From: Leucoraja erinacea
Lineage: Eukaryota
DNA: 64,000 nt
Direction of reading: 5' to 3'
Assembly (NCBI RefSeq): GCF_028641065.1
Contig: NC_073408.1
Location: 14,384,001 to 14,448,000 of the forward strand
Each line of letters begins with the position of its first letter. Within the stretch, counting starts at the first letter, position 1. Under the pieces are notes generated by a model. That model saw only the letters and a list, made by a program, of their open reading frames with translations, had not been told where the DNA came from and did no database searches. The translations under genes were made by a program, and so were the position numbers. Below, one piece after another: positions 1-64,000 of this stretch.

Positions 1-239
1 AAAAAAGCCAATTATTCCCATTATCAGTTTACAAAGCAAAGTGACAAACAAAATCAACTAAATTGTTATACGACTAGTTTTGGCGAGTCGAGACTTTTGG
101 GTGCATGAAAAGTTCTTTATTTTAGAACACAAACAATGAGTCACGCGAGTCGAATAAGACAGCCAAAAATAATGTTGCTTCCACAAGTGTAGACACCAGA
201 CTGGCAGTTACTGACAGTTAAATCAAAAAAACAAACTTC

Positions 240-905
240 CAATAGAACACCCGCTGACGGAGATCCGCCAACACCGCCGGGGTGTCTTCTGGGTGCCCTC
301 GAACCGCATGGAGTAAATCCCCGGGCACGCGCAAAGCCGAGTCGTGGACCAATTCGGCGGACGATGCATCCAAATCTGCCTTGGGGGCCGTGCAAATGCC
401 TAAGAGGACCCAAGGCAACAGGTCTACCCAGTCTGGACTCGTGAACCATGCCTTCAGGGCCGCTTTCAAGTGGCGGTGGAACCACTCCATGAGTCCGTTT
501 GCCTGGGGGTGATAGGCGGTGGAGTGGTGCAACTGTGCCACCACTGGGAGGGCCGGGCGGAACATGGTGTCAGCCAGTACTTCCTGGCCACGTGGGTGCA
601 CCAGCATGGTGGCTCCAGCGAACGCCGCTTTTGCACCCTTGAGGCACTGGAAAAGGGGGCACATGATTCTGGCCGCCGCCAGCATGAAACGGTGGTAGAA
701 GTTTACCATACCGACAAACTCCTATAGGCCTTTCACAGTTGGCAGCCTGGGGAACTGCCGGATGGCCTCCACCTTAGAGGGCAATGGGGTGGCGCCCTGC
801 GAGGTGACGTTGTGGCCCAGGAATGAAATCATGCAGAGTCCAAACTGGCACTTGGCGGGATGACAGAGTAGTGGAGCCGCTGGAAAAGCATCCGCAGGTG
901 TACGA
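240..905 (-). mobile_element. Gypsy/Ty3 LTR retrotransposon pol fragment (RT C-terminus/linker and integrase core), internally deleted and frameshifted
   Basis: ORF 218..709 contains HHSTAYHPQANGLMEWFHRHLKAAL and WVDLLPWVLLGICTAPK (integrase core) plus MVNFYHRF. The adjacent frame gives PAKCQFG...SFLGHNVTSQGATPLPSKVEAIRQFPR (RT thumb). Confidence 0.9.
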
Positions 906-1627
906 GGTGCTCCTGTTGGGAGCGGTTCATGACCAGGATGAGTATAAATGGGGATCCTGTGGATAGGGTGAACTGTTTTAAATATCTGGGAGTCCACATC
1001 TCTGAGGATATGACATGGTCATCACACGCCTCAGCACTGGTGAGTAAGGCAAGGCAGCGCCTTTACCACCTCAGGCAATTGCGGAAATTCAGAGTGTCTC
1101 TGAGGATCCTCCAGTGCTTCTACGCAGCAGCAGTGGAAAGCATCTTGTCCGGGAACATTACAATCTGGTTCGGGAATTGCTCTGCCAAGGACAAGAAGGC
1201 TCTGCAGAGAGTAGTGCGTTCGGCCGAACGCACTATGGGAACTTCACTCACCCCCCTGCAGGAACTATACAACAAGAGGTGCAACTCCAGAGCAAATAAA
1301 ATCATGAGAGACCTCTTCCACCCCTGCAACAGACTGTTCCAGCCGCTGCGGTCAGGCAAACGCCTCCGTTGCCATGCAGTGAGAACGAAGAGGTTGAGAA
1401 GGAGTTTCTTCCCAGAGGCAATTCGGACTGTAAACGCCTTTCTCACCAGGGACTAACTGTACAGAACGTTTTTCCTTCTATTATTTATTACGTAAAATAA
1501 TATGTGTGATTGTGTTTAGAATTTGTTTGGTTGTTTTTGTTGTTCCGCGAGCATTGCCACTTTCATTTCACTGCACATCTCGTATGTGTATGCGACAAAT
1601 AAACTTGACTTGACTTGACTTGACTTG
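906..1627 (+). mobile_element. Rex1/Babar-type LINE, 5'-truncated 3' end, inserted into the Gypsy RT
   Basis: ORF 929..1456: VDRVNCFKYLGVHISEDMTWSSH...KARQRLYHLRQLRKF...SFFPEAIR. Followed by a 3' UTR, AATAAA and a (GACTT)n tail at about 1598-1627. Confidence 0.9.
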
Positions 1628-1935
1628 GATGTCATCGAGGTAAATGTAGATAAAGTTCAATCCCTGACCGACTATGTCCATTAGGCGCCGGAACACCCGA
1701 GCTGCGTTCTTCAAACCGAAGGGCATGCGGAGCCACTCAAACAGCCTGAACGGGGTGATGGTGGCAGTTTTGGGCACGTCTACCGGGCGCACAGGGATCT
1801 GGTGATAACACTGGACCAGGTCCACCTTGCAGAAAAAGATGGTGCCCTCCAGATGGGCCGAAAAGTCCTGTCGATGTGGGACCGGGTAGCAGTCCACGGT
1901 TGTAATGGCGTTCAGGCGCCTGTAATCCCCGCGCC
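1628..1935 (-). mobile_element. Gypsy RT N-terminal part (continuation of 240-905)
   Basis: GDYRRLNAITTVDCYPVPH...KVDLVQCYHQIPV...KTATITPFRLFEWLRMPFGLKNAA...IYIYLDDI. The YLDD motif abuts the LINE tail. Confidence 0.92.
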
Positions 1936-1985
1936 TGCAATTACATGCGTACGCACAGCCGTCTGGAGCGTGTGACATCATTTGA

Positions 1986-2174
1986 AGATGGACACAAAGC
2001 TGGAGTAACTCAGCAGGACCGGCAGCATCTCTGGAGAGAAGCAATGGGTGATGTTTCAGGTCGAGACTCTTCTTCAGTCTGAAAAGAAGGGTCTTGACCC
2101 GAAACGTCACCCATTGCTTCTCTCCAGAGATGCTGCCAGTCCCGCTGAGTTACTCCTGCATTTTCTGTCCATCT
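1986..2174. repeat. Fold-back (inverted) pair of Penelope-derived short repeats
   Basis: agatggacacaaagctggagtaactcagc...cttcttcag and its reverse complement gaagggtcttgacccgaaacgtcacccattgc...ttttctgtccatct, centred at about 2078. Confidence 0.85.
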
Positions 2175-2496
2175 CCATTTTTCTTGGCCCCGCTCTGGCA
2201 GTAGAAGCGGGTGCGGATCCGGACCGCAATAGCCGCGAGCCCCAGGCTGAGTTCGGCGATCATTTGCCTGCTTCTGCTGCTGTTGAAGGTGAGATGTTGC
2301 GTCACACCAGGGTCTTGGGTCTGTCCCACTTTGGCCTTCAGTTCCACGACAGGCCGCTGGCGCGCGAAGATTTCGTTCACTGCAAGAATTTTGGAGCCTC
2401 GCGCGATGTCGGGACCGGCTCCGTACAACTCCATACCCCTCCGCGCTTCTAAGTGGGACCGGCCCCGCGCGGCCATACAGTGCAACCACAGGCCCT
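2175..2496. mobile_element. PIF/Harbinger-like non-autonomous DNA transposon end
   Basis: GC-rich segment ending ...taagtgggaccggccc...cacaggccc|tta. It resembles the terminus of the MITE at 6489-6811, and a TTA flank fits Harbinger TWA targets. Confidence 0.5.
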
Positions 2497-3089
2497 TAAT
2501 TGTGGAATCTAATTGACTATGATACTGCCTTGAATGCTGATTTGGAATAAGGTGTAGAAACAAGGAACTGCAGATGCTGGTTAATACACTAAAGGACACA
2601 AAGTGCTGGAGTAATGCAACAGGTCAGGCAGCATCTCTGGGGAACATGGATAGGTGACATTTCAGGTCGACACCCTTCTTCAGACACATCACCCTTTCAT
2701 GACTTTATGGTAATGGAGTGAACCCAAGACTATTTGCATGTCACATTAACTTTTGCAGGTAATTAAAGTCCCAAGTCTGTGGCACATTGGGAAGGTTAGG
2801 TTTTTACCTGCCAAAGAACAAAACATGTTTTTGCCTTGATCTTGAGCCAGATTTGGCAGTAAACATCATTACATGAAAAACGAGTTCTTGATTATCTATG
2901 TCAGTGTCACGGGCTCAGTAATCACTCCGTGCTGTGGAATGGATATTTTTCCCTTGCAGCTGTGCAAACCTTCTATTACTCAGATTATCTGGATGACCTT
3001 CCTTTTAAATTGGGAGCCTTTTTGCCATTTTTCTTTTTGCTTTCCAATACCCTTAAGCAAATCATCCGACTTTAGATATCCAATGTGAA

Positions 3090-3358
3090 AATAGGCACTT
3101 CAGCCCACGCCGACCAACAATCACCCCGTACACCAACACTATTTTACATACTAGGGACAATTTACAATTTTACTGAAGCCAATTAACCTACAAACCTACA
3201 CATCTTTGGAGCATAGGAGGAAACCGGAGCACCTAGAGAAAACCCACACGGTCACAGGAGAACCTACAAACTCCGCACAAACAACACCCAGTCAAGATCA
3301 AACGTGGGACTCTGGCGCTGTAACGTAGCAACTCTACCGTCACGCCACTCTGCCGCCC
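3090..3358 (-). mobile_element. tRNA-derived V-SINE (HE1-like)
   Basis: Reverse complement of the family seen intact at 56690 (gccaattaacctacaaacct...gagaaaacccacacggtcacaggagaacctacaaactcc). Confidence 0.85.
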
Positions 3359-6300
3359 TTCTGCTACATAAGAAAATAAAACGACTGGTTCATTAATGTC
3401 TTTTGGAGGAGGAATTCCCATCTGGCCAATGGAGCTCCATACCCATAGCAATATGATTCAATATTAATTGCCTTCTGAAAACATCCAGCAAGCCAATCAG
3501 TTCAACGGCTCAGATATGGCTGCTTTAGTGACACGCGTCACCACTGACCATTGGCAGTGAATGCCACTTCCTGTAGATGCATAAATAAAGGTTATGTAAA
3601 TAAACATCATGGAGATGCAATACCAAAGTGACTGAATTAATAAGTAATTATTCATACATAGAATTGGAGATGCAATTCTTCTTGAAAGCAAAAAACTGCA
3701 GCTGCAGGAAATCAGAAGTAAACATGGAAAACATTGGAGATGCTCATTAGGTCAGGTTCTTCTTCTTATCGAGTCCACACACAAGATTAGAAGTTGTTCA
3801 GCCAGAGCTCGGCATCTGCATATAATGGTGTCTGTCTTGTCATTTCTTGTGCGTGATGGTGGAAAGATTGGTGGAAACAGGGCCGAGATGTGAATGCCTT
3901 TTCCTTGACCCCGTAGGTCAGGTAGAAGCCACGGATCAAGAAACTGAACTTAAGTTTCAACGTAATGAACTCAGCATTCAACAGCAGCTGTGGAGGGAGG
4001 AACAGAGGTCTTGGATTCTGAGCACTTCCAGCATTTCTTGTGTATCAATTTGAAATTGCACTTACCAGATCTACAAGTGAATTGCCATCGTATTTTAGCT
4101 GTTTAATTTTAGTTGAGCTGGATTTGGAAAATGATGACCAGTGTTAAAGACTGCTATTTACAGTCAGACTGAAAGCAATTTACGAAAACCGTACAAAAGC
4201 AATACAAAAAGCAAATGGTGTTTTATCTTTAATTTGGTAAATGACTAACATTGCCTGCCTAGATCGAGTAAAGGAGCAGGTATGCATTTCACTCTAGAAA
4301 TTCATTTTCATTAATTAATCTGATGTTTTCATTAGATTTGGGGCTAGACATTGTGAGCTCAAACTGCAAAGGCTCGGACACCAGTCATTCAGTTCAATCG
4401 CAAAATTGAAACTGCACAGATGAACAGGGATACAGAACTCGTGAGATTTCGTCCAATTGTCTGCGTCAAAATCGAAACCACATTTCTTCAAGAAAATTAT
4501 TTTTAATTTAATCATAATTTGAGCAGAAGAAACATTTCAAACCTTTCCTACCGTGTGATTTGAGAAGGGAATAACATACATGCGGGGTAGCATCTTTAAT
4601 TACTTTCAGAAAAAGTTGAGAACTTTATCTGCCTTCAAGGAAACAATCAGTGTGTGTATAATGGAAAAGCTGCTGTGGTTATTTTCAAAGCATCATTTAT
4701 TTTGCCCCCCAAAAAATTACATTTCACTGACTATCCAACACATGTTCGTGGGAATTCAACCTTTTTTGGCCTTTCTTTTCAATAAACAGGATGCAACTTG
4801 AAACATGTTGTGCCTCTTTTAGATTGCTCTCATTTCCTCTTTATGATCATTCCATTAGCACTTTCTGTCAAGATTGACTTCAATGCATCCATCATGTCTC
4901 ACTTGTGAAATAATTTCTGGTCATAACTTACAATATTTGTAAAGAAAACACAACAAAATGAGGATTATATCATGATGCAATAGTCAACTGTCCATGAAAT
5001 AATGTGACCCACAGGTCATCTATAAGAGATCGAGAGGTCTATGAACTGGTAACCATGATAGAGCTACAATCTCTGGACTTAGTGCTGCCATTGAGCTCAG
5101 GTACTCGGGGCCACTGTGAACATAGGCACCAATTTTCCCACTCCATAGTTGGGAAATCAATGAACCTTCCTTATCCTCGATTCTGCCAACCTCATTTTCC
5201 GTAACCTCAAACATTTCTCTATCACCTCCATGGCAGCCACAGTTCTCGTGGAGAGATCTCTTTAGTGCCGACTGTCACTACAACAGAGATGAGAGGGAAT
5301 TGGAGGGATTGTGGAGAATGGATGGGGTGCCAGTTCTTAACTACAAAGGATTCAGATTAAGTTTATCAACATGAATGAGTGCAAATCATAAATAACAAGT
5401 TCTTAAAAGGCATTACCAATTGCATTTTTTTGGGGCACCATATTTGGCCTAAGTACTATGCATAATACCAAAAACAGCACACTAATAATTACATCTCATT
5501 TCCTGGTATTGAAGTACCAATTATAAACTGTTGGTTTACAAAGAGTACATTTAAGAATGCATTTAATAGGGGTTGATGCATCAACATTACACATAATTGA
5601 ATTAATAGCCTAAATGTCTTTTGCATGTGACATTAATCACCATCTAATTCAAAAGTAAATTATTATTAATTCCTTTATCATTTACGATTCTTAATTGAAA
5701 TTATCAAGGATTAGACGATAAACCATGTGGAAGGAATTGTAGATGTTGGTTTGTTCCGAAGATAGACACAAAATGCTGGAGTAACAAAATGCTGGGTCAG
5801 GCAGCATCATTGGAGAAAAGGAATAGGTGACGTTTAGGGTTAGAACCCTTCTTCAGAGCAATTAAAGAGTTACTCAATTCAGACAAAAGAAGGTAAGATG
5901 TTATAACATGACGTGTTCCAATTTTTAATTGAAAGTAGTAATTGAGCAGATGTGAATCTGTAGGAATAGCAAGAAATGTACTAAACTTGTGGGCTGCGTT
6001 CAGTATCTATATAATTTCTCTGGTTAGCCATGGATTCCAACATGGCTAGACCCAGTTAGCATGTGGTCTTTTAATGTAAAGTTTACTCGTGGCTTACTTT
6101 GCAAGACATTTTAAATACCAAATTGTCCCCAAGTGTACAAATTCTCCATTAATTAAAAGCAAAATACTATGCATAGAATGTAAATCACACAGTTCATTCT
6201 TAGGTCAAAAACATTTACAGGTAAAAGAAAAAATATGAAATGCCATCTCAGGTCCTCTCTCCATAGACATTGTTCAAACTCCATCAATTTTGTTTACTAC

Positions 6301-6488
6301 CAAGTTATCTTTTCAGCATCAGTTATATTTTACTTTTGCGATCTTATGTGCAAATTTAAAAGGCTTCATAGGAAAACTGCACTAAGTCTATTTCAGCAGA
6401 AATTCTACAAATTTCAAATTTACTTCAGCAGGTTTTCCAAAGTTAAAGATGACAGCAGTCTTTGTATGGTCAAAAAGAAAAACAAACT

Positions 6489-6811
6489 TGTCCCACTTAC
6501 GCGACTTTTTCGGCGACTGCCGGCACCCGTCATAGGTCGTTCTAGATCGCTGAAAATTTTAAACTCGTTGAAAATCCAGCGGCCACCAGAACAAGGTACG
6601 ACTCTTTGGGTGACTACTCACGACCATACAGGCTTTACCCCGTGACACGTCGCCAGGGTCTCGCCTGTATGGTCGTGAGTAGTCTCCTAGTCACCCAAAG
6701 AGTCGTAGCATCTTTCTGGTCGCCACTGCATTTTCAACATGTTGACAATTTTCGACGACCTATGACGGGTGCCGGCAGTCGCCAAAAAAGTTGCGTAAGT
6801 GGGACAGGCCC
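6489..6811. mobile_element. Palindromic MITE, probably PIF/Harbinger family
   Basis: Long inverted arms: tgtcccacttacgcgactttttcggcgactgccggcacccgtcataggtcg ... cgacctatgacgggtgccggcagtcgccaaaaaagttgcgtaagtgggacaggccc. The interior is also self-complementary. Confidence 0.85.
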
Positions 6812-7779
6812 TTTAGTGTTCCTCGCTGGGAAAGGCTGTGAGCTAAAATACTTTAAGCACCATAGCACACATTTATATTCAATCATACCACTGCATCGTC
6901 TGAAACAATTCATATTAGCTCTCAAATGTTTTTAAGTTTCTAAGCACAAAAGTTAATATCAACAATGTTCAAAACATGCAAATTGTGCACATAGTTTAAC
7001 AGTAATAAGTAAAGTACAAGTATTTAATTAAATACATATTATGCTTTTTTGGAAAACTGGAGAATAAAAGATTAATTTTCCAATTTATAATTTTAAATTT
7101 GAAGAACAGACATTAGGAAAGAATAAAAATTGCATCGGGTACAAAACCAAAGCTTGTTTTGGTACCAGTCTGTCTCTTGGTGCTAATGGAAAATAGGTGC
7201 AGGAGAGGCTCTTGGCCCTGCACTGCAGGATCAAATGAAAGAGAGAAAAAAAAAATCCACATCTGGTCAGATCTAAACAATTTTTATTCACCAGATGTGG
7301 ATTTTGATTCAGATTGGCAATCTGATTGTCAGGCTAAAGAAATGTGCACATCTGTTTGTAAACCATCACAATATTTTAAGCAAAAAAACAACGTTCATAA
7401 TTTGGTCGGGGCAAAGTAAATAGCAACCTGCTGAAATAAAAAAGGCAGTCATCCTATTGATATTTACATTGATGTTGGTTTATTAATGCCATGTGTACCA
7501 AGGTACAGTAAACATCTTTGATTTGGTGCTATCTAGGCAAATCACACCATACATGAGTGCATCAGGTAATGCAAAAGAGAACATAAACAGAGTGGTGTAT
7601 ATTGTGTTACAATTACAGAGAAATTGCAGATTAAAGGAAGTACATGAGCTGTAACAAGTAGATTGGAAGTGGTCCTTTCAAATGTTTGATAAAATTGATG
7701 AAGAAGCTTTGTCAATCTGGTGAATCATGCTTTTAAACGTTTGTATCTTCTGCCCAGGTGCAAATCTGCTAGGTGTAGT

Positions 7780-8078
7780 ACATGAACACCCAAGGGGGTG
7801 GGTGACATAATTCCACTGATCTGGTGTTCGTCTGAAAGGGGAATGTCATTGCTAGTGATTCTGGCTGGTAGTCCATTATAGCATGCAAGGTTTGGCAGAA
7901 TCAAGTCTCTTTGTGGTTTCGTCTCTTGGGATTCCTGATGTCTTTGTGATGGTGCTACCTAGATTTCTTGTACACAGTTCATCCATTGTTTCCAGTTGGG
8001 GAACACCCAGATTGACATCTGTGACATGCAGTCCTTTAAACACTTATTGATGAACCCTGTGACAAAACCAGTGTACCC
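7780..8078 (-). mobile_element. Degenerate Rex1/Babar-type LINE fragment
   Basis: Minus-strand reading YTGFVTGFINKCLKDCMSQMSIWVFPNWKQWMN matches the FPNQKPWMN region of the copy at 15948-16301. Confidence 0.6.
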
Positions 8079-8149
8079 ACTTAGGGGCGAGTGCTTGAAC
8101 ATGGACCAGTCCACCGACTCAAACAGTAACGTAGGAGCTCATGTTTCAA

Positions 8150-9505
8150 GGGCGATCTCACGGTGCGACCTGAAGCAAGACCTAACAAGAGTGTAACATC
8201 GTGGGAACCTTCTGCGATAGCTGTACGGCATTCGTGGACCACCGAGGACCTCCGTGGCGCTGACGGCAGGCAGTCGTGTGACTTGGTAAGGTCGGGAGAA
8301 AATTCAAACATTTTTGAATTTCTCCAAGAGTGTCTTGAGCAGCGTTGCAACATTGTATGAGTGCAGATGCCAGTGCGATATCCTTGCGATATCCGTGCAA
8401 TATCCGTAATGACTCTTACGAGTACCGTGGGAACTCCTGCAAACGGCAAACCCGGAAGCTTGACAGAAGGGGCATAAGGTGAGGTTAAATACATATATTT
8501 TTTACTATCAGATTGATGTCTGCAACTCTTCATTAACACATCACTACAAGAGGAATGTCTCTAATGTTATAATCCCTCTCATGCTGAAACACAAAAATAG
8601 TTGAAGGGAGGTTAAATAATCACATTTTTATTCTTTTTCATTTTTGAGTGTTGCTGAGCGATTGTACTCTCACTTGTTGAGCTATTGTACTCCAGCAGTT
8701 TGTGTCTCTTTTTGTCTGAAAGCAGTTTCTAACTGGAGGAACTCCGTGGGCCAGGCAGCATCTACGGAGGGAAATTGACAGGCGAGCCTTTCCTCAGGCT
8801 GCCTTATCTCTCTCTACCCCCCCCCCCCCCCCTCCTCCCCCCCCTCCCCCCAACTGCCACCCACACACACAAATGCTGGAGAAACTCAGCGGGTGCAGCA
8901 GGATCTATGGAACGAAGGAAATAGGCAACGTTTCGGCCCGAAAAGTTGCCTATTTCTTGTGCATATGTCGGAAGGAACAGCAGATGCCGGTTTAAAGAGA
9001 ATGAGTAACTCGACGGCAGGCAGCATCTTTTGGGAGAAGGAATGGGTGACATTTCGGGTCGAGACCCTTCTGATATGCTGCTTGTCCCGCTGAGCTACAT
9101 GTTGTGTCTATCTTCGTTTTAATCCAGCATCTGCAGATCCCTCCTGGCCGAACCCGATTGAAAGATGAGAGGCTGGGCGATAGAAATCATTAATTGAATT
9201 AAATAACTAGATACCTGTCTAATCGTATCTACAGGATTGTACAGGCTAGATGGAGGAAGAATGTTCCCGATGTTGGGGGAGTCCAGAACCAGGGTCCCAG
9301 TTTTACAGTCTACCATGGGAACTCTTTAATTACAGCGGGAAACCTTCAGTTTCCCAGGGGGTCGGGACGGGACTGGAGTTGGGAGGGAAAGGTGGGGGAG
9401 TCGAGGGAGAGGAGGGGGAGACAGATGGGGGTGTCTTCATTTAGTGGCGGTGGGTGTCTGTCACTGAAACAGGCAGGTGAGATTTCACATTCACCTTGTG
9501 TGTGC

Positions 9506-9536
<31 letters not shown>

Positions 9537-10362
9537 CCTTCCTCTCACACAGGCATGAATGGATGAACTCCACGGGCCAGGCAGCATCTACGGAGGGAAA
9601 TGGACAGGCGACCCATTCTTCAGGCTGCCTTATGTCTCTCTCCCCCCCCCAACTCCCACCCACACACGCGAATGCTGGAGAAACTCAGCGGGTGCAGCAG
9701 CATCTATGGAACAAAGGAAATAGACAACGTTTTGGCCCCGCTGCACCCGCTGATTTTCTCCAGAGAGAGTGTGTGTGTGGGTGGGAGGAGAGAGAGTGTG
9801 TCCAGGTCAGTCCTTTGAAGATCTTGGAGCAACTCAGCGGGACAGGCAGCATCTCTGGAGAGAAGGAACGGGTGGCGTTTCGGGTCAAGAGCCTTCTTCA
9901 GACTGAAAGTTTCACCTCTCAGTAGATCATAAAATAACACAATCATCACGGTCAATGTGAGATACAGTGTTTATTCATATTTGACAAAATAAAAAGACGA
10001 CTTCTTGCACATTGAGAGAAGGTGCATCATACAAAACAACATTTGTCTAAAAAAAGACAGATTATTCTTCAGCTCATTAAAGGGCTCCGGTGAAAAAAAC
10101 CTATAATAGTGTGTGACAACAAAGTAACATCATTTGTGCCACGTGATTAACTACACTACAGACCACGATGTTCATTCACGATTAACGGGAAAGATCGGGA
10201 GACGGACAAGTCACTCGCAAAAATGACAGAATTGCAGAGTACCGTGGGAACTCTTTATCTACCTCCCGCTATATCGTGCGGAACTCTTGCGGAACTCTTA
10301 CTGGACCACGACCACTTCACTCGGGAGAGATCTTGCATCAGGTCGCACCGTGAGATCTAGCC
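8150..10362. mobile_element. TIR DNA transposon (Harbinger-like, non-autonomous) with nested repeats
   Basis: Left end gatctcacggtgcgacctgaagcaaga (about 8154-8180) is the near-perfect reverse complement of right end tcttgcatcaggtcgcaccgtgagatc (about 10331-10357). The subterminal motif gagtaccgtgggaactc occurs at about 8420 and 10237. Confidence 0.65.
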
Positions 10363-12428
10363 ATTATTCAGACAAATACTGTTCTACTTTCAATACCAAA
10401 TCCTATTGATTCAGTTTCTTCTTGTATGCAGGAAGGAAGAGCAGAGTCTGTAAGTCAGATGTGTCGCAGTGTTCGAGGGCATTTGAGCCTCTGGTGGGGC
10501 AGGACACGTGCTGATAGTATCTTGGTAGCTCACAGGTCGGCCTGGTCTAGCCCAAACATTGAAGAACAAGTCCTTAGGGTATTTCGTTTCAAGGCTATTG
10601 GTTGTGGATCACACTACGGTGATTGATTTGCAGAGAACCAGACAAAATATATTCATTTTTTGAATTTGCTTTGACCTGCAACTTTATCACAAAAAATGTA
10701 ATTCCACAGATTTTAAATATTAATGCAAGAGTCTGTTCAGCTTCTGAAGATACATTGATTACATGTTGAGAATGCAACAGGAGTGATTAGATCCCCAAAA
10801 TCTCTATGTACATATTTCCAAGCATCTGTCCCAAGGAACATTACATGCAACACGACATTAGAACTATTCTTAAATTCACCCGTGACAAATGCACAATTCA
10901 CAAGACACAGATACAGACATATACGAAACATGATGTCACAAATGTCGTTGTTACTGTTACAATTGGAATCTGAGATTAAAACGTCACAACCATTATGAAT
11001 TATCCATCACTTATCTCCAGCAAGATGAGATAAGATTATTTCTTCATACTTATTTTCTGATGGTGTAGTGTATAAATAGGCCATCCCCAGCTTAGAACCA
11101 CCATTTGCTGCAACTGGGAATACGATCATTAGACTAGGTACTCCGATTCAATAGTGTGCTTGGAAAATGTTGATTATTTATATGATTCATTTGTATGAAC
11201 TTTTAATTTTAAATAACAATCAGATCGGCACTTCAATGTTATCACATGATTTGATCAGTACAACTGCTGCATGTGAGCAAACTAGCATCCTTTACAGAAG
11301 ATTAGTTTCATCACCATAACTTGCTTGTCCAGCCCCATTCCCAGAGTACCATAGTTATTTGCTCTCACAGTTAGCACAGATACACTTAATCCAAGAGCAA
11401 AAATTACCGAATTTAGTTCACAAAAATATTTTCATTCGTATATTTAGAATGATGGACAGGAAATAATGTCAATTCCAAATTAGAAATGACCTGAATTATT
11501 TTGGTTCTGTACTGTTTGAATAAATGTTAAACAGGTCTGTATACAGGACTTCAAATTTCCTTGTTGTAATTGGATAAATGTGAAGGCCGTAATCGCAGCA
11601 CAATATTGAAGCAGAGAGATGGGGTGATGTCCCTACTTACCCTTCTCCAAACTTGCAATATACCTCTGACTTGTGAGTTCAAAGAGTCAACATTTTTAAT
11701 TTTAATTTTTACCTGCTTTGTTAAAAATAATGAAATTAATTGTACTAATTACAGTTTCATCTTTTAAAACAGAATGTCAAAAGACAAAGTTCGCCTCAAG
11801 GGGAAGTAGGAGAAGTAGTTTACCACAAACTAAATATTGCTGTATTGGCATTGACTGAACCAAAAAACACATTCAGTGGAGAGGCTTGGAAGGACTTTTT
11901 AATGACCAATACCACTAACTATTGTCACTAACCATTGTTTTTGTAATTTGTATTTTTATATCCAGTACTGCATTTGTATATGGCCCTCTGAAGCCTCACA
12001 AAATCAGAACTATTTTAAAAGATATTTTAAATTATTTGATAATGTAAAAATAAATCTATCTCGTTAGTATACAATAAATTTCAAAACACTGTTCGCAGTA
12101 TATGGCTTGTAACTTTAGGTAGTCATGGATGCTTAACAGTTAAATGCACAGAAGCATTACAAATCATAATTCATATCCAGCTGAAATGCCCTCTTATCAC
12201 AATAGACAAAGGAATGTTCAATATATGGCCCAAAATGTCATGCATACAAGCTGAAAGTGTTACGTATTATTGCAACTTTTCAGGATTGTTCCTCAGATGA
12301 CCATAATTGAAATGTTGCTGGAGCACGTTTTGCAAATATCCTCTTTATATTGCACATTACTTGAATGGGAAATGACCTTTCAAGAACTGCAGGTTTTCAG
12401 AACTCGGTATCTCGCAACATTTGCGTTT

Positions 12429-12490
12429 CTACAAGAGGAATGGAAAATTCCAAATGACCACAGCAAGTGGGAGTAGCAGCAAGAACGGAC
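12429..12490 (-). CDS. IgSF gene last coding exon: C-terminal hydrophobic segment (probable GPI-anchor signal) and stop
   Basis: Acceptor cttctattcttttcAG. Phase 1 G|GT then PFLLLLPLAVVIWNFPFLL and TAG. No charged cytoplasmic tail. Confidence 0.82.
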
Positions 12491-12894
12491 CTGAAAAGAA
12501 TAGAAGTTTTGCATGAATTACACAAATTATTTTTCAAAGCATCTAAAGCACGTCAATGATACAAATTGATCTGATGGTCGAATTCTTTACAATTTAATCA
12601 TCATAAGGACAAATTCAATCGTGCATTTTCAGAGGATGAGTTGGGCAATTGATCATTCCTGTTGTATGAGGTGCTTAGAGATTCGGCCTTGTGTTGCAAT
12701 ATTAATCATTTATTTATGTGAAGTGGACATCACTGTTATTCAATGACCACCCCATTTGTCTCTCAGGATCCAGAAATGCTGCCTGCCCAACTGAGTTACT
12801 CCAACATTTTGTGTCTATCTTAGATTTAAATCAGCATCTGCAGTTCTTCCCTACACACTAGAATTATTTCAATCCTTCTCGTGAATGGAATTAC

Positions 12895-13420
12895 ATAGTT
12901 ACATAGACAATAGGTGCAGGAGTAGGCCCTTCAGCCCTTCGAGCCAGAACCACCATTCAATGTGGTTATGGCTGATCATCCACAATTAGTACCCCGTTCC
13001 TGCCTTCTCCCCATATCCCATGATTCAACTAGCCCCAAGAGCTCTATCTAAGTCTCTTTTGAATGCATCCAGTGAATCAGCCCCCACTGCCTTCTGAGGC
13101 AGAGAATTCCACAAATTTACAACTCTCTGGGTGAAAATGTTTTTCCTCATCTCAGTTCTAAATGGCCTACCCCTTATTCTTAAACTGTGGTCCCTGGTTC
13201 TGGACTCCCACTACATCGGGAACACGTTTCCCGCATCTAGCATATGTCCTTCCTCAAATTAGGAGGCCAAATCGGCACACAATACTTCAGGTGTGGTCTC
13301 ACCAGGGTCATGTACAACCGCAGAAGGACCTCTTTGCTCCTTTACTCAACTCCTCTTGTTATAAAGGCCAGCATGCCATTAGCTTTCTTCACTGCCTGCT
13401 GTGTCTGTATGCTTACTTCC
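12895..13420 (-). mobile_element. CR1 (HER1-like) LINE 3' fragment, intronic
   Basis: Reverse complement of the CR1 3' region seen at 46565-47165 (GVE*RSKEVLL..., ctcttggggctag, catagacaataggtgcaggagtaggcc tail). Confidence 0.85.
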
Positions 13421-14698
13421 AAGAAATGATCAGGAATTTCCAGGAATTCAATCTTTGATGATAAAGGCTCTGTGAAATATTTCCAAGTCAAATTGGTGCT
13501 TGACGTAGAATGATAATATCAAACACTAGAGGGCATAGCTCTAACGAGAGGGGCAAAGTTTAAAGGAGATGTGCTGGGCAAGTTGTTTTTGTACACAGAG
13601 GGTAGTGAGAACACACTGCCAATGATGATGATAGATGCAGGTTGCTAGTGGCATTAAAGAGACTTTAGAATAACATCATGGATATGGAGGGATACAGATG
13701 ATGTGCAGGCAGATAAGGGTTGGACTTAGCATTATGTTCAGCACAGACATTGCAGGCTGAAGGGCCTGTTCCTGTGTTCAACTGTTCTATGGAACCACAG
13801 GTGGCAGTGTCCACCATGGCCTGTTGCCCTCATTTTTTGTTTTGTTTGATGAGGTCAAGTGTTGACGCAACCTTGGTGAGGATTGCAGTGCATTTGTGAA
13901 TCGCTTATGTTTCCGTTTTGGTGCATGCCAATAAGCAGGCGGATTTGTCCTGAATATTATTGGACAGGTGGAGCTGTGTTCTGGCAAATGAATGATGTTA
14001 AATCAGAATCTTGACTTGTGGGTTCCAGATGGTGGAAAGTCAAAATATTGGTTAGATTGCAATAAGGGTGTACAGTTCTGGTCAGCATATGGCAGGAAAA
14101 ATGTAATAGCTATAAAGCACGCACAGGATTCATTAGCATTGCTTGGAACCGAGTTATGTTGGTATATGGACGGATTAGATAGGCTGGGTTTATTATTACT
14201 GAAATTATCACATGAGGTTGAGACATGACCTTAATAACAATTATCAATTATCAGAGGCACATATATACGATAGATAATCGGAAAATTTAACCCAGTGGAG
14301 CCCACAACTAGAGGGCACAGGTTTACGGTGAAAACTTTAAAGGAGATCTGAGGGGAAAGTTTTTTTACAGTAGTGCTGAAAATATGGAAGAGCTGCCAGG
14401 ACATGTAATGGAGATGGATGCAATTACAATGTTGAAAAGGCGTTTGGACAGAGGAAACATATGAAGGAATATGAGCCTAATGCAGGCAAATGGGGTTAGC
14501 CAAGCAACATGGTTGGTGTGGACGGGGTAGGCTGGAAGGGCCAACATCTGTGCTGTATCTTTATACAATTCCACAATACCATGAGAGGAGGCGAGAGTTC
14601 TGGAGTTGAATTACATCAAAGTAATTTGTAATTTCCCACATTCAACAATGCTTTTTGTTTTGCGTGTTGAATGATTAGCTAAGCCCTTACATTCATAC

Positions 14699-14743
14699 CT
14701 GCTGTTGTACAAATGCCATGTGAACCAGGTAACATTCTGCTGC
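14699..14743 (-). CDS. IgSF gene 45-nt stalk exon
   Basis: Acceptor cttctattttattacAG, donor CAG|GTATGA. Phase 1-1, open frame (G)SRMLPGSHGICTTA(G). Confidence 0.75.
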
Positions 14744-15140
14744 CTGTAATAAAATAGAAGACATCAATCAGACAAGAATACTTGAAAGACATCAGTTGAA
14801 TTTCCAAAATACCAGTTCAGATTTCATAGAGGGAACATCGAAGTATGAAACACATTATTTATGTTGGCAGAAAAGTCCATCACAGCCCTTGCTGAGCAAA
14901 AATTGTGCTATTCAATTGCCTTGAGCTTTTTGAAGATATGAAATCTGTTTCAATCCAGTGCAATTGGCAGTGTTTTTGCTTTTCAAAATATCCTTTATTT
15001 GCAGAATGATTATATAATATTTTTTAATTGATTCAGCTGAAAATAGATTGGGCAGATAGCTGGAAATACATGTAGGTGGTGGATAAATCAGTTGTCTTAA
15101 AATGGACACAAGATGCTAGCGTAACTCAGCATTTCTACGG

Positions 15141-15300
15141 ATGCCGTTTGGGTTACAGAACGCAGGGCAATCGTTCCAGCGTTACATGGACCACGTACTC
15201 TCCGGCCTCGATTCAGTCTACGCATACATCAATGACATGTTGGTAGCGAGCTCCAGCGAAGAAGAACACAAGAAACACCTCGGATTATTGTTTCGGCGTC
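15141..15300 (+). mobile_element. Gypsy RT core fragment
   Basis: MPFGLQNAGQSFQRYMDHVLSGLDSVYAYINDMLVASSSEEEHKKHLGLLFRRL. Confidence 0.88.
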
Positions 15301-15423
15301 TCAAACTTGAACATTGTGCAATCACGAGCACCGATACGCACTCGCAACCTACTGACGGAAGGAAGGTCGTTGATGAAAATGCTGATGATGATTGGGCTCA
15401 GGGCATCTTCTTGAGGATCCAAT
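15301..15423 (-). mobile_element. CR1/L2-clade LINE RT fragment
   Basis: [36 protein letters not shown] is a degenerate PQGSVLGP..F..FINDLP...FADD motif. Confidence 0.7.
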
Positions 15424-16440
15424 GGAGCGTTTTGGCACCGGCACGATGGAAGTGGTTTTAAGGCACGTGGGGACAACTGCTTGGGCAAGTGACAGGTTGA
15501 AGATGTCAGTCCAGACGTCTGTCAGCTGTGCAGCACAGGCCCCGAGGACGTGCCCGGGGATGCCGTCAGGGCCAGCAGCCTTACGTGCATTAGTCCTACT
15601 CAGTGCCAGATACACGTCGTAGGGGGTGAGTGTGAGGGGTTGGTGGTCAGCAGGGAGCACAGCCTTGATGGCTGTCTCTAGATTGTCCTTGTCGAAGCGG
15701 CCATAGAAGTGGTTAAGCTCCTCAAGGAAGGAGGCATCGCTGGATGTGGGGGTGATGTTGGTGGGTCTATAGTCTGTGATGGCCTGGATGCCTTGCCACA
15801 TGCGTCGGGAGTCGGGGTTGTTGTTGAAGTGCTCCTCAATCCTGAGCTTATGGCAGTGCTTGGCCTTCCTGATGCCCCTCTTCAGGTTATCCCTGGATGA
15901 ACTGTAGGCTCGAGCATCGCCTGACCTGAAAGCGGTGTCCCGTGCTTTCAGCAGTAGTCTACCTCGCTGTTCATCCATGGCTTCTGATTCGGGAACATGG
16001 TCACCTGTTTGAGGGAGGTGACACTATTGATGGTGGAGTTTATAAAGTCCAGAACAGAGCATGTGTAGGAATCAATGTCTGTGTGGGAGTCAAGGGTGGC
16101 CTGGGCTGCAAACGCCTTCCAGTCAGTGTTTCCAAAACACTGCTGAAGTGTGGAGTCCGCTTCCTCTGACCAGACTTTAACTGTCCTCACAGTGGGTTTA
16201 ACCCGTCTGATGAGTGGGGAGTACCTAGGGAGCAGGAACAATGAGAGGTGATCAGACTGATCAAGGTGGGGGAGGGGGACGGCTTTGTAAGCTTCAGCCA
16301 TGTTAGTGTCGACTTTGTCCAGTGTCTTGCCTACTCTACTGGCGAAGGAGACATGTTGGTGGAGTTTGGGGAGTACAGTCTTCAGGTTGGAGTGATTGAA
16401 GTCACCCGCAACAATGAAGGCTGCCTCGGGGTTGTGTTTT
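15424..16440 (-). mobile_element. Rex1/Babar-type LINE internal fragment (end of APE domain to RT start)
   Basis: [87 protein letters not shown]. Confidence 0.9.
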
Positions 16441-18829
16441 CATTCTGGGTCGGAGTGGAAAAATCTTTCTGGGCAGCAGAGGTTTTTGTGCCAAATCATT
16501 AACATGCATCTAAACTAAATCTGCAGAAGAATCACAATATTACTCCCTAGTTCTAGCGCCTCAGAAGTTGCAAGGAGACCTGATACGGTATATAAAATTA
16601 TGAGGCACAGAAAGGGTAGACAGTCAGGACCGTTTTCCTCAGAGTGTAAACATTAAAGCCAGTGGGCATTGTTTTAAAGTGAGTGGGACAAAGTTTAAAG
16701 ATGTGCAGGGTGAGAGGGCATCTCATCTGCCTCCAGTATTTTTTAACATCAGAAATGCAATCTCAAACAATTATTTGAATTTTGCTGACTGTGGTAGTGG
16801 GACTCATGTGCTTTACTTGATCCAGTCAGCACTGATGACTCCTCTCCGCACTGGGAAGTTTACGCAATGAGCCCCCTCCTTTTACCACATTGATTTCCAG
16901 CTGTTAAAATAGAATGTGAAATATAAACCCTGCTTTATATGGCTGACTAAATGAACTGTTTTCAAGAGTGCATTTTCACAAACTGAAACTGTATTATAGG
17001 AATTTAAATTTAAAAGAAACAGGAAGGCAGACAGATTTCAGTTTCCAAAAACTTCCTCAATTTAACTTTACAAAATCTACAAAAGCTAGTCAAACTAAAA
17101 CCCTTTCAAAACAATTAGGCTTTGGACTGATCTCTTGCAAATTAGGATGGTTTAAATTAAAAATGAATATACTGGATGCCAACTATGATTAGTAGTTATG
17201 AGTTAATGGAATAATTATTTCTCAGTTGCTTTTTGTTTGAAAAAATATGAATAGCAAGAAGCAAGTAGGGCAAAACATTTGTTTTGTGGCAAATTAGTAA
17301 TGCAAATGTTCTATTTATCATGATCCTAACAAGTACTTCCTGCATTTTTCTGGAGGTTAGAGTTATATTCTGTTTTTTACTATCTCTCTCAATTACCACC
17401 ATGCAAGGGGTATGAAGAAGGGTCTCAACCCGAAATGTCACCTATTCCTTTTCCCCAGGCATGTTGCTTGACCCGCTGAGTCACTGTAACATTTTGTGTC
17501 TATCTTTGGTGTAAACCAGCATCTGCTACATGTTCCATCCTGCATGTATGGTTATGGGATTTGGTGTGTGGGGAGGAATATAAACTTTCAGATATTATGA
17601 AGATTCACTTCCAATTTGGAACTGTAGGTGAATCTTCACGAGTGTGATACAGGCCAAATTTTGACAATAGGCCACAGCGTTTGAAATTGTCACTTGGAGA
17701 AGAAATATCAGCTCTTGATATTAATAGTAGTGTAATAAGGCTTCACCATACATTTCATCTGATCTAGTGCAGAGTGTAAAATGAGACATAAAAAAATAGA
17801 ACAGTTCAGCACATTGGCCCACAATGTCCATTTTTCAAGAGAGTTTGATTTAGCCCTTAGGGCTAAAGGAATTAAGGGATAAGGGGGAAAAAGCAGGAAC
17901 ATGGTACTGATTTTGGATGATCAGCTTTGATCATATTGAATGGCAGTGATAGCTCAAAGGGCCGAATGGCCTATTCCAGCACCTATTTTCTATGTTTCAA
18001 TGTTTTTATGTATCCATGCCAAGTTAAATTAATCTCCTCTACGTCCACATGATCCATGCCCCGCATATCCATATCCCTAGCTAACAGCCTCTTAAACGCC
18101 ACAATTATATTTGCCTCCACCACCACCCATGGCAGCACATTAGAGACACCCAACACTCTGTGTTAAAACACTTGCCCCATGCTTCTCTTTTATTTCTTGC
18201 CCCACTCACAGCACTATGCTCTCCAGGCTTTGAAATTTCCACTGAAAAAATGTTCTGGCTGTCTACCCGAGCAAGGCTTTTCACAAATGTATACACTTCT
18301 ATCTGGTGCCCCCTCAACCTCCAACACTCCAGGGAAATCAATTCAAGTCTGTCCACCCTCTCTCCCACACTCTAATCCAGGCAGAAAATTTGCACTTTAG
18401 GCAAATCAATCTGAAACACAACTACAAAGTACACAATTGCACAGAGATGTTGGTGTTATAAATAACTTAAGGATTATACACTGAACAACAAAGAAAAGTG
18501 TCCACTTTGGACCGGTGGCCATTTAAATGGTGGTGAGATAGAAATGCTACCTCAGAAAAATGTTTAATTGTAGATATAAAGCAGGTGATGTTCTCTGCAT
18601 ATTTACTTAAGATGACTTTCTGACACAAAGATCAAGGAAGTAAACCGTAAATATCACCTCCCCTCCCCCCCTGTGGTCTCACTGACTGTAAGTCACAGAT
18701 TCACATGAATATCAGCTGATTTCTATTTGAATTTCACGAGAAACATCCTTCCGTAAACAAAGTTCAGTGTATTATATTTAACTGTAATCACTCACTCTTT
18801 TGGCTGCTGCAGATTTTTTTTTTAACTGG

Positions 18830-19590
18830 GCGAAGCTGTTAGAGCTGCCGGAGAGCTGGGTTCAATCACGACTTGGGTAACGTTAGTGTGGAGCTTACAC
18901 ACTCTCCCCGTGACCGTGTGGGTTTAATCCGGTTGGGTTTCCCCCTTGTGTGTAGGCAGTGGATGAGAAAGTGGAATAACATGGAACTATTGGGATAACA
19001 TAGAACATATATGGGCTCTATCTGTGGAAAGATGTGCTGCCACTGGAAAGGGTCCAGAGGTGGATTTCGAGAATGATCCCTGGAATGATTGGGTCAACAT
19101 GTGATCAGTGTTTGATGGTAGTGGGCCTGTACAAGCTGGAGTTTAGATGAATGGGAACCTCATTGAAACTTAGCCAACAGTGAAAAGCCTGGATAGAGTG
19201 GATGTAGAGAGGATGTTTCCACTAGTGGTAGAGTTTGCATAACCTTTGAAAGGAGACGAGGAGGAATTTCTTCAGTCAGTGTATGGTGAATCGATGGAAT
19301 TTATCACCACAGAAGGCTGTGCAGGCCACCAATGGACATTTTGAAGGTGGAAATTGACAGATTGTTGATTAATACGGGAGTCAGGAGTTATGGAGAGAAG
19401 GCAGGAGAATGGGGTTGAGAGGGAAAGATAGATCATCCATGATTGAATGGCAGAGTAAGCTTGATGGGCCGAATGGCCTAATTCTGCTCCTACAACTGAT
19501 GAACTTATGAACTAGTGTGATCGGGTGATCGATCGTCGGCATAGACTCGGTGGGCTAAAGGACCTGTTGCCATGCTGTACCTCTAAACAG
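18830..19590 (+). mobile_element. V-SINE interrupted by a CR1 3' fragment (about 19015-19505)
   Basis: SINE head (gggttcaatc B-box-like, ctctccccgtgaccgtgtgggttt) and SINE tail (gactcggtgggctaaaggacctgttgccatgctgtacctctaaac) flank CR1 sequence. Confidence 0.7.
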
Positions 19591-19914
19591 CTGTGTAAGA
19601 ATGTGTCAGCTAAAATTAAACTAAACGTCCTTACAATACAGAGGACTTCCAGCCCATCAAGTCAATAGCAGCTAGCAATCCTGTTGGTTCCATTTCCTCT
19701 ACTTGTCCCCTGCAATCTGTTCTCTCTCAGATGCGTTTTCCCTCCTCACTGCTACTACTACTTCCCCCCTACACCAGCAGAAATATATGGTGGCCAATTG
19801 ACTCTCCAGCTCATATTTGAGCTGCCCAGAAAACAGAAGCACTTGGGGAAAGTCCATACAGTGAGAGATTGAAATGCCACAGAGTTGGTGCCAGAGATTA
19901 GACTCTTGAGTACA

Positions 19915-20465
19915 ACAGCCTGGAATTCATGATGCAGCTTTGTATGACTTTAGTTAGGCCACATTTGGAGTATAGAATGTAGTTTTAGTTGCTCCAATAC
20001 AAGGATGTGGAGGGTTTTGAAGGTTTACCTGAACGATGCCTGGATTAGACAGTATTAGCTACAGGGGACTCGGATTGGACAAACTTGGATTGTTTTCTCT
20101 GGAACACCGGAGGTTGCGGGGGGAACTAACAGAAGTATATAAAATTATGAGAGGCATAGATCAGGAAGACAGTCAGAACCTCCCCCCCCCCCCCCCCACC
20201 TCACCAGGGTGGAAATGCACACTAGAGGCCATAGCTATAAAGTTACACATAGCGCATAACAATACAGCTAGAAATCTTTTTCCCAAGATCGAAAAGTCAA
20301 ATACTAGAGAACGCATCTTTATGGTGAGAGGGGAAAAGTTTAAAGGAGATGTGTGGGGCGCGTTTTTTGTCTTTACACAGAGGGTGGTGAGTGCCTGGAG
20401 TGCACTGCTGGGATTTGTGGTTGAGGCAGATGTTCGTTAATGGCATTTAATAGACTTTTGGATAT
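19915..20465 (+). mobile_element. CR1 LINE 3' fragment
   Basis: MPGLDSISY...LDKLGLFSLEHRRLRGELTEVYKIMRGID; FTQRVVSAWSAL. Confidence 0.85.
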
Positions 20466-20663
20466 GGCAACAAATTGGTCTGCAACTGAGGAAACATCAG
20501 CACAAACTTTTCAGTCCTGGAATCCAGCTATACTCCAGCCAATGCATAGATGACACATGAAATTGATTTACTGCCACATATAAATCCCAACTTATGAATT
20601 GATTTTGTCATAATATTTGACTTGAAAGTACCTTAAAGCCACACCAATTTTTAAAACACCCAC

Positions 20664-20969
20664 CTTGTGTTACAAGCAAGCTAACTTTGCATTCAAAAGT
20701 GTTATCTTTTGTGTACAAGTAGGCAGTATAATTTCCAGAATCTGAGTATTTCACTTCTATAACAGTTAAGGTAATTTCTTCTTTGTCTACGTGAAGTTGA
20801 AATCCAGTACACCTTGGTTCGGGTTCCTCGTTTAAATTCTCATAGCAAATTGTTTCAGCTTTTTTCTGCCAGTATGCAATATAACTTTTATCTGTGATCT
20901 TTAATGAGTGTGGACACTTCAGCGATCCCGGTCTGCCGGCTATCAGGGTGACTTTTAAATCTTTAATGC
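20664..20969 (-). CDS. IgSF gene immunoglobulin V-set domain exon (306 nt)
   Basis: Acceptor ttttgtatttgtttttaaacAG, donor AAG|GTGGGT. Phase 1-1, stop-free: (S)IKDLKVTLIAGRPGSLKCPHSLKITDKSYIAYWQKKAETICYENLNEEPEPRCTGFQLHVDKEEITLTVIEVKYSDSGNYTAYLYTKDNTFECKVSLLVTQ. It has the B-strand Cys, C-strand Trp, E-strand LTV and the D-x-G-x-Y motif. Confidence 0.92.
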
Positions 20970-21031
20970 CTGTTTAAAAACAAATACAAAAAGAAAACAT
21001 TCAGCATTTTGAAAACACCCATATTTAATCT

Positions 21032-21165
21032 CAGTCTGAAGAAGGGTTTCGACCCGAAACATTGCCTATTTCCTTCGCTCCATAGATGCTGCCTCAGCCG
21101 CTGAGTTTCTGCAGTATTTTTGTCTACCTTCGATTTTCCAGCATCTGCAGTTCTTTCTTAAACAT
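21032..21165 (+). repeat. Penelope-derived short repeat with hammerhead-like core
   Basis: cagtCTGAAGAagggtttcgacccGAAAcATTgcc followed by the family tail (atagatgctgcc...cagcatctgcagttc). Confidence 0.8.
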
Positions 21166-23574
21166 ATTTCATTTATGTCTTGACCTAAGCAACTAATGTA
21201 TAAGGAATGAAAGTTGGAATTTTATGTCCATCAGTTATTATTAGCCCAAATCTGGAAGTAAAAAATTGTGCTTTGGGCAGGTGCAAAATGTATGCACCCA
21301 ATTCCTGTTTCATCCGACCAATTAGAAACATGGAGCAGCATTTCTTGCTGTGTTCAGCTAAGATGGATTTGAGTTCTCACATGCTTTAGAAAAACTGGGT
21401 TGTGAAGTCACTTTGTGCAACTAAGATGAGACAGGAGAAATAATCCAAGCAATTCTTGTGCAAAGCAATCATGGACAAAACTATGTCTCCAGTACAGCAA
21501 TGTTTTAGTGTGTGCTTTCACTTATCATACAATTTAGACCACATGAGGTCAAATTCTGTGACATCAAATCATGTAATTGAATTGATTAAGGTATGTTAAT
21601 TGTGGCTGGTCACACGCTGACCTTCAGTCACTTTAATCAAATGCTCAGCAATTTCTAGAGGGTTGTAAACTAAAAGAACCGGGTAGGCCAGGAAAAAGCT
21701 AGCCAGCGAGAGCAAGCAGAGAGGGAGAGGGAGAGAGGGATGAGGAGGAGAGTGACAAGAGAGCTTGGGGGAATGATAGAAGGTGAGAAGTGAGAGATGG
21801 CACAAGGAAGGATGCAAAAAGGGTGAGAGAGATAGATCAGCCAGACAACAGAGGAGCTGGGTTTTGTCGGGAAAAAGTTATAATTAGAACTAGATTCAAG
21901 TCAACCACATACTGAAATATAAACCCATTTAAATTTTTGAATGTGCGCCAATGGAACTGAATTACTGGAGCACAGTTCCTTGCAAATATGTTATTGCCAA
22001 ATTGTGCCGACATTTATTCCTGGAAAAATCTTTGACAGTTTCCAGTGCTGAGCCTGCGTCATTTTGTTGGACTTCACTCTGCATTGAACATGGTATAAAA
22101 TAGTTTGGATGGAACTGTGTGAAAATAGAACTGGAAGTAATCCATTCTCCCACTTACGCCAAACACAACAATGAAGTTTAAAATAATTTAACTTCAACAG
22201 ATTGGGATAGAAAACTGCCCTCTCTTTTACATGTAAAATGTGCAAACAGGAACATATTTGCAAAGAACTCCGCTCCAATAATTCTGTTCCTTTGACTTAC
22301 ATTTCAAATTTCTACTCAATTATTTATAAATATTTTGCAATATTCTGAATGTTCTTCTGTTCCCACAAATAGCAAATTAAATAAATGAATTGCCTGTTGG
22401 TAAGTGTAACCAAGTTCCCATCATTTAAATAGTTTGTAAACCGAGCATATTCCAGGAACCCAACAAATGCAAAGTTCTCCCTTTGAAACCCAAAATAGAA
22501 GTGTTGTGTTTTCCGTATATATCTCCTGAGAATTTTTTTTAAATTATACCATAATAGCCTCCTTCATTTAGCAATAACAAATAATAATTTTCTACAATAT
22601 CAAATAAAGTTACATTAACATCTTGCACTGAAATAACCCATTTGCAACTATAATTACATTGTTATCCAACGTACTATTTCTCATAATTATAAAAAAATAA
22701 TTCTACCCAAATATACAGGGACAGATTCACAACAAGAAAATATTAAATTGCATTGACGCAGATGATGTTGTGGGCACAGAAACTATCTCATCGGAATACT
22801 CCTCTTCATTGCATCAATAGCATTGGATCACAATGGGTGCCAGTGAGGTAGGATTTTGTGTTTACAGCTGCCCTACTGTGGCCTTCCACACATCTTAAAA
22901 CAATTTCACTGCTCATTTGAAATCCTGCAATTGCTCCAAAGCTGGAAAATTTAGTACCCAGTTTGTTCCCAACATCAAAGAGCAATTTAATCTGTTGTCA
23001 TGGTGCAGGTTCAGTGATTCAGAGCTGAAATCTAGCATCTCGTGCACTGAAGCGCTAATTTAGATAATACAAGGAGGGTAATTCCAAACCATGGTAACTG
23101 ACCAGAGGCAAGCCAAGCTGCCGCACTGCTATGGAAACATTAGATATCGTTTGTGTTGCTTCCTCATTTAGTGGATTATTTATAAATAAGGATTTAACTA
23201 GAATCTTGACACAGCAAAGATACGTTGAGTAAGTAAGCAGCCAGCCTCATAACTGAGGAAATACACAAAATGCTTGAATAACTCAGCAAATCAGGCAGAT
23301 TCCCTGGAGAACATGGATAGGCGATGAGTCGGAAGAAGGGTCTCAACCCAAAAGGGCACTTGTCTATGTTCTCCATGGCCATTGCCTGACCCGCTGAGTT
23401 AATCCAGCATTGTGTGCCTTTCCTTGGTAAACCAGCATCTGTGGTATCTTGTATCTGTGGCCTCATAACTATATTGATCGGAAATGATTACCTGTGACTG
23501 TAGGTACAACAACTTAAACTAAGAATATTTATCTGTCCACTTTGTTCCATCAGTTGCATCAATTCAATACTTAC

Positions 23575-23641
23575 TCTCAGAATTTACTTCCAGTATGAAT
23601 GTTAATAAGATAACGTGGATGATACTTGGTAATCCACCCAT
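23575..23641 (-). CDS. IgSF gene first coding exon: signal peptide
   Basis: Exon 23653-23575 with acceptor ccctttctttgcAG, start context gaaATGG and donor GA|GTAAGT. Encodes MGGLPSIIHVILLTFILEVNSE plus 1 nt (phase 1, compatible with the IgV exon). Confidence 0.88.
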
Positions 23642-24039
23642 TTCTGTGGAAATCTGCAAAGAAAGGGAATGGTTAAACAATGAAAGAATGCATCCTTGCC
23701 ATTCTATATTCTGTAACACAGTGGCTGAAAATCAACAATGTGGGAACAATGGGTAGGAAGGAACTGCAGATGCTGGTTTAAACTGTAGATAGACACAAAA
23801 TGCTTGAGTAACTCAGCGGGACAGGCAGCATCTCTGAATAGAAGAAATGGGTAACATTTCAGGTCGAGACCCTTCTTCAGACTGAATCAGAGTAGAAGGA
23901 GATATAGAGATAAGGAAGTATAAAATGAGACAAAGGTGATATCAAGGGTCTCTTTTCTACATTTCTTAATCTCTGTCTCATTTTCATACCTTGCACTTCC
24001 TTATCTCTGTATGCCCCTCTCCCCTTATGTCTCTGGTAC

Positions 24040-24870
24040 ACCAAAATTAGACTCCTATTTATTGACTAAAGCTCTGCCTTCAATGCCATAAGCACACACA
24101 CACACACGCACACGCACATGCACATGCAGCCAATTCGGCTCTAACTCCATCCACAAGTTCACAGAAGACACCACTACAGAGTTACCGAGCAATCACGAGC
24201 AATGATGAGCTCGAGAGCTTAGTAACATGGAGTCAAGCCAACACCCTCTCCCTCAACAAAACCAAGTTGATAGTTATCGATTTCAGGAACTGTGGTGGAA
24301 TACATTTCACAATCAGCATCAATGGTGCCAAAGTGGAAATGGTTGAGAACTTCAAGTTTCTAGGCATGAATATTATCAACAATCTGTTGTGGAATAATCC
24401 ACATTGAAGCAACAGTATAAAACACACATCAACACTTCTACTTCCTTAGGCGACTGCGGAATTTGGCACATCTCCAACGAGACTTACATACTTCTACAGA
24501 TGCACCTCACACTATTGAGTTGCACCACAACTTGGTTTAGGAATTGCTCTGACCAAGTACACAAGATATTGAAGATATGAAGATGTAGCTCAGACCATCA
24601 CACTGATCAGACTTCCCAACATTAACTCCATCTACATTTAACTGAGTTGGGAAAGCAGCCAACATAATAAAGGATCTTTTCCACCTCGGTCATTTCTTCT
24701 TCCCCCCCACTTCCAATTGGCAGAAGTTATGAAACTTAAAAACACACGCCATTAGACTCAAGAAATTCTTCCCCTCTATTATCAGCCTTTTGAACAGTGC
24801 ATCCATAAGCTAGGATACAATCTCCAACCTTTCTCATTGTGGACATTGGACTTTTTCCTCTAAACTGTTG
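24040..24870 (+). mobile_element. Degenerate Rex1/Babar LINE 3' region
   Basis: Residual readings HKFTEDTT, INGAKVEMVENFKFLG, LYFLRRLRNL, homologous to 929..1456. Confidence 0.7.
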
Positions 24871-25706
24871 CATTATACTTCTGATCCAGAAGATTAAGAT
24901 ATATGGGATTCACGATGACTTGGTCGTATGGAATCAGAACTAGTTTATTCATAGCAGTTAGAGGGTTGTGGTGAAAGGTAGATATTCTGGCTGGACGCCT
25001 GTGATCAGTGGAGTTCTGCAGGGATCTCTGTAGTTTGCGAGACATATAAATGACTCGGACGTAAATGTAGATGGGTTGGTGAGCAAGTTTGCTGATGACA
25101 CCAAAACTGGAGGAACTACAAACAGTGAGGAAGGCTGTCAGAAGATACAGAGGGATATAGATCAGCTGCAGAAATGCCAGAGGAAATTTAACCTAAGTAG
25201 GAGGTGCTCCACTTCAGGAGGTTCAGTGGAAGGGGAAAGTAGTTTTGTTTTTACATAAAGAGTAATGGGGGGTTTGAATTGAATAACCTTTAATAATCCT
25301 TTACAGGAAATTACAGTGCCACAACAGCTTCAAGACAGACATAATACCACACATTTCCACAGATAGCTTCAATACGTACAAAAAAAATGGTTTAACTTGG
25401 TATCATGCTTGGCACAGATATAGAGAGCCGAAGAGCCCATTCCTGTGGTGTACCATTCTATGTACAATGCTGTGAACTATATTCTGCACCTGGTATCATT
25501 TGCTGCATTTTATCTTTTGTACCGTGGGTGTTGCCAGATCGCAGAATGCCAGACTAGAGACTTGGTTTGGTATTCTTTCAACATTTACTCTAAAATATGG
25601 ACAGCAAAATAATAACAAAAGCCACCTCTTTCCAGTATTTTCATTTCTTCATTGCCTCAACTCTTTGCCTTGTTATTTTGAAATGTCTCCACAAAAGCTA
25701 ACTTAC

Positions 25707-25815
25707 ATACATACTGTTGGATGCACACTAATCAGGCAAAGTCCTGACCTGGCTTTTGAGCGAGTGGACAGCTACGAGCTCACGGCAGGAGGTCGACTCG
25801 CATCCTTTCGAACTT
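25707..25815 (-). other. Possible non-coding (5' UTR) exon of the IgSF gene
   Basis: Unique, relatively GC-rich island with an acceptor (tttttctctatcctacAG) and candidate donors (CAG|GTCAGG or |GTAAGT). No transcript evidence. Confidence 0.35.
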
Positions 25816-26127
25816 CTGTAGGATAGAGAAAAACCAGTGTGGAAATAACTGTGCATCAGGCACCTAAATTCCAGAATATTAATTAACAATGCAAGGAGGA
25901 TAAGTATTAAAAAAGTAAAATGAACACCGTTCAGTGTGCAGTCAGAATCCAATCATCATTATCAACGGTGAGTCAACACATTTTCAGTGCCATATGTACT
26001 GTCAGTTGGGTTGCATGTGTGTCCAGAATGAAAGGAGGTCATCTAACAATAGTTCCTAAATATTAAGTCTCTTTCATTCTCTCTCCAGTTACACTCTGAT
26101 CTGCTGAGTATTTTTAGAATTCTTTAG

Positions 26128-26408
26128 TTTAGAGATACTGTGCGGAAACAGGCCCTTCAGCCCACCGAGTCCGCACTGATTAGTTATCCCTGCATACTAA
26201 CACTATACTACATACACTAGGGACAATTTACAATTTTACCAAAGCCAATTAACCTACAAACCTGTGGGAGGAAACCTGGACACCAGGAGAAAACCCACAC
26301 AGGTCACGGAGAGAATTTACATACTCTGTACAGCCAGCACCCATAGTCAGGATGCAACCCGAGTCTCTGGTGCTGTAAGGCAGCAACTCTACCACTGCAC
26401 TGCCCATA
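26128..26408 (-). mobile_element. V-SINE (HE1-like)
   Basis: tttagtttagagatac...ggaaacaggcccttcagcccacc...aggcagcaactctaccactg. Further minus-strand copies lie at about 28140-28398, 29935-30210, 37456-37612 and 42920-43215. Confidence 0.85.
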
Positions 26409-27062
26409 ATTCTCCTGATAGTATTTTCATATATACAACCACTGCAAAATTCACTTTCAAATAATTAATTCCGAGAACCAAAATGCAACTAATTTAATCA
26501 CAGTTCAGATCATAGGAAGTCTGCATTATCTTTCATTTTCACTATTGCTGACTGCTTTCAGAAATCAGTCTGCAACAGGTTCGATTCTGAGGTCCACATT
26601 TACAGTTACAGTTTGTCATTTCCTGCTATTTTCCCAAATTAGATAAAAACAGCACAAGGGTAAAAGTACAGAAGATGAAATGGGGGAGGGATTGGGCTGC
26701 AATGGGAACTTGATGGGAAATGTGAACTTGAATCCAAAGTTGCAGCCAGAATGTGTATTGAAAATGTGGAAGCAAAGAACTGCAGTTGCTGGTTAATACA
26801 CTAACGTGCTGCCAAGAAGGGTCTTGACCTGAAATGTCGCCTATCCATGTTCTCCAAAGATACAGCATGCCCACTGTGTTACTCCAGTACACATTGTGTC
26901 CTTTTGGGTATTAGCCAGCGTCTGCATTTCTTTATCTCTACAGCACTGTGTTCTTTTGTTCATTCAACCCTGATTTGTGGCTGTAATCCGTTACTAGACT
27001 AAAATATGCAACTTGTAGCAGGCCAGATAAGATTAGCCGGTCCACTTCTTCATGGTCACCAA

Positions 27063-27690
27063 CAGGCAGGAAGATACAAGATACAAGATACATTTAATTG
27101 TCATTTGGACCCCTTGAGGTCCAAACGAAATGCCGTTTCTGCAGCCATACATTACAAACAAATAGACCCAAGACACAACATAATTTACATAAACATCCAT
27201 CACATTGCTGTGATGGAAGGCCAAATAAACTTATCTCTCCACTGCACTCTCTCCCCCCCCCCCCCCATATGTCAGAGTCAAAGTGAAAGCCCCCGGCTGG
27301 CGAGGGCGAGTGTCCCGCGGCCATTAAAGCCACGCCGGGTGGTGCGAGGTCGCACACCGGGTCTTGGTGTTAGAGCCCCCGGCGTGCGCTCGCAGAGTCC
27401 CGCGGCCATTCCAAGCCGTGCGGGGCGGTGATGTCAGGCCCCGCTCCAGGAGCTCTTCGACCCCGCAACTCGGGCGGGAGAAGTCGCCGTTGCGAGAGCC
27501 CTGAAAAGCGGTCTCCCTCCAGGGACCCGCGGGCTCCCGGTGCCGCCGTCCGCAGACCCGCAGTAGCAGCCTCCGACTCTCCGGTCGGGCCGCAGCAGCA
27601 GCAGCGCTCCTCCACCGCTCCACCCTCTCCGGACTCGGCCAGCTCTGCGACGGTGAGTCGTCGGCACCAGAGTCCCCGGTCTCTTCCATA
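27063..27690 (-). mobile_element. GC-rich non-autonomous retroposon with short tandem-repeat 3' tail
   Basis: (aagatac)3 tail next to tttaattgtcat, then a CpG-rich body. Related architecture (catcc...cacatt...gtgatggaaggc) occurs at 32640-33240 and 35126-35330. Confidence 0.55.
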
Positions 27691-30600
27691 GACAGAAAAC
27701 AATGCAAAATATGGTGAAGTCGAACACATCAACACTTCTTGCTGTAAAGTGTTAAAAAATCGTACAAATAAAACACAATTTGACGTTGCCAGCATGACTT
27801 TAGTATCGTCTCATCCAGCTATGATTTAATATAAACATCATTCATTCCTATTGGAACCATTCCAAGATTTTAATTTGCAATTCAAGTTGGAGATCATTTC
27901 TGGGAAATCGGTTTGCAGGCCATTAAAGAAAATCAAGCTTTCAAAAACGTACATTTGAGTCTTAGAGTCAAATAGAGTCATACAGAGATATAGAACACAC
28001 CTACCACAGATGGCAGCACCTTGCACAGGAAGCATTTTGAGAATGCAGTGAAAGAGACTAACTCACTGGCTGAATAAGACAAGTAATCATTGCAACAGTT
28101 CCACCAGGCGAGCGGTTATGCCGAGAGAAAAGTTGGAGTTTAGTTTAGTTTAGAGGTACAGCGCGGAAACAAACCTTTTGCACCAACCAGCGCTCCCCAC
28201 ACATTATCAAGCCAATTAATCTACAAACCTGTACGTCTTTGGAATGAGGGAGGAAACCGAAGATCTCGGAGAAAACCCACACAGGTCATGGGGAGAACAT
28301 ACAAAATACCATACAGCCAAGCCCCCGTAGTCAGGATCGAACCCGGGTCTCTGCCGTTATAAAGCAGTAGCTCAACTGCTGCGCCACCGTGCCACCCTAG
28401 AGTTTATGGACATCGCCTATGCTGTTTTGCCACACCATAGCCCAAGGCTTTATCCAACTCCATCCTGGCCATGAACAGGTTGGTTAATAGTCAGTAAAGC
28501 TGTCAGAAGCTTTGTTTCTGAGTAGTGATGATATGTTGTCTCTGCCAAAACTGAGTATTGGCAATGTGGTCAGAAAGTGCTGAGATACTACAGTTTGTTT
28601 AGGAAAGTACTGAATGTAATCAGTGACATCTGATGAAGACTGGGGATGAAGTAGATGCAGTAATGTCAAGGTCTACAAATGAGACAACAGCAAGGAAAGA
28701 AGCTTCAGTTCTTAAGTTTGAAAGAGACATATTCATCTATAATAGCTCTCTGCAAAGATTCTACCAACTATTATAATGTTGTTGTGATAAATCGCAAGAA
28801 GAATGTAGACTTTTTTCTCAAAAGTACACGGATCTGCCAGTATCGCCAGAACACTATGCACTTAGAAGACTTCTGCAAAGATGTGTACAGTAGCTTGACA
28901 ACATTGCAGATGGGGAGTAACACTGCTGGCTAACGCTCGGCTCCTATAAATTATAGAGTCATACAGGACAGAAACAGGCTCTTCAGCCCAACTCATCCAT
29001 GCAACCAAATTATCCCATCTCAGCTCGTCCTATTTGACTGCATTTGATCCATATCTCGTCTAAAGCTTTCCTATCCATCTGTCTTTCAAATGTTGTTATA
29101 GCAAATGTCCTCCTCCTGAGCATTAAACCCATGCCTATCTTTCTGGCCTCGCCTGTCTTGGTTGCCTCTATGCAATTTTGCAGAGTGCAATCTTTCATTT
29201 ATGTGAACATGGCCGATGGCAAGGAATTACAAGAGTTCCAAGCTGGTGTCAGAAACATTAGTGAAAGCTAATTTCAGCGGAACCACAAGGTGTTGGACCA
29301 TCACAAAGTTGGAAGGAACAGTTTGTGTGAATAATGCCCAGCTATTCAAGATGATGAGATCTCTGATGCTAAAAATCACAATGAAGCCAACCCGTAACTC
29401 AATGAAGCTCTTTGAATGTACAACTTCCTCCACCATCTGACCTTACTGTTCAGTTTGTTTTCTAGTTACTCTAAATAGAAGTCATGCTCGCAAGCATAGC
29501 AGATCAATATCTATTTCTCAATCACACATTCTCCAGCAACAAATGCTCTTAACCAAACAAATGCTCTTTCAGGATATAACTTTTTGCTAAAAATTGCGCC
29601 TCAGGTCCCACTGATAAAGAGGTGTTATAAGGCAAGCAGCAACAGCTTACAGTTCAGAAATATTTTAGATCACATGCCTTGTGGGTCGTTTTCAAAGGAA
29701 ATGCTTCAGCTGATGTTTGACTGAGGAAAATGCAAGTTAATCACAAAATTAAGTGTTGTTCATCCTCACTGTTGATACATGAAGAGGACGTGCATGCTTA
29801 TTATATGGCTGGCAAATGAAAATGCTGAGAGGTAGGCAGCGTAAACTTGATACCAGCTTTTGTACGCTGAAGTTCTTCAAACAACATGCCCAAGGGAGCC
29901 AGGAAATGTAGAGATTCAAGCATGGAATTCAAGCAAGGCCCTTCAGCCCACATCGACCATTGATAACCTGTTCACACTAGTTCCATGTTATCTCTCTTTC
30001 TCGTTCACTCCCAAGCATCAGTCAATTTTACCAATGCCAATTAACCAACAAACCTGCACGTCCTTGGGATGGAGGAAGAAACTGGAGCATCTGGAGGGAA
30101 CACACATAGTCACAGGGAGACTATGCAAAACTCCACATAGACAGCAACCGTGGACGGAATCGAACCTGGGTCTCTGGCACTGTGAGGCAGCAACTCTACC
30201 GGCTGCACCATCCTCCACTCTTCTCCAATGCTCTGGAATTTTGCACTAACCCTCACCAACTGCTAAGCTCTTACCCCCCCCCCCCCCCCCCCCCCCCCTT
30301 ATACAGAGAAAGACAAACCAAGAAGAAAGTTCCTTATTTCAAGTATTAAGCTGTAATAACTGCAAGAGCCAGACTGATTGCAAAACAAAAATCATACGGT
30401 ACTGGAAAATAAGAGGTGTAGAAAGAATTCATGAGAAAACATTAACTGGAGATAAAATGTTCAAGAAGGAACTGCAGATGTTGGAGTTAAACAAAATTGC
30501 TGGAGAAACTCAGCGGGTGCGGCAACTGAGCGGGCGGTCTGAAGAAGGGGTTTGTCCCGAAACGTTGCCTCTTTCCTTCGCTCCATAGATGCTGTTGCAC

Positions 30601-33600
30601 CCGCTGAGTTCCTTCAGCAATTTTGTTTACCTATGTAGGGGGGAATGAGAAGAGCCAAATAGAATAACATATACTGTTCTGATAAGAGTGGAACATCATA
30701 AAGATCTCTGGGTGTACAAGTCATTGAAAGTGAAAGTAACAAAACAAACTGAGGATACTGAGCAGGATGTTTATCACCTGCTGAGTTCATCCAGCAGTTT
30801 GTTTTTTTTGCACAAGATTCCAGCAACTGCAATCTCTTGTGTCTCCACTGAATGTGTAGGGATTGGTTTATAACTGTAAATGCATTCACAATTCTGAGTT
30901 CCATGAAGAGAGTATAAAAGCAGAGATATTAATTCTGAACCTCGAGAAGACACTGACTTGGCCTCAACTGAATTAAAATCGTGTCACTTCATCATCAGAA
31001 GAATCCGAGGGCTTTACAGAGGGTCCGGAAAAATCTCACGAGAATGTTCCTGGGACGAGTTGACAATTATGAGGATAAATTGGAGACATCTACAGAGAAA
31101 GACGAGGGAAGACTTGATCAAAGTGCATAAAATGTCAAAGGATTCAGTCAGTGTGGATAGTCGGAGGCTGTCCCCTTTGCCCTGAAGAAGGATTAAAGGT
31201 CACAGTTTTAACATAAATAAGAGGAGAATTAAGAGTAACTAAGGAAAAACTTTTTTCCACAGTGAGAGGTTGGAATCTGAAACCCAGCAAGGTCATCCAC
31301 AAGGTAAACTCCTTTATATGATGTTTCCTAATAACAGGGCAATGCTTTCAGTAAACATATGGTCACGGTAAACTCTGGGCACAACAGATAAAGTCTCTTT
31401 TCAAATGTAATGGATGGGGAGGGAGAGAGGGATGGGGGAGTGAGGGAGTGGTGGAGGAAGGAGGGAGGGGGGTAGGGAGGAGGAGGGTGAGAGCAGGTTG
31501 CCCCTTTCCGATCAAAAGTTCTCAAGTTGTATGATAGTTTGTCCAACCGATGCGAGAAATATTAGATCAAAAGCATTCTACAAAGCTGCAACATATGGAA
31601 CAAGGTGAGGTTTGTCAGCGCAATGGAAAAAAGTCGTTGTCGCACAGATCAGTAAAGATCTTCGCAAGTGACGGAATGAGCTGAATGAGATACTATTGCT
31701 ACGAGCCATAAAGGTTAAAGACAGCATTCTGAGAATGAATACTAATGAAAGATAGATATAACGCAGGTATATAAACAGAAATATGCCAAGAATCACAAAA
31801 GTTACATTGGTACCTGAACAAAATGGAAAATGCTGGAGGAACTCAGTGAGTCAGGCAGCATCTGTGGAAGGGAATAGACAGCCAATTCTTTGGGTCGGGA
31901 CTCTTCTCCACTCTGATGGAGTAGGGACGAGAGAGCTGGTAAAGAGAGATGTGGGGGCGGCAGGGCTCAGTGAGCGATAGCCGTATACAGGCGAGGGAGG
32001 GGTGTGATATGCAAATATATGGAGGTAGTGACAAAGCCTATAGGTGAAAATAAAACCAAAAGGATGCCAGATCAGGAAAGAAGTGGGGGTGTGAAATCTA
32101 ATATCAGAGAAAAGGACAAGGATGGAATGGGACAGGGAGGAGTGGAAAGACAGGGGATAAATGGGAATTATGGGACTCGTGGATGGGAGATGGGCTTGTA
32201 GAGAAGGGAAAGGAGCAGAATGACTTGGATGCTGGAAGAAGGCAGAAGTGTGTGCACGCCAGTGTGCAGGTGTGGACTTGGGATATTATTTGAAATTGGA
32301 GAATTCAATGTTCATACCATTGGGTTGCAAGCTACCCAAGTGGAATATGTGCGCTGTTATTTCAGTTTGTTCGACTACTGCTTCGGTACAGCCCAGAGAG
32401 GATGTTGTCTAATGCTGGCAACAATCTGGTGTGAATTATTAATTCAAAGTTGGGTGTTACTTTCATCATAACGTAACTTAGATGTGACCTTTGCTTTTCA
32501 TGAGCCTTAACCATACAACATACAGTGAATGCAGGCGTGAAGCAGCAGCCTTCGAAATTATAGTTATTCAAGTAGAGCAAGTATGTAAATTTATGGCAAA
32601 ATGTTTCAAAATATTTTAAAGCCATTTACTGCATATGGTTCAATGATCCTTTATTGTCCTGTGTACCATTTAAGGTACAGTGAAATTTGATTTACCACGC
32701 AGTCATAGCAGAAAAAGTTAACATAAACACCCACCAGAGCGGCTCCCCCACATTCTTCAAGGTAATGGAAGGCAATAAAGTCTTATCTTCTTTCCTATGC
32801 TCCCGCGGAGGAGGCAGTCGAACCATCCACAGTCGGGGCGATCAAAGCTCCCGCAGCCGGTAATTGAACCTCCTGCTTTGGGGCGATGGAAGCTCCCGCG
32901 TCCGGGCAATCGGAGCTCCCAAGGCCGATCCCTGACAAAGGGACCGCCAGCTCCTTGATGTTAAGTTCTGCAGACTCCCTTGGTTGAAGCTTCCAAAGTC
33001 CATCCCCAGCAAGATGTTCGGTCGCAGCGCGGACGGAGATACGATACGGAAAAAAATTGCATCTCCGTCGAGATGCAATTTAAAAAAAATGAAAAAAAAA
33101 TAAATGTTTTTTAAAGTTTCCCCCAACCACCCTCCACATAATACAAAGCTAAGGATACACTAAAACATACATTTTACAACATACTAAAAACAACAAAGAA
33201 ATAAATGGTGGAGACACCCTGTGTGCGTGGCTGCCATTGTACGTCATATCCCCACCTTATGTAAATTCCACCTTTAACCTGATGCCCAGTATCATTCTGT
33301 CCAAACAGGCTCCACGTAGCAGAGTTGACGATGTCAGAACAACATTTCACCAGGTGAACTCAATAATACACACATATCTAATCTGTTTTGAACGGCAATT
33401 TATGGAATTATCTCTGGGCTTGTAGTGTCTATAGAACAATTTCATTGTCTGTTGACCTGAATTTTTGGTTCTCTAGAATGCGCTCATTCCCCTTCCCCAA
33501 ACAAGCGTACTGCTATTCACGCAAACAAAAGATAACGTACCTCACATTAAATGAGCAATGTATAAAATACAAGCAAAATGCAACTCAACCTCAATGTGCA

Positions 33601-36600
33601 TCAATCTCCGGAGGCAGGAGAAACTTAACAGATATTTCACTCAGTTGTCGACAAGAAACATCTTCCCCCAGATCACATTTCCCAACACAAGAAGTCATAT
33701 TGAATGCTTGCTTTTATAGGTTGGGGCATTGAGTAATAGAGACATGAAGTCATGATGCTGCTTTATAGGATTTGTTAGACCATATTTGGGGTATTTTGTG
33801 CCGTTCTGGTTGCTCCATTACAAGTAGGATGGGGAGGCTTGGTGGTTTACCAGTATGATGCCTGAATTAGGAAGCACTAGCTACAGGGAGAGGTTGGATA
33901 GACTTGGGTTGTTTTCTCTGGAATGCCAGAAGTTGCAGGGACACTTGATAAAAGTATATAACATTATGAAAGGCTGGGATAGAGAAGGCAGTCAGAACCT
34001 TTTTCGCAGGATGGGAAAAAAAAAGAATATTAGAGAGCATAATTTTAAGGAGTGAAGGGCAACATTTAGGGTGTTTTCTTTTTAAAACAGAAGGTGGTGT
34101 GTGCCTGGAATGTGTAGCCAGGAATCGTGGTTGAGGCAGAAATGATAGGGACATTTAACAGTCTTTTGGACGAGCATATGGATGCAAACAGTGGAACTAG
34201 CAGGATGACTGGGGTGGGGAAGGTGGAGGGCAGGAGGGAAGGAATGCAAGGGTTACTTGAAATTAGAGATACTGAATCTATAATGGTGTAAACTAACATC
34301 TGCAGTTCCTTCTTACACAATCTGCCATTCCAGTCTTGCATTTCCAAAAGCCCAGTATTCAATTAGTCATAATGTTTCTCTCACTCCTACTCTTGCATTA
34401 TCTAGGTAATATCTCTTCCCACCTTTATCTCCACCAGACATACTTTTACCACCCACTCCCCACCAACACTGGGCTCATTCAATGTCTGTTGCTCTCTTCC
34501 CCCACAAACATTAGCTTGATCTCTGAACCATGACTCAAACCATGCGCAATGGAAGACGCGTGTGGTTGTTGGAAGTCAACCATCCTCAACTGAAGATTCA
34601 CACAGCGCAATTTCTCAGACTCAACCATCTTCAACTGCTCCTTCAAATTGATCAGCCGCCCACCGACGACGGGGCTTAAAGCAGCCAGATTAAAACTGCG
34701 CTTCAGTTTGCTACTCGATTATAATTAGCAGGAATATGACATTCACACCAGACCTCACGATACAATTCACGATACAACTCCTGATACACCCTCGTTCCAG
34801 GCTAAGCCAGAAAACCCAGTGCCTCTCAGGATCTTCTATGTAACTGTTAGCACATCGCTCAATCAATCTAGTCACTAGTTTTGACCTCTAAATTGCCCTG
34901 TGCTAATGAAGATTTCCATCATTCCGAGCATTTATGTCTCACAAGGACATCTCACTCGCCCTCTAGAATGAACCCTCATGGAATTTAATATTTTCTTCAC
35001 ACGAGGAAGGTAACCTTGAAAATGTTACTTACATTAAACAACTGTTACATTTCACACAGATAGTGCGTCATCATTTGCTGATAGTGTGGTTTTTGTTTTT
35101 GTGGAAAACATGACATTACATAATCATGATAATACTTTATTAACAGTATATTTTGCAACATATAGGGAATTTAATTTGCCGTACAGTCATACCAATAAAA
35201 AGCAATGGAACACACAAAATACATTGTAACATGAACATCCACCAGTGACTCCTCCACATTCCTTACTGTGATGGAAGGCAAAAAAATAAGTTCAATCTCT
35301 TCCCTTCTTTGTCCTTGGGGGGCCTCCCATTAGTGTAGGGAGATTTAAAGTGAAATTACTTTGTCATTATTCTTGGTTAAGATGAAGAAGAGACGTTTAC
35401 CTTTGCATTCCACACTTAAAGAGTTTATCTCATTGAATAAAGCAAATGTTAATAGCTCAATAGTATTATGAACACAATTTCCTATCATAAAATGATAAAT
35501 ATTGTATGAAGAGTATCAATAGTGTATATTTGTTATATGTACCAACAACAGCAATGAAACTCATACTTGCTGCAGCTAGCATGCCTGTAAACATAATAAC
35601 ACGCAGATAAGTATAAAATAGTAATACAATAAATTAATAACCATAATACTGTGTGAGGAACCATAAGATGCAAAACTGAAGTTCATACTGCAACCAAAGA
35701 TACAGCCTACAGAAGATTATAGTTGTAAATGTTAGGGTTATGTAGTGTTCAAGAGCCTCATGGTTTCTGGGGAGAAGCTGTTTGTTAACTGAGTGATCAG
35801 TATTTTACGGTTCCTGTTCTTTCTTCCCGATGGTCAGAGCAAGATGAGAGTCATCTACTTCAACCTCCTGGTTATGTATATCTCTGTTGGTCTGCTCTGG
35901 ATCAGACACATCGATGCAATCTCAAATAAAAGAAAGCTCATCAACACCTCTATTTCCTTAGAAGATTGAGGAGCTTTGCATTGAGGGATACTCTATTGAA
36001 CTTCTGAAGTGTACGGATTGGCTGCAACTCAAATGTCCAGGAACGAAGGAGACTATAGAGAGTGGTAGACAGTGCCTGGTCCATCGCAGGTTTCGGATTT
36101 CCACCTGTGTAGTGTGTGCCCCAAAGCCCACTGCCTTACACACTCACTCCACGCTCCTTTTCCAAGGTGCAGAGTAAATGAAAGTAAAATCATAGTCACA
36201 CAGCACGAAAACAGGAACAGGCCCTTGGGTACAAATGTCCATGCCAAACAAGATGCCCATCTGCACTAGTCGAACCTGCCCGCATTTGGCTTACAGTCTT
36301 CTAAATATTGCTATCCATGTCCCTGCCCAAATTTATATGAATTGTTGTCATAATACCCATTTCAACTACCTCCTCCGGAAGTTCATTCCATATACCCACC
36401 ACCTAGTGTGTGCAAAAGCTACCCTTCAGGTTCCTATTAAATCTTTCCCTTCTTGCCTTAAACTTATTCCCTCTGGTTCTTGGTTGCGCTGCATTGGGTT
36501 AAAAAAAACTGTGCATTCATCCTGTCTTCCACTCATGATTTTATACATCTTGATCTGAACATGCCTTATCCTCCTATATTCTAAAGAATAAAGTCCTAGC

Positions 36601-38839
36601 TCGCCCAACCTCTCCCAAGAGCTCAAATCCTCAAGTCCTGGCAAAGTTGAGCAGGAACGGACCAACTAACCCTGTAGACCTGCCCACGCAATGCTGATTT
36701 GATCGTCATACCTGGTTACAACTCTGCGCCCTTAGTTACCATCACCTAATAAGCCAATGAGATTAAAATGAACAGGCAATGTTTAACCAACAAGGGGACA
36801 CTCTGGTCAACATTTTTTATCTCTTTGAAAAACCCACAAATCTGAAGATGCTGGGAATCTGAAATAAATTGAGATATTCAGCAGGTCAGGAGGGAGAGAA
36901 ATGATTATAGCTTGTTTTCCAGGTCACACAAATTCTATCTACTCTCTCCACAGGTGTTGTCTAACCTGCCAACTGTCTCCCGAAAAGTGTGTTTCTTTCA
37001 GTTTTTAATTAAATAGAATAAAGAATGCAACCCGTGTGTATTTTAATATACCGAACCTACATTGCAACTACCTCAGTGGTTGAGGTAGTATATTGCAACT
37101 ACCTATTGCATTTAAGCAATGTTATAAATGAAAGTGGAGGTCTTGGTGTGTCCACCAGCAAAATATTGACACCCCAGTTAGAACAGTGAGGAAAGAGATT
37201 TTATGAGTACATGGGAACTGCTGAGATCAAGAGAGAAAAAAAATGTTAGTAAAAAATGGAGAACCGGCTAGAAATCTTGACACGAGCCTTTCTCAATTAT
37301 TAATATTATGTCTGAGGTTCATTGGTTCTGGTTAGCAGTGAGAAAGAAAACGTATGCATAATTAGCTCTCAAAATCAATTATGGGGTATCAGTTACACAA
37401 TGAGTACAAGTTACGTGTCTTGGTTACAGTATGATAATTTTCCGAAGTGCAAACTTAGTTTAGTTTGGAGATGCAACAAGGAAACAGACCCTTCAGCCTG
37501 AGTCCACACTGACCATCGATCGCCCATTCATGCTCGTTCTATGTTACCCCACATTCCTCATCCACTCCCTATATACTAGGGACAATTACAGAGGCAATTG
37601 ACCTACAAACTCTACCACCAATAAATCCTACTCTTGTTAACAATGTCAAGATCCTAAACAATAAGTAAAAGCATTCTCCTCAGAATTTCTATGCACAATT
37701 TTGGTGGTGTGGTGTTAATGCTTCACTTTCATTTAGAATTTATTGAACTTAAGTTATATCCGTTTTAAACTTCCTTTGGGAAACAAAAGTATTCATCCTG
37801 AAAGTTGAAGAGATAGTTTTACTGCCTTCTATATTAATAGGTTGGAAATTCCCATCATGAACTCCCTAAGATAATTGCTAATGACATGGTTATATCAGGT
37901 AGCAATAAAGCACAAACTGTAACACTGCTTCTTAATCTAAAGGGCAACCACAGAATTTAATACCGCATCAAATGCATAGCCTAGACAAGTATCATATTAG
38001 CAAAGGAGAGAAAGAGTAGGTGGTTCTGTGGCAATTTTCCATGGATGTTCCCCATCCACAAACAGGTGGTTTTTTTTTAAACTCAATGAAGATTGCTTCT
38101 TTGAACAAACATTTCAAAAGATTGATGCAACACAGTGAATAAGTTGTAGACAGTGCTGGCAAAATAAATAAATCGCACAGAAAACATACAGCCCTACACA
38201 GTGGTTTTCCTTCATGTGGTTTCAGAGTCAATAGTTTTCAAAGTTATCTGTTCAAGATGTCTACAAATGTACACGAGGTCCAAAGACACTGACACGAATT
38301 TAGAGGAACTCAAGAGAGGATCGCAAAACCTCATTAGATATAAATAAAACTTAAACCCTGCAATGTTTATTTGAAATCATTCCAGCTACGATAAATCCAA
38401 TTATATCAGAGATGCTAATGAGACAAAAAAATATTTCACTTGGAACAAAGTTACTGACCAGCTCACAATTGGTTTATGCACAAGTTCTTGAGAAAGTCCG
38501 ACAGTTTCAAAAATTCTCTCTAAGTTTTAGTGTTTGGACACAGCTTCAGAATCATGACCCATTACTCTTCTGCGTCTTCAAGATTTAAAAAAAATTGTAC
38601 GAGCAAGAAAGTAAACAGTAAAAATTAGTTCCCCGCTTGAATAGGTATCTATTCCAATGCCATGACTTGTTAAAGTTTTGCACCTTTTTAAAGCAGAGTA
38701 TTATGTAAAAGAAACAAGGAAACAGCCTGAAGTTTCTAAATATAAGCATGGACAAAAATGGACTTATTTTACTTTAAATACTGCTGTAGAGGGCATCAGG
38801 CTGCAGCCATGGCCAATGCCTCATCTATCTATCTATACA

Positions 38840-39689
38840 TCTATATATAACTAAAACTCTGATCTTGTGCTCTTCCGGTTAGCGTGGTTTTTCTATTTGC
38901 GCACAAAATGGTACACAATTTTTCGCCAGCTTACGCACCGTTCTCCTGTGCTGCGAGTGCAACACATTTCATTCTAATCGACGGTATACTGTAAAAGTTT
39001 TCGAGGTTTAAAAATCGTAAAAACCGTTGTCAATGGCCGCCTCACAGATTGGTCTCCTCTCCTGTCAGTCAGGAAGGGGCGTTGCCAGGACCATCCTGGC
39101 ACCATCGCCACACTGATTGGCTGCTTCCGCTGTCAATCGACTGCAGGTCGCCATGGTTGAACGAGTGACACCTCTGCCCAAGGAGCTTTGGCCGTGCGGT
39201 ACCTGGTGGGGAGGGACACGCCCGGGGGCTGGGCCTGGACTGGAGCCAAGGACGAGCCTGGGTCCGGGTTCAGGGACGAGCCCAGACATGAAGTCGGGGG
39301 CTGGACTGGAGCCCAGGCTGTGGCTGAGCTGAGGGTTGGAGTCGTGCCCAAGCCCGGGGCCAAGGGATGGGGGAGGGGGGAGGAGAGGGATGGCGGAGGG
39401 AGCGGAGAGAGAGGGATGAGGGAGGGAGGGGGGAGAGAGTGAGGGAGGGAGGGGGAATGAGAGGGGAATGAGAGGGAGGGGTGTTGGAGTGCAGGGAGGT
39501 ATGTAGGGGGTTAGAAGAGGTCCGGGGTGATGGGCACGGTGGGATAGATTGGGGGGGGGGGAATTAGAGGGAGAGGGGGACGGGAGGGGGGACTATGGGA
39601 GGTGGATAGGTGTGAATGGTGGAATATTGCGTTGGGGAACGGGTTTCGTTGGGGGACCAGGCCTCCCGTGTGACAAGGACTTAGTCTAG
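38840..39689 (+). mobile_element. Non-autonomous Helitron
   Basis: Termini A|TCtatatataactaaaac ... cttagtCTAG|T, with no TSD or TIR. GC-rich repetitive interior; the 3' hairpin is degenerate. Confidence 0.75.
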
Positions 39690-40463
39690 TCAGTAAATAA
39701 ACACAGAGCACAATAAATAACTAAAGCTATCAGTAGAAAAAAAGGCATGCAACCGATGCCAAGCTATAAACACGAGATTCAAGTCAAGGCAAGTTGAATC
39801 AAGTCAAGTTTATTATCATGAGCGCAGGTACAGTAATGTACAGATACAGTGAAAATCTTGCTTGAAATTCACAGGCATATACTCAGACTACACTCTAAAA
39901 CATAAATCACACATAGTTTATAAGATAGCAAAGAGAAATAGGCAGCAAAAACAAGACATTTGTACAAAAAGACACATCGAGCAAACGAGTCCATGTTAAT
40001 GCAAGAGATGGTCCATTGTGTTCCGCTGAGGTAGGGTATGGGCTGTACAGGTCGGTTCAAGAACCTGATAACTGTAGCACAGTAGCTATTGCTGAAACTG
40101 GTTGGCCTTGAGGCATCTGTACCTTCAGCCCAGTGGAGAGAGCTGATGATGAAGGGTGTGAGAAGCAAGGCCGGTAGGGATGTGAACTTGGCTTCCACAC
40201 CCTCAAGGTTGGCTGCGGGAGGCACCCCTGGGGCACAAAGGTGGATGGGCGAAGAGAAGGACGTCAGTTCGCTGGGCGATCAGACAAAGGAGATGGCTGG
40301 AGGCTCGCAGCAGCTTGGGACTTACTTGGATTGGGCTCCACTCCACAAGACGAAGTGCACAGACCTGGAATGGCACCAAAACCTGGCACCACTTGCATGC
40401 GGTCTCAGTGAACTATTTCTGTACACTTTGCTAATTGGGGATTGTGCTTGGGTGTGGCAATAG

Positions 40464-41135
40464 TTTACTGAAGTGCATGCACAAAAAAAAAAAGGAATTT
40501 CACTGCGTGGCTAGAAGGCTTCCCGACGAGGGGGCCGGAGATGTGGACTGCGAATGCAGAGGAGGCCTTTATTGAGGCACCGCGATCTCCCAGATCGCCG
40601 CGGGTAAAAGCCCGGATCGGGCGAAGTGGCCGATGGAGCGAGCGGCTGGGGCCCGGGTCGGCACCACGGAGGCATGAAGTGGGTCGTCGGCAGCGGTGAG
40701 GCCTCACGACGATGGGGCCTCGAGGCGGCGGCGGCGACTCCTCGTGGGTCAACCCACGGTCGACTGCCGATGAGAGCATGGAGGAGCTGTGAGGGGGCGG
40801 GAGAAGAACAATGGAGACTCGGCAAGGGGGGGGGGGGGACCATCGTGAGGGAGAACAAAGGACAAAGGGGGAGAACAAAGGACAATGAGGGAGAGGAACA
40901 ATGGGGGGAGGGGGGGGGGGGCAAAGGGGGGGGGGGGGGGGGGGGGGGGCAATGAGGGCCTGGCGTGGGGGAACCACTGTAGGGGGGGGGGGGGGGGGGG
41001 GTGGAACAAAAGGGGGAGCCAGCGGGCTTTGTAACTGTCAGCGCCATAGGTATCTGCTATTTGTAAACTTTGTGTGTGCAAGCAAACAAGCTCACTGTGC
41101 CTGGTCACTTGTGACAATAATGTATTCCTTCCTAA
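40464..41135 (+). mobile_element. GC-rich repeat with long poly-G runs and LINE-like 3' tail
   Basis: Tail ...aagctcactgtgcctggtcacttgtgacaataatgtattcctt resembles the Rex-type tail at about 1555-1605. G runs at about 40820-41000. Confidence 0.5.
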
Positions 41136-41258
41136 TGTAGCAAGGCATGGCCACCTTGACCTTAAAGCATCTTACTCCTGAAATCCTTGATACCTTTGTT
41201 AACATATGATGATGTAATTCATTTCTGGAAAGGCTCCCAACTCATCTATACTACTGTT

Positions 41259-41987
41259 TTTAAGAGGGAACTGCAGATGCTGGAGAATCGAAGGTTACAC
41301 AGAAAAGCTGGAGAAACTCAGCGGGTGCAGCAGCATCTATGGAGCGAAGGAAATAGGCAACGTTTCGGGCCGAAACCCTTCTTCAGACTGATCGGGGGGG
41401 GGGGTGGGTGGGGACAAGAAAGGGAAAAGGAGGAGTAGCCAGAAGGCTGGAGGGTGGGAGGAGACAGCAGGGGAGCTGAGGAAGGGGAGGAGACAGCAAG
41501 GACTAACAGAATTGGGAGAATTCGATGTTCATGCCCCGGGGGTGTAGACTCCCCAAACGGAATATGAGGTGCTGTTCCTCCAATTTCCGGTGCTGCTCGC
41601 TGTGGCCATGGAGGAGACCCAGGACAGAGAGGTCGGAGGCGGAGTGGGAGGGGGAGTTGAAGTGCTGAGCCACCGGGAGGTCAGCTTGGTTATTGTGGAC
41701 CGAGCGGAGGTGTTCGGCGAAACGATCGCCCAACCTCCGCTTGGTCTCACCGATATAGATCTGCTGGCATCTAGAGCAGTGGACGCAATAGATGAGGTTG
41801 GAAGAGATGCAGGTAAACCTCTGTCGCACCTGGAACGACTGCTTGGGTCCTCTATACTACTGTTTAAGAAGGAACTGCAGATGCTGGAGAATCGAAGGTT
41901 ACACAAAAAAGCTGGAGAAACTCAGCGGGTGCAGCAGCATCTATGGAGCGAAGGAAATAGGCAATGTTTCGGGCCGAAACCCTTCTT
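41259..41987 (-). mobile_element. Penelope-like element (GIY-YIG endonuclease 3' portion plus pLTR tail) with tandem second tail copy
   Basis: ORF 41503..41829: SNLIYCVHCSRCQQIYIGETKRRLGDRFAEH...PVAQHFN...RKLEEQHLIFRLGSLHPRGMNIEF. Direct repeats at about 41259-41386 and 41865-41987. Confidence 0.92.
41356..41390 (-). ncRNA. Minimal type I hammerhead ribozyme motif (Penelope pLTR)
   Basis: Minus strand reads cagu-CUGAAGA-a-GGGU-UUCG-GCCC-GAAA-C-GUU-gcc: conserved core, stem II with UUCG loop, palindromic ACGU stem III and an NUH site. Confidence 0.75.
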
Positions 41988-44397
41988 CATCTATACTACT
42001 GTTGGTCATGGCCTAGCTCACAGTAGCTTACATTCAAACTTTTATAGGCTTCTCTTTAAGTTTATTATTGTTACAAGTATAAAAGGTGCACTGCAAAGCT
42101 TTGTTTTGTATGCCATCTATTCAAAACAGTTAATACTGTACAATCAGGTCAAACTCAAGTACAACAGAGAGAGCAAAGGGAATGATACAGTGCAGGATAT
42201 AGTTCTGAGCATTGTAGAACACCAGCTCAACAAAGTACAATGACCGCAATGGGGTTGAGGTGGATTGGACAATACCTTTGCATTACCCAAAACATCACCT
42301 CTGTGGTTTAATCTATGATTTAACATTCCCATCTCATTTGCAAGATCAAATTGAACCCAACAACCTTTTGTGATAGCTCTGCTCTCATCTGACCTTGATC
42401 GCCTCGAATTTAAAGTTTGGCCACAAACACTCAAGTCTTCCTATGACAAGCTTCTGAACGCTGAAATGTTCTGTCTGCAATAACTCTCTTTTCCCCTTTA
42501 AGTCATTCTTATCACATTTGATTTTATTATTAATTTTCATGTGCTCCTCCATTAAAAAAAATACATATTTTACAGATAAGGTGCAAAGTTATACTTGTGC
42601 ATTTGAGAAATTTGCACGTGGTCTGCCTCTTGCAGCAATGCTAGTCTCATGTGACATAGCATAACCTCACCTTATCTCATCCGCTCTAGGCAGCTGACAG
42701 ATGATATAGGCACAAAAGGCTGGAGTAACTCAGCGGGACTGGCAGCATCTCTGGAGAGAAGGAGTGGGTGACATTTCGGGTCGAGACCCTTCTTCAGACT
42801 GGATTATAGAGGTGATGTTATGTCTTGCTGAGCTATCCATTTCTCCTCTGCCCTGATAATCACACTAATGCCTATGCTCACCCCACTGGTGAAGTCAGAG
42901 AGCTTTCAAACACTTAGCATTGTTTAGAAATACAGTATGGGAACATGCCCTTGGGCCCCACCGACTATTGATAGTAGTTATTCATACTAGTTCTATGTTA
43001 TCTCACTTTCGCATCCACTCCCTGCAAACTGGGGATAATTTAGTTGCCAATTAACCTATAAACCCACAAATTTTTGGGATACGAGAGGAAACTGAAGCAC
43101 CCAGGGGGAACCTGCATGGTGACAATGAGAATGTACAAAGTCAACACAGACAGCACCCGAAGTCAGGATTGAACCTGGGTCTCTGGCACCGAAGCAGCAG
43201 CTCAACCATGTGTTGTACTTCTCCTTGTGGATTAAGGACACCAGTAATGACACCACAGTGCCACTACTCCTTATGGCTGCATATTACATTCTGTTTGATG
43301 ACCTCCCATCCCTACCCTGTAACACAAAACTGGCACTCCAAGACCTCACCATCACAAAGAGTTAAAAATAAATAACACATTAAATAAATTATTTAAGGCT
43401 CCAGTTTCTTTCAGACCCATTTCAATCCTTTGTCGCATTCATTGCTATTAACAATAGAATTGCACATAATGTTTAAAAACACATTCCAATCCGTATAACG
43501 TGGCATTAGTGATGGAAGTAAGCACAACAACCACGTTACGTCCATGGCCAACTGAAAAACACATTGCTTGGCATCAGAGACAGGGGCTTTCAATTCGAAA
43601 TGGATACAAGCAATAGGTCAAAAAACAATATGAACAAGATTTGAATATTTAGAAATGACAAGCTCAAAGGCAAAGAGCCAACAGAGGAATATGATGCAAA
43701 TTGTGTATCCGATGGAAGAATCGTGAAGATGTTTAAAGGCAGAAAGAGGGGGGTGATTGTTGGGAAAGTGGGGGCAGTATTGGGAAGTGAGCAGTGGACG
43801 CCCCCTGTTCCGATAGGAACGAACAGATATACACAAAATGCTGGAGAAACTCAGTGGGTCAGGCATCATCTCTGGAGAGAAGGAATAGGTAAGCAGTCTG
43901 AAGAAGTATCTCGACCCGAAATGTCACCCATTCCTCCTCTCCAGAGATGCCGCCTGTCCCGCTGAGTTACTCCAGCATTTTTTTGTGTCTATCTTCGGTT
44001 TAAACCAGCATCTGCAGTTCCTTCCCCCACAAGGGGGTAGCGATAGGGTTAATGGACTGTGGAGGAACCGTGCTGACAATATATTCACGTTGAAAAGACA
44101 AAGCACACAGATTCTCCTCGGCGAACCGCGCATCAGCTTTCTCTGTGTAGAAAGGACCTGGTTTAAAACGCAGATAGACACAAATTGCTGGAGTAACTCA
44201 GCGGGTCAGGCAACATCTCTGGATAAAAGAAAGGTCTCGACCCGAAACGTTACCTTCTCTCCAGAGATGCTGCCTGGCCCGCTGAGTTATTCCAGCATTT
44301 TGTGTCCAGCTTTCTTTGTTTTCAGTCGCATCAGCCAAAAAAAACAACAGAATGCATAGAAAATGAAAACTCCGAAGAAGGAGCGAGAAAACCTTAC

Positions 44398-44720
44398 CGA
44401 ACAGCAAGGGCAGACCGAGCCGACGGCCGCTTGTTGTTGTTTCAAGTGCTATTGCAAGCAGCTGTTTCAACGCACGGTGAGCAGAAAGCGGGCAACATCC
44501 ATTTGCTGTTAGTTTCGTCTACTCCCTCTGCAATAAGCGGGTGGAGTCTGTAAACTGGCCGCGGCCAATGTTGGTCGATGAACCACTCAGGATTTCGCAT
44601 CAATGTCCAACAACGACCCCAGAGCGCTCCGCTATAGGATCTTTGGTGTCCAGGGAGATTAATCCCAGCCACGGATTTCTGCAACGAAGTCACTTCTGCT
44701 GCCGCCTCACGGCTGATTGC
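44398..44720 (-). promoter_or_regulatory. Candidate CpG-rich promoter and non-coding first exon (minus strand), possibly of the IgSF gene
   Basis: Non-repetitive CpG-rich island with donor TCG|GTAAGG at 44398/44397, a GC/GT-box-like gcgggtggag at about 44537 and CCAAT at about 44565. No ATG in frame to the donor. Confidence 0.45.
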
Positions 44721-45179
44721 AAGATCAGAGAAAAACCCCCTGAAACAGCATCCTACGATACTGCAAGATTAATGCATGTTTGTGCATTAGGAATATTAGA
44801 GGAGGTGTATTTCGTTGGAAAGTGTGAATCTCTAAATGTTATGTGCTGACGATTAAGTCTTGCCATTATCATTCTTATTTAGACAACGGGATTGTGATGG
44901 GCGGTTGCCCATGGGACCAATGTCTAGGATGATCATTTGTTTCAGTGACCACCCAGAGGGCATCAAAGGTCACCCCGGCGTCCAGCATAGAAGAAAGCAA
45001 AGCTCGAGGAGCCCTGGGCAACGTGACTACGAGTAGACACATAATGTTAGAGCAGCGGGCCAGGCTGCATCTTTGGAGAAAAGGAATGGGGTCGAGACTT
45101 CTTCAGACTGAGAATCAGGGGAGAGGGAAACTAGTATGAAGAGGGACAACGCGGTAGAGCCGGAATGCAGGGGGCTGCC

Positions 45180-47165
45180 AGAGAGGGTGCAGCCAGAGAG
45201 GGAGCTGCCAGAACTCTCGTCGGAGAGAGGAGGAGAACATCTTCAAAGCAGCCATACCATGCAACAAATGTAATGTGAAGGTGGTTGTGGGAGATTTCAA
45301 CATGCTGGTAGACTGGGAAAATCTGGTTGGTACTGGACCGCTGGAAAGGGAGTTTGTAGAGTGCCTCTGAGATGGATTCTTAGAGCAGCTTGTACTGAAG
45401 CCTACCAGCGAGAAGGCAATTTTGGACGTAGTGTTGTGTAATGAACCGGATTTGAAAGGGAACTCAATGTAAAGGAACCATTGGGAGGTAGTGACCTTAA
45501 TTATGAACAGGTACTTTGGTTCTGTCTTCACAAAAGAAGACACAATCTCCCAGATGTACTAGGGTGATGGAGGAATTGAAGGAAATTCACATGAGTCAGG
45601 AAATGGTGTTGGGTAGACTGATGGGACAGAAGGCTGATATATCCCCAGGGCCTGATGGCCTGCATCCCAAGGTACTCAAGGAGGTGACTAGAAATCATGA
45701 ACACATTGGTGATGATTTTCCAATGTTCTGTAGATTTGGGATCAGTTCCTGTGGATTGGAGGGTAGCTAATGTTTCCCAAATGTTTAAGAATGGAGGGAG
45801 AGAGAAAGCAGGGAATTATAGACCAGTTAGCCTGACATCAGTGGTGGAGAAGATGCTGGAGTTGATTATTAAAGATGTAATACCAGCACACTTGGTTAGC
45901 AGTAACAGGATCGGTCCAAGTCAGCATGGATTTACGAAGGGGAAATCATGCTTGACAAATCTTCTGGATTTTTTTGAAGATGTAACAAGTAAAATGGACA
46001 AGGGAGAGCCAGTGGATGTAGTGGACCTGGATTTCCAGAAACCCTTTGATAAGGTTCCACACAGGAGATTAGTGGGCAAAATTAGAGCACATGGTATTAG
46101 TGGTAGAGTATTGACATGGATAGAAAATTGGTTGGCAGACAGGAAACAGAGTAGGGATTAACAGGTCCCTTTCAGGATTGCAGGCAGTGACTAGTGGGGT
46201 GCCGCAAGGCTCGGTGCTGGGACTGCAGGTATTTACAATATACATTAATGATTTCGATGAAGGAATTAAGTCACATTAGCAAATTTGTAGATGACACAAA
46301 GCTGGGTGGCAGTGTGAACTGTGAAGAGGATGCTGTGAGAATGCAGGGTGATTTGGACAGGTTGGGTGAATGGGCAGATACATGGCAGATCCAGTATAAT
46401 AGGGATAAATGTGAGGTTATCCACTTTGGTGGCAAGAACAGGAAGATTATCTGAATGGTGTTCGGTTAGGAAAATGGGAAGTACAATGAGACCTGGGTGT
46501 CCTTGTACATCAGTCACTGAAAGTAAGCATGCAGGTACAGTAGGCAGTTAAGAAAGCTAATAGCATGTTGGCCTTCATAGCGAGAGGCATTGAGTATAAC
46601 AGCAAAGAGGTCCTTCTGCAGTTGTACAAGGCCCTGGTGAGACCACACCTGGAGTATTGTGTGCAGTTTTGGACTCCTAATTTGAGGAAGAACATTCTTG
46701 CTATTGAGGGAGTGTCGTGTAGGTTCACAACGTTAATCCCGGGATGACGGGACTGTCATATGATGAAAGAATGGTGTGACTGGGCCAGTATTCACTGAAA
46801 TTTAGAAGGATGAGAGGATATCTTATAGAAACATATAAAATTATCAAGGGATTGGACACGCTAGATGCAGGAAATGTTCCCGATGTTGGGGGAGTCCAGA
46901 ACCAGGAGCCACAGTTTAAGAATAAAGGGTAGACCATTTAGAACTGAGATGAGGAAAAACTTTTTCACACAGAGAGTTGTGAATTTGTGGAATTCTCTGC
47001 CTCAGAAGGCTGTGGAAGCCAATTGACTGGCTGCGTTCAAAAGCGAGCTAGATAGAGCTCTTATGGCTAGCAGAATCAAGGAATACGAGGAGAAGGCAGG
47101 AACAGGGTACTGATTGTGGATGATCAGCCATGATCACATTGATTGGCGGTGCTGGCTCGAAGGCT
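45180..47165 (+). mobile_element. CR1 (HER1-like) LINE, internally deleted, with APE and RT remnants
   Basis: VVVGDFN (APE); SPGPDGLHPKVLKE; VPVDWRVANV...NYRPVSLTSVVEKMLE...QHGFTKGKSCLTNLLDFF...LDFQKPFDKVPH; KFVDDTKLGG; LYKALVRPHLEYCVQFW; 3' UTR. Multiple frameshifts. Confidence 0.95.
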
Positions 47166-47859
47166 GTCTATGTATATATGTACCTTGAGGAGATGTCGCA
47201 GTGGAGGAGATATTGCAGTGGAGCACACAAAATGTGTAGGAAGGAACTGCAGATACTGGTTTACACTGAAGATAGATGCAAAAATGCAGGAGCAACTCAG
47301 CGGGTCTGGCAGCATCTCTGGAGACACAAAATGCTGGTGAAAACAGACTGTCGTGATTATGAAGGGATGTTGATTGTGAGATAGGAACTTGTCTTTCACT
47401 GCTAATTACTCTTCCTCTGTGGAGCCAGTCAGACCAAGCTGTATCTTTGACTCCAGCAATCAACAGGGGGCTAAAGTCGGAAGACGCTAGAACAATCACA
47501 TGTCTAGAGAGAGGATGTGAAAGCAGAATGACAGAAATAGTGTGATTGGGTGATCAATGGTCGGCCTTAATGGGCTGAAGGGCCTGTTTACACTCTGTAT
47601 TTCCAAAGAAAGAGTCACCCATCGAACACGCTCTATACTATTTGTCTTGAGCCTTCTTGGAATGAGATGATTTCTTGGGATTCCACACCATCTCTAGAAT
47701 GTGATGGGACCCAAGACAGACTTTGTAAACCTACTTGTGATATGAACTGTTTTCCAAGTTACCAGACCCAACTTTATTCAAAGGCCTCATCTCTTTCCTC
47801 AATTCTCCTCATTCTCTAGTTGTGCTTCTGGAGATGTTCTCTCCTTATAGTCCCAAGAT

Positions 47860-48410
47860 TGTGTTCCAATTTTATAAAACATAGGTCAGACATTATTTGG
47901 AGAACTGTGCGCAGTTCTGGTCACCACAGCATGATATCGCTGGAGAGAGTCGGAGGAAATTTGCCAGGACATTGTCTGAGAAGGAATTATTTTCCATTCT
48001 GAGGAGAGAGGCAAAGCCTGTTTTCCCTGAAGTGGAGCCGGGTGAGAGGGGATGAGATTGGTGTATATAAAACTACAAAGGGTGGAAATAGGGTTGACAG
48101 AAGTAAATATTCCCCTTATTGTAAATAAATAAAACTTCAAGTCATAGATTTGTGGGATAGGTTAGATATTTATAGGGGATCTGAGGGTATTTTTTTACTC
48201 AGAGAGTGGTAGTGCCTTGAATAATCTATGGGAGAGATTGGTGGAAGTTGAACGTTTCACAGCATTTAAAAAAAATCTTGATAGGCACTTAAAGTGGCGA
48301 CGTACAGAAGACTATGGGTAAAATGATGGAAGATGAGATTAAAGCGGATGGGTGCCCATTCCTTGGTGTGCGCATGGTGGACCAAGAGGACCATTTCCAT
48401 GCTGTATGAC
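47860..48410 (+). mobile_element. Old CR1 LINE 3' fragment
   Basis: Degenerate CR1 3' coding region and tail. Similar fragments lie at about 13520-13790, 14060-14570, 24890-25480, 33700-34190, 36190-36645 (-) and 62980-63380 (-). Confidence 0.7.
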
Positions 48411-51400
48411 TGGCCTACTACTGCTTCCATCAACAAGTTAAAGTGGATAACGTTATTGATGTGGTCTTTTTTAAAGAGTGCTTTTCCCCTTTTTTTCCTT
48501 CCTCCAGCATGGCTTCATTTTCAGTGACAGGATCACTTGGAACCCACATTGTGCAGGCTGCTTCCTTCGTCAGTGTTTCGTGGATTGGATGTGCTTCTGG
48601 CATGACTGCTCCAGCTAAAATCCCCTCAATCTTTGGAAGTACAGATTGTGAGTAATGCTTTAAAAAGCTAGGGTCACACATACTGGATTGCAAAGAAATA
48701 AGGAGGATGACACAACGTCTTCAAAAGCTCTTGGGAGAAGTTTTATGGAGGCTGAGGGTAGGAAGGTGGTGGGAAATTTCTGGAGTTGGAATGGACTCTA
48801 AAATGAGCAATGTTACAAAATTTTGAGATTTTAAAACTCAAGTCTTTAATTTATCCCATCCGATAAATCATAAAAATAAGTTTAATTTGGCACCTAATTC
48901 ACTTTCATATCTTCAGTATTATAACAGTTATGGCCTTTTTCATACTAGGAAATTGGCATCTTGTTCCCTATTGCTTTTTCATTAACTTAACACAAAAGCT
49001 GTGATCGAGAACATTTTAAAGCCCATACCTTTCTTAAAATTTAAGAGAACTGAAATAAATTTTCAATTATAGATTGAAGCATTCTGAAACAAATATGAAA
49101 CAATCTTACTTAGATGACTTGAAATTAAAGCATATAGTTAGTTAATTACCCAAGTGTAGCTAATTACAAAATTCAATTACGAGATCTAAACATCTATAAA
49201 TTTCTTAAGAACAGATTAACATTTTTTAAAAGCCTAAGTGTCCAAATAACATTCACACAAGAATTCACAATATAACATAATTTTTAAATCTCATTGTCAT
49301 GGGTTTATAGGCCAAATGGAAGGAATTTAATGTTTAAGACCTGTAAATTAATGGCCATTTAAATCAGCTTGCGAGTGGGATTTTCTGGAACGGGACCATT
49401 TGGAACGTTGAGGTTGCAGTGAATTTATACCCCCATATCGGCAGCAAATACATTGCCGGTTCTTCGGGGGGGGAAAATCACCGTTTCGCAACTTAAAATG
49501 TGAATTAAATACATCTTAAGAAACACTTTTATACATAAAAATAAACTACTTTCTTTTACCTGTCCCCTCCATAAAATTTGTCCCAGTTGTCAGCATTGAC
49601 GGCTTCAGAAGCTGATTTTAAAATCATTCCAGCAATTAACTTGTCGGGCGAATTTAAAAAAAAACCACACAGAATGATTCTTTAGCAACATCTTCCACTC
49701 CAACAAAATATAATTCAGGACCAGGACGCACACGGCCAGTGGCAGAATTGCAGTGCCGCTGAACTTAAGTAATGTAACACAGCTACTAAATTGTAATACT
49801 GATTGGAAATCTTATTCAGGGAAAACATGAGGTATAGGAAATTATGAAATCCTTAATGATCGAGTAGCAAGATTGGTCTGGATTTCTTCAGCAAAAATTC
49901 TTAGGGATTTGGGAAATTCCAGATAGTGGAACAGGAAATTCCCGACATTTGTTTGGAATGAACACAGAATTACTCAAATTCTGCTGAGCATGACAACCTA
50001 ATGTTACCCTTCGACACCTCGATAAGCAGTAAAATAAACACTCATTACGATAAACCCTGTTTAGTCCTTGGCTTCATTCTCATGCTCTCAAATTGCATGG
50101 TGAGAAATATATGATTTGAGTTTGTACGGCCATGAACACCTTTGCCTCAACCGAGGCAATAATGCTACACTTATTTTTGGTACTGTTGAACCAGGGGAGT
50201 CAAAATAACATCACCCATATTCCCTAGTCCTGACTCCTGTATAACCTTTGTTAGTCAACTTAGTAATTAATATTAATTCAGAACATAGCTTTATTTTATT
50301 TAAAAGCTAACAGGTGTGATTTATTGTATGTTCAAATCGCTTTTAACAAAAATAATGTGAAATTAAATCTAAAGTATGCCCTTTATTCTTTGTAAATTGA
50401 TCCAGGTCCTTGGACTAATAGGCCACTGAAATTTCCTTGAAAGGAAAGATATCTTTCAAGAGAATACTTCCTTTTCAAGAGAATGCTTTCAATACAAATT
50501 AGTGCCCAGGGGGGTACGGGAGAAACACATGAAACATTTAACAAGCATATATCCAATGTAAAATATATAAACAATGTAAGAAAGAGTAAAAAACAACATG
50601 TGGTAATGTGATATGTGGTCATAAGACCATGAGATACAGGAGCAAAATTAGGTCACTCGGAGGAATAGCCATACAGAAGTCTTTGGTTGGGTACATTGGA
50701 GCTTAGTTATGAGGATAGAACCTGCTTATGAGGATAAATAAAGCAAACACTGCAGACTGAATATTGGACTTCAAGGATGTACAGCTGTAAGATGATTTAA
50801 ATTTAGATGTTAGAGGAATCCTTCCAGTTTTGTATGGCGGAGTGAACAAGAGTATCATATTAACTTGTTCCCAGGAATCGGCTTACATTGTGTTCTACGC
50901 TTTCAAGTGCAAAGTGTTCCCAATGCAAATTTTAAACAGATGTGCAAACAAGCAAGCAAAACTGGTTTATCTGCTGTGAGGGGGTGTAAAATATCCTGCA
51001 TACAGAAAGATTTGTATAAAGTGTTCATACAGAGTTATGACAGATCATCTTGAAACTTACATAACACCCAAGCTTAACATATAACCTTGCTTCATATGTT
51101 TTTTTCCCACATACGTTTTATATTTTGAGAAAAAACAATTTTCCTTTGCTCAGAGATCTTAAAAATAAATAGCATGACGCCACAGAATTTTTAGCATCTG
51201 TGCCTTGTGGAAAATTTTAATTGATGCATAAACAGATCTAAGTCGAGTAAACATTTGTGCATTTCAACATCTATCTGCAATGGAAAATCTGTCCTTCCTT
51301 TGAACATTCATATTTCAATATTCCTCTTCTGCCCCCTTCTCTTCTCCCACTGGTCACTTCTCCCTCCTTGTCTGTGGTCCTGACCATATCAGCCATTCCT

Positions 51401-51639
51401 TTATTGGTCATCTCCTCTTCATTCTTTTTTCCCACTTTCTCTTCTTCCTCTATTCATGACTCCAATATACTTCTCCCCTTCTGTCTCGCCATGGAAAACA
51501 TCATCCCCAATCCCCTCCACCCATTCCCTCCTCAGCTCATTTATCATTCTAAACTTGAACTCATTTTTTGATTTGAGTATGAAAATAGAGTTGTAGAGCC
51601 ATGCAGCACAGATACTGTAAGAAAGGGGTTAGTGGGATA

Positions 51640-52148
51640 TGGGCCAAACATGGATCAGCTTGTCCCCAACAACTCTCACCAACTTCTGCAGATGCACCTT
51701 AGATCAGGATGCATCACAGTTTGGTTTGGAAACAGCTCCATCCAAGATCGCAAGAAATTGCAGGAAATTGTGGACGCAGTGCAGACCATCACACAAACCA
51801 ACCTGCCTTTGTTTGATTCCATTTACACTTCATGCCACCTCGGCAAGGCCACCAGCATAATCAATAATTAGTCTCACCCTGGTCTCTCACTCTTCTCCCC
51901 TCTCCTATCAGGCAAGTGGTACAGAAGTGTGAAAATGAACACCTCCAGATAGAGGGACAGTGTGTTCCCAGCTGTTATCAGGCAACTGAACCATCCTATC
52001 ATCAACTAGAAAGTGATCCTGAGCTATTATCTACCTCACTGGAGACCCCTGGACTATGTTTAATCGGACTTTACTGTACATTATCTTACATCAAACGTTA
52101 TTCCTGTCATCGTGTATCTGTACACTGTGGATGGCACAATTGTAATCA
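51640..52148 (+). mobile_element. Rex1/Babar LINE 3' fragment, continued after the hAT-like insertion at 54794-54885
   Basis: SGCITVWFGNSSIQDRKKLQEIVDAVQTIT. The tail ...gcacaattgtaatca|tgtatagtcttt...acaataaactaaac is split by the insertion. Confidence 0.8.
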
Positions 52149-54793
52149 CAGGGCTGCCAACATTGGGTGAGAGTTGGGAGTGAGAAATTGCGAGAGACCA
52201 AGCCCGAGGGAGCATAGCGACCGGCCGGGGTGGGGGGGAGGGGGGTGTTCCCCTCCCATTGGAATTGTGCAATATGGTGCATACTGCAGCGAGTCTTTTA
52301 ACTTACACTTGAATGCAATATATATGCTTTAAATTGGATTGGAGCATTTTTGAAAGGGGGGAGGCTGTGCGATCACTGATCACTAGCCTTGGGGGTACCC
52401 GGTGAGGGAGTGGAGCAACCGAGTGGGGAGAGGGTGTGGAAGAAGGATGTCCCCCCTCCAAGGGTTGGAACATTTTAAAATTTGATGTATTAAAATCATG
52501 TTTTAGTGCACTGTAGAAGTATGATTTCAATGTGTTTTGTATGAAGTATTTTTAAGAGGTAACTTTTTAAGAGGTAACTTTATCCACACAAAGGGTGATG
52601 GGTGTATGGAACAAGCTGCCAGAGGAGGTAGTTGAGGCAGGGACCATCCCAACATTTAAGAAAAAGATAGACTGATACATGGATAGGACAGGTTTGGAGG
52701 TATGGACCAAAAGCAGGTGGCGTAGTTGGGACATGTTCGTGGGTGTGGGTAAGTTGCGCCGAAGGGCCTGTTTTCACACTGTATCACTCTGACTACATTA
52801 TACCTCCACCAAGCATGAATGATTCAAAATCAAGTGATCGAGTTTTATTGCCATATACTCAAGCATAGAAACATAGAAAATAGGTGCAGGAATAGGCCAT
52901 CGGCCCTTCGAGCCAGCACTGCCATTCAATATGATCATAGCTATTCATCTAAAATCAGTACCTTTCCTGTTTTTTTCCCCATATCCCTTGATGTTGTTAG
53001 CCCCAAGAATTAAATGTAACTCTCTTGAAAACATCCAGTGAATTGGCCTGCACTACCTTCTGTGGCAGAGAATTCCACAGATTCACTACTCTGCATGAAG
53101 AAAGTTTGTTCTCATCTCAATCTTAACTGCCCCCCCCCCCTTTATTCTTAAACTGTGACCCATGGTTCTGAACGCCCCCAACATCGGGAACATTTTTCCT
53201 GCAGTTACAGTAAGTGAAAATCTAGCAGACAAGCAGGATGCTTTCACCAACCACCCCCATTTGAAGTCCACAATCTTCCACCGTTTCTACCCAGTGCTTG
53301 GTACTTACTTCCAGCAGCCACTGGTTGTCCTCCAGGATGCACTCTCTCTCCTCTCAACCCCCCTCTCTCTCTCCCCTCCATCTCTCTTTCCCCTCTCTCT
53401 CCTCTCTCCCTCTCTATTTCTCCTCTCACCCATTCTCTCTCCCCTGTCTCCCCCCTCTCACTCTCTCCCCTTCCCTCTCTCTTCTCTCTCTCCCTCTCTC
53501 TCTCTTCCCCCTCTCTCCGTCCCACCTTCCTCTCCCCGTCCCACCTCACTCTCCTCCCTCTCCCTCCTCTCCTCCCCCTCTCCCTCTCTCTCCCCAATTT
53601 CCCCCTCTCCCCTCTTTCCCCCCTCTCTCTTCTCTCTTCCTCTCTCATCTCTCCCTCCTCTCTCTCTATCTCCCTCTCTCTCTCTCTCCTTCCCTCTCTC
53701 TCTCTCACATTACCTCTCTCCACTCTCTCTCTCTCTCATCCCCTCTCTCTCTCTCTCTCTCTCCCTCCCTCTCTCTCCTTCCCCCTCTCTCCCCCCTCTC
53801 TCTTTTACCACCCCTCTCTTCTCCCTCTCCCATTCTCTCCACCCCTCTCTCTCTTACCTCTTTTGTCCCTCTCACCCCTCTCTCTCTTCCCCCCCACCTC
53901 CCACCTCCCACCTCACTCTCCCCCCCTCTCTCTCCTCTCTCCCTCTTCTCTCTATCCCCAATGTCTCCCTGTCTCCTCCCCCCCCCCCCCCCCCCTCTCT
54001 CACCTCCCTTTGAGAGTCTGTCCCTTCGGCACAGAGACTCTCGCGGCAGCGGCGCTTCCGACGCCTCTGACGGCCCAGGACACTCGCACTGTCCGGAGAG
54101 CTCCTCCGAAGCTGCAGCGAGCGACTCGCTAGCCGCGCAAATACAAGATTCAAAATGTGGAAAGTGGGAGCAATTTGGCATAAATGGTCATTTTAAGCCC
54201 ATTCAGATCTGTATAGAGTCAGTTATGCAACATGTACATGGCTGGACCAATTTGTCCATGATGATTAAGTTGGCATTCTGCGTGCCCAGGGACTGGCTGC
54301 CGTTCCCAGATCAGCTCGCGTCCCAGGGAATGGCCGCAGTTCTCAGGTCGGCTCGCCTGCCCCGACCCCGCAAAAACGAATTGAAAAAAAAAAACGCGTT
54401 TTTTCGGGTTACGGGCCAAAAACCCGTATATTGCATATTGGGAACAGTTTGCAAAAGATCTAAACACACTACTGAGGACTCCTCGTATTTATACTTAAAT
54501 AATAATCCATGGCCATTCCGAACCCCCCCCCCCCCCCCCCAGGTTTTACAACTGATTCACCTGGTTAGTTCCATCTCCGGCTGCACATCCAACCAAGAGA
54601 AGAGGCACAACGTCACTCACAGCCGCCAACTAACGCGCTTCCCCGGACCGCACAGATCCCTGGCATGCGACGCTAAGGGACAAATTGCGCAGGGACTGAA
54701 CTCAGCGTGAGAACTCGGTCGTGAGCGTGAGTGCGTGAGAAATTGCTCCAGGGCGCGAGTCTCACGCTGAAAGCGTTAGAGTTGGCAGCCCTG
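52149..54793. mobile_element. hAT-like non-autonomous DNA transposon with nested CR1 fragments and a CT-rich tract
   Basis: Perfect 13-bp TIRs CAGGGCTGCCAAC (52149) and GTTGGCAGCCCTG (54781-54793), flanked by a TAATCA direct repeat (52143-52148 and 54794-54799). Confidence 0.85.
53340..54010 (+). repeat. Polypyrimidine (CT-rich) low-complexity tract, about 670 bp
   Basis: Almost exclusively C/T on the plus strand. It produces the spurious S/L/P-rich and R/E/G-rich ORFs. Confidence 0.95.
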
Positions 54794-56689
54794 TAATCAT
54801 GTATAGTCTTTCTGCTGACTGGTTACCATGCATCAAAAGTTTTTCACTGTAGCTCGGTACACATTACAATAAACTAAACAAAGTTAAATTAGACTTAGGT
54901 GGGGCATCTTGGTTGGCATGAATAAATTTGGCTAAAGGGTGTGTTTCCATGCTCTTGGTCTCAAAGAAAGAAAAATGAAAAACTTTTGGCAAACCAAATA
55001 GCCTGACAACAAATGTAGTCTTGCATGCTGCAGCTTGTCTGAGGATAGAAGGTGCAAAAACATCACAGATCAGACGTCGCCAACAAAGCTCGGAAACTGC
55101 ACCAAATATGCAACTTCATATCCGTACCCAGCAAGATTATTGTCATTCACGTTAGAGGAATCTATCCCACTTTTACGTGGTGCAGAAAACAAGGCTGTTC
55201 CCAGGATTCTGTTTTTATTTAAATGCAAAGTAATTCACATGTAAATAACTTATGTGAACTGCACATGACCTGACATCATCATTGCAAATACAGATTGTGA
55301 TTCACATTCACATTTATGGTCACATGCACCAATTAAGGTACAATGATATTTGAGTTACCGTGAAGCCATACAATAACCTGTAGATCCTGATTATCCAAAT
55401 CCTGAACTGTCAGATCAGCGAGACAATTAAAGACAATATTATCCCACCTGGATAGCAGCTGGTGTGGGTGGTGTTCTAAACACATATACAATTACTCAAT
55501 GGAAAGTGAAACCTCAAACCTTGTTTTTCTTGAAAAATGAGGGTAGTTCTTGACTGTTGAATGTATTTGCTCAGTGTTGGCTTAACCATACATTTCAGAC
55601 CGATCCCGTGTGGGTCACAAGTCGAGGAAAAGTCAAGCAGAACAAAAGCAGCAAAATTTGTCATTTGTAAGTCGGACCAATCTCCCAGATGGATTTCCAT
55701 CTTTGGTTCAAAGTGCAATTGTCCATATTTGATAACAGAAGCTCTTGACATTTCCATAACATTAGTACTTAGTTGAAAGTGGTTGAAAAATAAATTAATA
55801 TACATGTACCACAACCAGTTTGAAGGTCATATCCTATATTGTGCTCAAGGGGTGAACAGATAGGATGTCTCGACCCGAAACATCACCCATTCCTTCTCTC
55901 CAGAGATATTGTATTGTATTGTATTCAAATTTATTGTCATTGTCTCAATTTGAGACAACGAAATGAATTTCCCTTACAGGCAGTATCATTAAAAAAAAAA
56001 AATCATAAATAAATAAATAATAAAACATATTAAAAATAAAATTGAAATTGAATTTTAAAAAAGCACAAACACAGAAAGTCCACGAGACAACATAACATAA
56101 ATGGCACCAAGGTGAGGATGGCACCATAGTCCAGCCAGCCTCCCCTCCGTGTTCATCCGTGGTCGGGGCCTTCCGAGCACCCGCAGATACTGCCTATCCC
56201 GCTGAGTTATCCCAGCATTTTGTGTCTATCATGGAATAGCTGATGTTGTTTTGAGTCGGAACCCTTCTTCAGACCCTAAAATAAAAAAAATTCCCAGCTT
56301 AGCCTGCATTACATTTTCATTCAGTGGAGAAGGCCAAGGAATGATGATCAATTAATATCATTGCTTATTCAAGAAGCACCAAACATATCAGAACCATGAG
56401 TAAGGTTATAGAGAATAGGAACATCTATGAGTATGTTGAAACCTGTGACTATAATTGTCACTATGGACCGTTATATCCTGTTGATCACATATTTAGAACT
56501 ATTACACATATATCCTGTTAATTGGACATGTCCATGGTATATGAACACACTGATCTGTTCTGTATTTATGCCTACAATATTCTGTTGTGCTGCAGCAAGC
56601 AAGAATTTCATTGTCCTATCTGTGACACATGACAATAAACTCTCTTGATTTGACTTGATTTGGATATATTTCACATATATCCTGTTGGA

Positions 56690-56995
56690 TGGTCACGGTG
56701 ACACAGAGGGGGAGTTGCTGCCTTACAGCTAATGCAGCGCCGGAGACCCGGGTTCGATCCCGACTACAGTCTGTACGGAGTTTGTACGTTCTCTTTGTGG
56801 GTTTTCTCCGAGATCTTCGGTTTCATCCCACAATCCAAAGACGTACAGGTTTGTAGGTTAATTGGTTTGGTGAATGTAAAAATTGTCCCTAGTGGGTGTA
56901 GGATAGTGTTAATATGCGGGGATCGCTAGTCGGCGCGAACCCAGTGGGCCGAAGGGCTTGTTTCCGCGCCGTATCTCTAAACTCTAAACTAAACT
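56690..56995 (+). mobile_element. Near full-length tRNA-derived V-SINE (HE1-like)
   Basis: tRNA-like head with B box GGTTCGATCC (about 56751), V-domain-like core (gtttgtacgttctc...gtgggttttctcc...ccaaagacgtacaggtt), LINE-derived tail and (taaac)n end. Confidence 0.88.
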
Positions 56996-59900
56996 AGCAG
57001 CAGGGTGATGTAATAGTGTGAAGCGTAAGCATTTCTTGCAGTTTAATGGTGCAATTGTTAATTTAAGGAATGTTTATGTGGTTAATTATTGCTCCACAGT
57101 GTGTACCATACTTAAAGTAGTAAGTATAGACTGCTGCAATAGGTGAGGATTTACCTAATTTTCCCAACGTCGGTGACTTATGTCCTATTCCAAATACAAT
57201 GATGAGACAGACTTAATACATTGCACATGGTTGAGTATTACTCCATCCTACCATTTTGTTTGAAGTCTTTTTTAAAAACATGGCTTGTTTAGCAGGAGTG
57301 GGGTAAACAGAGTGGTATGGGAGATATGTATTAGCAAAAAGACCAAGTTACACAGTGTCACTATACACCCTGATTGTATATCGCTGTTAAACGTATGACT
57401 AATACAAAGTCCCATGTTGAATTTTATCTCATTGTCACTTTCTCCATCCAATTTCCACCAGGCACATATGATCCTTAAGGTGTGGAAATAATTCAGGATA
57501 TTATATGCAATTCAGGATATTATATTGGTGCAGTCATGAGCAATGAATTTCATTGACAGTCCCAGCTAGGAGCATCACTGTTGTTTCTATCTTTGATCTT
57601 ATCTTATTCTGCCAGCCATATTCCATTTTCCAATAATGTTAATAGCCAACATCAGAAACAAAGATCGTACCTGCCTATTGTTCTTTTCACCTGCGTGTGC
57701 CAATGTTTTATTGTGCAACTTCTGCGGCGAATACTGCTGGGAACATTGTTAATTACAATGTGACAAATGCAGGCAAATGTAATGCACAAAAGTAATGAAG
57801 AAGAATTGGAAAAAATCCCTTCACATGATTCCTATTTAAAATGCATTTAGTTTCCTTTTCACTCATGTACAAGCAACAGCTTGTCTCAAAGATTCCCATT
57901 ACTGGAATTGCTGATCATTAGACAGATATTTCACAAGTGCAGGCAGTTTGAAATAAGGGTGTTGGTTGTTGAAAGCTGGGTTAGCCCATTCATCATCTGC
58001 CCAAACCCATCAAAATGTCATGTTGCAACTTGCAATGTAGCTCTCTATCACTGGGTTTGTACATGAGATTCATTAACGCAATGTAAATTTTTCACACTTT
58101 GTGTGATCAACAGGTAAGGCCCTGAGTGAAGGAAATAGGCAACGTTTCGGGCCGAAACCCTTCTTAAGGTTTCGGGCCAAAACGTTGCCTATTTCTTTCG
58201 CTCCATAGATGCCAAGAAGGGTTTCGGCCCGAAACGTTGCCTATTTCCTGCGCTCCATTGATGCTGCCTCACACGCTGAGTTTCTCCAGCGCTTTTGTCT
58301 ACCTTTGATTTTCCAGCATCTGCAGTTCCTTCTTAAACAGTTAAGGCCCTACAATTGGTGCCACTCTCTTTGTTCTGCCTGTTGTACTTGTGTTTGACAC
58401 GATTGTATTTGTGTGTATTATAATTGGGATTGATTGGATAGCATGCAAACAAAACTTTTTCACTGTACCACAGTGCACCTGACAATAAATAATAACCCTA
58501 AAACTAATCGTAAAGGCAGTGGAAAACCTGGAAGGGTTTTTATGCTGATCAATGCTAAAAATTACACAAATTAAAGGCATGTGAAAATGGATTTAAAATT
58601 GATGAACAGGTAGAAAACAGTGAGTTTGAAAAAAACAAGTTTTCAGGTCGGAAAGATCACAAAGGAGAAGTTGTGACCTGCGACTGATCGGCCGTGGACG
58701 GAGAATTGCAGACTTACAACGTGCTCATATATTGTTTTTTTGCACAGTCATTTGTGGGTGCGGGAACATGCTGCTCGGTGGAGGCAAGCAAATATAATAA
58801 TGGCATTTCGGAGGCTTTTCGATGGCCATAGGGCTTTGCTGGGCATGGAGGAATACAGATCACATGCAGACAAAGATTTGTGTAACTTGTCATAAGTTCA
58901 TAAATTATAGGCTGGAATTAGGCCATTTGGCCCATCGTCTACTCAGCTAATCAATCTATCGTTCCCTCTCAAACCCATTCTCCTGCCTTTTCCCCATAAC
59001 CTCTAACTCCTGTACTAATCAAGAATCTGTCAATCTGCGGCTTAAAAATGCCCAGTTACTTGGCCTCCTCAGCCTTCTATGGCATCATATTCAGCAGGTT
59101 TGATGGGCTTGGTGGTCTACTCCTGCTCTTATTTTCATACATCCTTGTTAATGTCTGGTCTGGTTCCAATGTCACCAATGTTAAAATAAAGAGAAAATCT
59201 CAATCCAAGCGTAAGAATTGAAAGAGGATCATTCACCCATAAAAACTATTCAGCTTTTAGAAATCATAGATGATCTGAATCTTAGTTCAATCTATTCACT
59301 GTTCAAGCATGTATGTACCTTAAGACACCCCCCCCCAATCACAAAAATCTATTACTCACAGTCTTGTACTCTTTAGTTTATCTCTCAACTTCCTTTAGGT
59401 GTGTAGAATTTCATATTTCTTACAGACTGCACAATCATTCTGGGCTGAAAATTATAACAAAAACAGAAAAAATGCTAAAAATCTAAAATAAAGACTAAAT
59501 TTCAAATTCACGAAAATTATCTGCAGGTCAGGCAGCATTTGTTATAAAAGAAACAGATAAAGTTTCAGGTTAGAACCCTTTCTCAGAACAGGGTAAGAAA
59601 GAAAATCAAGAAAGTGGGGATGGATGGATGGGACAAAGGGAATATCTCTGATAGCGGGAGACCAAACCATTCAGGCTAAATTCAGGAATTCTGTGAAGAG
59701 GGTTCATCTACTTACACAGATATGAAAAAAAAAAATAGGATTCAGTGCAAATGGTAAGATTATTAAAGTGGACAAATTGTCGAAATCTATTGACCAAATT
59801 ATTGGATGTTCAAAACTTCTGAAAGGAATTTACATCAATTAAGACAGGAAAATCAATTTCAGCCTTTGATCCTCTATTCAATGCTTAGCTACATGGATTG

Positions 59901-62066
59901 TAAGGCCTTTTATTCAACTTTATGAATAACAGAATAGTAAATGTATTGTAAAGTAATTGAAGTCAAATAATGGCTGTGTTTTACTTGCAGCCAAAATGGT
60001 GGCGCTATGCACTGCATACCTTGCTGCTATGATGGGTCATCATCCCATAAACTGCTTAAGCTGTTCAAGGGCCTGACCTCCTAAATGAATGAATACATTT
60101 TTTTTTTTAAACTTTAGTAATCTCTAGGTAATATAAAAAATGTGAAAATCGTGTCTTTAACTTTTTCGAGGTGTCAGTTGCCTATACCAGCATGCACTGT
60201 CACCAAAATAGCACTGAATAACTTGGCCATTTCTTTCCGGTAAATGTACGAGTCCTTTGCCAAGCCTTCTAATCTTCCCCCTTAAGAAGTGTGAGTCACG
60301 TTTACGTAATATTAGGCACTTGAGAACCATTCCCCAAAGCCTCTAAATAATGCAGCAAATGCCGTACACACACACCTGAACCAAGCAACATGAATATTTC
60401 ATTCAAGATCAGCAGGTAGGTACCCAGAGGACCCTTGTTTTTTTTAACTATAATAAGATTTGTTGTCTCACCTCTGGGTTAGTTTGTGCTCTTGGGGAAT
60501 TTCAGTTATATACTTTCCAGAAGAATGCCCTTTGGTGTTTTTTTTTCTTCTGGCAAACATGCTGGTGTAACAATCTGAAATTTACTTAGAATAAATGTAC
60601 TAATATTTGCCAAAGCCTAAGCTTGACATATACGGCGATGTCCAGCATACATACTATTGGTATTGTATGCAATGTGAGAGAATAAATATTTGGATGAAGA
60701 TTTTTTTTTCTGGCTTAATCCCTCCCTTCACCACCTCCAGTTTAAATTCCATTTGGAATATTTTGGAGGACCAAGTAACCAAGAACCAATAATAGTGCAA
60801 AGTGCCCAAATACATTTACACAATGAACCAGAATATGCATTTGATGCAATGTGACATGTTCTTTGTTTGATTTCTCCTTGTCACTGAAATCTTATCACTG
60901 AAAGCAGCATTGCAATGGTACATTCTGGATTTGAGAGACCATAAATGACATTCATGTGAGTCCTGTTAATTTGAAAACAAACTATGAATTATGCAGCATT
61001 ATTCTATGCCAAAAAACACAATGTCATCCTGTTTGGTTAGAGATTTCTCATCAAATATCTCTTTACATCTGCATATATTTCCATTGATATTTTAATTTAA
61101 TCCAGAATGACAATTAAATCAGTGTTATTTCAGCTTGGCACCTGATACATGCAGAAGCCTTCTCTGTTTCAGCTTCTCCAAACTAAACTGCTGAGACATG
61201 TTCAAATGGAGAAGTTTTGAGAATATTAGAAAGCCCCCAAATGTGCTCTGCACTTCTTTGATAGAAAATTGGTTTGGAATGTCCCAAGATGCGGAAAGAT
61301 GTGACAAAAACAAGAACCTTTCCGACACATTGTTAGAACAATGAACAATCAACCAGTAATGATGTCTGGTTGCTTTCTGCTGCCTCATACAGGCTCAGTT
61401 TAGACTACTTGCCCATTTGGGGGTTGTCTTGGAGTATCAGCTTTCCTGAGTTGGATTAACCTGTCCTTCACTTGGACATTTGGAATGCCAATATCCAAAC
61501 TGGAGGTTTTCAGGGACTGCCTTGTAACATTTAGAAATGTTGCAGCTGCAAATTAAATACATTCTATTGATCGAATACAGGAACAAGAAGAGATGACTGG
61601 AAGTTTGCTTGTGGTCTAATCATCAGATTATAAGAAAGACAAGCAGAGTAGACCATTTGGCCCCTTACGCCTACCCACCAACCATTAAGATATTGGCTGA
61701 TCCTTTAACTCCATCCCATTTTTCAACACTAACCCTACGTAAACACAATGAACTGCACATGCTGGTTTACAAAAAAAAACACAAGGTGCTGGGTTAACTC
61801 AGTGGGTCAGGCAGCAACTCTGGAGAACATGGATAGATAACGTTTTGGGTCGATACTCTTCTTCAGACTGATTATAGTAGTGGGGGAAACAATATTTAAA
61901 ACAAAAAATAGTTTTACTTTTGAACAAAATTAGAAATTGGACTTCTACAGCACTCTTGATCACAAAATTTCAAAGACTCACTACCTCTGAGGGAAGAAGA
62001 ATCTCATCTACTGTAGATGTTAAAAGAATTGCAGTTCTAAATGCGGAACAAATCTCCTTAATAGGT

Positions 62067-62612
62067 ACACAAAAATGCTGGAGAAACACAGCGGGTGCAG
62101 CAGCATCTATGGAGCGAAGGAAATAGGCGACGTTTCGGGCCGAAACCCTTCTTCAGACTGATGGGGGGTGCGGGGGAGAAGGAAGGAAAAGGGGAGGAGG
62201 AGGAGCCCGAGGGCGGGCGGATGGGAGGGTGGGAGGAGACAGCTAGGGGGTTAAGGAAGGGGAGGAGACAGCAAGGGCTAGCAAAATTGGGAGAATTCAA
62301 TGTTAATGCCATCCGGACGCAAGGTCCCCAGGCGGAATATGAGGTGCTGTTCCTCCAATTTCCGCTGTTGCTCACTCTGGCAGTGGAGGAGACCCAGGAC
62401 AGAGAGGTCGGATTGGGAATGGGAGGGGGAGTTGAAGTGCTGAGCCACCGGGAGGTCAGGTTGGTTATTGCGGACTGAGCGGAGGTGTTCGGCGAAACGA
62501 TCGCCCAACCTACGCTTAGTCTCCCCGATGTAAATCAGCTGACACCTAGAGCAGTGGATGCAGTAGATGAGGTTGGAGGAGATGTAGGTGAACCTTTGTC
62601 GCACCTGGAACT
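62067..62612 (-). mobile_element. Penelope-like element 3' portion (GIY-YIG domain plus hammerhead-bearing tail)
   Basis: ORF 62278..62652: SNLIYCIHCSRCQLIYIGETKRRLGDRFAEH...GINIEFSQFC. TSD aatctccttaataggt at 62051-62066 and 62621-62636. Confidence 0.92.
62126..62160 (-). ncRNA. Minimal type I hammerhead ribozyme motif (Penelope pLTR)
   Basis: Minus strand reads cagu-CUGAAGA-a-GGGU-UUCG-GCCC-GAAA-C-GUC-gcc, with the canonical GUC cleavage triplet. Confidence 0.78.
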
Positions 62613-64000
62613 TTGAACACAATCTCCTTAATAGGTTGCTTACTAATTCCACAGTCGGGTAAAAGATCCAGCAATTTTTTTTTTCTATTTAATGATATTG
62701 TAACTCACAGTTGAATAATTTATTAAGTTGTTCATGTGATTGGTGGAATCTGCATTACAATCAAGGAAAAAAACAAAGCAAAAATGTCATATCTTATTTG
62801 CAGGTAGACAAAAATGCTGGAGAAACTCAGCGGGTGAGGTCTCATCTGCTGAGTTTCTCCAGCATTTTTGTCGCTTCACTCGCTGAGTTTCTCCAGCATT
62901 TTTGTCCATCTTCGATTTTCCAACATCTGCAGTTCCTTCTTAAACATATCTGATCTGCATGTATTTTGGGACTTTACTGAGCATAGAACAGTAGAGCACA
63001 GGAAGAGGCCCTTTAGTCCACCATGTCTGTTCTGATTATGATGCCAAGTTAAATTAAACTCTGTTACCTGCACAGAATCCATTTCCTGTATATCTATGTG
63101 CTGATCCAAAAGTATATTAAATGTTACTATTCTATCTGCCTCAACCACTAACCCAGCAGTGCGTTCCAGGTACTCACCACCCTGTGTTAAAATCTTCCCC
63201 TCCCGCCCACATCTCCTTTAATCTTTGTCCTTTTCACCTCATAGTTATACCCTGTAGTATATGACATTTCCACCCTGGGCAAAATGCTCTGACTCTCTAC
63301 CCTATCTATGCCTCTCATTCCTATCTATGCCTCTCATTATTTTAATAAACTTTATCAGGTCTCCCCTCAACCTCCAGTATGTTGTATATTAGATGCCAGT
63401 TAGAGGCCAAGAGTTATCTTTTCCACAATAAATCTGTAGGTTATTTTGAAGTCATTCTATTTTATTTTGTAAACATATATAAGAAGGAAAGTAATTATTA
63501 TTCATCCATTATTCTCCTTGAGAACATGGCAGTGACCCAAGTTGTTGAACTTCTAGGAACAAACTGCAGATGCTGGATTAAATCGAAGGTAGACACAAAA
63601 TGCTGGAGGAACTCAGTGGGTCAGGCAGCATCTCGAGACCCTTCTTCAGCGACCCGAAACGTCACCCATTCCTTCTCTCCAGAGATGCTGCCTGTTGATT
63701 TCAAATAGTTGTAGAAATTCAGCAAGAGTTACTCCAGCATTTTGTCTCTACCTTGTTGAACTTCTCCACCTATTATGCACAGTGGCCAAATCCAGAACTT
63801 TGATAAAGAAAACAGCAAAGGAAAGTTTATTTCAATATGATTTTGAAAAACACTGCAGTACAGTTATCGCAAGGTAGCTTTGTTGCTCTGGATTTAAACG
63901 TTCTGGTACTTCAGTTCCTTCTGCTGAAAGGTTCAGGTGATAAGTAGCAGAAATAAAATCTACCCATATGGGCTCCAGAGACATCCGTTGAAGTGGCCCT

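What the first reader, a model, noticed from the sequence alone, without database searches (positions are those of the whole stretch)
12429..23641. Spliced gene invisible to the ORF track: 159-aa single-IgV, probably GPI-anchored surface protein with B7/CD80-like motifs
Seen: four exons with canonical splice sites, all introns phase 1, join into a stop-free 480-nt CDS: MGGLPSIIHVILLTFILEVNSESIKDLKVTLIAGRPGSLKCPHSLKITDKSYIAYWQKKAETICYENLNEEPEPRCTGFQLHVDKEEITLTVIEVKYSDSGNYTAYLYTKDNTFECKVSLLVTQGSRMLPGSHGICTTAGPFLLLLPLAVVIWNFPFLL*. Established: leader/V/stalk phase-1 exon modularity is typical of IgSF genes, and small residues (G131-S132-H-G) followed by a spacer and a terminal hydrophobic run fit a GPI signal. 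LxCxH and YWQK recall the CD80 IgV domain (LSCGH, IYWQK), while the single-V plus GPI architecture recalls Thy-1 or CD160. I cannot assign it to any of these. Inference: a lineage-specific or uncharacterised immune or adhesion ligand of cartilaginous fish.
Basis: partly seen in the sequence, partly recalled or inferred. Interest (0 to 1): 0.85.

Follow-up and report, generated by a model that had tools for sequence, protein, structure and literature searches.

The report
Small lipid-anchored Ig surface protein gene

Summary
Four minus-strand exons (23641-23575, 20969-20664, 14743-14699, 12490-12429) have GT..AG borders and phase-1 introns, and add up to 480 nt. RNA reads cover exon 4 and a 2.5-kb 3'UTR continuously, from the minus strand, down to an AATAAA at 9975-9970.

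Homologues were found only in elasmobranchs: a second skate and two sharks, all labelled 'uncharacterized' or 'hypothetical'. They share the same plan: leader, one V domain, short stalk and a hydrophobic C-terminus with no charged residues.

The V domain folds confidently (pLDDT 89). CD2, CD47, 2B4/CD48, LAG-3 and B7 V domains match it equally well (Z 12-13.4), so the B7/CD80 motifs are not diagnostic. A language-model search puts the whole protein next to Thy-1, but the V domain alone does not go there, so that likeness is architectural.

A GPI anchor is likely but untested. This is a new member of a known kind, of moderate interest. The same exon was also noted elsewhere in this scan (s1-876394).

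The parts
23575..23641 (-). Exon 1, coding part: ATG at 23641, signal peptide (22 codons plus 1 base). Likely cleavage after V19-N20-S21.
   Evidence: Identical to P0001 residues 1-22. The hydrophobic core 7-17 has mean Kyte-Doolittle 2.95.
23642..23653 (-). Twelve untranslated bases before the ATG, preceded by an acceptor-like ctttctttgcag. Possibly the 3' end of an intron that follows an untranslated first exon.
   Evidence: Sequence only. Inference, not tested with reads. Rhinoraja has two transcript records for one protein.
20664..20969 (-). Exon 2: the whole V-type Ig domain (residues 23-125), with Cys41, Trp56, Cys64, Cys76, Ala105 in place of the usual F-strand Cys, and Cys116.
   Evidence: Pfam V-set E 3.7e-5, 24.3 bits. 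AlphaFold2 V-only model pLDDT 89, strands A B C C' (C'') D E F G. VIA Z up to 13.4.
20749..20781 (-). Codons 65-75 (coordinates computed from the exon frame): the acidic loop between Cys64 and Cys76 at the tip of the C'-C'' hairpin, hypervariable among the related sequences.
   Evidence: Six to seven of the 9-10 differences in P0006 and P0007 fall in these 11 residues (Fisher p 4e-6 and 3e-8). The loop also differs by indels in Rhinoraja.
14699..14743 (-). Exon 3: a 45-nt stalk exon (residues 125-140) that holds the candidate GPI attachment site S132 (S-H-G) and Cys136.
   Evidence: Identical in P0001. It forms an island of read depth between two zero-depth introns (bin 14600-14799 against 13800-14599).
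12429..12490 (-). Exon 4, coding part: a 19-residue hydrophobic C-terminus with no charged residue, then TAG at 12431-12429.
   Evidence: Mean Kyte-Doolittle 2.13. The tails of the shark homologues align to it.
9950..12428 (-). 3'UTR of about 2.5 kb, with the polyadenylation signal AATAAA at 9975-9970. The 3' end near 9950 is approximate.
   Evidence: Continuous RNA-seq depth over 10000-12599 in X18 and X22. In X22 the first mates lie on the + strand only, so the RNA is from the minus strand. AATAAA read. The implied mRNA of about 3.0 kb matches the contig lengths of 2766-3121 nt.
14744..20663 (-). Intron 2 (5.9 kb), filled with retroelement remains.
   Evidence: RVT_1 at 15120-15458. Zero unique read depth next to E3. 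No further match to the family's proteins.

Best explanation
Its 159-residue precursor has a cleavable signal peptide, one V-type Ig domain, a roughly 10-residue stalk and a C-terminal GPI-attachment signal.

Proposed steps, all inferred:
1. The leader is cut after S21.
2. GPI transamidase cuts at about S132 and removes the last 27 residues, including Cys136.
3. A mature glycoprotein of about 110 residues, with one N-glycan site at N102, sits on the outer leaflet of the membrane by its lipid anchor.
4. With no cytoplasmic part, it acts as a ligand or adhesion and recognition molecule through the GFCC'C'' face of the V domain. Any signalling goes through partners in cis, as for Thy-1, CD48 and CD160.

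The domain is held by a Cys64-Cys76 staple across the C'-C'' hairpin. In skates and Mustelus it probably also has a Cys41-Cys116 (B-to-G strand) bridge in place of the canonical B-F bridge, which Chiloscyllium still has. The loop inside the Cys64-Cys76 staple and the V domain as a whole change fast, while leader and tail barely change. That suggests selection by a binding partner.

Shown: the exons, the splicing, the transcription and its strand, the V fold, and the restriction of detectable homologues to elasmobranchs. Inferred: the GPI anchoring, the disulfide pairing and the function.
For: - Gene model. The transcript-derived P0001 is identical over 159 aa and comes from contigs of at most 3.1 kb.
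- Transcription: continuous, minus-strand RNA coverage of exon 4 plus the 3'UTR, an island at exon 3 and empty introns; poly(A) signal.
- Conserved plan in Rhinoraja, Chiloscyllium and Mustelus isoform X1, including the hydrophobic tail.
- Invariant C41, W56, C64, C76 and G134.
- V fold.
- GPI-type end: S132-H-G, a 6-7-residue spacer, then an 18-19-residue uncharged hydrophobic end.
- The full-length protein sits beside Thy-1 clusters in the ESM Atlas (0.95-0.96), but the V domain alone does not. So the termini are what look Thy-1-like.
- Uneven divergence between the two skates: 33 of 104 V-domain positions differ against 1 of 34 in stalk plus tail. The differences are also enriched in the 65-75 loop.
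- In the V-only model, F is 78-85 and G is 90-100 (exon-2 numbering), which puts Cys116 opposite Ala105 in the F-G hairpin (my reading of the register).
Against: - No GPI predictor and no experiment were available. The omega site in Mustelus X1 is not obvious at the aligned position (L-N-G).
- The tail is far better conserved between the two skates than a disposable signal usually is. It could therefore do more than direct GPI attachment.
- Model coordinates could not be read, so the Cys41-Cys116 distance was not measured.
- The exon 3/exon 4 joint was not among the 15 joints listed, because repeat noise filled the table. That junction rests on P0001 and the depth profile.
- Tissue and cell type are unknown because the runs are coded.
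- No binding partner is known.
Confidence: 0.68

Rival explanations
1. It is the strongly diverged elasmobranch orthologue of Thy-1 (CD90), not a separate family.
For: The three best ESM Atlas clusters for the full-length protein are Thy-1 (0.95-0.96, 190-194 shared features, lengths 149-161 aa). The overall plan and size are the same. From my own knowledge, the mammalian THY1 gene has a similar layout: an untranslated first exon, a leader exon, one V exon, and a last exon with the GPI signal and a long 3'UTR.
Against: The Thy-1 likeness disappears when the V domain is searched alone. phmmer of the V exon against 1.8 billion representatives gave 12 hits at E<=1e-3; apart from the family's own three, all were proteins of 382-2450 aa, far longer than Thy-1. 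The family profile found nothing beyond its own four clusters. The Thy-1 cysteine pattern as I know it (an A-strand Cys bonded to the C-terminal Cys, plus the B-F pair) is absent: there is no A-strand Cys, Ala sits at the F position, and there is an extra C64-C76 pair. NCBI did not name the homologues Thy-1-like. The stalk is a separate 45-nt exon.
Confidence: 0.12
2. It is a remnant of a two-domain costimulatory or adhesion gene (B7 family, or CD2/SLAM family such as CD48 and CD58) that lost its C-type domain and transmembrane exons and kept the V domain on a GPI tail.
For: The best structural matches are exactly these families: CD2 Z 13.4, 2B4 12.9, CD48 12.4, B7-H3 13.0, B7-H6 12.9, CD80 and CD86 12.4-12.6, PD-L1 12.9. 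From my own knowledge, CD2-family V domains also lack the canonical disulfide, and CD48 and one CD58 isoform are GPI-anchored.
Against: All these rows are tied within 1 Z with CD47, LAG-3 D1, CAR, BARF1 and titin, so no family stands out. Sequence identity is 11-19% in the listed rows. No sequence search recovers B7 or CD2-family proteins ahead of generic Ig domains. No IgC-like exon lies in the introns or elsewhere in the 64-kb window.
Confidence: 0.1
3. The hydrophobic C-terminus is not a GPI signal. Either the protein stays in the membrane as a type I protein without a cytoplasmic tail, or it is mainly secreted.
For: The tail is nearly invariant between the two skates (1 change in 34 positions), which is unusual for a cleaved propeptide. 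Mustelus has an annotated isoform X2 of 138 aa that lacks the tail and would be secreted.
Against: The segment is 19 residues long, has three prolines, has no flanking basic residue and runs to the very C-terminus. It is preceded by small residues at the right distance (S-H-G plus a 6-7-residue spacer). From established knowledge this is the usual GPI signal layout and a poor stop-transfer anchor. The full-length protein groups with GPI-anchored Thy-1.
Confidence: 0.1

Closest known systems
Thy-1 (CD90)
   Same: About 160-aa precursor with a leader, one V-type Ig domain and a GPI signal, encoded mainly by one V exon with a long 3'UTR. The nearest clusters for the full-length protein in the ESM Atlas.
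   Different: No detectable sequence relationship of the V domain. Different cysteine pattern: no A-strand Cys and no F-strand Cys, but an added C64-C76 staple and a G-strand Cys. The C-strand Trp is present here. The stalk is a separate micro-exon.
CD160
   Same: A single Ig domain on a GPI anchor with extra cysteines in the C'-side loops (from my own knowledge). A ligand or receptor with no cytoplasmic tail of its own.
   Different: CD160 is not among the 50 listed rows of any fold search and not in any sequence hit list. Relationship untested beyond that.
CD2/SLAM family (CD2, CD48, CD58, 2B4)
   Same: Top-tier structural matches: CD2 Z 13.4 at rmsd 2.1 over 94 residues, 2B4 12.9, CD48 12.4. 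V domains without the canonical B-F disulfide. CD48 is GPI-anchored. These proteins bind through the GFCC'C'' face.
   Different: Those proteins have a second (C2) domain, and none is encoded here. Identity is only 16-19%. The match is tied with unrelated V domains.
B7 family (CD80, CD86, PD-L1, B7-H3, B7-H6)
   Same: V domains match at Z 12.4-13.0. CD80 is a weak profile hit at E 1.6e-3.
   Different: B7 proteins are V plus C ectodomains with a transmembrane segment and a tail, and they keep the B-F disulfide. The LxCxH and YWQK motifs are not conserved in this family's own homologues.
Uncharacterized elasmobranch proteins: LOC144608712 (Rhinoraja longicauda), chiPu_0001670 (Chiloscyllium punctatum), LOC144479844 (Mustelus asterias)
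   Same: True homologues, 34-79% identical over the full length, with the same length, exon-level plan and tail.
   Different: Chiloscyllium keeps the F-strand Cys and lacks the G-strand Cys. Mustelus also has a tail-less isoform. The loop between C64 and C76 differs in length and sequence.

Membership tests
Immunoglobulin superfamily, V-set domain | Match to the V-set profile and a V-type beta sandwich | tested here: met
   PF07686 E 3.7e-5, 24.3 bits, just under the 26-bit cut-off. The Chiloscyllium homologue carries PF07686. The model has pLDDT 89 with strands A B C C' D E F G plus a 2-residue C'' bridge. Z 12-13.4 to many V domains.
Immunoglobulin superfamily, V-set domain | Canonical B-strand to F-strand disulfide and the C-strand Trp | tested here: inconclusive
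   Trp56 and Cys41 are invariant. The F-strand position is Ala105 here, Gly in Rhinoraja and Ser in Mustelus, with Cys116 on the G strand instead. Chiloscyllium has the F-strand Cys and no G-strand Cys. The pairing was not measured.
GPI-anchored proteins | N-terminal signal peptide | tested here: met
   Hydrophobic core 7-17 (mean Kyte-Doolittle 2.95) and V-N-S at -3 to -1. By inspection only; no SignalP.
GPI-anchored proteins | C-terminal signal: small omega to omega+2 residues, a spacer of 5-10 residues, and an uncharged hydrophobic end of 15-20 residues with nothing after it | tested here: met
   S132-H133-G134, spacer 135-140, hydrophobic 141-159 (mean Kyte-Doolittle 2.13, no D/E/K/R). Rule of thumb only; NetGPI and PredGPI were not available.
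GPI-anchored proteins | Release by PI-PLC, or lipid anchor shown chemically | not testable with these tools
   Needs an experiment.
B7 family | IgV plus IgC ectodomain, transmembrane segment and cytoplasmic tail | tested here: not met
   The transcript-derived proteins are 157-159 aa with one Ig domain. No further Ig exon lies in the window.
B7 family | Sequence or structural similarity specific to B7 V domains | tested here: not met
   CD80 scores E 1.6e-3, behind titin, IgLON, pIgR, LRIG1 and CD4. B7 rows are tied with CD2, CD47, 2B4 and LAG-3.
Thy-1 | Detectable sequence homology of the V domain | tested here: not met
   phmmer of the V exon over 1.8 billion representatives found, beyond the family itself, only proteins of 382-2450 aa, none of Thy-1 size. 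The family profile found only its own four clusters. The Atlas search with the V domain alone gives no Thy-1 cluster.
Thy-1 | Cysteine pattern: A-strand Cys bonded to the C-terminal (omega) Cys, plus the B-F pair (from my own knowledge) | tested here: not met
   Cysteines are at 41, 64, 76, 116 and 136. None is in the A strand and none at the F position.
Thy-1 | Conserved gene neighbourhood | not testable with these tools
CD2/SLAM family | V domain followed by a C2 domain | tested here: not met
   No second Ig domain in the transcripts or the window. The V-domain similarity is only a tie.

The most novel reading that the evidence does not exclude
An elasmobranch-only family of GPI-anchored single-V proteins in which the core disulfide has moved sideways from the F to the G strand, a state also seen in V domains of a hagfish multi-V protein. 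A disulfide-stapled C'-C'' loop (the CDR2 position) is hypervariable and varies in length between close relatives. On this reading the protein is a polymorphic recognition ligand, or a decoy, caught in an arms race with a paired receptor or a pathogen.
Probability: 0.18. Interest if true: 0.6.

Novelty: new member of a known kind. Interest (0 to 1): 0.4.

Why it matters
It shows that a reader without tools can recover a correct spliced gene from raw vertebrate sequence. The model matched the transcript-derived protein residue for residue.

Biologically, it adds a small, well-expressed surface protein family restricted to sharks and rays to the list of unassigned Ig-superfamily genes at the base of the jawed vertebrates. 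Three features would give comparative immunologists a concrete target:
- a Thy-1-like build without Thy-1 sequence;
- a core cysteine that sits on the F strand in one shark and on the G strand in skates and another shark;
- a fast-changing loop.

None of this changes a general principle. The homologues in related species are already in NCBI annotation as uncharacterized proteins.

Tried and rejected
- **B7/CD80 kinship:** rejected as a specific claim.
- **Thy-1 orthology:** considered because, then weakened by the V-only control, by the sequence searches and by the cysteine pattern.
- **Paralogues or further Ig, transmembrane or alternative tail exons in the window:** none found by tblastn with five family proteins (P0001, P0002, P0010, P0012, P0021) and two variant sequences (P0006, P0007), or by six-frame reading.
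- **First AlphaFold2 model of the whole precursor:** poor (pLDDT 54), so its Foldseek list was not used. The V-only model replaced it.
- **Read laying:** the exon 3/exon 4 joint was not among the 15 joints printed, because repeats at 9000-9900 and 12600-13400 filled the tables.
- **The look-up of encoding contigs:** No synteny test was possible.
- **Literature:** five searches for Thy-1 or GPI-anchored Ig proteins in cartilaginous fish found nothing relevant.
- **tRNA and Rfam scans of the window:** empty.
- **Joined CDS:** Searches used exon 2 by reference or the database protein P0001, which equals the joined model. Exons 1, 3 and 4 are too short to search alone.

Full report
**The observation**

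I read the four stretches on the minus strand and translated each exon by reference in its own frame.
- Exon 1 runs from the ATG at 23641 to 23575 (67 nt). Its start context is good and its donor is AGA|GTAAGT.
- Exon 2 is 20969-20664 (306 nt). It follows a long pyrimidine tract and CAG, and ends AAG|GTGGGT.
- Exon 3 is 14743-14699 (45 nt), donor CAG|GTATGA.
- Exon 4 starts at 12490 after TTTTCAG and ends with TAG at 12431-12429.
- The lengths add to 480 nt, and each intron splits a codon after its first base.

Whole-protein work used a database protein that turned out to equal the joined model.

**Evidence that the gene is real**

The 101 in-frame codons of exon 2 were searched against 5.8 billion proteins. 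The search returned P0001, a 159-aa protein 100% identical over the exon. P0001 and seven near-identical variants come only from Logan assemblies of public sequencing runs. They lie on 27 contigs, most of them 2.8-3.1 kb long. The exons span 11.2 kb of genome, so these contigs can only be spliced cDNA.

Reads laid on 9000-14999 gave the following.
- In an oligo-dT RNA library (X18, about 5% of the run read), depth is continuous at roughly 20-50 from 10000 to 12599.
- Depth is zero from 13800 to 14599.
- There is a small island in the bin that holds the 45-nt exon 3.
- In a stranded cDNA library (X22), first mates lie on the + strand only across 10400-12599. In most stranded libraries that means the RNA comes from the minus strand. 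There is no antisense signal.
- The exon 3/exon 4 joint itself was not among the 15 joints printed, because expressed repeats at 9000-9900 and 12600-13400 dominated the tables.

An AATAAA sits at 9975-9970. This gives a 3'UTR of about 2.5 kb and an mRNA of about 3.0 kb, which matches the contig lengths. Twelve bases upstream of the ATG there is an acceptor-like ctttctttgcag, so an untranslated upstream exon is likely but untested.

**Relatives**

Three kinds of search found only four clusters:
- a word-indexed search with exon 2;
- an exhaustive phmmer run over 1.8 billion representatives;
- two profile searches with the family alignment.

The clusters are this skate, Rhinoraja longicauda LOC144608712 (156 aa), Chiloscyllium punctatum chiPu_0001670 (156 aa) and Mustelus asterias LOC144479844 (isoform X1 of 159 aa, X2 of 138 aa). 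Their sources call them 'uncharacterized' or 'hypothetical'; UniRef names the Chiloscyllium one only as an immunoglobulin domain-containing protein. They share the whole plan: leader, V domain, short stalk and a hydrophobic end. The shark tails align to exon 4 of the window. Mustelus X2 lacks the tail and would be secreted. None has a second Ig domain or a cytoplasmic part. Nothing outside the elasmobranchs scored better than generic Ig-domain matches.

**The domain**

- Pfam V-set matches at E 3.7e-5 (24.3 bits, just under the cut-off).
- The full precursor folded poorly (pLDDT 54).
- Exon 2 alone, with a 12-row alignment, folded well (pLDDT 89, pTM 0.80). Its strands are A, B, C, C', a two-residue C'' bridge, D, E, F and G.
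- Foldseek and two VIA-align runs gave a flat top: CD2 13.4, CD47 13.0-13.3, B7-H3 13.0, LAG-3 D1 12.9, PD-L1 12.9, 2B4 12.9, B7-H6 12.9, CD80 and CD86 12.4-12.6, CD48 12.4. The listed rows have rmsd of about 2-3 Å and 10-24% identity. Rows within 1 Z count as tied.

The domain is therefore a cell-surface adhesion or costimulatory type of V domain, and no family can be named from structure. The profile search of PDB sequences agrees: titin, IgLON, pIgR and CD4 come before CD80, which scores E 1.6e-3.

**Cysteines**

Cys41 (B strand), Cys64 (C') and Cys76 (C'') are invariant. The usual F-strand Cys is Ala105 here, Gly in Rhinoraja and Ser in Mustelus. All three have Cys116 on the G strand. Chiloscyllium has the F-strand Cys and no G-strand Cys. 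In the model the F-G hairpin (78-85 and 90-100 in exon-2 numbering) puts residue 93 (Cys116) opposite residue 82 (Ala105). A sideways move of the core cysteine is therefore geometrically plausible. I could not read coordinates, so this is inference. Cys136 in the stalk would be removed if the omega site is S132.

The same exon was noted separately in this scan for its 'rewired disulfide' (s1-876394). My data agree with that note and add the comparison among the homologues.

A hagfish protein of 691 aa with repeated V domains (P0011) shares the D-to-G half of the domain. That includes the missing F-strand Cys and a Cys at the G-strand position.

**The tail and the Thy-1 question**

The last 19 residues are hydrophobic (mean Kyte-Doolittle 2.13), contain three prolines and no charged residue, and end the protein. 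Upstream lie S132-H-G and a spacer of 6-7 residues. By the usual rules this is a GPI signal with S132 as the best omega site. No predictor was available.

The ESM Atlas places the full protein beside three Thy-1 clusters (0.95-0.96). As a control I searched residues 23-125 alone. Thy-1 vanished, and generic V-set clusters (CD200R1-like, TIGIT, PD-1) took its place. The Thy-1 likeness therefore lies in the build (leader, one V domain, GPI-type end) and not in the domain. Together with the different cysteine pattern and the lack of any sequence hit, this argues against orthology, although only synteny could settle it. Synteny was out of reach. The window contains no other recognisable gene, only reverse-transcriptase and GIY-YIG remains of retroelements.

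**Pattern of change**

Between the two skates, differences are spread as follows:

| Region | Positions that differ |
|---|---|
| V domain | 33 of 104 |
| Leader | 2 of 21 |
| Stalk plus tail | 1 of 34 |

Among the transcript-derived variants, P0006 and P0007 differ from P0001 at 9-10 positions. Six to seven of these, including a two-residue deletion, fall in the 11-residue loop between Cys64 and Cys76 (Fisher p 4e-6 and 3e-8). I cannot tell whether these variants are alleles, paralogues or sister species. A fast-changing loop at the CDR2 position, beside the face that CD2, B7 and PD-1 family members use for binding, points to selection by a partner. This is suggestive only.

**Verdict**

The gene model is confirmed. 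The protein is best read as a GPI-anchored single-V surface glycoprotein of a small family seen only in sharks and rays. It is built like Thy-1 or CD160 but is not demonstrably a member of either, nor of the B7 or CD2 families. Function is inferred: a tail-less ligand or adhesion molecule that acts through its V face. It is a new member of a known kind, and the homologues in related species are already annotated automatically as uncharacterized. Interest is moderate.

Noticed in passing
window 20664-20969 (-), compared with P0011 (Myxine glutinosa, 691 aa): A hagfish protein with repeated V domains shares the D-to-G half of this V domain, including no F-strand Cys and a Cys at the G-strand position (BLASTP 34% over 65 aa; hhalign probability 87%). 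The F-to-G cysteine shift may be old, or it may have arisen twice.
   Followed up: partly
window 20749-20781 (-), codons 65-75: The acidic loop closed by Cys64 and Cys76 differs by substitutions and a 2-4-residue indel among transcript-derived variants (P0006, P0007) and Rhinoraja, while the leader and tail are almost invariant. It is unknown whether the variants are alleles, paralogues or other species.
   Followed up: partly
window 23642-23665 (-): An acceptor-like ctttctttgcag lies 12 nt before the ATG, which suggests an untranslated upstream exon. The transcription start was not located.
   Followed up: no
window 221-2149, 15120-16439, 41506-41856, 45688-46158, 62281-62688: The rest of the window is mostly retroelement debris. 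Pfam RVT_1 matches at 1571-2149 (-), 15120-15458 (+) and 45688-46158 (+). A GIY-YIG match just under Pfam's cut-off (21.7 vs 22.6 bits), probably Penelope-like, lies at 62281-62688 (-). A short repeat that translates as ...LDPKRHP...LSRDAA.PAELLQ... recurs many times. There are no tRNA or Rfam hits.
   Followed up: partly
window 9000-9900 and 12600-13400: Very high RNA read and contig depth with many chimeric joints and loose ends. These are expressed dispersed repeats, inside intron 3 and just beyond the 3'UTR, and not part of this gene's signal.
   Followed up: no
P0012 and P0021 (Mustelus asterias LOC144479844): Two annotated isoforms differ after the V domain: X1 has the hydrophobic tail, X2 ends without it. 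This hints at a secreted form. No counterpart exon was found in the skate window.
   Followed up: partly
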